Made by a program: the position numbers and the translations under genes
Shown here: positions 1 through 64,000 of the stretch, piece after piece
Numbering within the stretch: position 1 is the first letter of the stretch
Layout: the number at the start of each line of letters is the position of its first letter
Notes under the pieces: generated by a model
Databases searched by the model: none
Told to the model about the DNA's origin: nothing
The model's input: only the letters and a program-made list of their open reading frames with translations
Assembly (NCBI GenBank): GCA_963575745.1
Contig: CAUYUJ010000303.1
Location: 186,001 to 250,000 of the forward strand
Reading direction: 5' to 3'
Length of the DNA: 64,000 bases
From: Prorocentrum cordatum
Taxonomy: Eukaryota

Positions 1-242
1 GGGTCAGGGCTAACTCGGGTTCGTGTTTTGGGAATCCAAACCCGAGTTACCCCGGACCCGAGTTACCCCGGATAACTCGGGCGCCCAACCACCCCAAGCC
101 ACACCTCTCGGGGAGGGGGGGGGCGGCGGGGCCCGAAGGGGAGCTCTGGAACTTCACGCAGGTCGGGGCTCGCTTGCACGCCTCTTCGGCCCAGCGCTGC
201 TGGAAGTGGTGGCGGAGGGGGCGGGGGACACGTCATGCAGGT

Positions 243-433
243 TTGTGGAAGTCGATTAATGGAGAAGAAGCGTGCTGCCAAATAATTTCCAGATGTCTAC
301 AATATGTTTCAAACATGATTTGAGTATGTTAAAACATAAGTGAAACGTTTTTAGAGCATATTCTACACAGTTTAAACACATGTTTAATTCAATGCTGGGA
401 TTGTTGGAGTGTCCATTGTCATGGCATCCACAA
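243..433. mobile_element. MITE family A copy 1 (AT-rich, TIR TTGTGGA...TCCACAA)
   Basis: Starts TTGTGGA (243-249) and ends TCCACAA (427-433). The body (TGCTGCCAAATAATT-CCAGATGT ... GTGTCCATTGTC-TGGCATCCACAA) recurs at 6119-6282 and 45354-45546. No clean TSD on this copy. Confidence 0.8.
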
Positions 434-562
434 GGTTTGCCAGAATCTGATTCCGAGTGCCGTTCCACCCGCGTGGGCCCTCGCAGGCTCCCGCGGGGGC
501 TGCCTCGCCCCGCGCCTGTCGCCGCCGCCACCGCCGTCGACCTTCGGAAGCCCCTAAGAAAA

Positions 563-735
563 TTCGGGGGTGGACAGACCTCCTACCCTGACACGTCGAT
601 TAGCGCATTGGCCGTTTTCGGTTCGCGAGGGGGCGTCGCAGCCGTCATGTTTGCGGGTCCAGTTCCGTCGGTTTCGGTCCCGGGTCGTTTTCACTACGGG
701 GAGGTTTATTAAAGGAAGGTTTGTCCACCGCCGAA
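563..735. mobile_element. MITE family B copy 1 (TIR ~TTCGG(C/G)GGTGGACA...TGTCCACCGCCGAA)
   Basis: Left end TTCGGGGGTGGACAGACCTCC is an imperfect inverted repeat of right end GGAAGGTTTGTCCACCGCCGAA. A second copy lies at ~6780-6952. No TSD seen. Confidence 0.7.
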
Positions 736-2970
736 AAATAGAGACCGGCAACCGTTTGAGACAGTTTCTTTACCCCCTGGCGATAACAGGCGTCACGGAA
801 GGGGCCGGGGAGGGGGGAGGAGGCGGGTCATCGGACGGAGGATTAGTCTGTTCCAAGGCGTTTTGGAATGTTCTCAGAGCGTTTCGGAACGCTCTGAGAA
901 GGCGGCGCGGCGCCCGAGGCATGATCCTCCAGAGCCGCCAGATTTCAGAGATCCTCAGTTTCTCCTCACCCGAGTGTGTCCGCGTCGTGGTTTCGTCCTA
1001 GGTCACGTCACGATCTGGCCCAGCGCCGTCTGGGAATGCTTCTGCCAGAACGGCTCATTCCCGGACGGCGCCAGCGAAGGGGTGAAAAGCGGGGCGGGTC
1101 CCAGGCACGATTGCTAATGATGTAAACAACTATTTCGAAGGACTCTCACGTCTGGTGCCGCAGACCTCGAGACACCACTGGCGACCCCTCCCGGGACCCG
1201 CCGGGACGCCGGGGGGGGGGCGGGGGGGTTCTGACGTGGGACCCCCCCCCACCACACCAAAGACGCGGCTCCCCGCTGGCCGCCCCCCATGGGGCCACCC
1301 CCCATGGGGCCCGGGGACCAGCCGGGACCCCAAGACGGTTGGGCGAAACTGCGACCCGGGACCACCCCCGCACCGACCACCCCCCTTGCCCCACCACACC
1401 ACAGGCGGGACCTCCATCGGGACTCCCGCTGGCGACCCCTCCAGGGACCCGCCGGGACCATGGGGACCGCCCCCCCCCGGGACCTCCCGCCGTCAGGGAA
1501 GGGAAAAAGGGAAGTTCCTGAAGTTCCTTGGGAAAGCGACGACGAAGACGAGGACTGCGTCTCACACACGCCGAAGGGTGTCGGCGGATTTGTTCTGCTC
1601 ATTCTGAGCATGGCTCGCTCAGCCCATCAACCATAAAAGCATAGCCATCTACAGCCATCAACAATACACGCTCTCCTTGGCAAAATAGTAGCTGCAATAC
1701 GAACAACGACACTGCAACCCCATGATCAGCAACGACGACATTAACCGCAATCGCATCAGCAAAGCCGGCAGATGTACCCGATAACGCAAGTCTTCGTTCC
1801 AGGTCGGAGCCCCTTTTATGCTAAATCATAGTTGGGGAACATCAGCAACGTTTGAGAATCCCTTGCAAGAAATGCAGCTGAGTCCACGTGAGCGGCGTCG
1901 CGCGCACATGGCGAAACCCGTCAAAAACCACGGGTTTCCCAAGTAAGTCAAGATCGAGGTTCCCGAAGCAGAAAACAATGTTTGTGCAAACTGAGAGTTC
2001 AAACAGTGCGCGCTCTTGCGAATTCTGTATATAAAAACCACAAAAAGATGTTCAATATTTCCTCCGAGTGCGATTTAGCGGCCCTCTCGCTCACGCATGG
2101 CTTAATCATTCGAACGACTTTGCGCGATTGTTGAGGGGAGGGGCGACTCTTGTTAAACAAGACCATGCGAGCCAGTCGCGCGCGTCCGTCGCGCGCGCCT
2201 GTCGAAATCCTCCCAAAACCCTCATCACCAGCACGTGGACACCACCATCGTCATCGGCGCGATCAGCATCGGCGCCCTCATCGGCATTGCCGTCGTCATC
2301 GTCATCGTCCTCACCAGCACCGCTACTATCATCATCGTGCCTGCCTTTCTACCGACGTCGCCATGATGATGCCCGAGTCACCGACTCGCACTGGAGTGCC
2401 CGCGCGCCAGCGCGGCCTGCGAGACGCGCTGGGAAGGAGTACCCAGCGGTCAGCGCCATCGCGGCCGTGTCGGTCGCGCCGGAGTACCTGGCCATTCTGC
2501 GCGCGACGCTGCGCGCTAAAGCGGCCGCAGCGACGCGCCAGCGCCAAGCAACCATCGCGATTGTCGCCGTATGGGTTTTGCAAACCAAGTTGCGGGTGGT
2601 TGGGTTGGATATTTGCGCGAGCAATGGATCTGAACAGTTCAAGTTCAGCGTGCGAGTTGCACCACATCAATTGCGCAACATTGGTTGCACCACACACCTT
2701 GCACCCACGTGGAGTGTCCCACATATATTGCAAAGCATAGGATGCTAGGAACGCGCTGTGTAGGGCTTCGCTGGCTAACATACAATATGTACACACAGAT
2801 ACACATATGCATCGAGACCACGGCCTCACCCGCCTAGCGTTAGATCGGCCTCGAGGATGCTCCGCATGGGTGGTTTGGTCGCTCGACCGACATGGCAAAG
2901 TTGGACAAACAGCGAGTACGGCATGGAATGCGGGGGGCATGCGTGCAGGCAACGGGGGGAAGATTGAGAA

Positions 2971-3015
2971 AGAGGGAGAGAGAGAGAGAGAAGGGGGGGA
3001 AAGAGAGAGAGAGAG
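2971..3015. repeat. (GA)n microsatellite
   Basis: Direct reading. Confidence 0.9.
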
Positions 3016-5664
3016 GCAACCCATGGACATTTGAACAAGACGCCATCCATGTTGAAGGCCAAACCTAATTTACTGTGTCTGGGGCTGTGCTGTAAGTGCC
3101 CTCGCTGCTGCACCCGCACTGCAAAATTGATTGGCGCGTGCGCGCTCGTTGTGCAACAGGTGCATCCGATGTGCTTACTACTTTCTCCCATGCAACGTTC
3201 ACAAGTCGGTGTTCGAGCCGAGCAGGTGTGTTGAGATGCTGCACTTGGCAAGCGACTGTTCCTACACCGAGTTGGGCGGTGCAGCGCGCCTGCCGCACTG
3301 CGGTTGGATCACGTCACCGATGGGTCGCTCTGCTTCTCAGCTTGCGGGCGGCGTCTATTCTGTCGAGCGCCAGCGTTCCGCACATTGTTCCATTGGTGTC
3401 CGCAGCTCAAGCTAGACCCTTCCAGAATCGGCCGATATCGCTCATTCCCGTCTTTGGACACATGCAATGGCATCACTAGTGACGCTAAACTTGTAGGCGC
3501 CAGTAGGGACTGACAACGTGGAGAAGGACTTGCCTGCTGCCACCAGCAGTGTTCGCTGCGACTGTGGGTTTCTCTTGAAGCAGGATTCTCGGGCGCTGTT
3601 TTGGCAATGTGTGGTAATCCTGTGGCGTCCAGGGGCCGTGTTGCTGCCATGTTGGGGCCATCTTGGGCGGCGTGGGGGCATCTCGAGGCAACTGAAGGCC
3701 ACTTGGGATCTCTCCAGGGCATTGTTAGCACATCTTGTGGCCTGGTTGGTCGATCTTGGGCGATCAGTGGGCGATTTGGGGGAATCCAGAGGCCACACTG
3801 GGACCATCCTGGGCCATCTGGGGGCCTCCATTTTCAGGGCATCTGGGGATCTCTTGGGGGCAGGACTGGCAACATGCAGAGCTGATGAGACTTACACTTT
3901 AGGCGATGCTTAAGAACACTTAAATTTTCGGCCAGAGTCTCGATTATTCTTAATGTTTCAATGTAAATCCTAAGATTTGAATAGAAATTTTAGGTTTTTA
4001 TTAAAGTTCTGAGACTATGAATTTCTTAACCCATGATTTCTTAAGCATTTCGCAGGGTGTATGTTTTAGCTTTGACTTCCCTCAACAATGATATCGAGGC
4101 CACTTGGATAATTTCGAAGGCAACGATACCGGTGGCATCTCGGACGAACTCGTGAGCGATCCCAGTTCGGGAATCCTCAGAACTCCTGTCCTGGAGGTTT
4201 ACAAGTGGATCTGATGTTTCGGGGGGCAGTCCACGGAGGCAGTCGAGCTTCCGTTCTGGGGCTCGGTCCAAAACGTATCAGGATGGACGGTCAGGGGAGG
4301 TCGAGCCCGTTTTTCTTGGATGGGGGGCGGCGGCGGTCCAGACGACCCGGGGGATATTGCCAGGGATCGTTGGAGAGCATCTCGTTTATCAGCAACGTTG
4401 TTGTGTTCTCTGGAAGAAGTGCGTTACAGATCCGCTGTTAGCCTGCATGTCGGCCAATTTGGAGGGGCCACTCACACGCACTTCACCTCGCCACCAAATG
4501 TTCTGTTTCTCCTCGCTGGTGTCAGAGATTTGCACCCTCGCATACACGACATAATCGAAGGTATCGCAGACGTGATCGGTCCCCGTTGTAGCTTCGCTAC
4601 CTGGTTCAATGTGGGTCGTCGTGCTCGGAGTCAGCGAGCAACTACCCAGTAACAAACGCTTGTATAATGTTCAGGCGTAGCGCCTCCTCGACAATTTTGA
4701 CGACTGTCCAGAGCGAGGAGAGGAGCAGCGAGCGGGACAGGTAAAGAGAATGCCGTTGGTCGAGAGTGGCAGCGACGTTCGTGGCATCGTTCGGCTGGCA
4801 TCAGGCGAAGATCGTGCTCTTGGGGGACTCCGGTGTGGCGCGAGACGCGCCCCCCAATCTCTGCCAACGCTCGCCATGAAGCAAGAGGTGTGCAGGAAAA
4901 CGCATCTTTGGCCCTGGGGGCTTTCTCGAGGATCCTTTCTTCATCCGGACTTATGATGGTTCAACCCACTTTATCCTTGATCACGAGAAAGAATTTCGAG
5001 CCCCCAAAAAAGTATCGAAACTCAATGGTTTTCACTTGTCGAGCCCTGGGAGACACTCGTCCGACACTGTTTCGACACTCTTTCGACACTTTTCCGGGCG
5101 CTCGAAATTATTTCTGGCATGTGGTCTTTGAGTACGACGGGAACAACATAAATCCTGACAAGTTTTTGGAAGTTCCCAGGCCTGCGGAGAGACCCTGGGG
5201 ACTGGAAACGGTGAAACAACACCCCAGAACAGTTTCTGACAGGACTAGCGTTTCATGCCAGCAGTATTTGTTGGCGCTTGCTTGTTTTCACCTCCCAAAC
5301 TTTGCCTGGACGCATTTGGCGCACCTCCTCCACTGCTGCCGTGCAGCATGCCGCAATCTGATCTCGGGCCTTTTGTAAGCGAGTTGCGTTGATCCTGGCC
5401 GCGGACGGATTGTGTCCAGGGGCAGGATGGAGGTCGGCCCGCGTGCGAGCAAGCTTGAAGTTCCCGGTGCAAGAGGACACCCAGGACGGAGTCCCTAGCT
5501 TGGGAGGGCCACGGAGAGGAGAACGCCGCGCGGCACCCAACGTCGGGAAGTGGGCCATATACATTGCCAGTGGCGGGCGGCTTTTCAATCCCAGGACTTC
5601 TTGAGGGTCGGGGACGACGTCGGGGTGGTGTGGTGTATACTTTTTGTTCCGTTTCCCCCGGGGA

Positions 5665-6045
5665 AGCGACGACAAATGCATACACCAGGACCCCGTGTAC
5701 ACCAGGATCCGCTGTCCTGTGAAAGTTCTAGCGCAGAGCCGGAAAAAGTCCCGGAGGAACAGCGACAAATGCATGCACCAGGACCCCGTAGACACCAGGA
5801 TCCGTTTGTTTGTGAGAGTTCCAGCGCAGGGCCGGATAATGTCCCGGGGGAACAGCGACAAATATATACACCAGGACCCTGTGTACCGCAGGATCCGTCG
5901 TCTTGTGAGAGTTTCGGCGCAGGGCCGGAACCAGCGTCGGTGTATCGAGTTCGGCTCCCTACAAATGCATACAGCAGGACCCCGTGTACACCAGGATCCG
6001 CTTCCTGGTGAGAGTTGCGGCGCAGAGCCAGAAAACAGCGTCGGT
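5665..6045. repeat. Tandem minisatellite, ~4 units of ~92-105 bp
   Basis: The core AAATGCATACACCAGGACCCCGTGTACACCAGGATCCG recurs with variants at ~5674, 5767, 5859 and 5963. Confidence 0.85.
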
Positions 6046-6118
6046 GTATAGCGTTCGGCTCCCTGCAATGGGGGCTCCTCCACGGAACGGCTCTGGGCAC
6101 CCAGGGCCTGTTGTAACC

Positions 6119-6282
6119 TTCTGTAAGTCGATTAGTGAAGAGGAAGCATGCTGCCAAATAATTCCCAGATGTCTAAACATGTTTTCAACATGTTTATAAA
6201 ATGTGTACATAACATGTTTCCTACACACTTTTTAAATTCAATGATAAGATTGTTAGGGTGTCCATTGTCGTGGCATCCACAA
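6119..6282. mobile_element. MITE family A copy 2, with 8-bp TSD
   Basis: Flanked by TTGTAACC (6111-6118) and TTGTAAAC (6283-6290). The paralogous host repeat at 6621-6760 has a single TTGTAACC (6632-6639), i.e. the empty site. Confidence 0.85.
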
Positions 6283-6290
6283 TTGTAAAC

Positions 6291-6760
6291 ACCCCCGCTG
6301 CAGGAGGAGCACCAGCACGGAGCCCCTGCCCTTGGGGGGGGGCGACCCAGGCGAGGCAGAGGATCGCCATGTGAGGCCCACGCAGGGGGCTCTTCTGCGG
6401 GGACCACGGGCGGCGAGCGAGGGTGGGAATCGAGAAGGGGCGGGCCTTCTCAGGCCTTCTCAGAGGTCTCGGAAGTTCCGCGGCCTTCTGAGAAGTCTCC
6501 TGAGATTTCCCCGAAGACAGACAAATCAACTTCTCAGAAGGCGCGAGGGCTTCTGAGAAGTCCCGCCGCCTTCTGAGAAGGCCTTCTCCTTCTCACTTCC
6601 CCCCCTCGCTCGCCACCAAACCCAGGGGGTGTTGTAACCACCCCCGCTGCAGGAGGAGCACCAGCACGGAGCCCCTGCCCCCGGGGGGGGGGGGGGCGAC
6701 CCAGGCGAGGCAGAGGACCACCGTGAGGCCCGCGCAGGGGGCTCCTCGGCGGGGACCAGT
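6291..6760. repeat. Local duplication (~110-bp unit at 6291-6410 and 6640-6757) with a CTTCTCAGAAG/CTTCTGAGAAG palindromic repeat cluster between the copies
   Basis: ACCCCCGCTGCAGGAGGAGCACCAGCACGGAGCCCCTGCCC...GCGACCCAGGCGAGGCAGAGGA is present twice. Confidence 0.8.
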
Positions 6761-6779
6761 TCTGGGCACGTGCATACTG

Positions 6780-6952
6780 CTCGGAGGATGATAGACCTCC
6801 TACCCTGACACGTCGATTAGCGAATTGGCCGTTTTCGGTTCGCGAGAGGGCGCCGCGGCCGTTATTTTTGCGGGTCCAGGTCCGTCGGTTTCGGTCCTAG
6901 GCCGTTTTCACTAAAGGGAGGCTTGCTAAAGGGAGGTTTGTCCACCGCCGAA
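6780..6952. mobile_element. MITE family B copy 2 (left end degenerate)
   Basis: AGACCTCCTACCC-TGACACGTCGATTAGCG...GGAGGTTTGTCCACCGCCGAA matches 575-735. Confidence 0.7.
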
Positions 6953-7633
6953 TTGCCGCAGCGTGGCATCCTTGTTTTGTTGGCATCTTTTGTTGTTGAG
7001 TCGGGCGTTGATTGTCTTGTATTGCGTGGCATCAGGCAAGCACAGGACAGAGACAAATCTGGACCAGAGATCCTGAGTTCTGCGGAGCGATGCGCCCGCA
7101 GTCGCACGAGTAGCCGAAACGGTCGCAGGCGTGAAGAATTCAAAGGAAACATTGGCGCAGACTTAGAGGTTGGGGCAGTCGGATTTGCGTGGGCATCGGT
7201 AGCGGGGGCGCGACTTGCGCATGGAGGCGCAATAGGTCGGCGTTTCGGCGCGTCCGCGACTTGCCTGTGGACGCGCAATACGTTGGAAATGACATCGCAG
7301 TCGGAACCATCACCGGCCATGATACGTTGGCCCCCCATCCCGGCCACAAGACGACGTCTTGGGCGCCTCCGCAGGCAGATTTTAGAGTATCTCGGAAGCG
7401 GTAGTCGGGGCGAGACAAATTTCGTTGGACGGTTGTTTCTCAAAGAGCCCCGGCCAGTTCCAGGGATGCTTGTTTGCTATGGTTCAGGCGCGGCTCGTGT
7501 TTCCGAGACTTTCAAGCGGTTCCAGACAAGTTCTGACGCTACATTTTGGCGCACCGCGGTTTTCCGTTGTGGTCGCTTTGAACATCGGTTTTCGGATGGT
7601 CCCAGATTTCCAGGCTCCGTACGATCAACCAGA

Positions 7634-7824
7634 TGCAGGCGAAAGGGGGGGATTGGGAGAGGGGGGTTACGAAATCTGCTGCATGCAGCTGGTTTCCGCG
7701 CCACCGAGGGGCCCATTCCTCGATACATGGGCGCCTCCCAGCGCCGGGAGGCGCCGGGGAAATCGGCTACGCGAGCTGATTCTCAAACCCCCCTTTGCTA
7801 TCCCCCCTTTCGCCCGGCCCAACA
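7634..7824. mobile_element. MITE-like element flanked by a 14-bp direct repeat
   Basis: Subterminal inverted repeats GGCGAAAGGGGGG / CCCCCCTTTCGCC. Flanks are TACGATCAACCAGA at 7620-7633 and 7825-7838. Confidence 0.55.
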
Positions 7825-9332
7825 TACGATCAACCAGAGGCGGGCGATTAGTTTGCGCCTCTCCCGAGGCCTTCGGAGCGGCGAGCTCGGTTCCGAAGGC
7901 CCGCGGGGCCCGTGGGCCATTCGCAGGGCCGCCGACGCCCCCGTGCGGCGGGCCTTCAGTGGCGCGCCCTTGCGCACAGGTGGCCACAAGTGGCCACATG
8001 CGCGGCGGGGGTTCATCTCCGCCAGGGCACACCTCTTGTTTCTCAGAGAAGGAAGAGGTGCCCGTACCTCTACTCTTCCCTCGTGTTCCTTTTTTTTCGG
8101 CCTCCTGGGAGGCCCTCGTCGCCACCGCTGGATTCGCCTCGAAATTCTGGTCAGAACGCACCCTGGGAGAGGTCCGGGGAGTGGTGGTATCGGTACCTTT
8201 TGATTTCTCCAGTTTCGTGAAGCCGATTGCGCCCAGGGCGTGGCAAACCTTTTGGGCGGTGCCTCCGCGGCTCCCAAAATCGCATACGATTGCTATATCT
8301 GTCAGATGTTGTGCGTCTCCCAGCTTCGCGCCTTGGTCGTTGGTTGCCTCGCACGTTCACAACGTTTCGTTGCAGCTTGCAAACATTAAGAGCGCGAGTG
8401 CGCGCATGACGTTAAGAGGTGTTGTGAGCCCATCTTTTGTGTGAGGATTCTTTCGACCTCTCACCGTTGTTAGTGCCAATGATGATGGGGTTGTATGCGC
8501 CCCGCCCGGGGGGGCAATTCTGCTCGAGTGTGTGCAGTTGATTGTCGGTGCGTCAATGAGGGACCGCAAGGCGCTGTCCGGCTTCGGTGTTTCTGTTAAT
8601 TGGATGCATCCTTGTTGATGTTTTGTAGTGTTGCGTTGTTCTCTGTGTTGCTTGCCATGTATCGTACGTATCACACATCACTTACAGCATTCAGCTAATT
8701 ACAAGGTGCATGCATTCATATGGAGACAACTCGTTCAAGCAGAGTGCCTTTCAAACATTTCAAGGTTCCATGGCCACGACCACAACCACCCCGCCCCCGC
8801 CCACTCCGTCTTGCTGTTGTTCCGAAGTCATGTTCAGCCCCCCCCGCGCCCAGTGAATTCACTATGTCGCATATGTGTCCCTTGTGTCGCGCGCGCCCCT
8901 CACACCTGTTCGCTGCCAGGGGAAGTCTTCCTTGGCGCTCCGGTTCTGCCAGGGGCGCTTCAACCCCTACCACGAGGCGACGCGCGGCAACGATGAGCTA
9001 CTATTCTTGGGAGCTCCAAGTGCACACCTGTTCTGGGAGCCTTGAGCGCGCGGCGCCTGTCTGCGACAGCTGATCAGTCTGGGGCTGCTTGGTGGAGGAG
9101 AAGCTTGCAGAGCACGTGAACCCAGTCCTGGTCCCAGCATCAGTTGTGCCCTTCTTGCTAGGCCAGGCGAGCATGCCCAGGGCGTCTGCGTCCTCTGACA
9201 CGGACCAGTATACGCTCTAGCTTGGCCCCAGGGCCCCTCCCGTGATCAGTCCTGGCCCGCTCTCCGAGCCGATGCTGGCGTCGCGACGGGGAGGTACCCT
9301 TGCAGAGGCCCCCGCACCCCAAGCAAAGCGTT

Positions 9333-10774
9333 GATGAGCATGGGGATCAGGATCAGGATCAGGATCAGGATCAGGATGATGTTGATGATGATGGTGATGG
9401 TGATGGTGGTGGTGATGATGATGCTGATGATGATGATGATGATGATGGTGGTGATGGTGATGGTGATGGTGACGGTGATAGTGGTGGTGATGTTGATGAT
9501 GATGCTAATTATGATGATGATGATGATGCTGATGCTGATGATGATAATGATGCTGATGCTGATGCTGATGCTGATGATGATGATGATGACGACGACCCTG
9601 ATGACGATGATGATGATGACGATAATAACGATGATGATGGTTGTTGTTGTGGTGATGATGATGACGATGATGGTGATGATGTTGCTGATGATGATGGTGA
9701 AAAGGATAATGGTGATGCTGATGATGATGGTGATGATGGTGGTGGTGGTGATAATGAAAATGGAAAACGGTAATGAGCATACACAGGAGCAGGAGCAGGA
9801 ACAGGAGCAGGAGCAGGATCAGGTGCAGGAGGAGGAGCAGGATTAGGAGCAGGAGCAGGAGCAGGAGGTGGAGGGGGATGCATGTGACCAGATGTTGGTG
9901 ATGATTCGGGTGAGCATGAGGATCATGATCATGATGGTGACCGTGATAGTGATTGTGATGTTGTTGTTGATGATGGTATTGATGATGACGACGAAGATGA
10001 CGATGCTGATGTTAACAATTATGATGACCTTGATGCTGATGATGCTGATGGTGGTGATGATGATGAGCATGAACAGAAGCAGGAACAGGAGCCGGAGAAG
10101 GAGGAGGAGGAGGACGGTCCTGGTGATGTTGGTGATGATTAGGGTGAGGATGAGGATCAGGATCGCGATGGTGATGTTGATGGTGATGGTGATAGTAATG
10201 GTGAGAGTGATGATGACGATGATGATATTGATGATGACGACGGTAATAATTTTGACGATGCTGATGATGATGACGGTCATGATGACGATGTTGATGCTGA
10301 TGATGTTGTGATGGTGATGATGATGGTGGTGGTGGTGGTGGTGATGGTGCTGGTGATGATGCTGATATGAAGATCATGACTGCGCTGATGATGATGGCGA
10401 TCGTGATGGTGAAGGTGATGAGAATGATGATTAAAATGCTGATGATAATGACGATGAAGAGGATGCTGAAGATGATACCGATGGCAATGATGTCAGTGAT
10501 GATGCTGACGATGGTGATGATGATGATGATGATGTTGGTGGTGATGGTGGTGGTGATGGTGATTGTGATGGTGACGATAACGATGATGATGATGACGATG
10601 ATAAGATTGACGATGCTGATGATGATGATGACGATGGTGATGGTGATGGTGATGATGGTGGTGGTGGTGACGATGATGCCGACGATGATGATGCTGTTGA
10701 TGTTGGTTGTGATGATGTTTTTATACTTATGGAGGTGATGATGCTCATGGTGGTGGTGATGGGAATGGTGACGG

Positions 10775-10806
<32 letters not shown>

Positions 10807-10840
10807 GTGGTGATGATGATGTTGATTGTGATGATGATGC

Positions 10841-10896
<56 letters not shown>

Positions 10897-11145
10897 GTGA
10901 TGACGATGCAGGGGCAGGAGAATGAGCAAGAACACGAGAAGGAGCAGGAACAGGTGCAGGAGGAAGAGCAGGAGGAGGGGCAGGAGCAGGAGGAGGAGGA
11001 GGAGGAGGAGGATGGTCCTGGTGATGTTGGTGATGATCAGGATGAGGATCAGGATCAGGATCGTGATGGTGATGGTGATGATGATGGCGATGGTGACGAC
11101 GACGACGACGACGACGGGGATGACGGGGATGAGGAGGAGGATTTC
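9333..11145. repeat. Compound (GAT/GGT/GCT)n microsatellite block with (CAGGAG)n and (GATCAG)n modules
   Basis: Direct reading. It produces the spurious poly-Met/Asp/His ORFs. Confidence 0.95.
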
Positions 11146-11349
11146 GATGTTCTAGCCAGCGTCTTCTCGTTGATGGGGCTGGCGGAACCAAAGCGCACGA
11201 CATTTCTCCACCGCGTCGGGAAGGGCGTCGCCCTGCGGCGGGCAAGCTGAGGCCTGAGGTTTTGGGGGGGCGCCCGCGGATGGCCCAGGCATGTTGGGGC
11301 GCCTCTTGCCGGGACCTGGGGCCAACGGGGCCCCCACACTTCGGGGCGA

Positions 11350-11770
11350 TCGAGATGGATACGGAAAGTGTGGAGTACGCAGACCGACAGTTGTTCTTGC
11401 TCATGTTGAACGGGACACGCTGTCGTTGTCGCCGCGGACGGTGTCCACTTGAGACGGAAGGCCGCCTGCCCAACAGCGGCCGCTGTCGGTGTTGGACAAC
11501 ATTTGTTGTTGGGCATCGTACCTTCTGTTTCCGTGCCATGTCGGTTTGCCAGAGACACGATACGGTGACCAACCACACCGCGTGGTGACTCTGTGGGGAT
11601 TCGGGGGCACCATGCGGTTCTGGGAGTGGAGTCGTTCTTCGAGGATGTTTTGAGCGATTGGGACTTCTGGGGTTCGGAGTCACCACGCGGTCCGTCACCG
11701 CACAAAGTTGGGGGCCCGAAAGCCAGGTCTGTGGCGCGGCGACGTCGGAAATGATGGTTCGGCGTTGGCA
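11350..11770. repeat. Dispersed repeat, paralogous to ~44010-44830
   Basis: Shared AGACCGACAG...GCGGACGGTGTCCA(C/T)TTGAGACGGAA-GCC-CCTGCCCAACAGCGGCC and GTCACCRCGCGGTCCGTYACCGCA. Confidence 0.65.
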
Positions 11771-11974
11771 GCAGGCACCTCTACCACCACCATGCTTGGC
11801 CAGGACCGTCCCGGGTCCTGAGACGGTGCACAGGCGCACGGGCTTCTCCTGGCCTCAGCTATTCCAGAAAGTATGGTGTTGTATTGTGCCTTCTTCGCAT
11901 TGCAGGCCGAACCCATCGGGTATGGGTATTGTGAATGCCTTACGGCCGGTGCCGCCGACCCTGAAGACGACGAC

Positions 11975-12450
11975 GAGGAGGAGGAGGAGGAGGAGGAGGA
12001 GGAGGGGGAGGAGGAGGAGGAGGGGGAGGGGAGGAGGAGGAGGAGGAGGGAGGAGGAGGAGGAGGAGGAGGAGGAGGAGGGGGGGAGGAGGAGGAGGGAG
12101 GAGGAGGAGGAGGAGGAGGGAGGAGGAGGACGCGGTGGAGCAGCAGGAGGGCGGGAGGAAGGAGCAGCAGGAGGAGGCGGATGGGGGGGCGCCAGCTACA
12201 CGCCAGCACCTCCTCCTCCTCCTCCTCCTCCTCCTCCTCCTCCTCCTCCTCCCTTCCCTCCTTCTCCTCCTCCCCCTCCCTTCCCTCCCCCTCCCCCTCC
12301 TATCCCCTCTCCTTCTCTCCTCCTTCTCCTCCTCCTCCTCCCCCCCCCCTCCTCCTCCTCCTCCTCCTCCTCCTCCTCCTCCTCTTCTCTTCTCCTCTCC
12401 TCCTCCTCCTCCTCCTCCTCCTCCTCCTCCTCCTCCTCCTCCTCCTCTTC
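11975..12450. repeat. Inverted purine/pyrimidine block: (GGA)n at 11975-12130 facing (CCT)n at 12209-12450
   Basis: Direct reading. Confidence 0.9.
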
Positions 12451-12759
12451 CTCCCCCGCTGCACCAGTCCTGGCGCAGCCGATATCGGGTGCTTTTGCTG
12501 GCCAGTCCAGGAAGCCGAGCGCACCGATCGCGGACCGAGGGTGGGCTTGTGCCAGGATCGGTGCACGTCTCGGCCAGCATCTTCCGCAATGATCTGACAC
12601 GGGGGACGGTTTGAGAGGGTTCGGGCACCAACACGGGTCTGGAGGGTGGACCCATGGAGTATGGACAGGTTCGGGTGTACGTTGCGAGAGGTCTCTGCGC
12701 TGCTATGCCGCTCCCTGTTGGTGTTTTCGAAAAGGGGCGTAGCGCGGCATTTCCTAGGA

Positions 12760-12985
12760 AGAGGGAGGAGTGGATGGAAGGCGGTGGGAGCAGCTTTCCG
12801 TCTTCTCTGCCGAGGAGGGAGGGTAGGACGGAAGGCGCTCCCTTCATGGGAGCCGAGGCGTAGCGGCAACTCCTAGGAGGAGGGAGGGGTTGATGGAAGG
12901 CGCTGGGAGCAGCTTCCGTTCTCCCTGCCAAGGAGGGCGGGTCGGATGGACGGCGCCCCCTACAGGGGAGCCGAGGCGCGGTCGC
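12760..12985. repeat. Tandem duplication, ~120-bp unit x2
   Basis: GATGGAAGGCG(G/C)TGGGAGCAGCTT...GGGAGCCGAGGCG occurs twice. Confidence 0.7.
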
Positions 12986-13229
12986 GGTCTACCCTTGGGG
13001 GCCGGGCTGTGCGGGCACAGTTGGGAAGGCAGACGTGCCCCCAAATTTCTGGAGGATGCGAAGCAGGAGGAGGAGTCTTGCTTTCTGGGGGAGCGGGAAG
13101 GGCTTCCGGGGTGGGTGCCCTCGTGGCCATTGCTGGGCGCAGCTCGACAAACAGAGTATTCTGGCGGATGACCCAACCATGTGCAGGCGCGAGTACCGCA
13201 AAGGCAGGTGGGATGAAGGAAAGGGGAGC

Positions 13230-13885
13230 TCACTATGGGACCAACATGCATGTGAGGAGTGTGCCAATCTATGGAGGTGCCGCCATGCGAGCTGTGCCAC
13301 TGGGGCGGTGGAGCTCCTGGTGGGGCCACGAAACGTATGAGGGGTGTGCCAATTTTTGTTGCGGCGCCGCCAAGCGAATCTGGCCATTGTGGCTTTCGGT
13401 GGAGTTCCATGTGGGGCCACGAAACGTGTGAGGGGTGTGCCAAAATGTTGCGCGGCTACCGTATACCAACTTTCCCGCTGGGGCCTTCGGTGGGGCTCCC
13501 TCCCTATGGGCCACGAAACGTGTGAGGGGTGTGCCGAAGTGGGCGTGGCGCGGCCATGCGAACTTTCTCATTGGAGCCCTCTGTGGGGCTCCCTATGGGG
13601 CCACGACGCTCATAAGGGGTGAGCCGACATTTTGCGCATCGTTGTTAAATGAATCTTCCCACTGGGGCCTTCGGTGGAACTCCCACGATGCGTGTGAGGG
13701 GATGCTGACATCTTCGCGGCGCCGCCATGCGAACTTCCCCACTGGGGCCTTCGGGGTGAGCCTCCCTACTGGGCCACGAAACGGGCGAGGGGTGTGCCAG
13801 AATGGGCGCGGCGCCGCCATGCGAACTCTCCCACTGGGGTCTTCGGTGGGTCCCTGTGTGGCCACGAAACGTCTGAGGGGTGTAC
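13230..13885 (+). repeat. Degenerate tandem array with core GGGGCCACGAAACGTGTGAGGGGTGTGCC (~90-100-bp unit)
   Basis: The core recurs about 7 times. The reverse-complement array is at 22080-22640. Confidence 0.85.
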
Positions 13886-15078
13886 CGCAGCGGAACATGC
13901 GGAGAGCAGAGGCAGGGATGGTAGGGGAAAGGAGGGGGATGAGGAAGGAGCTTGGCATCGCTCGGATGTGTGCATTTTCTTTCTCGGCGGGAACCTTCGA
14001 GGAGCATCCTCGACCATCTGGCGAACAAAAACTCGCACGACACCGACAAAAAAACACAGGGAATGGACGTCCGAGCGATGGCCAGAGGCAGGGATGGCAG
14101 GGGAAAGGAGGGGGACGAGGAAGGAGGCACGAGACGCGGGGCGCCGCGGATTCCACAAAGACGACCCAGTGCAACGCAGGATGGTTGGGAAAAAGGTAAG
14201 GGGGGTTCTTGGCGCTTTGCTCTCGAGTGGAAAGAATGCCTCGTTTCCAGGTCTTCGATGTCCTGGAGAAGACCAGGGCGGTCGGAGGCTTGGAAATTGC
14301 AGTTCCAGAGGCCCAGATCGCGCCCCCTAGCCCACATGTCCGCGTCGGCATTTCGCCCTCCCCGCATCCTTGGTTTGTGAGCCTTCCCGTTCCCTGCCTC
14401 GTCCCCCCCCCCCGCCAGTCATCCGTGTTCTACTCGTTTCCCCCCCTCCCTCTTCTCCCTCCCCGCCCCATGTGTAGCGGCGGCTTCTGATGGCACAGGC
14501 GGCGAGGAAACGTGGGGCAGTTGAAGTCGCCCAGGCGCACTCGTGCTCGAGGGGGCCGGTGCGGGTCTGACGCCGCCAGGTGACGATCGGCGCCGCTTTC
14601 CTTCAGCAGATTGTCCGCCTTCGAGACGGCGCCACTTGCCCGACTTGCATCAGCTGTGCATTGAACTCTGGTATTTGGTATTCGTCCGGACAGATCATCG
14701 GACCCAGATCGAAACATACCGAGAGGGCAATCGGCGCGCATGAGCAAAGCGACCCTGATTTGTGATCAATGGTAGTCAGCCCTGTGTCCTCCCAATCCAC
14801 ATTCCGTCTTCTCTCTCGGTTTCTGCGCCCTCATGGCCCCGTCGGAAGTTGCTCTTATAATCGCCAGAGTGTCCCCTCGCCTCGTGTGTGCTCAGACGAT
14901 AGCACGCGTGACCTCCTGACGAGAGGATCTTGTGTGGTTGCCCCTGTGAACAACGAGGACCGCCATGAACTGCAGCGGTCCAGGCGGGAGTCTGGACGTG
15001 TCCACGACCGTGGGAAGCCTCAGGCTCAGGACCCGCTTCCCTCAGGACGGGACACCTTCGTCGAGGGTGCTTACAGTA

Positions 15079-15254
15079 CAGTGAGGGTCTTGACCTAAGG
15101 AACCCAAAATAAGGAACGAGGCCCCTTTTTCCCATAAGTTAAACTTCGATTTCCTGTCGAAAACATAAGGAAAGCCTGAGGCAAGCTGTGAAACACTTAA
15201 GGAACGCGGAGCCCCTTCCCAACGAAAAGGGTTCCTTCTTCAGGGCCCCGACTG
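15079..15254 (-). mobile_element. MITE family C copy 1 (Tc1/mariner-type ends CAGT...ACTG, TA TSD)
   Basis: TA(15077-78)|CAGT...GCCCCGACTG|TA(15255-56). It is the reverse complement of 22657-22832. Confidence 0.8.
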
Positions 15255-15684
15255 TAGGTCCACTAGGTCACCCGGGGGGGGGGGGGGGTAATCGCGTTTC
15301 GCGCCCCCGCCAGAGCGGCTGCCTTTGTTCTAGGGGTCGGCGCCGGGGGCGCGAGGGCGCGAAGATAATCGCGAGTGACGCATCGCGGGCCCAGAACGCC
15401 TTATCTATGCGCGAGACCAGGGGTGGCCGGCCAGGATATTCCACAGGGGCCTGAGGGCGAGATCTGCACAAAGTAGGTGAACCGGCTTTGGGTCTGAGGT
15501 GGCCAGCATTGGTCCCGGCCAGCAATAATGGGGGGGCGAGGTTCTTGGTTCTGTGTTTGAGAAGGTGTTTGTTGCCAACCATCCTGTGGTGTTGGGACCT
15601 CGTTCTGAAGAGACCGCCCCGTGTCACTCCTCTCCCCTCCTCCCGCTCCTCCCTCCTCCCACCCTTGCCTCTGCCCCCCGAATG

Positions 15685-15928
15685 TCCTCATCACCGTCAC
15701 CATCGTCATCATCTTCATCGTACTTACAACAATCATCAACATCATCATAGTCAATAGTATTATCATCCTGTTCATCATCAGTATCGCCAACGCCAGCATC
15801 AGCATCATCACATTCATCATCATAAATCACAATCCGTACGATCACCATCATCACAATCATCAGCACCAACACTAGCATTATCATTAGCAGCATCAGCAGT
15901 ATCAGCATCGTCATTATCATCAGTATAC

Positions 15929-15961
<33 letters not shown>

Positions 15962-16210
15962 CCTGCATCATCATCATCATCAGCATCATCATCATCATCA
16001 ACATCATCATCATCACCACCACAATCATCATCAGCATAATCGTCGTCATGACCACGACCATCATCATCATGATCATCATCAGCATAATCACCAGCATCAT
16101 CATCAGCATCATTATCATCGTCATCACCATCAGCATCAGCTTAATCATCATCACAACTAGCATAATCATCGTCACCACCATCATCATCATCATCATCATC
16201 ATCGCCGTCG
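15685..16210. repeat. (ATC)n compound microsatellite
   Basis: Direct reading. Confidence 0.95.
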
Positions 16211-16230
16211 TACCTCCTTCTCCTCCTCCT

Positions 16231-16267
16231 TCCGTAGCCATGTTAGTTCAAGCCATTTTGGCTCAAG
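16231..16267 (+). other. Tandem DinoSL relicts (full 22-mer plus truncated 15-mer)
   Basis: TCCGTAGCCATGTTAGTTCAAG (19/22 to DinoSL) is followed immediately by the exact CCATTTTGGCTCAAG. Confidence 0.92.
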
Positions 16268-16369
16268 GCACTTGGTGGCCAGGCATCGAGGACGGGCCGC
16301 GGTCGCGTTCCTCCTGCCAAGGACGGCCGCTCTCCTCGGCCTCCGCGCTCGCGCTCCCCTCCTCCAGCG

Positions 16370-17571
16370 ATGGAGGCGGTGCGCCAGGCGATGCCGTGGC
16401 CTCTGCCCCGAGGGATGCGTGAACTTGCCCCCACTTCTCCAGCGAGAAGTGGGGATGCGAGCGCCATGTCCCCCACGCCGCCAGGTACAGCTGACACGTG
16501 CGACTTCAACCTGATGTCGGCCCTGAAAAAAGCTGATCCCCCCTCCCGCGCGCAGCGTTGATGCTCTTGGGACCCAGTTGAACCTTGGTATCCAGGAGAG
16601 AAGCGGACAGATCTCGGGAATCCAGGGCCCGATGCTGCAGGCCGAGAAAAACTTCCAGATGCTCCAGGCCGCCCGCGCCGACCTTGCTAGGACCACCCGT
16701 GAAAACTTTGACAGCATCCGTCAGATCCAGGAGCAGGCATTCCAGCAGGCCATCCAGGACCGTGAGATCGCTGAGGGTAAAACCGTGGACGACGTGAAGG
16801 GGCTGACCCAGGCGATGAAGGATGAGACGTGGGAGGTGAAGGCGAGCATGGTAGGGAACTCTCTTGGTGGAACTGACCTCTGGTGGTCGTTTCACTCGAC
16901 GTCGTGTGGAAGTCGGGGGTATTGGCAACCCCTCTTGGCTCGTCGTTCTCGGCTTCAAGCGTGCCCTGATGGAGAACACGCTCCGTCTTGCAGTGAGCCC
17001 GATTCTTGACAAGCGCGTGATTCAGGAAGCTCGTCCAGGAATCCAGATCAGGGCGTTCAATGTCAGTAAGAAGGTTTTTCTGGATTTCCCGTGCACTCTC
17101 CAGGCGTTGGCGTTCCATGCGGAAACAGCAACCTTGGGCTCCTTCATGTTCCCGAACCCCGAGGGAGGCGAAGATCTGGAGCTCAGGGTTAGTCGCGATT
17201 TCCCCACCTCTCGGAAGCTGTTCTATTATCTCGGGGATATGCGCCAGGCCGTGGCTAACATCTTCGGGCAGGAGCGCACAGGTTCCACGGGGCTCGGGGG
17301 TGCCATCTATGTTCTGAAGAACGAGTCGACACCAGTCCAGGTCGTCAAGATCGCGATTGCAGATGACGGGCCCAGTGCGGGCAGCGCCACCATGACTCTT
17401 GACCCCGAGGGCTTGGCCGAGATCGAGGGGGCACAGCACGCGGCACGCCTTCAGACTCGGTTCTCTCAGATACGGCCCCTTCGGCGAGTACGACAGCCGC
17501 GTGAAGAGCCAGGGTTTCGGGGGGAGCAGCCCAGGCACATCGGTGCCCCTGGCCTCGGGCAGCAGCTCTAG
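16370..17571 (+). pseudogene. LINE ORF1 remnant (coiled-coil plus globular part), frameshifted
   Basis: Consecutive ORF pieces 16370, 16578 (EKNFQMLQAARADLARTTRENFDSIRQIQEQAFQQ, heptad-like) and 16864, located between the SL and ORF2. Confidence 0.6.
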
Positions 17572-17599
17572 TGCTAATTCGTACGACACAGCGTCACCA

Positions 17600-20500
17600 T
17601 ATTCTCCTCGGCTCGCTGGGGTTGCGGGCGGAGTGCACCGTCCAATCCGTCCTCTGACTCTCTGTGCTTGGAATGCACGTGCTCTCTTTGCCTCTATCTC
17701 GTCTGCCTCTCTGAGAGCGGGTTCGCGTTTTCGCCGTGTTAAGAAGTTGCATGAGCGTTGCCAGATCGCGCGTTTCCAAGAAACCCACGGATCTGATGCT
17801 GACCTTACGATTATCCGCGATGAGTCTCGCACATGTACGTGGCGTGGGAGCTCTATTGAGGGGAGTGCTGCTGGCGGGGTAGTCACGCATGTCTCGTCGG
17901 AGCTGCATGAGTGCTTTCGCGATGTGAAGGAGCACGTTGTGATCGAGGGGCGGGTTCTACTTGCCACGTGCACGGGCGACACGGATGACCGCGCGATTGC
18001 GAATGTGCACGTGCCGAGCACTTGTCACGACATTTTTGAGTACAAACGCTACTTGCGTGCCATCGAGCGCATGCTGCCGCCTGCTGCGCATTGTACGTCG
18101 ATCATCCTGGGGTCTGGAACTCTGTTCACATGGAGGGCGGCAGGTTCCTTGGGGGCGGTGCATTTAGCCCTGGGGACCGCGATCAGTGCGATGCGTTCCA
18201 GGAAATCTGTGGACGCTGGTGCGAGCTGCACCAGCCTGGCCCCGCCCGTCGTGACATCCGGGGAGGTGCTCTTCGTGGTTTCTCGGGGCTTGACCGCTCT
18301 TACACCGCCACCCTCCCTGCGGGCATTCTGAATGAGATGACGGTAACTGCGACTGCCGTGGGTGCCCTGGCTCGTCCCGGGGCTTCTTCGGACCAGATTC
18401 CTATCGCGGTTTCTCTGGCGCCCCCGGCTGCCCCTGGGCAGTTCTCGATTCCCAAGCTGCTCAGCATGCATGCCGAGTATCGTCGGATGGTCAGCGAACA
18501 ATTTCAGACCCTGATCTTACCGAGTAATCTCGATGAGAAGGTGCGCCGGGTGAAGATTGTTTTCGCCGCTGTAGCTATAGAGTTCCGTCAGTCACTCAAG
18601 TCCAGACAGCCCTCGAACGATGCTAAGCGTCTCCACTTTGTTTTCCTTGCTTATCGGGGATGGAGAGGGCAGCAGTGGTATTTGTGTCTTCGCGCGCTGC
18701 GTTGCTATGATGCTCTTTACCGCTACTTTCATGTTGGCCGTGGGATTTGCACTGATCCTGATGGGCTTCATTCTCTGATTGTTATTCTGAAGCTTCGGCG
18801 GTTTGATCGCGAGGAAGAGGAGGTGGAGCACAGCTGCGAGGTGGAGGAGGTAAGAGCCGACAGAGGAAGAGGCTGGTGGCTCTGAGGCGGGGGTGGGATT
18901 TGATGAAGAGGCGCGTAGGGCCCCGAAGGATTCTGGACGAGGAGGGTCTGCCTTGCCCGCAGCCCGACGTCGCTGCCGGCATCTTGGCGGCACACTGGTC
19001 TCGGGTGTTCGCGTATCAGGAGCACGACGCACAGCGCTGGCCTGCCATTCTCGAGCACGTTCAACGTAGAAATGCATGCCCAGACCCCCCACGGTGGCGT
19101 CTCGACCATAGCGAGTTCCCTCGTAAAGTGCGGCGCAAAGGTCACTCCGCCCCTGGGCGCGACGGGGTCCCGCATGGCTGCTGGGCGGCCCCCGAGGCGA
19201 TCGATGTCCTATTTGAGGCCTACGAGCGCATCGACGATTCCGAGGGTGACTGGTTGCCGAGCGAGTGCCGTACTAGCCGCATGGTCTTCCTGCCCAAGGG
19301 CGACGACCCTGCCGATCGAGGGTCCTTTGTCTCGCGGGCCCCTGGAGCGACTCGGCCTCTTTCCCTCGCGAACGCGGATGCGAAGATCTGGTCTGGCTCC
19401 TTCTGCGTTGGCTTGAATGACGTTGCCCCGCGCGCGGTGACGGAGCGATCGCGCGGGGGAGTCCAAGGGCGCAATCTCTTGGATAACGTTGTTGAGGTCT
19501 AGGAATGGGGTCTCTTGCAGCACATGAGGGGCCGCGATAAGTCGGGGGTGCTCTTCGCGGGCTTCCGCGCTGCGTTTCCTTCGATTTTTTCGGCGTGGAT
19601 CTTTTAAGGTTCTCCAGGCCATGGGCGTTCCGAGGGCAGTGATTGGTTTCTCTATGTCTGTTTATCTGGACAACATTGCGGTGGTGAGTTTCGCTGGGGC
19701 TACTGAAGTCAGGTTTGACGTTGGAAGGCGGGTCCGCCAGGGGGGCCCAGTTTCAATGGCCCTGTTCGCGCCTGTCCTGGGCCCTGTCTGGCAGTGGATT
19801 CAATTTATGCGGGCCCCTAGATTAGAGCTCGAACTCGCGCATGCCGACGATTGCTGTTTCGGCCTCCAGAATATACTCACGGATTGTATGCCCATTCTAC
19901 GTCTTCTTGATCTTTTGTCCACAGCCATTGGTCAATCTCTGAATCTCGGGGAGTGCTATGTCTTGGTCTGCGGCCCCCTCTCTTGCGCGCGCCTGCCGGA
20001 GCACGTGCGACGGAAGGGGGGCCGGTTCCACGCGATACGGGCTGCGATTCACGTTCTGTGCTTAGGGTGTTGTGCGGGCCCGACGGCACACGCAGTAGCC
20101 TGGCACAAGGTGGTGATAAAGTTATGGCAACGAGTCCGTCTTCTGCGCTCTCTCTCGTTTGGGTTGCCTGTGTTGCCTACCACCCATTCGGCTCTTCCGT
20201 TCGAATTGCCTCTCTGTCTGCCAGCATCGGATGCAGCTGGTCAAAGTCACCCCAGAAATATTCAGACAGCATCGAGAAGCCCTACATACCCGGACGGCAG
20301 GTCTCAGACATGCACTGAACCATTGTATGCTAACGCAGCTGACGCATCTTGGGGTATCCTTGAAGTTGCTTGATCTTGGGATTATGGACAAAGCAACTAA
20401 GTTTCGTGTGCTTTCTAAGTGTCGGGCGCGGGACAGTGCCCTTAATGCATTCGAGGAGCTCACCGCGGGACTTCTGGACGACGACTTTATTCCCGGGCGA

Positions 20501-21120
20501 ATCGTTTCAGTCTGGTGGAGGCACTCCATGATTTGAAGCGCAAAGGCCGACGCTGCCGACGTTATCAATGCTGGTATCAGGCGTGACTGCAGGCACCTCC
20601 AGGGCTGTGTACACCGTCACTTGCGAGGTTTAAGGCCTGGCATCGCGCCACTTGTCCTCTTTGCAGACGCGTATAGGCAGATGGTTGAGTGAAGTCTCTA
20701 TCCCAGTGATGTCGGCATTAAGCGCACGGCTTCAGGCAGTCGAAAAGGCGCCAGGCACCCACCTCACCACGGGCATGATCCGGGTTCTGTCCAGGGGTGT
20801 CTGCACTCCGGCCAGGTTTCATAATGTCGATCGGGGGCGCTGCTTCAAATGTGGAGGCTCGGACGACATGCTTCACTCTAAGTGTTGCCCCGCGTTGAAG
20901 GCCCTTGCTCTCAGATGGCCCCCAGGCGCTTCTAACCTTCAGGTCGCTGGCGGGAGCAGATCACGAGCGACGGGGGGCGGTTCCCGACGCTGTCGCTACT
21001 TGGGCCCCGCCGGGGGCAAGATCGTGATCTGGCCAGCGCCGCGATCCTGGGTGCCTTCCTGAATGCCCACGCCCACCATCGCCTGAACACTCGTGTCTGT
21101 CCCATGGCCTCTCCCATGCT
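17600..21120 (+). pseudogene. LINE ORF2 remnant: AP endonuclease + reverse transcriptase + C-terminal CCHC
   Basis: APE motifs CAWNARAL, FQETHG, ANVHVP, LDRSY, SSDQIP. RT motifs SAPGRDG, RPLSLANADAK, GRNLLDNV, VRQGGPVS (~19738), HADD (~19840). CFKCGGSDDMLHSKCC at ~20841. Many frameshifts and stops. Confidence 0.92.
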
Positions 21121-22079
21121 CGGCTTCGGCTATCTGTGCGTCGCTACAAGAAGGTTGCTAAAGTATTCGTGGAGTGAGATCCACTCCGCCTCAACAAACT
21201 GAGTCGGCCTGACGATGCGTGAATGCCCCCCCCTTGCTTCCCCTGTCTCTCCTTCCCTGCCTCTGCTGTTGCTTCTCTTTCTCGCGGGGCGGGCCTGTTG
21301 TGTTGGGCCCTTGTTTGCCGCCCCCTCCCCCCCTGTCCCATGCGTGCTTCTGGTGCCCTTGTGCCCCTCCCCTCGTGCGTGTCCCTTGCCTGCTCCGCTG
21401 CGCTGTTGCTGCTGGCAGCCTCGTGGTGTTGGCATGGGTTGGGGCCTTCGCCTTTCGCTGTCGCGGGTCGAGGGGGCGCGGCGACGGCGCGCGCGCGCGG
21501 CCGCCCCCACCCGCCGCCGCCCGCCGCCGCCTGCACGCCGCCTCTTGCATGAAATACCTCCACCTGCTCTCTGAGAGAGCCGCCGCAGTCGGTGCTCGCC
21601 TGACTGGTTTGCACAGGTGAGACGGACCCGCAAGCAGTCCAAGTCTTTGTGGGGCATGGACCCCGCTTGTCGGGCGTTTGCAGCCCTCCCCCTGTGCCCA
21701 GTGCGCCCCCCCCCCCCCTCTCCCCCTTCGATCGGGGCCTCTCGCCCCTTCCGTCGGGGTGCGGGATTGATCGTCCTCGCCCGCGCGCGAGGTGCCGCGG
21801 CGACCTCGGCCTGCGGTTCAAGGGAGTGTTGTTGCCTAAGGGTTTCAGACAACGCCCTTTCCTCCCCCTTTCTTCCCTCGCTGCCCCTCTGCTGCGGCTG
21901 CCCCCCCTCCTGCGCGGGCCTCACCTTTGGCAGGCTTGGCCTGCCGCGGCGTGGCCCTCACTGATCACGGACCATGGATATGGATATGGATTATTGGTGG
22001 GCGTCCTGCGGTGGGGAACGAAAAAAAAACTCCTCTTCTCCCTCTTCCCCCCCCCTCCTCCTCCTGCGCCTGCTTCGGC

Positions 22080-22640
22080 GCGCCCCTCGCACGCTTCGTG
22101 GCCCCAAAAGGAGCTCCACGGAAGGCCCCAGTGGCAGGGTTCGAACGCGCCCCCCCCTTTCCACTTCTGGCACGCCCCTCATTTCGCGGGCCCATTGTGA
22201 GCCCCACCGAAAGCCCCGACGGTAGGGTTCGCATGCTGCCCCCGTCCACTTTTGGCACGCCCGTCACACGTTTCGTGGCCTCATCGGGAGCTCCACCGAA
22301 GGCCCAACGGTTCGCGGCCCCAAAGGGAGCTTCACGGAATGCCCCAGTGGCAGGGTTCGCATGCCGCCCCCCTTTTTTTTGGCACGCCCCTCACACGCTT
22401 CGCCGGCCCATTGTGGGCTCCACCGAAGGCCCTGGCGGCTCTTCTTTGGCACGTCCTTCACGCGCTTCGTGGCCCCAGAAGGGGGCTCCACCGAAGGCTT
22501 CAGGGGCATGGTGCGCACGCCACCCCCTTTGCACGTTGGTTCACCCCTCACGCGCTTCGTGGCCTCATGAGCTTCACCGCAGGCCCCGATGGCAGGGTTC
22601 GCATGCCGCCCCCTCCTCCGCCGTGGCACGCCCCTCGCGC
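22080..22640 (-). repeat. Reverse-oriented array of the GGGGCCACGAAACG repeat family
   Basis: GGCACGCCCCTCACACGCTTCGTGGCCCC-type units repeated. Confidence 0.85.
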
Positions 22641-22656
22641 GCGTCGTGTCCCCATG

Positions 22657-22832
22657 CAGTCGGGGCGGTGAAGAAGGAACCCGTTTCGTTGGGGAGGGGC
22701 TATGTGTTCTTTAATTGTTTTGCAGATTGCCTTAGATTGTCCTTTGGTCTTCGATGGGGAATCGAAGCTTAACTTATGGAAGAAAAGGGGCTCGTTCCTT
22801 ATTTGGGGTTCCTTAGGTCAACGCCCCGACTG
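22657..22832 (+). mobile_element. MITE family C copy 2
   Basis: Perfect 11-bp TIR CAGTCGGGGCG...CGCCCCGACTG. Flanks TG/TG. Confidence 0.85.
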
Positions 22833-22978
22833 TGAGGGGGTTCCACCGAAACCCCGAGTAGCAGGATTCGCATGCTGCCTCCCCCTTTCCACTCTGACTC
22901 GCCACTCACACGCTTCGCGGTTCCCTGCGGAGCGCCACCGAAGACGATCTTCACAGCTGTAGTACTCACAACTGCATT

Positions 22979-23120
22979 CAGCCGGGGCGCTGAAGAAAAA
23001 CTCTCTGCGTTGGGGAGGGGTTCCGTGTTCCTCTGTTTCACTGTTTGCCTTTTGATTCCCATACGTGTTTGATGGGGCGTCGTTCCTTATTTAGGATTCC
23101 TAAGGTCAGCGCCCCGATTG
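22979..23120 (+). mobile_element. MITE family C copy 3 (shorter variant)
   Basis: CAGCCGGGGCGCTGAAGAA...TCGTTCCTTATTT...GGTCAGCGCCCCGATTG|TA. Confidence 0.75.
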
Positions 23121-24685
23121 TATGGTTGGGTTCTTCGCCAGGACACTTTTGTTCAGCCTTTTGGGGCCGTTTTGGGCCGTGGGACAGTCAGAAACAGATA
23201 TGGGGTGGAACACTGCGTCAGATGGACCCCGAGAGGGTTTTTTGGGGGGATCTTTATCGGATTTGTCCGTGCCCCCCCGTCTTGGTAGATTGTTTCTGGG
23301 CCCACCCATCTCATAGCACTTGGCCTCCTCCAGTTCTAGGATGATCTACCTGTTGTGGTGCCACTTCGATGTTCCGTCCACCCGCCCTCTGGTCTTGCCC
23401 TCTGCCATCCCCCTCTAGAACGCACCTGCTCCCACCGTGCCTGGCCGGCCCGTCGCCACCCAGCGCCCTATACTTATTTTAGATATGTGCCATATGGGGT
23501 GGCACCTTCTGCATTTACAGCGAGTTCTAAGTGCCATTCGAGCGTTCGAGTCCACCTGGCAGAATTCCGCCTCTTCCGGCTTGCGCAGAAAATCTTTCGA
23601 GTGGCATCCCGCCGATCGTTGATGCGGCGAGGAAGTACTGGTTTGCGCGACTGCGTTTAGCCCCCACGGGCGCCCCTGAAGCCGCGCATCAAAGGTCACT
23701 CTAGCCGAGGGTCACTCCTACGATAAGTCGATTATATCATCCTGGGAAAGAAATGTTACTGTGAATGTGACTGTGCGTCGCCTTTAGCCTCCAGGGGCCG
23801 TTTTCGGGCTCCGGGGCCGTCAGGACGGGATTCGTATTGAAAAACTACACTCGGGGAAGCCCTCCATACGGTCTTGGGACACGACCTGCAAAAGTTGAAT
23901 TCTTTTTTCCAGGGGGGAGTAGCACGGTGTACAGGCCCAGTTTGCTACGGCAAGGAGGGCATGAATTTCTTGGGGGGAGCGCATCCTTGGGGAGGCTTGA
24001 AGAAATTGTGTTCAGTCTGCCGTGCCGTGTCAGGTGCTTCAGTGGGGAGAGTACAGTGGTTCTCGTCCGCCTATTTTCCATTTTTTTGTCATCCTCCTCC
24101 TACAGCGTCTCCTCTCACTTAACTGTTTCCTCAATCTCCTCTCTCCCCGCCCCTCCTCCTCCTCCTTGTCCTCCCCCTCATCCTCCTCCTCCTTCTCCTA
24201 TCCATCCCTTTTTCATTCACCTCGCTTCTCCGCGCCCCCTGAGGTCAGGTGTGTCACTGGCCCGAGGTGACCCAAGGACTTCCAGAGCACCTCTCACAAG
24301 GCCCAGAGGTGGGGCTCCAAAGTTGTGCGAACAGCTCGAGACACAATGAGCCAGGAACGCTTTTGGCGACTTGCGTCAGGCAAAAATGTTGTCATCCAGC
24401 GCGCTGGTTGTTTGCCCCACGCGTGATGTCGAACTGGACGGGCGACAGGGGGGGCCTTCTAAGATGGCGGGGAACGCTCGAGAAGGGCCCAGACCACCCC
24501 CTTCGAAGACCACACGTCCGAGCCCCAACTACGGTTCCAGCTGAGCGTTCGCATTCCAACGCGGAGCCCATTTCGGCACACACACACACGCACACCTCAC
24601 GGTGTGCTTTCCCACAGATGGGCCCAGACCCCAGTGTGGGTGTTCGCATGCAGTCATGTCGCCGCAACGCTCGCATGCTTCCTGC

Positions 24686-24850
24686 CAGAGAGAGGGAGAG
24701 AGAGAGAGAGAGAAAGAGGAGGAGGAGGGTGAGGAGGAGGAGGAGCAGGAGCAGGAGCAGGAGGAGGAGCAGCAGGAGCAGGAGGAGGATGAGCAGGAGG
24801 AGGAGGAGCAGGAGGAGGGAGGAGGAGGAGGGAGGAGGAGAAGGAGAGAG
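24686..24850. repeat. (GA)n / (GAG,CAG)n purine-rich microsatellite
   Basis: Direct reading. Confidence 0.9.
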
Positions 24851-25796
24851 GGCCCCACCTGCGGCCCCAGCGTGGGGGGTCCTTCGCACGCAATCGGCGC
24901 GCACATATCGGCACACGCAACCCCAACTGCGGCCACAGTGGATGTGGTCGCACGCGGACGCGTCGCTCATGACTGCACTGCCTTCACGCGGCTACGCCCT
25001 ACGCTGCATACATATCCAAAGGGGTGGGTCTCCCGCTGGGCTAAGTGTTGCCTTTAGGGATGGCCTCTAGGGGGTTCTAGGGGGAAGGCACCAGAACACG
25101 GGAACGTTCAGGTAATTACGCGCCCATTGTTTGGTGATTGTGCCCACCAACCAACCAAACAACCAAATAACACCCCTCAAACGTGTAAGGGCAGGGCGAT
25201 GCCTCCGCGGCAGTTTTATTGCGAGCAATCGCGGTGTCAGCATGCATGTCCTCATTAGTGTTGCTTGCTTATCCAGCTGCCTCCTGCTATCCCGCCACCG
25301 TGCCAGCGCAGCATTCTGCACGGGAGGCATTTGGGCCTCAGGAGCACAATTCAGTTGTATTCTGCGAGGCATTGTGGCCTCGGGAAGAGGGGCGATGCAC
25401 CCGAGTGGGCGCGGCGAGCGGGGGGGGGCTTGTCCATTTGAGGACTACACAAAGCCTGAGATACAGCACTTGGCATTCTTCCACGCCTCAAAGTGCCAGG
25501 AGGCACGGTGGCGTATAACATTGTGCCCACATATTGGCGCATTGCCTGTGTTCCTTTCATTCCGATCGATCCGATTCTATGGTAAGTCCGATCAGCTCGA
25601 TACAATTCGATTCCGATGTTCCGACGTGCCAATGCATCCCGATCCGACGCACATCCAATTTATCCCCGATTTCCCGATTCGATGCTGATTAATCCTGCGT
25701 GCATTCTGACCCGTCACCATCGGGGCCCGCACAGCTCGGCGTTTGGGACAAGGTGCGTTGTTTGTGACTCTTCAGTTCGCCAGCATCCGCCTGCAG

Positions 25797-25837
25797 GGAG
25801 CCAGCTCAAGCTGCACGTGTGGGACACTGGCGGGCAG
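25797..25837 (+). CDS. Isolated exon of a Rab/Ras-family small GTPase (G3 box)
   Basis: CTGCAG| acceptor, translation (G)SQLKLHVWDTGGQ, |GTGCGC donor. Resembles the KLQIWDTAGQ motif and has strong GC3 bias. Other exons were not found. Confidence 0.6.
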
Positions 25838-26287
25838 GTGCGCTTTCGTGTTTATTTGATTGCACGGAGGCGAATTCGCATACACATGCATTCTCCGAGG
25901 TCCGTACAGACATTTTGGATCGGCGTTTGGCCCCCCTGGTGGCGCCGTTGGCGCCGCCACTGGCGCGCTCCGCGCGCCAGGGAGGGGGAATCCAGCACCG
26001 TGCCAAGAAATCCGCGCAGACCTCAGAAGTTTGTATGTTTATGCAGTTGCTTGTTCCTCCTATCAATGGGGTCAAGCATGCCCCGCCCCGCGGCGCAGCT
26101 GTGACAGTGGCGCGCGCGACGCACAGCAGAGACGTGACTGTTGTAGGAGTTGTTGGACGTCGTTCTGCTGCCTCGCTATCACAACCACCACCACTGCGAC
26201 GGCGACCTGTGGCGCCGACGGCTACGACGACGACGGCGGCGCCGAGAACACGCCCACGACGGACACGGCGACGGCAGGGGCCACGAC

Positions 26288-26387
26288 NNNNNNNNNNNNN
26301 NNNNNNNNNNNNNNNNNNNNNNNNNNNNNNNNNNNNNNNNNNNNNNNNNNNNNNNNNNNNNNNNNNNNNNNNNNNNNNNNNNNNNNN
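26288..26387. other. Assembly gap (100 N)
   Basis: Run of N. Confidence 1.
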
Positions 26388-26677
26388 AACGCCACGTATG
26401 GTGTCAAAAACAAGTTTGAAGAAAGCAATTTTCAAAAACACATCGGCAAACATCATGAAACGAAGGGCTGTGGTGCTAAAGTCCGAAACGCATCTTCGGT
26501 TGCCAGTAGGCAGGCATGTGAGCGCGCGAGCAATCCGCATGTTTGGCACATCCATCTTGCGTTTCGTGTTCCCATTGGGAGTTCCACCGATCGCCTCATA
26601 ATGAAAAGCTGCTGTCGGGGATGGTGCGGCAAGTTCAATGAATCCTAAGTGCGTGCTCGACGTCTTGGCCACATTGT

Positions 26678-26698
26678 TCCGTAGCCATTTTGGCTCAG
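26678..26698 (+). other. DinoSL copy upstream of the transposase-like gene
   Basis: TCCGTAGCCATTTTGGCTCAG is DinoSL minus one A. ATG at 26706. Confidence 0.92.
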
Positions 26699-26705
26699 TT
26701 GTTCA

Positions 26706-29700
26706 ATGGAGCCCGCGATTGCAGATCAGTTGTGTCCCGAAGGCGGAACCTCAGAACATGATTCTTTTGTGGTGGCAGGGCACGTTGATGACTGCCAGCG
26801 GCCCTCGCGCATCTACGCTCGACGCAGGCGCCCAGTCATCCGCACGGGCGAGGTCGAGACTTTCTTTGTCGGGCACTGGCCTGGAGGGACAAAGGGCTAC
26901 GACGACGCCAGCAGCGGCAGCGAGGGCGAGGTGGAGTGCCAATCTTGGAAAGTGTTTGCGTTCGGGGTTGCCAAGTGGAGACTGGGTGCCCTTCAGCGAG
27001 GAGGCCGCAGCCGAGGCTCGGTCTCTGCAGTGCCCGCTGGACGGACTGAGCAGCAACAACCTACATGGGTTCATCACATGCGACATTGGTCGCGTGGAGC
27101 TCTTCGAGAGGGTGCGGGTAGAGAGAAAGTTGCCAGGCACGCCAGCAGAAATGCATCGGTTTTGTCATGAGACGATGGCGCAGGTCGAACTTCACCCATC
27201 TGGAAGGGTCTTTTCCGATGTCATCAGCGGCAGGGGTTCGCCTGCTTGGCTCATTGCGCCTGCGGCCATTGCTCGCAAGCGCCTGTTTGAGGGCGAGGTA
27301 AGCATCAAGATGGTGGCAGTGCCCAGAGATATGAGAGGAATGCGGTATGACGATGTATTGGAAGGTTCTCCTCCGCGCAGCGTCGCCAGGCGATGGGCCA
27401 AGACCTTGGCATCGAGTAGGGGTGGTCCTGCCGAGCAGCCTGACGGTCAGCCGATTGTGCCCGCCGCCGACGCCTTCGACGCCGCCTACGTGCCCGTGCG
27501 GCGCGGGCTGACAGAGAGGCCCCGCCTAGGCGGCGTCATGCTTCAGAAGCGTCGCAGGGTGGCCCCAGCGCTTTTGAAGATCAAAGCCATCGGTTTCTCC
27601 AGCAACCTCAGGTCCCAGCACGACTTCTTCCAGGCCTTGCAAGACGGCATCGAGTATTGCTTCATCTCTGTCGGCGCCGATGGCGACACGCCCGTGCTAG
27701 ATAAGGCCGACCACCCGTGTCGCGAAGTTCTTCGCGAGGGGTTCCTCCGTCTGAACGTCGTAGGCATGCTCATTCACAGGCGCCAGCTCCGTGAGAACTT
27801 CCATCGTGTCGACAGCATTCATATTTTTTCAGATGCCAGCGATGGTCTAGGTTCCGAGGTTCAGGGCACGGTCGCGGACTTCGCTCACGATGACGGGACG
27901 TTCGAGCGCCTCAGCCTTCCAGGGTGCTCGTTAGCCCATGGCTTCATGGGCAGGCTCGACAAGGTACTTGTTTTTTTGTGGGTTGTCTTCCTTGTTTGCG
28001 GGCCAGAGGAAACGCAGGTTCGGTCTTTCCTGAGCAAGGTTAGGTCAACGACGACTGACATGGGATCCGAGCTCCACTTGGTCGACTGCGTAGACTTGTT
28101 GCACGCCTGGTTCGAGCGACTGCGAGGGGTGCCGCTGGAGACAGCGGGCTTTCTCATTGACAGGACCGCCAGGTTGCTACCCCGCGCTGTTCGCGTATCA
28201 GGCTGGAACCACATCTGCAGCAACATGGTCAAGCGGGTTGTTTTTCTTGCCCCGAAATGGCCAGACTGGAACACCAAGCTGAGGGACTTGCGCAGATGCT
28301 TCAGGAACAAGTCCTACCGCCAGCACATCATCAGGACCCTGCATGCGTCACCAGGGTTTCGGGGGGGGGGCGGACTGGGGCAATTCAGGGTTGGCTTAGC
28401 AACAGGATCACCATCCGCTCCTCTCCATAGTCGTCTTCCCCCTTCCAGCTCAGGTCAGGCATCTCGCGGGGTGTCGGTCGAGAGGAGGGCATGAGAGTAG
28501 TGAGGGGGGGCGCACGCCAGGACAGACCTCCATAATGATCAGTCTGGTTGCCCCCATCCGCTCCCCCCCTAGCAGCGCCTCCCTTGCGAGTCCCCTAGCT
28601 CCTTGGCTGCAGCGAGTCTCCAGTTCCGTGGTCGTGTTGGGCGCCTCTGGGTGCTTCGCTTGCGTTTGCGGCCTGGGTTGACGGAGCGAAGCGGGTGTTC
28701 CAGGGGGGCCCGCGTGTGTTCGTTGTTGCGCGGGGGGTGGGAGGAGTGGTGGCGGGGGGAAGCGGGACATGGTTTTGTCTTGCCGGGGTGTGTCGCCCGT
28801 GCCAAGGAACTGGGGCCTTGCTTTGCCAGGGGGGATTGGGGCTTCTTCAGGGCAGAGTGTCTGGGCTTCGGAAGTTGCTAAAGAGCTTCAGCGCGTCGTT
28901 GGCAAAGTGGAGGTTCGAGACGTTGGATACAGTAGAAGGGCAGCTGCTACGGCTGAGGGACTTATGTGAGAACCATTTGACTCGTGATGTACTCCAGCAC
29001 TGTAGGGACACAGACTGGGTAACCTCTTTCATTGAAGCGTGTCGTGATAAGGAGTTGTGGTCATTCTTGAGTGTTTCATACGAGCTCGTCGTTCACCCGA
29101 TCGAGCGCATTCGCCGATGGGGCTTGGGATGCGCGTGCCACGATGCAGAAAGGAAGGCAGGCCATCGCCCGCAGCGCCCACTGAGTGGAAGGCGCTTGCA
29201 CGAGGCTGTCAGCTACATCACCGCTGTCCGTGCCGAGTTCCGCGATCGGTCTCGGCTCGTGGGGCCCGGCGACTGCGAGGGCAACAGCGACTTGGCGATG
29301 CTCATCGCCCTCATGATCCAGAACGCCATCGACGAGTTCCAGAAGTGGCGATACCTCGAGTTGGTCCCGTGGCGCTTCGCCACGGCCGATTCCGAGGATG
29401 GTGCGCGAGAGGTCAATTTTTAGATTGGCTTGCGACCGCTGGAACAACACGACCCCGTCACCGTTTCTATATATTCGAAGTTTGGCGCAGACATCGCCGC
29501 AGTTGCAGCTGGCGGAGCGTGCTCGGCCGCGTGGGCAGCGGAGGTGGCACGCTTTCGGAATATTCCGTTGGACGAGTCTGCTGGTGAGGGGTGGCATCGG
29601 CAGGCTACTTATTCGAAGAATCGCGCCTCGGCGGCTGGGCTCTCGCACATCAATCTTCAATTCGACGCAAGGAACCTTGCGAGAGTGAGGAAATTCGTCC

Positions 29701-31561
29701 TCAAGCACGGCCAGCAAGGCAAGTCCGCAGTCGAGTGCGAGTGGAAGAATTATAAGCGCATCTTGCAGGTTTCCTCTGCCCGAGGCAAGACAAAGAGAAA
29801 CGTCAGGATCAGCAGAGATGCCTTTTACAAGGAAATTATATAGGATGGACGAGTCGGTTACCGACGATGGGGCTAGTTATTGCCAGGTATCAGTGGTGCG
29901 CGTGGTTACCGCCTCATCCGACGACCCCCCCGCATAATGTTAGGTAGGGCTGCAGGGTGGTGCGTTCTTCTGCGTTGGTATCACGTATGCTCCTAGCGTC
30001 GCGTTAGGGCGCCCCCGTTAGATCTTCCCATGCGCTCGGGCCCGAGATAAACTCGGGCAGGCGGATGTCGCCAGCGAGGCCAGTCTCGGTTCAGGTCAGT
30101 GGCCTGCAGGCCTTGAGATTCGAATACGCCGTTGCTGTCTTCCGCCCAAGCTGCATCTACAGCGTTGTGACTGAGCAACACGGGATTGGGGAGGACGGAT
30201 CAGCGGTCGTTGTTCAAACAACAAGTTTTTTCAAAGTTATCAGGAAGATTACGTCGAATATTCGACCTCATTTAGTGCCGACCGTTGAGGATCAGGATGA
30301 TGTCAAATTCACGTCGCCCGTTTCGCTGCTGGTGCAGACTCTGGACATCTGGAGGGACGAGCGGGATGGTTGTGGAGGAGAAGTCGTACTCTTCGCCGAC
30401 TCCGATCCTGCTTGGGTGTTGCCCACAGACATTGCGCCAGGGAGTGCGTTGCATAAGTCCTTGTTGCGCTGGCAGACATCGACTGTCAATGATGATCGCC
30501 GCGTCGTGGTGTCAGATGCGGTTGACCCGAAGATTGCAATCCCACCCGACGAGAAGGCACCGGCGCTCCTTCTTTGCGAGGATTTGCGGCGACAGGGCTG
30601 GAGGCCCGTGTCTGAACTCGTCCGCCACAGAGCTGGCGACGAGCCCCGCGTGTACGACAGCAGGCGTCCTGTCAGCAGGAAGTCGCATCTTCAGTGCGTT
30701 CGCATTCTCGTGTCAAGGCTGGGTTTTTGCGACCCCATTCCTTCGGACCAGCCGCAGTCGTTTTATCAGCTGTTGTTGCGCGATCAGGTCGTAGAGCCTG
30801 GCCGCGGTCACAATCATTATCTTGCCCAGCTGAATGCTTTGGGCGGCGTCGCGCCCGCGTTGCCCTTGCCCGCCCCCCCAGCTGGAGTGGCAGGGGCCTT
30901 GGCCGTGCCAGACTTGGACATGGTCGTGGCTGGTGCCCCGCCTGTCGTTGCCGATAGGGCGAGCGGGGGGGGCGGCGGCGGGCGCGCGGACGCAGGCGGT
31001 GACGCTTTGCCTGCGCTCGGCGAGGGCCCTGTTCCAGCGGCGTTGCCGCCGACTGCTGCCGGCCTCGGCCCGCCAGCTGCCGACGGGGCACCAGGGCCCC
31101 CTTTGCCACCGCCCCCAGGCCCGCCGCCCCCAGGGGACGGCGATGGGGGCATTGTAGTTGCCGCTGGCGGAGGCGAAGAGGGCGGCCCAGCTCGCCCGCG
31201 CAGGGTGCCCCAGGCGAGGGCCTGGGAGGAGGCCGTTGGGGGCTCTGGCCGAATTTGCTTGCAGCATTACGAACCTCCTAATGGCAAGCCTTATTCTAAT
31301 TGGATGTTCACATGTCCGTGAGGTTGCGTGAAAAGGCGCAACGTAGGGCCGCGAAGGACTGCCACTTTCGGTGAAGTCGAGGCCCCTGCTTTCTTGCACT
31401 GTTGGGGGAGTTTGCCTTGCGGCCCAGGCGTTGATCATGTTCGCCTGGAGCCGTCTCCCGAGGATGTAGCTGCATGGGTAGTCGCGCACGGTGCCGCCTT
31501 CGCTCGGCGCCACGGGGATCTGTCAATCATTCTCCCACCAGCTGGCCATCCAGCGGCTTGA
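26706..31561 (+). pseudogene. Divergent DDE transposase, hAT-like motif order, intron-containing, frameshifted
   Basis: IFSDAS (D, 27832), STTTDMGSE (D, 28057), GWNHICSN (CxxH-like, 28201), AKWRFET (TRW-like, ~28905), NIPLDESAGEGWH (E, 29586). In-phase GC-AG intron 28345-28850 and a probable GT intron from 29887. C-terminal Pro/Gly linker and Cys/His motif. Confidence 0.6.
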
Positions 31562-31978
31562 GCTTGGAGCTGCCTGAGCGAGCGGTGGTGACGTCTCCTG
31601 ATGGCGACTCGGAGGAAGTGGGCATGGGAGAGGAGCTTAATAGGAAGAGGAGGAGGAGGCTGTCATTTTGAGTCAGGGGTGGGTCGGGGGGGGTGCAGCG
31701 ACCAACCTCTGTCGCATTCTTGTTGTTTGCTGCTGCTGCGCGCTGTTGTTCTGGACTGGATCAGCCTTCAGAATGTTACGCTCTGCGCGTGATCCATCGC
31801 ATCGTCATCATCGAACTGGCCGTTGACTCTTCGTGCCCCCCCGTTGCCGAGGCCGTGCATCTGTCCGTGCCAGTGTTCGTCGCCAGGGCCCCCAACCGTT
31901 GGCCGACGCATTGTTGGCTCTCGTGACTGGCACCCCTCGCATACTGGACTCGCCAACGCCCGAGCCGCTGCGCCATCC

Positions 31979-32698
31979 ATGTCTGCTGGGCTTTCCGCTG
32001 CGGATCAGGCAGCGCTCGAGGCTGGCCAGGAGGAGGAGATGGACCTCCGCGCCGCCAAGAGGCGCATTCGCGAGCTGAAGGCTGATCAGGTTGCCCCCAA
32101 CAAGGACTTCAACTGCTACAGGAACAAGTTCAAAAAGCTCAAGCCGCTGGTCGCGTGGCACTTGCGCATCGCCCAGAACCTGCGCTTCATGATGGACGTC
32201 CCCACGGAGGAGGTCAGGAGTCGCAGCCAGCCTCAGTCAGCCAACTTCCACCTGAAGTGCCACGCGATGTCGAGGCCGCTCGTCATTGACAGGGCGGGGG
32301 TGTGCCACGAGGCGACTGAGCCCCAGAGGGCCGCGAACAAGAGGCTTCGCACAGGGGCGTCGCCGACCCGCCCGACTGCTCGGACTACTGGAGAGCGGTC
32401 CCTCGCCGAGCAGCTTCAGAAGCCGCTCTCTGCGCAGGTGAAGGCGTCTTTGTCATCGCCTGCATCTTCATCGGCGTGTGCAGCTACCTCCTCCGCGGCT
32501 CCGAGTTCTCCGCTGCCGTCAACGGGGGCTGCCTCCTCGAGCGCTGCGGCATCCAGCGCGGGCGCGGGCACAGGCAGGGATGAGGGCAAGAGCGCCAAGC
32601 GGCCGAGGTGGGCTGCTGGCACCCTGAAGGCGATCCGTGACCAAGATGATTCGTTCCAGAGCGGTTCTTCGGGAGAGGGCGACGGGGGCTCCGAGTGA
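31979..32698 (+). CDS. Hypothetical ~239-aa protein (helical basic N-half, Ser/Ala-rich tail), second gene of the cassette
   Basis: Uninterrupted ORF with marked GC3 bias (EEEMDLRAAKRRIRELKADQVAPNKDFNCYRNKFKKLKP). Weak SL-like sequence at 31903-31920. Confidence 0.5.
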   Translation: MSAGLSAADQAALEAGQEEEMDLRAAKRRIRELKADQVAPNKDFNCYRNKFKKLKPLVAWHLRIAQNLRFMMDVPTEEVRSRSQPQSANFHLKCHAMSRPLVIDRAGVCHEATEPQRAANKRLRTGASPTRPTARTTGERSLAEQLQKPLSAQVKASLSSPASSSACAATSSAAPSSPLPSTGAASSSAAASSAGAGTGRDEGKSAKRPRWAAGTLKAIRDQDDSFQSGSSGEGDGGSE

Positions 32699-33310
32699 GC
32701 GAGGGGGCTCCGAGAGTCGCCAGAGAGTTGGTGTACGTCTGGCATGTGCGTGCATTTGTTCGCATCCTCAGTTGTGGCCCTTGCGCCTCTCTCAGACGTG
32801 CCTGTTTGAAAGTATGCGCTAGGTGTCTGCTTGCTTTTGGCATCCAAACGCCAGTCGCATGTTGAGCACTTGTTTGTAGCCCGGCCCTGCGCCTCCATGG
32901 GAAAGAGGGGCGTGCCATCTTTTGACCGAAGTTCACGTCGGATGTGGAGGTAGATGCTGAGAGTCTCGCCTTGGCGAAGGGCCCAGACCAGAGTGATGGA
33001 ACGCGAAGGGGTGCAAGAGTTCTTGTGTATGGCCGTCCTCGAAAGCATGCGCCGCGTAAGAGGTTAGACTCCTTCTCATGATAGCGTTCCTCGCGTTTGA
33101 TCCGCGCCCCTCACATTGGCGTCGTGTTCTGTCGCCTGGTAGTTCGAGCGATCGGTAGTAGGGCAGGGGCTCGGCTTGTCATGCGAAGGAGTCGGCTTCG
33201 GCGTTGGGCATGCGTGCAGGGTGTGGCATTCTATGCTTAGTGTGATGCTATCCAACGTGCAAAGTGAGCAAGAACGAATAATCAAGTAGCATTCGATGTC
33301 GTTGTGTTGG

Positions 33311-33522
33311 CGTCGTGGGGATGCGTGGGGATGTCGTGGGGACACGCGGGGATGTCGTGGGGACACGTGGGGGTGTCATGGGGATGACGTGGGGGATACG
33401 TGGGGATGTCGTGGGGACACGTGGGGATGTCGTGGGGGTGCGTGGGGATGCGCGGGGACGTCGTGGGGATGCGTGGGGATGTCGTGGGGATGTGTGGGGA
33501 TATCGTGGGGATGCGTGGGGAT
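33311..33522. repeat. G-rich minisatellite, ~21-bp unit GTCGTGGGGATGCGTGGGGAT, ~10 copies
   Basis: Direct reading. Confidence 0.9.
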
Positions 33523-34401
33523 GACGCTCTCGCGCTGAGGCGACATGACGCTCGCATGATTGAGGCGATGCGTGTGGTTAGCGCGACAAGAAGTAAATGT
33601 GAGTGAGCAAAAGTAGCGCGCAGGCGCCAGCGAGCGTTTCGCATGAGATATCACGTGGTCCCGTGACTGTGTTGTGATATAATATATGCGCATGCAATGG
33701 CGGGCCGCGCGTGTAATGATGTCAAGTGGTGTCGCTCTGATGTGGGGGTAGGGCATTGCACAACGCCGCTGGATGCATGACGTCCCCCGAGAGGGCCGTT
33801 AGACGATTCCGAAGAACCCCGCGAGTATTTTCAGAGAGCACATCGCAGCCTCGCGCGTTTGGTGCACTGGAGAGGGTGGCACAAGGGTGCACCCCCAGCG
33901 GGCCCCAAGGGGCCCCCCACGAGATTTCGCGAAAGCTTCCAGGCGGCCCCAGGAGGGTCGCGAAGAGCTCTCGACATAGAGCTTGTTTGTCTAGAGCTCC
34001 CTGTGTCTCCCCGAAAGTACCGACGCGGCTTCAGATTACCCCGAGAGGGCCCGAGAGCCTCTTGGAACTCCTTGGGAGGCCCCAGGAGGGCCCCAAGCTG
34101 CCCCCCAAGACGGCTCCAGGAGGGCAGCGGGGGCGAATATAAACCACATTCTTTTTATATTGAACTCTCGGGCCCCCCATGAGGCCCCCAAGAGGGCCCT
34201 AAGATGCCCTCTTGGGCCTCGTGGAAGTCCTTGGGAGCGTCCAAGGGGGCCCGAAGCAGACCCCAGGACGGCTCCAGGAGGGCTTCGGGGTCGAATATGC
34301 ACAGCACCTTTTTATATTCACATCTTGGTGCACCCTAAGGGGACCCCAAGAGGCCCTCTTGGGCCCTTCTGTGGGCTCCGAGTGTCCACTTCCTGTGCCT
34401 C

Positions 34402-34423
34402 TCCGTTGCCATCTGGGCTCAAA
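34402..34423 (+). other. Degenerate DinoSL copy upstream of the third cassette gene
   Basis: TCCGTTGCCATCTGGGCTCAAA, 18/22 to DinoSL. ATG at 34495. Confidence 0.75.
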
Positions 34424-34494
34424 CCAGCTGGTGAAGGGCCGCATCGCCTGCCGCGCCCTGGAGGGGGCTCTGAGAGAGCCGCGGGCGGGCGCAG

Positions 34495-37400
34495 ATGGGG
34501 GGCAGCCGCAGCCGCCCTCGCAGTCGTGCAGAGGGGGCCAAGGGCTCCAGATGCCACCGCCCTGCCTCGTCGAGAGCCTCAGGCAGCAATCGCCAGGAGG
34601 GTGGGCCTACGAGGTCCGAGAGAGAGCGGCATCGCCAGCGCGGCCGCCCCCGCGATGAGAGCAGCGCAGACGCGCGCCGCAAGGAGAGGGCTGACCGCGG
34701 GCGCCCGGGTCGTTCGCCAGTGGGCCTTGCCTCGGCGCGCGACGTCGGCCGCGGCCGTCGTCGCAGGCGCTTCACCAGTGATGACGGGGTTGACGAGAAG
34801 AGGGCGAAGCGCCACCCGTCCGATGAGCGAGCTCCACAGACTCCGCCACCAAGGTCGCTCTCGCAGAGCCTGCTTTCGTGCTCGCAGGTCGCCTCCTCCG
34901 ATGCTGGTGGCGGTCGTCGTGGTGCGGGCTCCGATGCTGGCGGCGCCGATGCTGACTCTCCTGCTGGCGAAGAGTCAATGTATCCCCTGTGCACGGAATG
35001 CCACGAGCCGCTGTTGCCGAACCAGAAGAGGTTTCGCGCCTGCCACTGCCACTACGACTGCGCGTTGGACAAGCGGGCCCTGGACAGACAGCTGAAGAAC
35101 ATTGGCCTCGCCCCCCAGGTGCAGGACATGAAGCACAAATCAGCGAGTCAGTGCAAAGGTCTCCTTAAGCTCCTCAGCAGCGGCAACCGCCGCACCACCT
35201 CGGGCAAGCGCATCAGGCCCCACCCCTCGGACGTGGTCGACTTCGTGCGCGAGTTCACCAAGGAAGTGGTCACCCGCACCAAGCGCGGCATGCTCCTCTT
35301 GAGGTCAGTACATAGCCTACCAGGCTCATGGCCATCACAACTCCCCCCTACCCTCAGGCCATGACACGAGAGGAGGAGGAGGAGGAGGAGGAGGAGGGAG
35401 ACGAGGAGGGTGGCGGCCCCATCACCCCCCCCCTGGCCGTCGCCGCGTTGCCTTGCCCCGACCCCAGTATTGTGATCCCCCCCATCGCCCCTTCGTCTTT
35501 CCGCGCGCGCCGAGAGGTTTACCAGAACGGCATCTTGCGCGACAGGGCGAAGCAGCAGTACAAGAGGGACTTGGAGGATCCCAAGGTCTACAAGACTAAG
35601 GACACCTTGGCAGCTGGGGCAGGGGGGCAGAAGAGGTGGGGCCCTCTTCTCCTTCTGGAACCTCTGGAATCCCAGGTGGGCCATGACCTTCGGATTTCTT
35701 TTTTCGTTTCCCCAGTCCTCCCCTGCCCACCAGTCTTCTCCCACGTGCATGCCCATCCTCCTCGACCTCGTCCAGGCCCTCATGTCTTCACATCCCCCGC
35801 CTCCTTATCCCGCCCGTCATGCTTCCTCCTTCTCCTCGTCAGTCCTCCGTCTCCTCCTCTTCCTGCGCATCGTGATCCTTTTTTTCTCTCTCATCCTTCT
35901 CCTCTTCCTCCTCCTTTTCGTCCTCTTCATCGTCCTCGCGCTCCCCTTCGCCATCCTCTTCGTTACTTATGTTGGGGCCTCTTGGGGCTCTATATGATGG
36001 CATCTCGGGTGCCCCTTCGGCTTTTCCGAGGGCCTCGCGACGCCCCTCAGAGGGCCCCTAGGCTGTTCCCAGGGAGAGCCTCGAAGGTGGCGCTACATGC
36101 ACGGTTGAGCGTGCGATGTTTCTTGTCTGTGTGCGTTCGTTTCTGTGGGCGGGGTGCTGGAGCTCGGGCTCTCCTGGGGCGTCCTTGGAACTACCCTGCG
36201 CTCTCTGGGTATCCCTGGCCCCCCCTGCTGCGCCCCCGCGCTCCGCCGTTGCCGCTCCAGGAGAACGGCGCGACGGTCGCGGCTGTCCGGAAGCCGACAG
36301 AGATCGACAGGGGGGACGTGCTGAAGGACACCCAGAGGTTCAAGTCGGGGGCGCGCGGCGCCCAGAAGAACATGGCGGAGTCCATGCTGCGGCGCCCCAT
36401 GGCCAAGTTGCTCCCGTCCAGCTCGGGCAAGAAGGGCGCCGCCAAGTTCATCGACTCTGGCGACGACGACGGTTCTGCGAGCGACGGCCTAAGCATCCAT
36501 TCGGGGACCGACGGCGAGGCGGAGTTGGTGGAGCCTGGTCGGTGCGATGGCGGGCGTGCAGCTGCCTCTCACAAGGGCTCCAAGGCACCGTTGTCGCCCC
36601 GAGCGCGTGCCAGCAGCCGCTCCAGCAAGCCGGCTAAGGACGACCAGGCAGCGCTGAAGCAGCAAGTGGAGAACGCCGACTCAGTAGAGGAAGCCCTGCC
36701 CTCGATCGATCCCGGCTCCGTCCCGCCCAGCATTTTCACTGTTGCGAAGCGGTCGGTCAAGCGAACCCTCGAGAGCTATTTGGATTCGTGCAAGGCTGCA
36801 GTTATTTCTCCTCCTCCTCCTCCTCCTCTTCTTTTCTCTGCATTGCCACCCGCCTCCTCCTTTACCTTGCCAACCATCCCAGCTGTCATCGGCTGCCCCG
36901 CTCGCCACGTCGAATGTCGACCGTCGATTGCCCGCCCGTTCGCCACGAGGCTGGCAAGGTCACGCACATCGCGGTCCTCCAGGAGCTCCTCGAGGAGGTC
37001 AGGGATCACACTGAAGTCAAGTGCCTCGGCGTGGACTCGGTGATCTCGTCGGCGAAGGTTGCCGAACACGACTTGCAGAAGATCTTGGACGATGTCTCGC
37101 ATTGGGCGCTGCCGCGTGACTTCTCCGCCAAGCGGGATTCCATCTCCTTGGCCATGGCCGCGCGCTCCAAGAAGATCAATCTCGTCGAGGACATCCAGAC
37201 ACTGCAGACCATTCGCGCGGGGGAGAGGAAGAAGAGCCACAAAGAGCGCCGTCAGATCCGAGGCGTAAAGGAGAAGGCGGCGAACAGGATGCACGAGAAG
37301 GGGATTCCCCAGTCCATCGCGAAGGTCATCCCCCCCGTGCTCGTGGAAAAGGAGGTCGGCGTGTCATACTCTTCGCTCGGCGACAACGGCGAGTGCGGGG

Positions 37401-38275
37401 ATTCCTTGAACTTCGGAGAAGTGTCGACCTTCGGCGTTGTCGCGAAGAAGCCCGACCAGCTGTCGAAGTGGCATGTCATGTTGCAGGACCAGCACAAGGC
37501 TTTCAAGAGCGAGCTCGAGTCATCTGCCAAGGGGAACGTCGACTACATCAAGAAAATGAAAGGCACGGTCGGCTTCGGCCCCATGAAGAGCACGTTCGAG
37601 TTCAAGCACTCCGCTGACGCAGACGGCAGCAGCACGCACCCTGGCGACTCCACGACTTTTCCTTTGCTCACGTTCTTCCAGAAGCCGTTTTCCGTGTCGT
37701 TCACGCCGCAGGCTTGCCCTTTCGCTGGTGCGGCGTGTTACGTCACCGTTGGGAACGGCATCGCAGTCGCACTCGCCGTCCCCGTGGAGGACGTCCAGAA
37801 GCTCGGCGGCAACGACATGAAGGTGTTCTTGAATTCGGCAGACGCCTAGGTGATATTGAAGAAGGTGCCGAAGTTTGTATTGAATGCTGGTGATTCCTTG
37901 TACGTGCCATTCGGCACCTGGCTGGTCATTTTCGGCGTGAGTGAGTGGGATGACAACTCGAAGGAGTTCGCGGTGGACGAGGGGGCCGACGAGTTGCCCC
38001 AGGGATGGTTGCACTACACCATGCGCCCCGTCATTGATTGCGAGAACGACCCCATTGCGTGCACGGCCGCCTGTTCAGCCGTGGCAGGCTTGATGGCGAG
38101 GTCGATGCCGTACCACCCGAAGACGATGAAGGCCTTGCAGGTGCCCCTGAGGGAGTGGCGCGACAAGATCGAGGCGGCGGCCGCGAAGGAGGGCGAGCAG
38201 GCGGGCGGCGAGCCCGAGAAGAAGGGCGATGAGGACGGGATTGAGGACTCGGGCCAGCACCAGCGCAGCCTTTGA
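34495..38275 (+). pseudogene. Multi-exon gene: Cys-rich Zn-finger, helical region, C-terminal cupin-like motif; one in-frame TAG
   Basis: CTEC...CHYDC near 34990-35060. In-phase introns 35601-36260 (GA-AG, KTK|ENG) and 36795-36949 (GC-AG, SCK|AGK). First intron starts at 35304 with an uncertain acceptor. VLNAGDSLYVPFGTW motif. TAG at 37847-37849. Confidence 0.65.
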
Positions 38276-38369
38276 ACCGCCTGGCGGCGAGGCGACCCCG
38301 CTCCCCCCCCCTCGCCGTCTGGCCTGGCCGCAGAAGGATTGGAAGTAGACGGGCGAAGCTGGCGCGGAG

Positions 38370-38565
38370 TGGGGATCCTCTCAGGGGGCCCTTTCAAGGA
38401 TCCTCTCAGGGGGGATCTTTTCTGGGTGCCCTTTCAGGCGATCCTTTCAGGGTGCGCCAGAAAGGGCGCCCAGAAAGGGCGGGGATCTCTTCGAGGGGAG
38501 GGGTCCTCTCGGGTGTCCTTTTCACGGGGGATCTTACCATGTGATGTTGGCGGGGGTTCTTCCAG
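38370..38565. repeat. Short GG(G)GATC(C/T)T(C/T)TC(A)GGGG tandem repeats
   Basis: The motif recurs about 7 times. Confidence 0.65.
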
Positions 38566-40559
38566 GGGGGGCGGGGTCGCGTGGGGTGGGGGGGGGGGGG
38601 GGGCGGCGGCGCTCTGTGGAGCAGGCCGGGCTTTCGGAGCCGTCCTCCAACATCGTCGTCTGGCCGTCGGACCTCCTCCGTCGTCGCGCTTCCTCCCCCC
38701 CCCACGCGTCCTCCTCTCTCCTCCTTGCGCTCTCCTCCACCCTCCTTCCTCTTGCATCCCTCCCCCCTTCTGCCTCCCGCCTCCACCCCCCTCCCTCCCC
38801 ACTCGCTCCCTCCCTCCGTCGAGGGGGGGGTGCCTCATCGAGCGCTGCCGCCGCTCGCCCGCTCGGGCTCCAGCCCCCGCCCCCTTGCCTACTTTGGTCA
38901 GCCCTGGGTCTCGCGGATTCTTGCTGCCCGATGTTGGTCGTCGATTGGGCTCCCAGTGAGGCGACGGCGATCGACGGGCGCCGTCGTGGCGCGTCGCGCT
39001 TGCGACGTGGGCGCGGGCGCGAGGGCGCCGCCCGCACCCCCTCCGTTTTCGCCGCAGCAAGGGCAGCGGCGGGGCATGGGCGAAAAACGAAAGGGCGGGG
39101 GCTCGGGCAGCGCGGGTGCCACAGGCATCGGTTCTGCTCGAGCCGAAGCTTCATCGTTTATCGTCGATGCCCCGCCGCGCGTGCACCTCTCGGCAATAAT
39201 TATGCGGGGGGCGCGCGCCCAGCCCAATGAAAATCTCAAGAATCAGCGACGGGCGCATGTGCCCTGTCGGTGCAGGTCTCGAGTGAACGGTTCGGATAGG
39301 TTTGGGGGATTAGCTTCGCTTTGGGCGCCGTCTCCTTGCAAACTGCGTAGCTTCCCTTTTTTTCTGGAGCCTGCTGCCGCTGCGAGGCACAGGCAGCATG
39401 CGGGCCGCCCAGGCCGTTTGACACACGCCTGGCCGTGGGGTTATTCGCCAGTTGCGCGCTGCGCACCTGCGATGACAACTGGAGAAACATGATCGCACGT
39501 CGGGTTTGTGCTCGTGGCCTCTTGAGCCCCCATGCTCGTCCCAGCGTGGCCGACGGCGAGGTTGTCCGCTCTGGCATGATGCCACTGACGGTTGGGCACC
39601 ACCTCCCCGCGAGAAGGAGGGGGAGGAAGAGGAGGAGGAGGAAAAGGGAGGCGAGGAGGAGAGGGGGGAGGGGGAGGAGGAGTAGGAGGAGGAGGAACAA
39701 GTGGAGGGGTAGGGGGAGAAGCAACACACGGAGGAGCCGCAGCACTGCCGCCATACCCTTTACACAAATCGTGATACGCCTAGTTTGCGGTTCCTGTCCC
39801 GCTCGCCCGACTATTATTCATCCTTGCTTGCGTTGTCTGTCCGCCCCCCTCATCAGCGCCTCCGCATCAACCATCGCATGCCCCTCCTCGCTCAGCCGCC
39901 CCACGCCCTCCAAACTCAACTGCCAACCCCCATTCGCCCCTCATCTCCTCCCCCTCATCCTAAGCACAGCCACGTGCACTTGATCGCGTGGTAGCGCAAA
40001 CGCTAGATGTTTGGGGGTCACAGTCTCGCATTCCGAATCGGTGTTGCCTCAGAGGCTTCTTGACGTTGCATGGTCTGGGCTTCAGCGGCGGCGATTCGCG
40101 CTCGAGATTTGCCTCGACGAGGTTTTTTCGGCTGCTGTTTGGGCGCATCAAGCGATTGTCGGATAACGTAGATTGTCGCGTTCCTGGGTGGGCGTCGGCA
40201 ATGTTGCCCCAGGCTTCGTCGCAGGCGTCTGACGGGGGCGCGGCGAGGCGTTGTAGCGCCTGTGCGCGGGACGGATATCGGCCTGATCTATGTTTCGTCG
40301 CGGCGTGAGGTTGCGTTGCGAGTTGCCGAACGTACTTCGTAAGTGAGCTTTCTGTTCCCACCGCGTCGTGGGGCCATCTCAAGGCGTCTGGGGTCTTAAT
40401 GTCGGAGGCATGCATATTTATGATATGTTTGCCTGTGGCGTGTATGAATATTCGCGCGACGTAAGATGGTTGCGGCCGCGACATCCCCACTCGTTTCGGC
40501 GGCGCTTCTGGGGCCCCTGAACTCCCCAGCGCTGACCCTTAACCACGGCCTCGACAGGA

Positions 40560-42965
40560 GGGGGGGGGCGCCGGTGGGTTGCGGGCGAGAAATTGCGGGG
40601 TGGGAGGTCCCAAGAACGGAGCTGCCGTGGATGGGGGTGTCGGGGCGTGGTGGGAGAGGGGGGGGGGGGGGGCGGGGCGTCGGTGGGTTCCGGGCGAGAA
40701 TTGCGGGGTGGGAGGTCCCAAAGGAACGGAGCTGCCGTGGATGGGGGTGTCGGGGCGTGGTGGGAGGGGGGGGGCCGGGGTGGTTTCGGGCGAGAAATTG
40801 CGTGGTGGGTGGGAGGTCCCAAGAAGAACGGAGCTGCCGGGATGGAGGTGTCGGGGCGGGGGGGCGTCGGTGGGTTCCGGGGGGCGAGAAATTGCGGGGT
40901 GGGAGGTCCCAAGAACGGAGCTGCCGTGGATGGGGGTGTCGGGGCGCGGTGGGAGCGTGGATGGGGGGGCGTCGGTGGGTTCCGGGCGAGAAATTGCGGG
41001 GTGGGAGGTCCCAAGAACGGAGCTGCCGTGCATGGGGGTGTCGGGGCGTGGTGGGAGCGCGGGGGGGGCGTCGGTGGGTCCCGGGCGAGAAATTGCGGGG
41101 TGGGAGGTCCCAAGAACGGAGCTGCCGTGGATGGGGGTGTCGGGGCGCGGTGGGAGCGTGGATGGGGGGGCGTCGGTGGGTTCCGGGCGAGAAATTGCGG
41201 GGTGGGAGGTCCCAAGAACGGAGCTGCCGTGCATGGGGGTGTCGGGGCGTGGTGGGAGCGCGGGGGGGGCGTCGGTGGGTCCCGGGCGAGAAATGGGAGG
41301 ATCCCCGAGAACGGAAGCTGCCGTGATGGGGGTGTCGGGCGCGGTGGGAGCGCGGGGGGGGTGGGCGTCGGTGGGTCGGGCGGGAAATTGCGGGGGTGCG
41401 GAGGTCCCAAGGAATAGGAGCTGGCCGTGGATGGGGGTGCGTGGCGTTGGCGGGGCGCGGCGGGGGGGGGGCGTCGGTGGGGTTCCCGGCGAGAAAATTT
41501 TGCGGGGTGGAGGTCCCAGGAACGGAATCTGCGTGGATGGGGGTGTCGGGGCGTGGTGGGAGCGCGGGGGGGGGGCGTCGGTGGGTTCCCGGCGAGAAAT
41601 TCCGGGGTGGGAGGTCCCAAGAACGGAGCTGCCGTGGATGGGGGTGTCGGGGCGTGGTGGGAGCGTGGGGGGGGGGCGTCGGTGGGTCCCCGGCGAGAAA
41701 TTGCGGGGTGGGAGGTCCCAAGAACGGAAGCTGCCGTGGATGGGGGTGTCGGGGCGCGGTGGGAGCGTGGGGGGGAGCGTTGCTGGGTTCCGGGCGAGAA
41801 ATTGCGGGTTGGGGGGTCCCAAGAACAGTGATGCCGTGGATGGGGGTGTGAGGACGCAGTGGGAGCGTAGGGGGGGGGCGTCTGTGGGTTCCGTGCGAGA
41901 AATTGCGGGTTGGGGGGTCCCAAGAACAGAGTTGCCGTGGATGGGGGTGTCGGGACGTGGTGGGAGCATGGGGGGGAGCGTCGGTGGGTTCCGGGCGAGA
42001 AATTGCGGGGGGGAGGTAACAGGAAGCGAAGCTGCTGTAGGATATGCGGGGTTGTCGTGGTCGTGTGGGGGAGGGGCGCGGGTGGCGTCGGTGGGTTCCG
42101 GGCGAGAAATTGCGGGGTGGGAGGTCCCAAGAACGGAGCTGCCGTGGATGGGGGTGTCGGGGCGTGGTGGGAGCGTGGGGGGGGGCGTCGGTGGGTTCCG
42201 GGCGAGAAATTGCGGGGTGGGAGGTCCCAAGAACGGAGCTGCTGTGGATGGGGGTGTCGGGACGTGGTGGGTGAGCGCGGCGGAGGGGGCGTCGGTGGGT
42301 TCCCGGCAATTCCGGGGGGGGGTCCCAAGAACGGAAGCTGCCGGGCATTGAAGTGGATGTGGGTTTGCGGGCGTGGTGGGGGCGTGGGGCGGGGAGGCGT
42401 CGAGTGGGTTCCCGGCGAGAAATTGCGGGGTGGGGAGGGACCCCCAAGAACGGAGATGCCGTGCTAGGGGTGTCGGGGCGTGGTGGGAGCGTGCGGGGGG
42501 GGCGTCGGGGGGGAGCTGCGTGGATGGGGGTGTCGGGGCGTGGTGGGGGAGCGGGGGGGGGGGCGTCTGTGGGTTCCCGGCGAGAAATTTGCGGGGTGGG
42601 AGGTTCCCGAGAACGGAGCTGCCGTGTATGGGGGTGCGGGGCGTGGTGGGGAGCGTGGGGGGGGGGCGTCGGTGGGTTGCCGGGCGAGAATTTGCAGGGT
42701 GGGAGGTCCCAAGAACGTAGCTGCCATGGATGGGGGTGTCGGGGCGCGGTGGGAGCGTGGGGGGGGGCGTCGGTGGGTTCCGGGCGAGAAATTGCGGGGT
42801 GGGAGGTCCCAAGAACGGAGCTGCCGTGCATGGGGGTGTCGGGGCGCGGTGGGAGCGCGGGGGGGGCGTCGGTGGGTTCCGGGCGAGAAATTGCGGGGTG
42901 GGGGGTCCCAATGACGGGGTTTCGGGCGGGGGAGGGCGAGGAGTGAGGCTTTGGTGGGTTCCGGG
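40560..42965. repeat. G-rich satellite, ~100-bp unit, ~23 copies
   Basis: Unit GGGGCGTCGGTGGGTTCCGGGCGAGAAATTGCGGGGTGGGAGGTCCCAAGAACGGAGCTGCCGTGGATGGGGGTGTCGGGGCGTGGTGGGAGCG. GAGAAA anchors at 40886, 40988, 41087 and 41189. Confidence 0.95.
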
Positions 42966-44869
42966 CGGGGGGGGCGAGGAGGGAGGCGTTGGTGGGTGTC
43001 GGAGGGTTCGGGCCAGAACGTATCGTGTAGAGGACGTGGGTGGGAGATCCCAGGGCGGAGAGGCATTGAGGGGTGGTGAAGTGTCAAGGAGTGAGGTGTC
43101 GATGGCATTCGTGTAGGCTTAGCACAAAGGATATCGCACACGCCTCTAGGGTCGGCGGATTTCTGTGATGTGTCTACGAATTTGTTTCCCATGCGTCATA
43201 GTGCATGTTCGGATATGTTCTATTCAATTTTGCTCCTGAGGTTGACATGAGTTACTCCTTCTCTGCTCAGGCATGCTCTCTACTACTGTATCAGGTTTTG
43301 AGCGTACTGTACCTGACATCGCTCTTCACAGCCCCCTCCACAATACTCTGCCGCCCGTGTATATGCTACACACCTGCTGTGTTGCTACTATTGCTACTCC
43401 ACTTCTAATCAGCTCCATCCGACTCTATTCTAAGACAGCGCACTCGATTGTTATTGTGTTTCGGCCACCCTCCCCAGAAAGGTTGTGGAAGCCCGCGCAG
43501 GCAAGAGGAGACCCAAGGAGGCTGCAGGGTGCCCGGAGAGCTCCAAGAAACCAGAGACACCTCTACGGAAACCGGAGTCACTCTGGCAGCCACCATGCGG
43601 CCACGGGACCCACCATAGGAGTCTTCCGAAGGACCAGGAAGCATGGGGAGTCAATGGCGCCCTCGAGGGCGCGAAGTTATTCGCGCTTCGCGGTTCGACT
43701 CCGATTCCTTCTCATCCTCCTTCTCCCTTGGGAGGCGGCGCGAGAGCGCGAAGTTATTCGCACTTCGCGCCTCGCGCAGCGCGAAGCGCGAAGTCGGGAG
43801 CCCCTTGGGGAGTCCTCAGGAGGCTGGAGGAGGCCCCACTTGGGGGGCTTCGACCGTCCCGCGGGCGCCCGCACGGGGAGGGGGGGGGGAAGGCGGCCCC
43901 CCCACGTCGATGTTCGATGTGGATCCCCCGCGGTCGTCCCGCTGCAGGCTCCCTGTAAGAAGCCTTGTTGGGGGCCGAAAAAGCGACGCCGCTGCCGAGG
44001 ACCATCACGATCGAAGTGGGTACGGAAAGAATGGGTAGAAAGACCGACAGCAGTTCTTGTTCATTCTGATTCATTCTGAGCAGGGTTCGTTGTCAGTGTC
44101 GCTGCGGACGGTGTCCATTTGAGACGGAAAGCCTCCTGCCCAACAGCGGCCAGCGGTCGCTGCTGGTTTTGGACAGCATTTGCTGTTGGGCGTTGTATCC
44201 ATTTGTTCTGTAGTCATTTCGGGCGTTCAAAGAGGATGGGAGCCGCTCCGCCAAGAGCCCGGACGCGGGGCAGTATGGGAGATGACAACAGCGCCGGTGC
44301 CGACGTCGACCGTGCTGACGCCATCCGCTCCGGCCACGTTGACGTGCAATGCGGCCTCCCCTCCTTCGGGGGCCCCCAACGTTTTGTCTTCGTTCCGCCC
44401 TCGTTCTGTCTGCGTTCCGCCCTTGCTGCAAAACGGAGTCAAAACGACAACGGTGCACGAAATCGCCAAAACACATTTCAGGTCGAGCCCTGGCGCAGAA
44501 GTCATGAGGAGGCTTGTAGGCCGGTCGTGGCGACGTTAGGTAGGAGGGCGGTGGAGTTGGATTGGGTTTCGGCCCGCCCCCGGAATGGAAGACAACCTTC
44601 GGCGGGCCCCAAACAACCGGTGTGGTGACCACACCGCTTGGTGAGTCAGTGGGGGTTCGGGATCACCGCACGGTTTTGGGACTCGGGCCGTTCGGGCCGT
44701 TCTCCGAGGACGCCTCGGACGACCCGGGCCTCCGAGGTCCCAAGACCGCGCGGTGACGGACCACGAGGTGAGGTCTCTTGGGATTTCGAGGTCACCGCGC
44801 GGTCCGTTACCGCAGGGTTTGGGGATCGCCGTTCCCCGAGCCGCCCCGTTGGGCCCCAGTAGGCTTGAG

Positions 44870-45692
44870 TCGGGCGTGTCCCTTTACAGGGGGAACAGGG
44901 GGAATTTGAAACAGTAATAGAATAAACAAATAGTCTGGGGACGATGTTTTGATCATGTTGGGGGCATTTGTTTAGAATTTCGATGGTATTTTCAATCTTT
45001 CGTCCAAAATCGGACTGTAGTCGAGGGCGCAAAACACGCCCCTACCCTGGTTTACGAGGCGCTGTGTGCTGAACCTCCTGTGGGCCGACAGGGTAAACCC
45101 TGCGTGATGTGCCGCGTCCTGGCGGCTCTAGGCTCTGGGACTTCCCAGGAGGGTTACAGACCACGCACTTGTAACCCAGGGCAGGGTCGTTATTTCATCC
45201 CTCAAAAAATCGGCCTGCAGGGGGACATGCCAGAATTGACGGTAGGCGTTGCGCTTCAGGACCGTCGTCGTTTTCCATTCAGGGCTCGGGGAGGGGCTCT
45301 GGTTTTCGGGCCGCTCCCTCGGATTGGGTTACGTCGGGTTTGTCCCTCTACAGTTGTGGAAGTCGAATAATGGAGAGGAAGCTTGCTGCCAGATAATTTC
45401 CAGATGTTTAAAAGGTGTGTCAGACATGTTTGAAATATGTTTCAAATTATGGGTGAAACGTTTTTAGGACATGCTTTACACGTGTTAAACACATGTTGTA
45501 TTCAATGATAGGGTTGTTAGAGTGTCCATTGTCATGGCATCCACAACTCTACAGGAATAATATTCGAACATAGTCAAAACATAGTCCGGGGACGACTTTT
45601 TTGTTACCTCTGTTGACTATGTTTGGTGTATTTGTTTTTTGGTAGTTTTCATTTGTCGCCCAAAATCCGCTGGTAGGGGGGACACGCCTCAC
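44870..45692. mobile_element. Two related copies of MITE family D (GGCGTGTCCC...GGGACACGCC ends); the second is interrupted by MITE A
   Basis: GTCGGGCGTGTCCCTTTACAG (44870) resembles GTCGGGTTTGTCCCTCTACAG (45333). Both share ATAGTC-GGGGACGA and an ...ACACGCC end. Confidence 0.55.
45354..45546. mobile_element. MITE family A copy 3 with perfect 8-bp TSD
   Basis: CTCTACAG(45346-53)|TTGTGGA...TCCACAA|CTCTACAG(45547-54). Confidence 0.92.
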
Positions 45693-46845
45693 CTATGAGT
45701 TGGGTCGGCAAAACTCGCTTGTGGCCGAGGCTCGCCGTGGCCAGAGAAGCACATTTGCTCCTCACTCTGCGCTTCTTGTGGCATTCTGACTGCACGGGGG
45801 GCCGCAAAAGTAGCGACACCGTCGAGGAGTTGGGCCTCTCCGCCGAGAGCGCGGACGTGGTGAAGTGGGGAAGATGAGAGCAGTAACCACGCCGACGCCG
45901 CCCGCTGCCGACGCCGCCCGCTCAAGGGGGCGCGGTACACGCGGACGTGCCACGTGGCCTCCCCAAGCCGTTCCGCCGGAGGGCGTTGCGTTTCAGAACC
46001 GTTCTCTTGTCCCCACACCTCCCAACGTTCAGGAGGGGAGAAAACACAGACACAATTAATCGTCGACTCCCAGGAAGATATGGGAAAATATGGGAAGTGG
46101 GGAGGACGACAATTACCCAGAAAATATGGGAAAACATTGGGAATCCTCTTATTTGTGTGTGTATTTATTTGTGTGTCCCAGGGCCCCTTCAAAGGTGTTG
46201 AAAAAGCCGTACCTGCATCTTCCTCGGCGTTCTGCCTCTGCTCTCGGCTAGCCCCCCCCGGAGCGTCAAACAACGGTTCGGGATGAGGAGCCAGTCCCCA
46301 GGAAGGGATCGAGAATTCCAGTGACCCCGTATTGAAAAGTCAAGCCATCCGATCTCGAGGTCGTTGCTTTTGGGAAACGTGTTGCCCCACATCTGCTGGT
46401 GACGGAAGACAGGCGGCGGAGATAGGCGGGTTGGTTGGTTGGCGATTTGGTCGGTTGGGTGGTCTGGCCGGTTCGGCTGGCTTTCAGGTGGGATGGCTCG
46501 GGCAATCGGATGCGACTCCCTCTCCACTCACTTGCGCCCCTTTCGGTTTCAACTTGCACGTGTTGCAGTCGACGCCGCGACGTGCGCGGCAGGAGCTAGA
46601 CGCAACGCGCCCTGCGCGCGAAATTGCGAGATGCCGTTATCGCCCTAGCCTTACGCAAATGTGTTTTGAAAGTTGCGTTCGTGCTCAGAAGCGGTGCGTG
46701 CTCTTCGTTTCGGAGGGGGTCCGCTTGCGAGAGGCCAGCATGTCGCTATCGCCGCATCGTCGCGCAGGTTTCTTCAGATTGTCGTTCGCACTCCCATTTG
46801 CGCGCGGCGCATGCTTTTCTTTTCCGGGATCGTCGGAAGCAAGGT

Positions 46846-47053
46846 TGTGTACAAGAGGGCGAAATTGTGAAAAGAACCCGTCTCATACCCTCATCTCTAC
46901 TTCTCACTCTCCTATTTGCTCGCCTTATTGGCTCAAGGTGCTGGAGGAGATCAGGACGCTGGTCGCACAGGAGGAAAAGATCCCTATCTTTCCCTCCTTC
47001 CTATACCTACGGATCAGGTTCTCCGTACCTTTTGTACTCTAACCCCATACACA
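46846..47053 (+). repeat. Probable 5' LTR of the copia element (208 bp)
   Basis: Terminal inverted hexamers TGTGTA...TACACA directly followed by a PBS. No second copy in the window, so the left boundary is inferred. Confidence 0.6.
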
Positions 47054-47066
47054 GGTTATCAGCCCT
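47054..47066 (+). promoter_or_regulatory. Primer-binding site of the half-tRNA (copia/Ty5) type
   Basis: GGTTATCAGCCCT immediately after CA. It has one mismatch to GGTTATGAGCCCT, the complement of a tRNA-Met anticodon arm. Confidence 0.75.
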
Positions 47067-47272
47067 TCAAGATCACCATTCACCGAACCCTGCGTCGCGA
47101 TCTCGCTCGCAGCCCCGATGGATCCCCCGCGGCGCATGCGCCGTAAGGGATCCTTCGCGGCTCAGCGTCCGAGTTGTCCGACGGCGCGTCGACTCGGTGA
47201 TGAGTTGGAGAGCCTTGGAGGTGACCGTGTGGGTGTACCAGATACTCCCCCCCCAACTCCGACGGACCCGAA

Positions 47273-50200
47273 GTGCGTCTTGCGGCTGAGCTTCGCCGCC
47301 TCGCCGCCCACGGAGGGACAGGAAAAGGAGTAGGAGCAGGCGTTGGAGGAGTTCACACGCCTACCTTCGACCCTTCCTCTCGTCTTCCTAAGCCGGGAGC
47401 AATCCCTACTGCGTCGGGCGCAAGCCCCACTGGTCCCGATACTCCTGGGCGTTTCCGCGCATCCCGCCGTTGGAACAGTGGCTCTGGCCCAGCCAGCCCT
47501 GCCACCATACCCGCGTCGGCGAAAGTGGCGGCATTCGAGGAGCTCGGCAGACCAGTGGCGGCACAGCCGCAGACGCAGTATCTCAAGGTATCATCATCTC
47601 ATCCGACACCGCACACACACGGACACGGCCTTAGCCGCAGCTCGCCCATGCGAAACCTTCGTGAGGTCACAGGTCCCTACGACGAGAACAGGTCGAGCAC
47701 GCGTGCGGCCTCTCGGGGGGCAGACGCCCCTCACCTCTTTCTCTCAGACGACCTGCCGGCGGCTACGCCCGCTTCAGGTGACCTCGCTGAGCTGCGAGAC
47801 CAGGTTGAAACCTTCGTGTCCAGGCAGTACTCTGGACTGGTGCAGAGCGTTCAGACGAACGCCGCACACACTGCTGCTCTTCGGTAAGAATTCGACGGCG
47901 CCTTAGCGATCATAGATTCCAGGATCGCCAAAGATCGCCGTGTCCTAGGAGAGCTGCAGTTTCAGGTTGACCGCGAAGTGTCACACTCAGGTGAACGGTC
48001 CGCGACGGTCGAGCACCTGCGCAACTACCTCGCGCAGATGGAGCAGCAGCTTGTCGTCGTCCGCGACACAGGCGTTTCTGCGGTCAGGATCTTGCATGGC
48101 GAAATCCATGATCAACTGCGCAATCGACCCTCCCCCCCCTCCGACCGAGGCGCACGACCTCGGCGACGTTCACTCCCGGATCAATGATATCCGATCACAT
48201 GTGGAACACACTACGGCTACGCTTCGTGCTGAAGCATGTACCAATTCGTCGACCCTGACCGGGATGTTGCAGAATACTGAAAGAGTCATCGCTCAACGGC
48301 TTGACGCGACCAACGCTGTTGTGCAGCCCCTCAATGACCGGATCTCTGTGATCGAGCAGCGTTTACCTGGAGTACAGGGCGCCCTGGCAGAGTTGCGTGT
48401 TGGACGAGCCCAGACTGGCCAGCTGGGATCTCCTCCTACGGTTTACGATTTGGCCCCCTTCGCTGACAGGTGGCAGGAAGTTTGGAAGTCGGCGGACCAC
48501 GCGCAGCCTGTGCTCTCCCAGGCCCTTCGAGACAGAGTTGCTGAAAAAAGGTGCGTGTTGGGGGGTGTCTCGCACGTCTGGAAAGTGAAATGGAAGCGCG
48601 CAACGTCCGTCTCCGAGCTTGCGAGCAGAGACTTGATCGGTATTCCCAACGCTCTCGGGACACTGACGAGGAGATCACTTCGTCGAAGCACGATCTACGA
48701 TCTGAACGCCAACAAGTTGACCAAATACACGAGGACATGACGAACTGAACGAATCTACTGATCGACCACACCAACGACACTACACTTCACCCTCAGCCAT
48801 CGCCAGGCTTTGACAGGCCGACGGCAACGTCCGCTGAAGCACCGCACGCTGCTGTCGGACAACCAAGACGTAGGTCACCAGGAGCAGCCTCAGCGGCAGC
48901 TTCTGCACAGACACGCCACGTGTCTCCAGTGCGCGCAGAACCAACTAAGGGCGGTGTACCGGTACCCTCACAACCACTGTCTGCAGTTTCGGTTAACAGT
49001 ACTACTCCGATCAAGGAGTCCGACTCCGTACGAGTCCCTATCTTGCCCAAAATCATTCAGCTTCTTGAGCGGCAGCAAATGGTTGGGAATAATTTCGGAG
49101 CCGCTTCAGGGCGTCCCTCTATAGCATACGCCTTCCCCTGCGTCGCCGAACAACCCGGATATGCCTTTGAAGACTTGCAAGGCAGCGGTGTTTTTAAGAG
49201 CATCGACTGCAAGCTCGCAGCTGCTCTCAGTGACATCTTGTCCTCTGAATTGCGCTTCAAGATCAAGCTCATCGAGGCCAAGAAACACAGAGCTGGACGA
49301 ACGTTGAAAGGTCGCCAGATCTACTGGCACACCCTACGGTCCTACAATGTGACCGAGGTCGACGATGACCTTCACGATTTTGAGCGCCTCGTGGAATTGA
49401 GGGTGAGAGACGAAGATCTGCAACGATTCACTACTGAATGGGACGCTCTATTGTTGGACTGCCGAGAGGCACCCGACCACAAGATCCTCGAATCTCTGTT
49501 TCGCATGGGTGAAACAAGATATGTACGAGTATCAGAGAATGAAAATGAGCGACCCACATCGTACCTACGAGTGGCTTCGTCAACGAGTTCTCGACGTTCT
49601 GGAAATGAAACAACTCGAGAAGAACCAGAACAAGCTACGGTACGAGTATGAGAATCTCTCTCAGGTGAACATCTGCGCTGCATGGAACACAGGCAACTGT
49701 CGGGATGGGGATCTTTGCGCGGCTTTGCATACATACTCCAGGGAAGGCAGACACGACAGATCCCCCCGTTTTTCGAACTTCGAACGCTGGCGGCCACGCC
49801 CGCCGCAGCGTGTCTGCCCCTGCGAGTTCCAAAAACAAGCCAGGCATGAAGCACGTCTGCTTCGAATTCGCCAAGCGCAGTTCCTGCGCGCGCGGTGGCA
49901 AGCGCATTTCCCGTACATGGCGCAGCGCAGTTACTTCGTCCAGAATAATTGTCACAAAGGTGACAAATGCAAATGTGCCCACCTCGCTGCTGGTACGAAG
50001 ACACCTGAAAGGGGCCCCAGCCGTCCGCGGAATCCCAGTCAGGACAGCCGCTGCCGCCCACCATCCCGCGGATCTGGGAGCAGACGCTCTCCACAACGCG
50101 GGGGGTTCTGGAACGCGCGGGGCTCGTGCAAACGCCGACGCGACCGTTCTCGATCATCCTCCCGGAGATTTACAACCTCTCGAAGCCAGTCGAGAGGTCG

Positions 50201-50654
50201 ATACGATAGATCATCACGATCACCCTCCCGAGGCAGAGACGGACGTGGCGGAGGACGTGGCCGCGACAGATCATTAGGCAGCGACAGAGGACGTGACCGA
50301 CGCTCCATGAGCCGCAGTTCATCTCGTGGCTCTCCTCGGTATCGCGCACGTCCCCCTGCTATTGGTCGCCGCCCACGCCGCTCCGACCGCGGTTGCGTCA
50401 TCCGTGACAAGACCCTCATGGCCGTGCACAAGGCCAAGAATGCATGTACCACGCCACGACGTCGGGCACGTTTCGACACAGACAACGTGGAGTACTTCCC
50501 GTACACTGTTTCCAGCAAGGCCACTCTCGACACGTGGATCGACAAACCGAACGAAGGCGACATTGTCAACATGCCAGACCCGCTCCCACAGTGGTGGTGG
50601 AAACAGAGTGGTCAAGCTCTTCAATATTGCCAACGCGAAGCTCAATTATGGTAG
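47273..50654 (+). pseudogene. gag: gag-like region: coiled-coil, capsid-like block, three CCCH fingers, RS-rich tract
   Basis: FKSIDCKLAAAL...GRTLKGRQIYW...DLQRFTTEWD block, CAAWNTGNCRDGDLCAALH (49674-49730), SRSQSRGRYDRSSRSPSR. Position between PBS and protease. Confidence 0.7.
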
Positions 50655-50681
50655 AAGGACCTCCAGGACTACCTAGTATCT

Positions 50682-53600
50682 GTGGCAACACCCACTGCGA
50701 TTCCAGGTTCTCTCGATTTCGCTACGGAGTCACTTGGGACGATCCAGGAGTCGGTGGCGACACCTACTGTCGACCCTCCACGGTCGACAGCCGCCCTGAC
50801 CCGCTTCTGGGTTCTCGACAGTGGCTCTGCACACCACATCAAGGACAAGAACGAGCTTACGCAGACCGAATCTGATCGCATCTCTATCCGCGGGGAACAT
50901 TCTCTGGAAACGTCCAATGGTTACCGTGCTGTCAACGAGCACTGCGATATCGAATTACCAGGGGTAGGCTTACGGAGTTCAGCTTTTGCCCTGCCTGATT
51001 GTCTTTCGTTGCTCTCAGTGGGACAACTGATTGAAGTTGATGGTTTTCGGCAATTTCGGGACCCCGACCTGGGCTGCCTGCTCCAGGATCCGGGGGGCTA
51101 GTGGTGCAAAGCTCCCGTCAACAACCGGGTACCAGAACTACCCCTCGACGATCTTGGAAAAAATACCACCACCACGATTGTGCACTTCCACAGCACCACG
51201 ACGTCGCAGGCGCAAGCGTTCTCCTTCACGCTGCCTTGACACATGTTGGTGCTGCAAGGACCCAGCGGAGTTACCACCGACATCCGAACCACGGCTCCAC
51301 CGCGAGAATTGCCCGAAGAGACAATTCAAAGTTTCGCCCTGTGGCTCGATTACGTCTCAGCAGCAATGTTCATCTCACTCATGCGGGGGGCCTGCAAGCA
51401 CCTGCGGGGATGCCCCAGGCACAGTTCAGGCAGATCCCATCGATCCGATCGACACCACGTCGTCCTACCTCGAGGATCTGCCGGTGTCGACGCATGCTGA
51501 GCCCCACTCCGATGGTGACCCTGTTCGTCCGAACCGCCAAAAGAAGTCCATCGATCCCATGCGCTACATGACCCACAGCCCTAAAAACCCCGACCGTGAG
51601 GTCTGCTCTCGCACCATGGCGCAGAACGCCCCGTGCAGACGACAGCGCAAGCCGCATCCGCAGGCAGCCCCCACGGACGAGGACGCTACCTACGAGGCTT
51701 TCGTGCCGAAGAAATTCGGGGAGGCGCTGACTGCCGACCACGTTGTCTTGGCCAAAGACGATGCCGCTGACAAACATGGCGACAAGTGCGCACTCGTTTC
51801 CTCGACAGATACACCGGCATCATCATGGCATATCCAGCCGTGCACAAAGACGCAGCTACAACGAAGGCATCTTTTCAGCAGTTCATCGCCGCGAACGACG
51901 ACGTGAAGCATATCTATACAGATAACTCCGGAGAGCTTTTGAAAGCGCGCCGCCAGCTGGGATGACGACGCGACGCTAGTACTCCTCATCGTCCACAGAT
52001 GAATGGACTGATCGAGCGCATTGTCAAGATCGTCATTCTGGGTACTCGAGCTGTGTTACACATGTCTGGGCTGGGACACGAGTGGTGGAAGGAGGCCATG
52101 CAGGCCTTCTGCTGTGGACACAACTTTGTGCATGTATCCACTGGCGTTGCTGCCCTCAGCGATGAGCACGCAGAGAAGACAGCGCACGAAATCCGATTTG
52201 GTGAAAGTGTTACCGGGCACTGCATACCTTTTGGTGCTCGGATCTTTTGGAAATGCTTCAATCCCGAGATCAACGATGAGACGGCGAAGTTTGAAGAACA
52301 TATTCGGGAAGGGTAGTTCATGGGTTACCATCTACACTCGGGTGGACGTTTGTCTGGAGATTATCTCGTCTTGGACACGGCTACATACGCCAAACACCCT
52401 GACGGCGACTTGTGTCACGTGCACAGAGTCAAGGACATCATCATCCCGGACGGTACGTCCACCTTCCCTGTGAAGGGCGGTACGCCCCCTGGGCGACACA
52501 CCTTCCCCTGACCTACCGCTCACCTACCCGACCGAGTGGGGGGACCCCTCTCTCATGCCGCCAGACGCCAGTCCAGCTGCTGCCCATCCATCAGCTCCAG
52601 AAGTCGCTGCACCAGCGCCAGAGCTTGTTTTTGGGAGCAGCGTGGATAATGCATCATCCGGCACATCCGTACCCCGCGAAAGAAGCTTTTCCGTCCGACG
52701 GACGATGTGATACATATTCCTGTTCCTGTCGATCAGCTTGATGTCACAAGGGACTTCGAGACGACTTCTACTTTCCCAGGCGAGAGTGTCTTTCGAGACG
52801 TTTGGGACGGTTTTAGTGCCGCAGACCACCGTGAACTTAGTGAGCTCCCCAAGATGTTGCCAGTCGGCGAGATGGTGGTCTGCGGTCGTGAGACACGCGT
52901 TCAGGCTACTACGCGCCCAGACCACATCCTTCCCGAACATTGGAAGACTTTGTCCCGAGGCCAACAGAAGAGAGAAATGGACTACGCAGAAGACATCAAA
53001 CGAGCCCGCGAGGTACGTGAGCGGGCTGCCCTTCGGGTGTAGACACGACAGGACCAACGAGCTAAAATCTTTCGCACCACAACGGCTGGTGGACTTACAT
53101 GGAATACCGTGGAACGCCGCATTACCTATGATATGGACAGCGGAGCTGTCATTCGAGACGAGGGCGTCAAGGGTGTGACAAACAAGGAGATCCTGTATGC
53201 CAGAATTCCTGGTGGGCCACGCGACATTACCACAGTATTACATTACCGCCTACCCTAAACATCGCCTGCTGGAGTTGCACGTTCTCTGGTATTGATCGAC
53301 TGTGAGGGGGGCTACGACTTTGGGCGTGTGAACCCGCTCAACCGCAAGTTCACCCTGCCGGTGGCAATGCCCACTATGCCACGTGGGCCCGATTACACAC
53401 AGGTACACAGAGAAAAGCGACCTGCGCCATCATGGACACGCCCTGCCCTTGTTACACGAAATCTGAACAAACGCGAAGTTGCTGCTGAGCCACGAGCACA
53501 AGAGGCCCTACGCAAGGAATACGAACGCCTTGAGAAGAAACAGGCATGGATGATAGAAGCCGCTGCTGAAAAAGAAGACGTTGAGGTAGAAGCGATTCGT

Positions 53601-55620
53601 ACTGGGAGGAAAATTCACTTCTTCAACCAATTGGAGCTCTCATATGTGAAACATGAAGAACTTACTCCGGAACTACGCAAGTTCAAAAGGCCGCGTGGTG
53701 GTTCAGGGCAACACTGGCAAAGACGAGACTGGCTTAGCTGCCATTTTCGTTGACGCGGCGTCCAGTGCGTCACACATTGAGGCTTCTAAGCTTTGTGACG
53801 CCACCGCTTTATTGCCAAACTCCGGACGGCCAGATTGACCCGGTCGGTACGTGGATTACGCTCCCCAAGTGGCGTCAGCTTGACTCCTGGGCTAAACGCA
53901 GGAACCCAGTGTGCCGACTCCGCTTGGCACTCTACGGACACCCCTTGGCAGGCGTGTTCTGGGAACGCAAGTGTCGCACGTGCCTGGGGGGCGTTGGTTT
54001 CGAGCCCATCCCTGGCTGGGAATGCGTGTGGAGACGCAAGAAGTTGGGCCTGATACTCTCCATATACGTGGACGACTTCAAGCTTGCGGGACCCGCCGCC
54101 AATCTTCAGGCCGGCTGGGACCTGGTCCGCTGGAGCGGCATTGAGCTCGATCCGCTTACTCCGTACTCTCAATACCTTGGCTGTGGACAACAGGCTTATG
54201 ACGTTCCGCGGAGCGTCTTCGACAAGCGGATGGCTACCATTCGCCCAATGTTACCCAACCACAGCGAGAACTATTATCATACAGCTAAACAAGTCCGCGG
54301 TATCCGACATGATATGCTTGGCTTTACCGACCAATGCATGAGCGCTACCTTGAGTGCGCCTCTAAGCTTGCCAAAAATGCAGGCTCACGCCGAAAACGCT
54401 CCGACTCCCCGAGGGCTTTGCGATCTACATCGCTTGGTTCCTCTGGGTCGGTCGCGAGACCCGCTGGCGTTCTCAACGCTCGGTCGCGATCGTCCAGCCG
54501 AGCTGGGTCGATCGAGAGACCCACTGATCTTTCGCGTATTACGACTGTCACTAACGACGACCTTCCCGCCGCAGAGACACCTGGTATCGAGGGCACTTCC
54601 TTGACTGAGTCCGATTACTCTGACGAGGGCATCCTCGGCCAGGACGCGGCGAGCGTGTTGATGAAGATTCTCTACCTGGCACGATGCTGTCGTGTTGATC
54701 TATTGCACCCGGTGTGCATGTTAGCCAGAGAGATTACCAAGTGGAACACTACGGGTGACAAACGCCTTCCTCGGCTCATCTGCTACCTCAAGACGACTCG
54801 CACACATTGTCTAGATGGACGGACAGGTGATACTCAGGACCAGTTGTCCATCATGCTCTTCGCTGATGCCTCCTTTGCCGACTGCATTTCCTTGTCTCAG
54901 TCCACCACAGGCATCTTCGTGGCGTTCGTTGGGCCAAACACATTCTCCCCCGCCAATGCCGTGTGCAAGAAACAGACGGTCGTCTCTCACTCCTCCACGG
55001 AGTCCGAGATCGTCGCTCCTTGTTCTGCACTACGACTTGAGGGTCTTCCACTGCTTTCCTTTTGGGAGGCCGTGGTGGAGGTTGCCAGAACCTGCAGGGA
55101 GAAGACCAATTGCATAGGTTGCTTGGGATGTGTCGCTACGACGATATGTCCAACCCTGGCCGCCAAGCAGCGGCGGCGTAAGACGCCGCCTCGCAAGGCG
55201 GCCCTTCAAGGAGATCCCCCCCTAGCCGGAGGCAGCTCCCGCTGCAGTCGGAGACGCGCGCGACTCCCAAGAGGCGCACGATTTCCCGCGAAGGTATCTT
55301 GTTACACGTGGACCCAGAGCCGGCTCCTACGAGCAGCTCGCCTGAGGTGCACCTTATTGTCCTGGAGGACAACCAGGCCGTGGTCAAGATTGGCCAAAAG
55401 GGGCGTACACCAGCTCTGCGTCATCTTCATCACACACATCGTATCAATTTGGATTGGATATGTGAAACATGCCTTTTCGATCATGTCGAGCTTAAGTATG
55501 TAGGTACTAAAGAACAGATTGCCGACATGATGACCAATCATTTTGATCCCAAGAAAGCAGATCTCTGGAGGGATTTATTGGAACTATCGCTTATCTTCCC
55601 CTTCGCTCCCATGCAGTGTC
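50682..55620 (+). pseudogene. pol: copia pol: aspartic protease, integrase, reverse transcriptase, RNase H (frameshifted)
   Basis: PR: WVLDSGSAHH (D at 50817). IN: HSPKNP..VC, LTADH, IYTDNSGEL, PQMNGLIER. RT: KGRVVVQG, WITLP, ALYGHPLAG, SIYVDDF (54065). RH: FADASFA, SHSSTESEI, EDNQAV, QIADMMT. Confidence 0.95.
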
Positions 55621-57183
55621 CTCCGAGGGACCCTTGGCGACCGTTGAGAGGGCCCAGGAGGCCAGACGGTCTACCTCACATTGCCGAACTTCCGAAGGTT
55701 GATGGATGCGAAGAGGGTTGTGATATACTACTCACTGGCCGTGAAATCTGGGGCGCGCCAGGTACACGACGCGGACAACAGTGCGTGGGGCCAAAGGAGC
55801 ACGAGGGACTGCATGCATGTACCATATCGGCGCCCCTGCCGGGGCTGGATCCTCTCGCCAACCTCGTGCACGGGCCCGTTCGCCACGCGGTAGACGCTCT
55901 AGTCAGTCCTCTTCGTCCACCCTCGGTCCCGCCCACTCTAGGACGTTTGTTATGCGATCACGTTGCTCCCGCAGCTGTTTTACGACTCGAGCAACTACGC
56001 TTGCCAGCATCTTGCTCGCACCGCGCGCACCTACTATTAAGGGGAACGGTTCCGCCCCCGATTTTCCCTCATCTGAGATGCCCGAGGTCCCACCTCTCCA
56101 CCTTGTCGGCCGGGCCGTCGGCGGCGCCGTCCGCTGGGGTCCCGAGGCCGATGATGATGATCGCGTGGGCCCTGCGCTTCTGCTCCAGACAGGCCGCAAT
56201 CGTGAAGGCGACGAAGGATACCACTTCCTTCATCAGCTCCGCCTAGAACAGCGCCGAGTACCGCTTGCGCGCGCCAGACGACTCCGCGCTCGTCGAGACC
56301 ACCCGCGCCGCCACGCTGGACGTGACTGGGGCGGTCGGCAACAGCATGGAGCCTGTCGGCGGCAACGCCTACTGTGAGCACAACACGGCTACGGTGACCT
56401 CATGGCTTTCGATGTTGAAAGCCATGGGTACGCTGTTCAGGAGGCTACCCGCAACTTCCCTGACCATCTGAGCGCCACGATCCCTGGTCGGGCTGGTTCT
56501 CGAATGTGCCCTCCAATGGACCTCGCCACGCAAATGCTGGATGCCGAGTGGCGGATCTTGCATAATGATTGGTCGACGGTCGGGTGCGCTATGCTTAGCC
56601 AGTGGTCGGAGGATACGGTCAAGGAAACGACATATCTGTATGGGCGACTACTTCATGCCGCCAGGCCTCTATGTGGAAGGATTAATGATTCCGAATCACG
56701 CGCGCCCTCTTGACCGAGAGCAAGTGAAATTACCAGTGCGGGCTCCTGCCTTGGCCAGGACGTCCGCTGTGCCGGGACAAATCGGCCGTGCTGTGGAGGA
56801 CCACCACTACCTCCAGCAAAACAAGAAACGCGCCCGAAAGCTCATTAATTACTTGGCTGACGAAGCGTGGCGGTGTTGGAGGGATTGGTTCTAGTCCCCA
56901 GACGGTGGCAACACCTTCTGATCACCCTGCCGGCTGGGAACCTTTCCCGCGCCTCGGCATGCAGCAATAGCAGCCCTATGAAGAGGGCGGCCTTCGCTCG
57001 TCCGAGTTCCCGGAAGGAGACGAGCCTGGCGCTACTCCAGGATCCATGTTGGGCTCATTGGAATTACCCCAGGTGAGATACAGCGCGTTCTGTGGTGGTC
57101 GATTGGTCAAAGCCCTTCTCTCCGAGCGAGGCTGGACGGGCATGGTACAAGAGGACTTGGGACCTGCAGGCCATGCGTACAAA

Positions 57184-58150
57184 TGGACTTGTCTCTACAC
57201 GGATTCCACATGGATCATGCACAAGAAGAAGGGTGACAAGGCCGAGGACTTCAAGCGCTACGTCGGCCTTGTACCGCTCTTTATTCCATGTCTCAACAAG
57301 GCAGAGCACATGGGCGGCGCCACGCTCGAGCATCTGGCAACTATGATCCGCGACGACATCATGATGCGGGCGTTCTCGCACGAAGATTACAAGGAATTCT
57401 TCAAGCAGAACGACACACCCGTCGGCCAGGGTTTGATCTTATTGCCAGAAGCCGGTGGCGACACCCGCTGCGATATGCAAACCCTTCGTGCACGTGCTGC
57501 TGCGGTGCAGGAAGAGCGTATTGCACAAGTTCTACAGTTGCAGACCGCTGCCACGGTCGAACAGCGCATGATGATCGGTACGATTCGTCAGGCGCGAGCC
57601 TTACTGCACTGCACTGACAATGCTCATGTGGCAGAGTGGCGCAAGATCAATGAGCAGATCTGGGAATATTGGAGCACAGCGTCCCCTGCATATGTCAAGC
57701 AACGGCACGATTGCAGAGGCCTTAATGCTTTCGTTGTTTGGGGTGTCAATGATATCGGCTGCGCCAGCAACAACCAACAGTGGTTAGACGTACGGCGCCA
57801 TGCTGATCGTGCTCCAAAAGGACTGGACGGCCCGAGAACAACCACATCAAGTACGAGAACGGCGTTCCAGAGCACATGCCTACACACGTGGAGGTTGATG
57901 TGTCACGATTCATTGACGTGATGCAGTCTTTTCGATGCCCTGCAGTAGTGGGCCCAGGTTTGTCCAAACAATGAGTCTTGCACCCCAACTTCGACTACCT
58001 GACATGTGACCTCACACGTCACATGAAGGCCAGAGGTATCGCTATTCTGCCTGCGGACCAATGGATCAACTCCTACGACACGCTATCTCCTACGGCTTGG
58101 CACGCCGAAGTGAACAGTTACAACATGGCGATGATGACGACTCAGTGCAA
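57184..58150 (+). pseudogene. SGNH/GDSL-hydrolase-like domain in the cargo
   Basis: Blocks in the correct order: LYTDST (57193-57210), GGATLEHL (57313), FVVWGVND (57730-57753), AWH (58095-58103). Blocks I and V are non-canonical. Confidence 0.5.
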
Positions 58151-59541
58151 CGACGCCGTTTGCTACCGCATTTTCTGCGATGTTATTTAATCATTACCTT
58201 ATCAGCCATATCCGTTTCGACCACCACTAGTGAAGGCCTTGACGGGTTCCCAGGCATACTCCCAGGCCAAGGACATATCAGCGGCTCTGGACTTCCGCAA
58301 CAGGATGACGGATAATTGGAAGCGATACCACTGCCTTACCACGTTGATGATTCAGGCCGCCAAAGAGATGGCCCAATGTGCTTGGATGGCTTCATGTGCC
58401 AGCGGCAACTTACTGCTATCCATGCCGGTGGCAGCGCCCGCTGATGAGCAGGTTCAGCAACGTCGCCCCGTTCCAGGGACGTCAGGAGAGCCTCCATCGG
58501 CATCGCCAGCACCACATAGCACAGATGATGACCCGTTCTGCCCGGCATACGAGGAGCTGTGCTACAGCCTGATTCTCTTGATCGACGCGTTCCCGGGCGT
58601 TTGGGCATGTTACGATTCCGATGGAAGGAAGACACTACTGTCGCAGCCCAACCTCCATCCCATCGACATGCATGCACTCACCTGTGCGGTCTACGAGCAG
58701 CTCGTAGACAAGATCGAGGCTAAAGTGGAGGCAACTACGGCAAACACCAATCGCATCATCCGAGAGCGCGCGTTGCTGGCGCCTCTCTGTGATGGGCCTC
58801 GACTCGACAATGCGGATACCATCCAGAAGTGCAAGGGTTACCGCGCTCTGACCGCTCTGGACCGCATCGATCCGCAGGAAGCCCCCCCGAGAGCACCGCC
58901 GGCACCGCCGCTCGACGCACCGCCCTCCGCGATCGAGCCAACGCCGGCCGCGAGGCCCGCTGCAGTACCTTCTGCAGCCGAACCTGCGACGACGCCGGCG
59001 CCTCTGCCCAGTCCGAACAAGCCGCCACTGCCACCGGGCCCACCACCGAAGACCATGCCGGCCACGCGCTCTGTCGCAGGGCCGCCTGCCCATCCCCCAT
59101 CGGACGCAGACATGGCTGCGGTGCTGCAGGCAACTCCTGCTGACGACGTTCCTACGTCCGTTCAGCGTTTGGACAGAATGCGTGTGCTTCCATGGCAGGA
59201 CTGCTGTGAGCGTTCTTCCCATGAAGAGCCAAGTCAGTTCACTATGTTCGACAATACATGCACTCTTCTTGAATATAAGCTCCGTGCGCAACAGCCAGAT
59301 GAGCATCATCACGTGCCCCCATCCACTTCGGGGCACGGGCGCGCCAGGAGGCATGCAGTGCATCGCTGACAAGGTTTGGGCGGCTCAGTTGGACTACGAC
59401 GATTGCGTGATCACCCACGCGCCTGATCTCGACCATTCTGGCTGCTTTCCTGAATGTAAATGGATTTCTCTACCACCATACAACGAAACGCCGCATGGTC
59501 CCGACCTGATATTGACAAAATATATTGGCCGCCCCAACTAC

Positions 59542-60356
59542 ATGAGCAAAGATATCACGACTATGCTTCGCCACATCTCGTATAGCAAGCACTTCAGCAT
59601 CGATCAGTTCACTGATCGGCGTATTAATATATGGAAAAGGCGCTCAAATGCTAGGTGGAAATGCACCAGCACATGGCGTTCCTTCGAAGAAATGGTGGAG
59701 TGGGAATTCTACAACCGTCGTTATCGCAGCAACGGCCCATCCGATGAAACAGCCATTGAGCACTTCCTTAAAGACGGCATGGACTGGGAAGCCTGGACTG
59801 ATTATTACCCGATCTTTATCCTTCGTGCTTTACAGACGCACATTGATGCAGAGATGAATAGGGTTGAGATCTACGGTGAACCATTATCCGCCGGGAGCAA
59901 TCCCCGCGGCTTCGATGGGAGCAGCGTTATTGCCATGCGTTGTGTAGGCGGACATAGTTCGGTCAATCCGCGTTCCCAGCCGTGGAACATGGGCTGGGAA
60001 AGTCTACAGTGGACCGACGTGAAATACCGCCACCACGGCACGACATACCGTGCTTGGAGCAACATTTTGACGCATGGAATCATCCCAGGATATCAAGACA
60101 CTACTCAGCGAGACAACAGCATCAGGAGGAACCGCGCACCGAAGCCTTCTACAGTTCGAGTACGTACATGAGGGGTGCGCAGCCTAATCCCCACACGTTT
60201 GTCCCACCATGCAAGTTCAATCCTTGGAAGAACGAGGTGAAGATCGTGATTGACATGTATATTGCCACACAATCTGGCTGCAGATTCTGGCTTGGCGCCC
60301 AAGGCGCTATCGTTGCCGAGGACGCGGTTCCTCCCGCGGCAATTGTGACCACTCGC
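59542..60356 (+). pseudogene. tpt1: Tpt1/KptA-family RNA 2'-phosphotransferase (ADP-ribosyltransferase fold) domain in the cargo; one frameshift near 60135
   Basis: MSKDITTMLRH (cf. LSKxLSxxLRH), MNRVEI (cf. KQRFxL), MRCVGGHS (cf. IRANQGHS), HHGTTYRAWSNILTHGIIPG (cf. HGTxxxxWxxIxxxGL), RxR-TEAFYS, EVKIVIDMYIATQSGCRFWLGAQGAIVAEDAVPPAAI (cf. IxIDxxxAxxxGxxFxxSxNGVILxxxIPP). Confidence 0.85.
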
Positions 60357-63300
60357 CATTGCAAGGGGGACCGCGACTGCGGCAAACAGTTGCGGCCTGC
60401 GAAGGGGCGACGTTGGGAATGCCCGCCTGTGGAGTGCCAGCGCGCACCAGTCAGCAAATGTGAAATTTGCGCTCCGCCTCGGCAGCAGTCACGACAGGAG
60501 CAGGTTGCCCAGGAGTTAAAGGCTGACATGATTGCCGACCCTCCTGGGATTGCTCCGCCATCCCCGTCAGACGCGCACCAACCTGCGCCGGCGGCAACGC
60601 CTGCTGCGAAGGCTTATCCTGTGGCGTATTCGCCGAAGCCTCTGCAGCAGACACTGGTAGCCTAAATCAGCGGTTCCGAGCGACCTTCTGCCCACGAGTC
60701 TGCCTCTGCATCTTCGGCACAGCAACCCCTTGCTCCCACGCTGGGGGCAACCACTGCTGGCCTTGCCGCAGTGACAGCGGCACTCATTCACTCGGCAGAA
60801 GAATTTGCCGACCCCGATACGTTCGACGAAGAGGCCATTGTCCGTGCTAGGGCTGGCATGAGTACATACAACCAGCAGGACAAGGATTGGTTCATCTCGA
60901 TGGCGTGCTGCAGCTCTTTGCTCAGGCCCATCGCAGCAGAGCTGACGCAGAGAGACTGGGAGCCGACGTCCTATCTTCACGGGTGTTCGCGTCGGCGACT
61001 TCATATTCGTGAAAAATGAGCCAACGCAATTGCTACCACTACGACAATCACTACCCCAAGGGCGATTATCGAACCAAAGTTCGCATGAACAAGTGGCGCA
61101 TCTACGGCCCCGTCATGCACTTCGGCGTCTTTGAGAAGTTCTTCGCAGTACAGATACCGATACTACACTGAGGATTGCGTTGGGTAAACATCTGGCACTG
61201 CGACGAACATTTGCCCCCCAAGAGCGTCATTTACGCCATGCCCATTCGCGCTGACAAGATTGATGGCGCCCACATGGAGGTGGCTATGAGGGGGCCGTCA
61301 TCGTGCAGCTTCCAGATTGCTGGGTATGCTCAGTCCCAAGAGTTTCCCTACTTCGGTACCCCCTCTCTTCAGCGAGTGCGTATCCCACGCGCACCGCCTC
61401 GACGCGCCGCTCCTCGGACCCCGCGATGCGACCAGGAGCCGGTGGCAACGCCCGCTGTGGATCAAATGGAGATCGACGAAGGCATTCGGCAACAAGTGAT
61501 TGACACCACCGCCGAGCGCTCAACCATCGTCTCTGACATTTCCGAAGTTGTGGCAAGCGATGAACCGAGGGCCGCCAATGACGCCATGGAGGCTGAGATG
61601 ACAGCCGAGATCCAGGCAGATCAGAACTCTGGTATTTCTCCTTTTGAATGCATCCTTGATCCACCAGAGAAAGCCCAGAACCAGTAGGATTACCGCCCGA
61701 AAGATATCAACAACTGGACGACATAATCGGACAGGCATATGGTGTAATACTGGACATCGGCACCGTTGATGGAGTCGCCGATGTTCCAGCGAAAACTGGT
61801 GATCGAGATGCACGGCGGTCCCGAACTGTTCATACAGGACAAGATTGAATCATATCTGATACTCCAGCTTCGTTTTGGGACCGGGTCAGATATGCACAAG
61901 ATTTATTACATACGCACTCATACATGGGCACGGGATCTTCCCGTGTGTCTTGCAGAGCACTTCTTCAAGAAGTTGTTGCGATTCCTCGACCCCGAGTCTG
62001 TGCAGGGTACCACTACGGGGATCTTCCATTGGATCTCCAAAGTATACCAGCACTTTCTGCTGGAGGGCATAGAAGAGCTGACGACATTCAACAAGGTCTC
62101 CATTAATGCCCATCATCCAGCCCTCACAGCGCTCCTATCGTTCGACAGAGACTGTGAGGAACAGCACGGATCACCAGGAATCCATCTTTGGCAGGAGCCG
62201 GTGGCAACTCCTGCTGCGCCTGGCCAGGCTGAACCAGGCGCTGCCATGCCCGACGCTCCCGTCGAGATACCACAGGACCCAGGCAGTGTTGCTTCGGCAG
62301 CACCAGACCCAGAAACGATAGTGCAGGTCCTGGCACAGCAGAAGAAGCTCGACCGCACGGAGGGTGACAACGAGACTACCCTCCAGGCCGAAGCTGCGCG
62401 CATCCGCGCAGAGTTGGCCAAGACTTGCGGGAACCTAGACGTATCGGATATCGGATCGACTGAAAACACTGGATTGCCCGGCGATGGGTTGTCGCTCATT
62501 GAGATCCAGGGGGTCGGACGATCGGTCGCTTCCCGTGCCGCCGCCGAGCTTAATCGAGATGCAATGAACCAGCTCGGTCATTCTTGCTTCTGGAGCCGGT
62601 GGCAACACCCGCTGGGGCAGCCATGGGGATCTCGTTTCGACCGGGGCCCCTGAGTCACTCCAGCATGACATCCCTCGATGCAGCACTTGCAGTCGCTTCC
62701 TGTCCCTGGGCGTTGTTACTGACAATGGCACTCTGTTTGACATATGCTGGCAATACAGCACCTCTGCAGGTGCCACAGGAGTTGGCGGCGCTGGGGCTGC
62801 CGACCTTGCGCACCTGCAGGAGCTCAACCAGTGAGTCAGGAACGACCTGTCCCACAACGAGGTGGCCCGCCTCATCGCAGAGTGCACGAAGATCTACACC
62901 GGGGGGCAGCGTTCGGCTATCAGTGAGCAGCGTAATAAATTGAGGACAGTGGCGAAGAAGGCCGAGGAGAGGTACAATCGGTGGTGCGATGCGGGTTGCC
63001 CACCTGCCCGCTTTTGCCGGCTCGTGGGAGAGCCCGACGACAACGGCCCATTGTACCACCCCCACCGTAACGTCCTTCAGCGCTTCCTCGATGAATCTCG
63101 ATTCCACCGCCAAATGACCGGAGCCCGTGCGGCTATCGGCAAGGTGCCCTGGACCGAGGATGACATACATGTGTGAGGCTTGCAATATTCTCTATTCGCA
63201 GCCAAACACTTGGCCTCGCTGGTCGTAGGAATTTGAGGTTAAATGGAGGTAGAATGGCCAGAAGCACTACGCAAGAACGCGGTCTGGTCACGACCGCAGT

Positions 63301-63438
63301 TCCCCGTGGGGGCGGCACTTATGACCGGGCCACGCGTCGGAATCTTGCCAAAGCTGCCTGTGTCGGACCTGCCCTGGGATCAAATCGCCATGGGGGGAAG
63401 GGCTCAGGGGTGGGAACCGATCCTGATACCCCCCCCCC

Positions 63439-63464
63439 ACACACACACACACGCACACACACAC

Positions 63465-63495
<31 letters not shown>

Positions 63496-63532
63496 AACAC
63501 ACACACACACACACGCACACACACACACACAC
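63439..63532. repeat. (CA)n/(CACG)n microsatellite
   Basis: Direct reading. Confidence 0.95.
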
Positions 63533-63789
63533 GATGCCATGACGCCGCCGCCTCGCGCTGACCCTGGCGACACTGCTGGTGCCCGCGCCACCAGCGCGCT
63601 GGCAGCGATGCCCGCTGGGCGGCGCGGCGACGCCGCCGCCGCCCCGCACCCGAGCGGCTGGCAGCCGGCCGGCAGAAGCGCTGGCGCCCGCGCCCCAGCG
63701 ACGCCCCCGCGGGCCTAGCGGGCGCGCACCGCCGACGAGTACGCAGCGCACTGGCGCCACAACCTCGAGGGCAGCCGGTGGGGCCCCAG

Positions 63790-63910
63790 GTGCTGGAGCT
63801 ACCACAACAACTTCTGGATGTACATCGCGGAGAACAGCGATGAATTCGTGTGCATCCGCGACCTGCAGTGCAATCCTCGATTCTACAATTGGCACGCGCG
63901 GACCGCGCGG
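63790..63910 (+). CDS. Probable host-gene exon, product unknown
   Basis: CCCCAG|G acceptor, stop-free CWSYHNNFWMYIAENSDEFVCIRDLQCNPRFYNWHARTAR with strong GC3 bias, |GTAACT donor. Confidence 0.6.
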
Positions 63911-64000
63911 GTAACTTGGAATCCACTGCCCCTCTGTTGTGAGGCCGTTGTATAGGAGAGGGAACAGATGACAGAGTGTTTACACAGTTTTGAGGAAGTA

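Follow-up and report, generated by a model that had tools for sequence, protein, structure and literature searches.

A probable anticodon-arm primer-binding site in a dead copia-type element of Prorocentrum cordatum, with a Tpt1-like pseudogene downstream on the same strand

Retrotransposons of the copia type, including copia itself and Ty5, can be primed from the anticodon arm of a tRNA, as described in the available portions of three reports (PMC10275265, PMC10886601, bioRxiv 10.1101/2025.04.25.647736). In rust fungi, Copia elements and the non-autonomous Helenus elements use the anticodon loops belonging to the tRNAs for Tyr, Ile and Asp and to tRNA-iMet, according to the accessible part of Kojima 2024 (PMC10886601), and PMC2774666 contains nothing on types of primer-binding site (PBS). 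In dinoflagellates, the 15-base motif CCATTTTGGCTCAAG (DinoRL) is treated as a tag of reverse-transcribed mRNAs in the accessible part of PMC12014239. Some Tpt1 enzymes remove terminal 2'- or 3'-phosphates or cap 5'-phosphates with ADP-ribose, as far as an excerpt of a review on these enzymes indicates.

Here we compare with these systems a locus in a 64,000-nucleotide stretch of the Prorocentrum cordatum genome; this whole stretch is referred to as the window, and coordinates are positions on its forward strand. We regard the following joint reading as reasonably probable. The 13-mer at 47054-47066 is a PBS of the half-tRNAiMet type in a dead Ty1/copia copy, its central C is a product of decay, the copy is processed or rearranged, and a Tpt1-like open reading frame (ORF) downstream is either an accessory of the element or its neighbor. 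Judging from complementarity, the active ancestor would have begun minus-strand synthesis on a 3'-truncated tRNAiMet, as Ty5 and Drosophila copia do, and the central C would have been acquired by substitution after insertion. The copy itself would be either the reverse-transcribed form of a trans-spliced element RNA, running from the spliced leader (SL) through R/U5, PBS, gag and pol, or a rearranged insertion. The Tpt1-like ORF, 2.5-5 kb past pol, would be an accessory ORF of the element lineage or part of a neighboring repeat.

The candidate PBS reads GGTTATCAGCCCT (47054-47066, + strand) and is immediately preceded by CCCCATACACA, which ends in ACACA. It agrees at 12 of 13 positions with GGTTATGAGCCCT, the Ty5-type half-tRNA(iMet) PBS motif. 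The single difference is central, at the wobble position 47060. The reverse complement of the site, AGGGCUGAUAACC, has a GGG/CC stem of the initiator type and a loop with the anticodon GAU, compared with CAU in iMet. The pairing partner corresponds to nucleotides 28-40, the anticodon stem-loop, of a yeast- or plant-type tRNAiMet (12/13), from which the iMet of this host may differ. GGG/CC in such a partner is the mark of an initiator-type anticodon stem. These observations bear out two statements of the initial annotation, namely that the site pairs with a tRNA anticodon arm and not with a 3' CCA end, and that its one mismatch falls at the wobble base, giving GAU for CAU.

A direct reading of the site finds no TGG after the CA, which means that a conventional 3'-CCA PBS is absent. 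TGGTATCAGAGCC, presumably the conventional 3'-CCA-type sequence, fits here only with four mismatches and a gap, and this candidate was rejected. The 13-mer lies directly after CA, on the strand of the only retroelement pol in the window and 52 nt upstream of the first ATG of the gag frame (47118), with the protease about 3.7 kb and the reverse transcriptase (RT) 6.3 kb downstream on the same strand. From its sequence and setting, the 13-base site is very probably the PBS of a dead copia-type retroelement copy, and a PBS of the anticodon-arm type is nothing unusual in one branch of the copia superfamily. ARAGORN found no tRNA genes in the 64-kb window, and no Rfam family was matched at gathering score.

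The region on the gag side (47118-50654, +) is spread over several frames in the ORF list. Its last ORF (49407-50654) has weak zf-CCCH matches (E 0.004, below the cut-off) and a tail rich in Arg, Ser and Gly; Pfam recognized no gag family in this region. A decayed pol in copia order follows at 50808-55667 (+), identified by RVT_2 and by colinear tblastn matches, and it contains in-frame stops. The broken ORF at 53738-54604 matches RVT_2 (PF07727) with E 1.4e-6 and 28.5 bits, just below the cut-off of 31.6. When the RT piece was used to search for longer relatives, 23 proteins of 33-53% identity were returned, 19 of which carry a precomputed PF07727 assignment. Seven polyproteins (P0036, P0037, P0042, P0032, P0041, P0049 and P0029) align by tblastn colinearly over 50808-55667 at 26-59% identity, in segments that lie in frames 3, 1, 3, 3, 1, 2, 1 and 3. 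Matches to protease, integrase, RT and RNase H that are colinear across eight frame segments indicate copia-type order and at least six frame changes.

By tblastn against these relatives, all on the + strand, the protease lies at 50808-51047 (motif DSGA by eye), the integrase side at 51520-53018, the RT at 53361-54340 (YVDD) and the RNase H side at 54535-55667. Even in the intact relatives Pfam recognizes RVT_2 only and misses the integrase as well, and the domain names come from weak Pfam matches in relatives (Asp_protease_2, SH3_retrovirus) and from motifs read by eye (DSGA, NG..ER, YVDD). An RVT_2-type RT and the order protease-integrase-RT-RNase H are both present, consistent with membership in Ty1/copia. 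Pfam runs on 16, 97 and 15 ORFs of 43-64 kb returned only RVT_2, the weak zf-CCCH and a sub-threshold PF01885 match, and the 32 large ORFs of 1-39.5 kb gave no match. Three of the pol relatives (P0037, P0041 and P0049) have an extra domain with the stretches ELCCG and PCTGGS that by eye resembles a cytosine DNA methyltransferase, and P0041 has a further stretch that by eye resembles a 2OG-Fe(II) oxygenase; Pfam at E ≤0.01 confirmed neither assignment on these extra domains.

Directly upstream of the PBS, the stretch 46867-47053 (+) has the form TGTG...CACA, its CA end adjoining the site, and is a candidate short LTR or, alternatively, an R/U5 leader behind an SL relic. We searched for a second LTR by blastn of 45500-47100, by blastn of the window against itself (word sizes 11 and 9) and by local alignment of 46867-47053. 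The window contains no LTR pair and no partner of either 45500-47100 or 46867-47053, and the 3' end may lie past 64000. The best local alignment scores of the candidate LTR were 24-30, compared with a shuffled maximum of 28. The combination of an LTR pair and a target-site duplication that would mark a Ty1/copia insertion was accordingly not seen in the window. No polypurine tract (PPT) of at least 12 purines was found, and tblastx among 47-56 kb, 56-64 kb and 1-46.9 kb gave no matches that would indicate paralogy. A repeat search in the window returned only a G-rich tandem array. At 40400-43200, tandem repeats rich in G, each unit being about 100 bp long, occupy about 2.8 kb, with a GC content of 0.65-0.68 and a GC skew of up to +0.43.

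A relic of the DinoSL/DinoRL leader lies at 46916-46937 (+), 116 nt upstream of the PBS, and by eye retains 16 of the 22 bases of the full leader. Within it, CCTTATTGGCTCAAG (46923-46937) agrees with the DinoRL 15-mer at 13 of 15 positions. At up to two mismatches, this 15-mer has three matches in the window against 0.12 expected, a number reached by none of 100 shuffles. The locus thus has a DNA-encoded SL relic on its 5' side, as DinoSL-tagged retrocopies do. Between 47 and 64 kb there is no run of seven or more A, and hence no sign of a poly(A) end, which may lie beyond the window.

Because the relic stands just ahead of the PBS, a trans-spliced element RNA may have given rise to this copy by way of a processed cDNA, and such an origin would account for the lack of an LTR pair. 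With a relic of only 13/15 (16/22) and no poly(A), this reading is incomplete. Taken together, the lack of an LTR pair and the presence of the relic suggest that we are probably dealing with a processed copy or a rearranged insertion. An SL relic immediately 5' of a retroelement PBS suggests that trans-spliced retroelement RNAs are recycled into the genome, a process relevant to the accumulation of dead element copies in dinoflagellates.

Two other SL relics, both better than the one at 46.9 kb, occur on the + strand of the window, and both are hallmarks of retroposed genes. The first (16231-16267) is tandem, with a full leader bearing three mismatches followed by a perfect 15-mer. The second (26678-26699) retains 20 of 22 leader bases and falls near the start of a 629-aa open frame (26605-28491), inside its first 100 bases. 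The relics mark the genome as dinoflagellate-like, in agreement with the origins of the homologous proteins. Long degenerate arrays of short repeats are found at 9330-11130 (+) and, inverted, at 15685-16230, 5 kb apart; the inverted copy ends beside the tandem relic. An assembly gap of 100 N occupies 26288-26387.

Contigs of the public run X1 (contigs only, share 0.21; possibly the source of the window itself) cover this part of the window, and runs X2 and X3 gave almost no matches. On 45001-64000, 8696 X1 contigs have a likeness of at least 80%, and all 30 bins are covered. By likeness, 698 contigs are at 99% or above, 1379 at 95-99%, 3170 at 90-95% and 3449 below 90%. This coverage and divergence indicate that the whole 45001-64000 stretch is repetitive and that its copies are old. 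Summed X1 depth is 19 at 46269-46902, 507 at 46903-47536, 185-1600 over 46903-55778 and about 73-405 over 55779-64000; by the caveat of the tool itself, summed contig depth cannot rank parts, and the edge at 46.9 kb and the lower depth downstream are hints only.

In one X1 contig, likeness is kept to 47065 and lost beyond; after 12 unrelated letters this contig continues at 60668, 3 nt past the stop codon of the Tpt1-like ORF (60663-60665). The joint is seen in this contig alone, under a permissive threshold, with a depth of 7.9 and 30 letters on its shorter side. Its structure suggests a derivative with an internal deletion, in which the leader, the PBS and a part past the ORFs remain. If so, the unit reaches beyond 60.7 kb. 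The region that this contig joins to the PBS (60668-64000, +) is repeated and contains more open frames (for example 61748-62653), none of which was matched by Pfam.

Another X1 contig, with a depth of 91.6, omits 1610 bases of the gag side (48426-50037), from which it follows that a deletion variant of the family exists. Upstream of the element, a repeat of about 190 bp has three copies in the window (243-433, 6119-6282 and 45354-45546) with 70-82% identity. Summed X1 depth peaks in the bin beside the third copy (45635-46268), where it reaches 10186, far above every other bin.

Downstream of pol, a 316-aa open frame from the ORF list (56971-57921, +) matches no Pfam family at E ≤5. It is followed at 58191-60665 (+) by a long broken ORF with a Pro-rich N part and then a Tpt1/KptA-like domain (about 59491-60407). 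The Tpt1-like motifs begin in frame 59302 (MLRH, VGGHSS and HHGTT) and run on into frame 59301 (VIDM and FWLGAQGAIV). Pfam at E ≤0.01 on the 97 ORFs of 43-64 kb did not flag this ORF, and our initial regular expression for Tpt1 motifs had no match at the locus. At a relaxed threshold PF01885 matched the window piece with E 0.014 and 15.9 bits, below its gathering cut-off of 26. A HMMER search of 1.84 billion representatives returned only 24 proteins at E ≤0.001, mostly short fragments and none of them a canonical Tpt1. Ten of the 24 comprise seven from one EukProt data set, two from ENA contigs no longer than 4.9 kb, and one chimeric Prorocentrum/Polarella gene model. Protein searches with the ORF gave near relatives in 1 of 187 candidates and longer relatives in 0 of 385.

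Two of these relatives clarify the structure of the window copy. P0003 bridges a frameshift near 60114, and P0025 bridges another at 59320-59333 and connects the Tpt1-like domain to the upstream Pro-rich frame (58191-59369). Bridged in this way, the frames form one long broken ORF. With two frameshifts, the window holds no intact Tpt1-like reading frame, and its copy of the gene reads as a pseudogene.

The family to which this copy belongs was better recognized through P0009, a relative 36-46% identical to the window. P0009 matches PF01885 with E 2.2e-4 and 21.7 bits (cut-off 26) over profile positions 73-177 of 177. In a protein atlas, its residues 1-215 had 29 of 30 matches in PF01885 clusters (score 0.93, 183 shared features). 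The motif SK.(I/L)(T/S)..LRH, found in all 11 family rows with coverage of that part, provides a candidate for the R-H of the catalytic tetrad, and a conserved Arg precedes EAF(Y/F)SSS in six clear rows and one variant row of the family. By resemblance only, LRH and the Arg before EAF may correspond to residues of the catalytic Arg-His-Arg-Arg tetrad, whose third Arg was not located; the motifs LRH, GHS and HGT and the C-terminal strands of the family likewise resemble those of Tpt1/KptA. Searches of PDB chains by sequence (window piece, P0009) and by profile (A1, A2) gave no Tpt1 match.

Structural comparison was more informative for the C-terminal half. Confidence in the AlphaFold model of P0009 is restricted to parts of residues 20-205, with pLDDT blocks of 53-89 in the NAD+ lobe. 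Foldseek against the PDB placed Tpt1/KptA entries at all of ranks 1-20 (E 3.1e-4 to 2.6e-2). VIA-align matched the same model to 19 Tpt1/KptA entries (Z 9.2-6.1, rmsd 2.8-3.5 Å, 83-106 residues, 10-23% identity), compared with Z of at most 5.8 for other ADP-ribosyltransferase folds, and the Tpt1/KptA matches span the C-terminal NAD+ lobe. In this moderately confident model the relative P0009 thus has the C-terminal NAD+ lobe of Tpt1/KptA. The model of the N half (59491-60168) has a mean pLDDT of 45, and the N part (residues 1-140) gave no usable match in the protein atlas. Given the null results of the PDB profile searches, the poor N-half model and a tetrad matched by resemblance only, we call the ORF Tpt1-like, and not Tpt1. 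The family consists of divergent Tpt1/KptA relatives that Pfam misses, known mostly as short fragments from a few eukaryote data sets.

The initial annotation had called this ORF the Tpt1 cargo of the element. A Tpt1/KptA-like domain is indeed present downstream on the strand of pol, as the PF01885 matches and the NAD+ lobe fold of P0009 indicate. Its membership in the element fared less well, and that the ORF belongs to the copia element is, in our view, quite possible but somewhat doubtful. The principal alternative, which we consider close to an even prospect, is that the Tpt1-like ORF and the other frames of 56-64 kb are an independent repeated gene or mobile element abutting a 3'-truncated copia copy. 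The ORF starts 2.5 kb after the end of pol, and those 2.5 kb are without homology; neither a PPT of at least 12 purines nor an LTR marks an end of the element around it. A profile search of the 23 related long copia polyproteins found the Tpt1-like domain in none (best E 1.1). An RT-centered metagenome scan yielded 12 loci of 33-54% identity, all of which lack both the Tpt1-like domain and any site of the GGTTATNAGCCC type; long flanks are confined to two of these loci, L003 and L004, and neither has an LTR pair. A metagenome scan centered on Tpt1 (alignment A3) gave 38 pattern matches and viral contigs gave nine, none of them related.

Members of the Tpt1-like family sit on the chimeric Prorocentrum/Polarella model and on short ENA contigs with no copia known adjacent, and summed depth is lower over 55.8-64 kb than over the copia part, a weak measure that cannot rank parts. 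These observations point to an independent unit. However, the ORF lies on the strand of pol, nothing that would mark the edge of a second unit was seen, and no SL relic, LTR or other unit start was detected between pol and the ORF. The one contig that links the PBS to 60668 hints at cargo over a neighbor, and we also count for cargo the extra domains that P0037, P0041 and P0049 carry within their polyproteins. Literature searches that combined retrotransposons with Tpt1 or PTS_2-RNA gave nothing relevant, and in them no Tpt1-like accessory ORF appeared in print. Should the ORF prove to be enclosed by LTRs, it would represent cargo of a kind new among retroelements and could help to answer what Tpt1 enzymes do outside splicing. 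Either way, the region that holds this member of the family is matched by many diverged X1 contigs, and the member stands close to a copia-type element on its strand.

The C at 47060, which reads G34 for C34, was initially annotated as either decay or a different primer tRNA. The statement was a fair one, and most simply the C is a substitution gained after insertion. Decay is the simpler reading because the pol of the same copy has its many frame changes, and a single PBS substitution is what such decay predicts. The divergence of the X1 contigs, mostly below 95% likeness, would also lead us to expect one change per 13 bases. The G-to-C change on the + strand that decay needs belongs to a rare class, seen at 95 of the 2963 differing places in X1.

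An intact PBS that pairs with another tRNA, with the loop CUGAUAA and an Ile-like anticodon GAU, would instead represent a primer switch, which we consider unlikely. The flanks AGGG...CC of the partner are those of an initiator anticodon stem and differ from the flanks in known Ile tRNAs, few eukaryotes have a cytosolic tRNA-Ile(GAU), and the element copy is heavily decayed. On the other side, none of the 40 differences listed, out of the 2963 in X1, falls at 47060, and at 47072 the window base is absent from 11 contigs out of 11, a pattern weakly compatible with a C shared among copies. Primer switching also has a precedent in the anticodon-loop-primed copia and Helenus families, including the use of tRNA-Ile-AAT (accessible part of PMC10886601).

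We think it quite unlikely that the 13-mer is a chance match and no PBS. When up to one mismatch is allowed, both strands of the window together hold a single match to GGTTATGAGCCCT where 0.09 would be expected, and a match arises in 9 of 100 shuffles; at up to two mismatches there is still one match against 1.25 expected, which is not above chance. Nor does any LTR pair support an element edge here. Against chance stand the CA before the site, the shared strand with pol and the short distance to the gag-side ATG, and the site coincides with the point where the likeness of the X1 contig ends. Placement (strand, CA and gag ATG) carries far more of the weight of the PBS reading than the match count alone.

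It has also been proposed that PBS and ORF work together. In its broader form, a dinoflagellate copia lineage would encode, in a 3' accessory ORF, a divergent NAD+-dependent enzyme of the Tpt1/KptA-like kind whose targets are the replication intermediates of the lineage itself, acting either on a primer 2'-phosphate (at a cleaved end or a splice junction) or by ADP-ribose capping of 5'-phosphate RNA or cDNA ends; this we hold to be very unlikely. The narrower form in the initial annotation, in which the Tpt1 of the element strips the terminal 2'- or 3'-phosphate from a cleaved tRNA half and so gives RT a 3'-OH, is speculation without support here and highly improbable. To our knowledge, copia and Ty5 prime from an iMet half and encode no Tpt1. 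A variant, in which the enzyme removes the splice-junction 2'-phosphate at position 37, inside the 13-nt duplex of primer and PBS, if the tRNA is spliced by a fungal- or plant-type ligase, is equally improbable.

What speaks for healing of the primer is the position of the ORF 3' of pol on the same strand, with no SL relic or LTR between, the one contig that joins the PBS to a point 3 nt beyond the ORF stop, and the fact that the rust-fungus tRNAs used for anticodon-loop priming are all intron-bearing in the available part of PMC10886601. Against the idea stand a window copy that is broken and a family whose N (RNA) lobe and tetrad are only putative, the absence of the domain from the 23 long relatives and the 12 loci (two with long flanks), and a literature search for Tpt1 in retrotransposons that found nothing relevant; none of the results links the ORF functionally to the PBS.

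Among known systems, LTR retrotransposons with captured accessory ORFs offer one point of comparison. Bdelloid LTR retrotransposons reportedly carry such captured ORFs, and dinoflagellate retrotransposons are said to include some that bear a DNA methyltransferase. The likeness here lies in extra enzyme ORFs in or beside gag-pol, and the Tpt1-like ORF is candidate cargo only. To Tpt1/KptA itself (PF01885; PDB 7yw2, 7yw3, 9ld4, 8tfz, 8tg4 and 6e3a) the likeness is the NAD+ lobe fold of P0009. The window family differs in falling below the Pfam cut-off, in an expansion of about 100 residues in the N half, in having R-x-E-A-F-Y-S where Tpt1/KptA has a stretch like R-x-H-V-H-L-S, and in a window ORF that is long, Pro-rich and frameshifted.

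With DinoSL retrocopies, as described in the accessible part of PMC12014239, the locus shares a DNA-encoded SL relic 5' of a transcribed unit. It differs in that the RNA tagged is that of a retroelement with a PBS and not a host mRNA, in the degenerate state of the relic (13/15) and in the lack of a poly(A) end in the window.

The rust-fungus Copia and Helenus elements (PMC10886601, accessible part) share with it an anticodon-loop PBS within the copia superfamily and set a precedent for primer switching. Derivative elements in the same source, which retain the PBS region together with a short piece of the internal region on its 3' side, are a precedent as well. These elements belong to another host group, their Ile primer has the anticodon AAT and not GAT, and no accessory enzyme is described for them in that part of the report. 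Compared with Ty5 of Saccharomyces and copia of Drosophila, the locus has a central mismatch at the wobble base, lacks an LTR pair within the window, carries an SL relic upstream and is heavily decayed in its coding region. In common with both it has a PBS right after the CA of U5, the PBS motif at 12 of 13 positions, the order protease-integrase-RT-RNase H, an RVT_2-type RT and the motif YVDD.

What the first reader, a model, noticed from the sequence alone, without database searches (positions are those of the whole stretch)
59542..60356. Copia retrotransposon carrying a Tpt1/KptA NAD+-dependent RNA end-processing enzyme
Seen: every Tpt1/KptA motif in order (LRH, second Arg, RxxxGHS, HGT, xR, C-terminal ID..A...G..F....G.I....VPP), with a long insertion in the N-lobe. 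It lies in an intronless coding tract directly 3' of a copia pol, on the same strand and equally decayed. Known: Tpt1 uses NAD+ to remove RNA 2'-phosphates via an Arg-His-Arg-Arg tetrad, and some members also ADP-ribose-cap 5'-phosphate RNA/DNA ends or remove terminal phosphates. It is not part of the standard copia gene set. Inference: this is an element-encoded accessory enzyme, not a host gene. I know of no description of this pairing but cannot check the literature.
Basis: partly seen in the sequence, partly recalled or inferred. Interest (0 to 1): 0.92.

Follow-up and report, generated by a model that had tools for sequence, protein, structure and literature searches.

The report
Tpt1-like enzyme in dinoflagellate repeat
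A broken copy of a many-times-repeated dinoflagellate gene ends in a distant relative of the RNA-repair enzyme Tpt1 and lies just downstream of a copia-type retrotransposon, so a jumping gene may carry its own enzyme for trimming or capping RNA/DNA ends, but the link between the two is not yet proven.

Summary
Window 59542-60356 (+) encodes a divergent Tpt1/KptA-like domain. Support comes from sub-threshold Pfam PTS_2-RNA hits in four family members, an hhalign match to E. coli KptA (E 2e-5), and a template-free model whose best PDB and viral-library matches are Tpt1/KptA. The SK-x6-RH, xR-GGHS, HHGT and R-x-EAFYS residues are conserved across relatives.

It is not a free-standing gene. It is the C-terminal third of a decayed ORF of at least 1,200 aa ("ORF-X", about 57022-60665; three frameshifts and one in-frame stop). 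Relatives exist only as fragments, from a Prorocentrum cordatum gene model, marine metagenomes and one EukProt set. The whole 44-64 kb stretch is repeated in one DNA run, so this is not an ordinary single-copy host gene.

Carriage by the copia element is unproven:
- ORF-X starts 1.4 kb after the last pol motif (55595), on the same strand.
- No LTR pair lies in the window.
- ORF-X summed depth is 3-10 times lower than the gag/integrase regions.
- Only two single-contig deletion joints (47065->60668, 49463->57018) tie the copia 5' half to the ORF-X borders.

I put "accessory gene of a large copia-like element" near 0.45. I found no printed description of this pairing.

The parts
59542..60356 (+). 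Tpt1/KptA-like domain. The N (RNA) lobe carries a long insertion. The C (NAD+) lobe is split by a frameshift at about 60105-60126.
   Evidence: Pfam PTS_2-RNA sub-threshold hits. hhalign against E. coli KptA E 2e-5. Fold matches to Tpt1/KptA. Motif coordinates.
59545..59574 (+). SKDITTMLRH: Ser-Lys, then Arg-His of the tetrad, with the same S-to-R spacing (8) as E. coli KptA SKFLSFVLRH.
   Evidence: In family columns R is 21/21 and H is 21/22. Roles of Ser10/Lys11/Arg18/His19 are from PMC6333775 (passages).
59932..59961 (+). AMRCVGGHSS: the third tetrad residue (Arg, 59938-59940) and the GHS motif.
   Evidence: hhalign aligns it to CIRAVQGHS of KptA. R is 11/12 in the family column.
60031..60045 (+). 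HHGTT: the HGT NAD+-lobe motif.
   Evidence: hhalign aligns it to YHGTA of KptA. The second H is 16/18 in the family column.
60132..60161 (+). PRTEAFYSSS: candidate fourth tetrad Arg (60135-60137), corresponding by position to ERHYVHLS of KptA.
   Evidence: R is 14/14 in the family column. The correspondence rests on motif order only; hhalign left this stretch gapped.
60285..60335 (+). FWLGAQGAIVAEDAVPP: the C-terminal strand motif of the NAD+ lobe.
   Evidence: hhalign aligns it to FWQAENGVWLTS of KptA.
57022..60665 (+). ORF-X: one decayed coding sequence of at least 1,200 aa whose C-terminal third is the Tpt1-like domain. The frame path is mod 1, then mod 0, then mod 1, then mod 0. The N-terminal limit and the true stop are uncertain.
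   Evidence: tblastn map. P0050 covers 57022-57429. P0051 (Prorocentrum cordatum) joins 57262-57708 to 57981-58388. P0029, P0032 and P0011 join 59055-59333 to 59317-59640. P0028, P0012 and P0004 join across about 60115. P0031 reaches 60572.
57708..57981 (+). Frameshift(s) inside ORF-X.
   Evidence: The P0051 HSPs change frame here.
58188..58190 (+). In-frame stop inside ORF-X.
   Evidence: P0051 aligns uninterrupted across this site (57981-58388).
59317..59333 (+). Frameshift inside ORF-X, upstream of the Tpt1-like domain.
   Evidence: The P0029, P0011 and P0032 HSPs overlap here in two frames.
60105..60126 (+). Frameshift inside the Tpt1-like domain.
   Evidence: HSP frame changes of P0028, P0004, P0012, P0038, P0039 and P0043.
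59202..59541 (+). Conserved pre-domain (CCERS ... CFPECKW ... LPPY) that always precedes the Tpt1-like part in relatives.
   Evidence: Alignments A1 and A6. Motif coordinates.
53897..54184 (+). Copia-type reverse transcriptase core (YVDDF at 54065-54079).
   Evidence: Pfam RVT_2 E 1.4e-6, 28.5 bits (cut-off 31.6), residues 54-149 of window:53738-54601. Motif.
50817..55595 (+). Decayed pol tract: DSGS (50817), PQMNGLIER integrase-like motif (51993), RT, FADASFA (54859), LEDNQAVV (55362), LLELSLI (ends 55595).
   Evidence: Motif positions are. That they are protease, integrase and RNase H motifs of copia elements is my recollection. Pfam found no rve or RNase H match.
55596..57021 (+). Spacer of unknown nature between the last pol motif and ORF-X. 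The pol frame stays open to 56891 with two stops (56244, 56469).
   Evidence: No Pfam hit on either strand. Lowest depth of the tract, 56, at 56007-56673.
47225..50654 (+). gag-side + strand ORFs with CCCH-type fingers and an RS-rich stretch.
   Evidence: Weak Pfam zf-CCCH E 0.004.
46921..46937 (+). Partial relic of the dinoflagellate spliced leader (10-nt core exact), about 290 nt upstream of the first gag-side ORF.
   Evidence: The leader motif itself is recalled, not taken from a tool.
60666..63176 (+). Further + strand ORFs downstream (60666-61019, 61172-61687, 61748-62653, 62835-63176). Also repeated in run X1. No family found.

Best explanation
Window 59542-60356 is the catalytic module of a dead copy of ORF-X. 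ORF-X is a multi-copy, intronless reading frame of at least 1,200 aa (about 57022-60665) in a dinoflagellate genome. Its C-terminal third is a divergent Tpt1/KptA-type, NAD+-dependent phosphate-directed ADP-ribosyltransferase.

Most likely ORF-X is an accessory gene of a large copia-like retroelement lineage, with an internal region of about 13.6 kb (47.07-60.67 kb) ordered gag side, then PR-IN-RT-RH, then a spacer, then ORF-X.

In intact copies the enzyme would bind NAD+ in its ART-fold lobe. It would use the Arg-His-Arg-Arg cluster to attack NAD+ with a phosphate on a nucleic acid. That phosphate could be an RNA 2'-phosphate, a terminal 2'/3'-phosphate or a 5'-phosphate. The result would be to clean or cap ends of the element's own RNA, cDNA or primer.

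Shown here: the domain homology, the conserved residues, the larger ORF, the multi-copy decayed state, and the position and strand relative to a copia-type RT. Inferred: membership in the copia element, enzymatic activity and substrate.
For: Domain:
- PTS_2-RNA is the only Pfam family hit by the Tpt1-like parts. P0019 gives E 7.9e-5 (23.2 bits), P0012 2.2e-4 (21.7), the window frame 0.023 (15.2) and P0027 0.12. That is 4 of 15 family sequences scanned.
- hhalign of family profile A3 against E. coli KptA gives probability 77% and E 2e-5 over 112 columns. It pairs AIRxVGGHS with CIRAVQGHS, YLHHGTT with FLYHGTA, and FWLGxQGAIMTE with FWQAENGVWLTS. Profile A1 gives 72% and 3.4e-5.
- A template-free AF2 model of P0012 residues 1-219 was searched by Foldseek against the PDB. 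All 18 rows shown down to rank 21 are Tpt1/KptA/TRPT1; the best is 8tg4_A at E 1.3e-3.
- VIA-align over 48,161 chains gave only two chains with Z >= 8. They are mouse TRPT1 (Z 8.9, rmsd 2.9, 98 aa) and T. kodakarensis KptA (Z 8.9, rmsd 1.8, 74 aa). Other ARTs score 6.1 or less.
- In BFVD the top rows are viral KptA carriers: Botrylloides leachii nidovirus polyprotein (4.9e-4), Bodo saltans virus, Hyperionvirus and others.
- The catalytic columns are conserved across relatives of 31-86% identity: R 21/21, H 21/22, R 11/12, R 14/14.

Larger ORF and repeat:
- Relatives bridge every frame break of the window copy.
- There are 27 representative relatives, all fragments or chimeric models, and 29 in the second search.
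- In run X1, 9,441 contigs lay on 44001-64000 at 80% identity or more, and all 30 bins were covered.

Linkage to copia:
- ORF-X lies on the same strand, 1.4 kb after the last pol motif.
- In 12 of 12 bins of 1.33 kb from 47.1 to 63.1 kb, the + strand needs fewer stops or frame changes than the - strand.
- One X1 contig joins 47065 to 60668, the first base after ORF-X's stop region. One X2 contig joins 49463 to 57018, 4 nt before the first conserved ORF-X residue. There is no sequence similarity at the joint flanks.
- The only spliced-leader-like relic near the tract lies upstream of the gag side, and none lies before ORF-X.

Precedents:
- DNMT domains have been captured by Symbiodinium LINE and DIRS retrotransposons (PMC5890265, passages).
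- KptA domains sit inside RNA-virus polyproteins (PMC9503650, passages).
- Copia copies of about 10 kb occur in S. microadriaticum (PMC5776459, passages).
Against: - No family member reaches Pfam's cut-off of 26 bits. 11 of 15 scanned sequences gave no PTS_2-RNA hit, though most of those lack the C lobe.
- phmmer and a family profile against PDB sequences found no Tpt1. NCBIfam found nothing.
- The models are of low confidence (pLDDT 58 and 51). The N-lobe model matched nothing. hhalign did not align the N lobe.
- No LTR pair brackets anything in the window, even at word size 7.
- 55596-57021 has no recognisable function and the lowest depth of the tract.
- ORF-X bins have summed depth 79-322 in X1, against 293-522 over RT/RH and 1,150-1,807 over the gag and integrase bins. 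Many copia copies therefore lack a close ORF-X, or it belongs to another family.
- Each joint rests on one contig with only 30-36 nt on its shorter side.
- No protein of 959-2735 aa carries the domain, though that search is weak.
- ORF openness of the spacer is not unusual for this genome: 205 of 414 background windows are as open.
- No complete copy of the domain was seen anywhere, so activity is inferred from conservation only.
Confidence: 0.45

Rival explanations
1. ORF-X, with its Tpt1-like domain, belongs to a different repeated unit. That could be another mobile element or a dispersed multi-copy gene family. It merely lies next to, or is nested behind, a 3'-truncated LTR-less copia copy at this locus.
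For: - No 3' LTR is seen after pol or after ORF-X.
- A 1.4-kb unassignable spacer holds the depth minimum of 56 at 56007-56673.
- ORF-X depth is 3-10 times lower than the gag and integrase bins.
- The P. cordatum models P0021 and P0051 show ORF-X pieces without any RT domain in the same model.
- The 'longer' search found no pol fusion.
Against: - Two independent contigs, in two runs, join copia 5' sequence to the exact borders of ORF-X. That is hard to explain if the two units are neighbours only here.
- Strand and composition (56-59% GC) are uniform from 44 to 64 kb, against 61-67% GC over 28-44 kb upstream.
- No transposase, second RT or other mobility gene was found in 55.6-63.2 kb.
Confidence: 0.35
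2. ORF-X is, or derives from, a host gene family. One option is a lineage-specific RNA-processing protein amplified by retroposition or segmental duplication. The copy here would be one of its pseudogenes.
For: - Dinoflagellate genomes amplify host genes by retroposition (PMC11453091, passages). Relic spliced leaders occur elsewhere in this window.
- Catalytic residues are conserved among relatives down to 31% identity, which implies past selection for function.
Against: - Every relative recovered is a fragment, frameshifted or chimeric. None of the 27 or 29 hits covers the whole domain.
- No spliced-leader relic lies before ORF-X.
- No introns are seen.
- About 20-60 copies are suggested by summed depth against typical contig depth of 4-7 in X1. 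This is a rough reading.
Confidence: 0.12
3. The module has an ADP-ribosyltransferase fold but does not work like Tpt1. It might modify protein or DNA bases, as DarT, pierisin or scabin do. Alternatively the resemblance is convergent or due to chance.
For: - All sequence scores are sub-threshold.
- DarT, pierisin and scabin also appear in the fold lists.
- The N lobe is not confirmed by profile or fold.
- Large insertions are present in both lobes.
Against: - Tpt1/KptA entries rank above all other ARTs in three libraries.
- The Tpt1-specific features lie outside the generic ART core and are present and conserved. These are SK-x6-RH, the Arg before GHS, and the Arg after the HGT helix.
Confidence: 0.06

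Closest known systems
Cellular Tpt1/KptA/TRPT1 RNA 2'-phosphotransferases (Pfam PF01885)
   Same: - Two-lobe motif order: SK-x6-RH, then R-x-x-GHS, then HGT, then R-x-x-x-x-x-S, then the G-x-x-FW...G strand.
- ART-fold NAD+ lobe whose best structural matches are mouse TRPT1 and T. kodakarensis KptA (Z 8.9).
- The Arg-His-Arg-Arg positions are conserved.
   Different: - Below the Pfam cut-off.
- About 270 aa instead of about 180, with an insertion of about 100 aa in the RNA lobe and about 35 aa of inserts in the NAD+ lobe.
- The HVHL strand is replaced by EAFYS.
- It is the C-terminal part of an ORF of at least 1,200 aa.
- It is multi-copy and decayed, and so far found only in dinoflagellate-type sequences.
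KptA domains carried by viruses: polyproteins of Botrylloides leachii nidovirus and a Beihai picorna-like virus, Bodo saltans virus (KptA-Nudix), sawfly nucleopolyhedroviruses, jumbo phages (PMC9503650)
   Same: A selfish genetic element encodes its own Tpt1-type enzyme, in some cases embedded in a large polyprotein. These viral proteins are the top BFVD fold matches. The proposed role there is NAD+-dependent clean-up of phosphate RNA ends.
   Different: Those are RNA or DNA viruses. Here the carrier, if it is the copia element, is an LTR-type retrotransposon, and the passages read named no retrotransposon as a KptA carrier. There is no sequence-level similarity beyond the family motifs.
Retrotransposons that captured host enzyme domains: SymbioLINE-Dnmt and SymbioDIRS-Dnmt3 of Symbiodinium (PMC5890265)
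   Same: Dinoflagellate retroelements carry an extra, intronless, multi-copy catalytic domain whose key residues are kept.
   Different: The captured domain there is a cytosine methyltransferase in LINE and DIRS elements. That paper states that the abundant Copia superfamily lacks it. For those elements the element borders were shown; here they were not.
Dinoflagellate Ty1-copia elements (SmTCL1-4 of S. microadriaticum, PMC5776459)
   Same: A copia-type RT, large size (about 10 kb for SmTCL3) and high copy number.
   Different: SmTCLs are described with IN-RT-RH and flanking LTRs only, and no extra enzyme is mentioned in the passages read. I did not examine their supplementary sequences. No LTRs are seen here.

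Membership tests
Tpt1/KptA (Pfam PF01885, PTS_2-RNA) | Score at or above the curated Pfam cut-off (26 bits) | tested here: not met
   The best scores are 23.2 bits (P0019), 21.7 (P0012), 15.2 (window) and 12.8 (P0027). That is 4 of 15 sequences hit, all below 26 bits. I therefore file it as Tpt1-like, a divergent relative, and not as a curated member.
Tpt1/KptA (Pfam PF01885, PTS_2-RNA) | C-terminal NAD+ lobe with the ADP-ribosyltransferase fold of Tpt1 | tested here: met
   Foldseek PDB rows down to rank 21 are all Tpt1/KptA/TRPT1. VIA gives Z 8.9 twice, with the next non-Tpt1 chain at 6.1. BFVD tops are viral KptA proteins. hhalign gives E 2e-5. Caveat: model pLDDT is 58 and TM-scores are 0.30-0.39.
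Tpt1/KptA (Pfam PF01885, PTS_2-RNA) | Arg before GHS (third tetrad residue) and the HGT motif | tested here: met
   hhalign aligns these columns to KptA. R is 11/12 and the H of HGT is 16/18 in the family.
Tpt1/KptA (Pfam PF01885, PTS_2-RNA) | Arg-His of the LRH motif and the fourth Arg (RxHVHL) | tested here: inconclusive
   Both are present and invariant in the family (R 21/21, H 21/22, R 14/14). SK-to-RH spacing is identical to E. coli KptA. However, no profile or structural alignment placed them on the Tpt1 residues.
Tpt1/KptA (Pfam PF01885, PTS_2-RNA) | N-terminal winged-helix RNA lobe | tested here: inconclusive
   The model of the window's frame has pLDDT 51 and Foldseek found no match. 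hhalign probability is 3% and covers only the GHS-HGT part.
Tpt1/KptA (Pfam PF01885, PTS_2-RNA) | NAD+-dependent transfer of RNA 2'-phosphate (or ADP-ribosylation of 5'-phosphate ends) | not testable with these tools
   This needs a biochemical assay.
Ty1/copia LTR retrotransposon | Copia-type reverse transcriptase (Pfam RVT_2) | tested here: inconclusive
   RVT_2 gives E 1.4e-6 and 28.5 bits against a cut-off of 31.6, on a decayed frame. It is the only family hit there.
Ty1/copia LTR retrotransposon | Integrase upstream of RT | tested here: inconclusive
   No Pfam rve hit was found on 51031-52470 ORFs at E <= 10. There is only a PQMNGLIER motif at 51993, which I recognise from memory as integrase-like.
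Ty1/copia LTR retrotransposon | Two long terminal repeats flanking the coding region | tested here: not met
   The window's self-comparison shows no repeat pair around 47-64 kb. A comparison of 43-47.3 kb with 55.5-64 kb at word 7 gave a best E of 0.3. A 3' LTR beyond base 64000 cannot be excluded.
Ty1/copia LTR retrotransposon | ORF-X lies inside the same LTR-bounded, transposing unit in other copies | not testable with these tools
   No genome is held. The JGI, IMG/VR and GTDB scans found no relatives. Logan contigs are about 300 nt. There are only two single-contig joints.

The most novel reading that the evidence does not exclude
A lineage of giant copia-like retroelements in dinoflagellates encodes its own NAD+-dependent nucleic-acid end-processing enzyme as part of its replication cycle. 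One possible role is stripping the terminal 2'/3'-phosphate from a cleaved tRNA fragment so that it can prime reverse transcription. Another is ADP-ribose-capping the 5'-phosphate of element RNA or cDNA to shield it from host nucleases. This would be the first retrotransposon known to carry a Tpt1-type enzyme.
Probability: 0.15. Interest if true: 0.85.

Novelty: new variant of a known kind. Interest (0 to 1): 0.62.

Why it matters
What Tpt1/KptA enzymes do outside fungal and plant tRNA splicing is an open question. They are found in taxa with no known 2'-phosphate RNA. Recently described activities are 5'-phosphate ADP-ribose capping and terminal phosphomonoesterase activity.

A divergent Tpt1-like module kept with its catalytic residues in a multi-copy dinoflagellate repeat, possibly a retrotransposon, would give that enzyme a new biological setting. 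It would add a second kind of captured enzyme, after DNMTs, to dinoflagellate retroelements. It also points to a testable step in retroelement replication or host conflict that involves phosphate-ended RNA or DNA.

If the linkage to copia fails, what remains is a new, lineage-restricted, fast-evolving Tpt1-like family fused to a large unknown protein.

Tried and rejected
- phmmer of the window frame, and a 27-sequence profile, against PDB sequences: no Tpt1 match at E <= 10.
- NCBIfam: nothing.
- N-lobe AF2 model (pLDDT 51): no meaningful Foldseek match.
- hhalign of the N-part alignment against KptA: probability 3%.
- Whole genome: none is held.
- Other copies with context: two JGI metagenome scans, one IMG/VR scan and one GTDB scan found pattern matches but no relative.
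- Proteins of 959-2735 aa carrying the domain: none.
- Expression: no RNA holder listed.
- LTR search: nothing.
- Poly(A) remnant in 55-64 kb: none.
- tRNA genes and Rfam families in the window: none.
- GC3 frame plot: too noisy to assign frames.
- Stop/frameshift dynamic programme: the tract costs 50 on the + strand, 98 on the - strand and about 130 when shuffled. Other parts of the window cost 46-71. The spacer is no more open than 205 of 414 background windows, so it is not decisive.
- Pfam on the ORF-X N-part, spacer and downstream ORFs: nothing credible.
- ESM Atlas on P0051 and on the pol C-end: no usable hit, with the best score 0.84.
- Earlier findings of this scan: none relevant.
- Literature searches for Tpt1/KptA/TRPT1/PF01885 together with retrotransposon, transposable element or dinoflagellate: no listed paper describes the pairing. 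The Entamoeba hit is only an expression table.
- Chance resemblance was considered and rejected because three independent kinds of evidence agree.
Full report
**The sequence at 59542-60356**

- The frame with codon start mod 3 = 1 reads MSKDITTMLRH ... DRRINIW ... RVEIY ... AMRCVGGHSS ... HHGTT ... GIIPG.
- The frame with codon start mod 3 = 0 reads PRTEAFYSSS ... VKIVIDM ... FWLGAQGAIVAEDAVPP.

Relatives that read straight through (P0012, P0028, P0004) place the frame change at about 60105-60126.

**Is it a Tpt1/KptA relative?**

Single-sequence evidence is weak.
- Pfam PTS_2-RNA scores E 0.023 and 15.2 bits against a cut-off of 26.
- There is no PDB sequence match and no NCBIfam match.

A search of 1.84 billion representatives found 27 relatives, and a second search found 29.
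- Scanned separately, P0019 (E 7.9e-5), P0012 (2.2e-4) and P0027 (0.12) hit the same single Pfam family. In all, 4 of 15 family sequences hit it, none reached the cut-off, and most of the misses lack the C lobe.
- A profile of the family aligned to E. coli KptA with probability 77% and E 2e-5. KptA was fetched as an annotated gene. The alignment pairs the R-x-V-x-GHS, HGT and C-terminal FW...G...T strands.

A template-free AlphaFold2 model of P0012 residues 1-219 is of modest quality (pLDDT 58). Its matches are nevertheless specific.
- Foldseek against the PDB lists only Tpt1/KptA/TRPT1 down to rank 21.
- VIA-align over 48,161 chains gives Z 8.9 for mouse TRPT1 and for T. kodakarensis KptA. 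Other ADP-ribosyltransferases score 6.1 or less.
- The viral library puts the known viral KptA carriers first.

Conservation supports the same reading. Across relatives of 31-86% identity the candidate catalytic residues are nearly invariant: R 21/21, H 21/22, R 11/12, R 14/14. The Ser-Lys pair sits at the same distance from Arg-His as in E. coli KptA. These are contact residues in the C. thermocellum structure (PMC6333775, passages).

The N lobe itself could not be confirmed by profile or fold. I conclude that this is a genuine but divergent Tpt1-like domain that fails the curated Pfam threshold.

**What the domain is part of**

Relatives extend the coding sequence in both directions.
- P0029, P0011 and P0032 run from 59055 across a second frameshift (59317-59333) into the domain.
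- P0031 continues to 60572.
- P0051, a partial Prorocentrum cordatum model, joins 57262-57708 to 57981-58388 across another frameshift and an in-frame stop (58188).
- P0050 starts at 57022.

The domain is therefore the C-terminal third of one ORF of at least 1,200 aa, which I call ORF-X. This copy is dead. The N-terminal two thirds match no family.

**Organism and copy number**

The window is 59.3% GC. It carries spliced-leader relics at 16232-16267 and 26679-26699, plus a partial one at 46921-46937. The leader motif is recalled, not from a tool.

Named relatives are Prorocentrum cordatum. However, 28 of 29 hits carry a EukProt 'Pyramimonas sp.' label, which I cannot reconcile with the rest.

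In DNA run X1, 9,441 short contigs lay on 44001-64000 at 80% identity or more, and all 30 bins were covered. Summed depth by region:

| Region | Summed depth in X1 |
|---|---|
| gag and integrase bins | 1,150-1,807 |
| RT/RH | 293-522 |
| Spacer (56007-56673) | 56 |
| ORF-X | 79-322 |
| Tpt1-like bins within ORF-X | 112-168 |

Every relative found is a fragment or a chimeric model. This is the picture of a repeated, decaying element and not of a working host gene.

**Is it carried by the copia element?**

Upstream there is a copia-type RT (RVT_2, E 1.4e-6, below cut-off). Protease-, integrase- and RNase H-like motifs are in copia order by my reading, and Pfam finds no rve domain. The last pol motif ends at 55595.

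For linkage:
- Same strand.
- A uniform excess of open frames on the + strand in 12 of 12 bins from 47.1 to 63.1 kb.
- Two deletion joints whose 3' sides fall on ORF-X's borders. These are 47065->60668 (X1) and 49463->57018 (X2), with no similarity at the flanks.

Against linkage:
- No LTR pair lies in the window.
- The spacer is unassignable.
- The depth ratios argue against linkage: ORF-X bins are far shallower than the gag and integrase bins.
- Each joint rests on a single contig.
- The openness statistic is not unusual for this genome.

No other copy with flanking DNA could be obtained. I rate 'accessory gene of a large copia-like element' at about 0.45, and 'separate repeat next to a truncated copia' at about 0.35.

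**Likely mechanism**

By analogy with Tpt1, an intact ORF-X would use NAD+ to ADP-ribosylate a phosphate on nucleic acid. It would then either remove the phosphate (2'-phosphate or terminal phosphates) or leave an ADP-ribose cap (5'-phosphate). This rests on PMC6333775 passages and on abstracts listed.

For viruses that embed KptA in polyproteins, clean-up of RNA ends has been proposed (PMC9503650, passages). For a retroelement the obvious substrates are its genomic RNA, its cDNA ends or a cleaved tRNA primer. This step is inference only.

**Novelty**

Four full-text searches found no paper linking Tpt1/KptA to a retrotransposon or to dinoflagellates. The closest precedents are DNMT-carrying Symbiodinium retrotransposons (PMC5890265) and viral KptA domains. 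The library lacks most subscription journals, and I did not read the supplements of the copia paper (PMC5776459).

Noticed in passing
16232-16267 and 26679-26699: Spliced-leader-like relics on the + strand. The first is two copies in tandem. This is typical of retroposed dinoflagellate genes and supports a dinoflagellate origin for the window (the motif is recalled).
   Followed up: partly
46921-46937: Partial spliced-leader relic (10-nt core exact, expected about 0.06 times per strand), about 290 nt upstream of the first gag-side ORF. It raises the possibility that this LTR-less copy descends from a trans-spliced element mRNA.
   Followed up: partly
46044-46191: A unit of about 150 bp with summed depth 9,677 in X1 and 2,278 in X2. 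About 50 contigs end on each side with unlike flanks, so it is a very abundant short repeat.
   Followed up: no
45320-45720 (and 243-433): At least 7 X1 and 3 X2 contigs skip about 400 bp here. The skipped piece holds a repeat that is 84% identical to 243-433. This is probably a small mobile insertion into the upstream repeat.
   Followed up: no
40480-42980: G-rich satellite with a unit of about 100 nt, some 24 copies at 80-90% identity.
   Followed up: no
9277-12510, 15792-16242, 24665-24830: Long imperfect GGA/GCA-type triplet repeat tracts.
   Followed up: no
56100-56550: Strong three-base periodicity (GC 0.82 at one codon position) inside the spacer. It is compatible with the extended pol frame or with a - strand ORF at 56069-56242. 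No family hit was found.
   Followed up: partly
47225-50654: The gag side is unusually long (3.4 kb). It shows CCCH-type zinc-finger hits (E 0.004) and an Arg/Ser-rich stretch in place of the usual CCHC knuckle.
   Followed up: no
relatives P0001-P0047: 28 of 29 hits are labelled 'Pyramimonas sp.' (a green alga) by EukProt. Yet the window has dinoflagellate hallmarks and other relatives are Prorocentrum cordatum. The label may reflect a mixed or mislabelled data set.
   Followed up: no
P0021 (Prorocentrum cordatum model, 776 aa): A gene model fuses an ORF-X N-lobe fragment (residues 86-200) to WD40 and cyclic-nucleotide phosphodiesterase domains. This is probably a repeat fragment swallowed by gene prediction.
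   Followed up: partly
54061-54105: This stretch lies just upstream of the YVDDF motif (54065-54079) and overlaps it. It is the only part of the tract matched by short contigs of a third organism's run (X4, 28 contigs). This reflects conservation of the RT active site.
   Followed up: no
26288-26387: A run of 100 N (an assembly gap), far from the finding.
   Followed up: no
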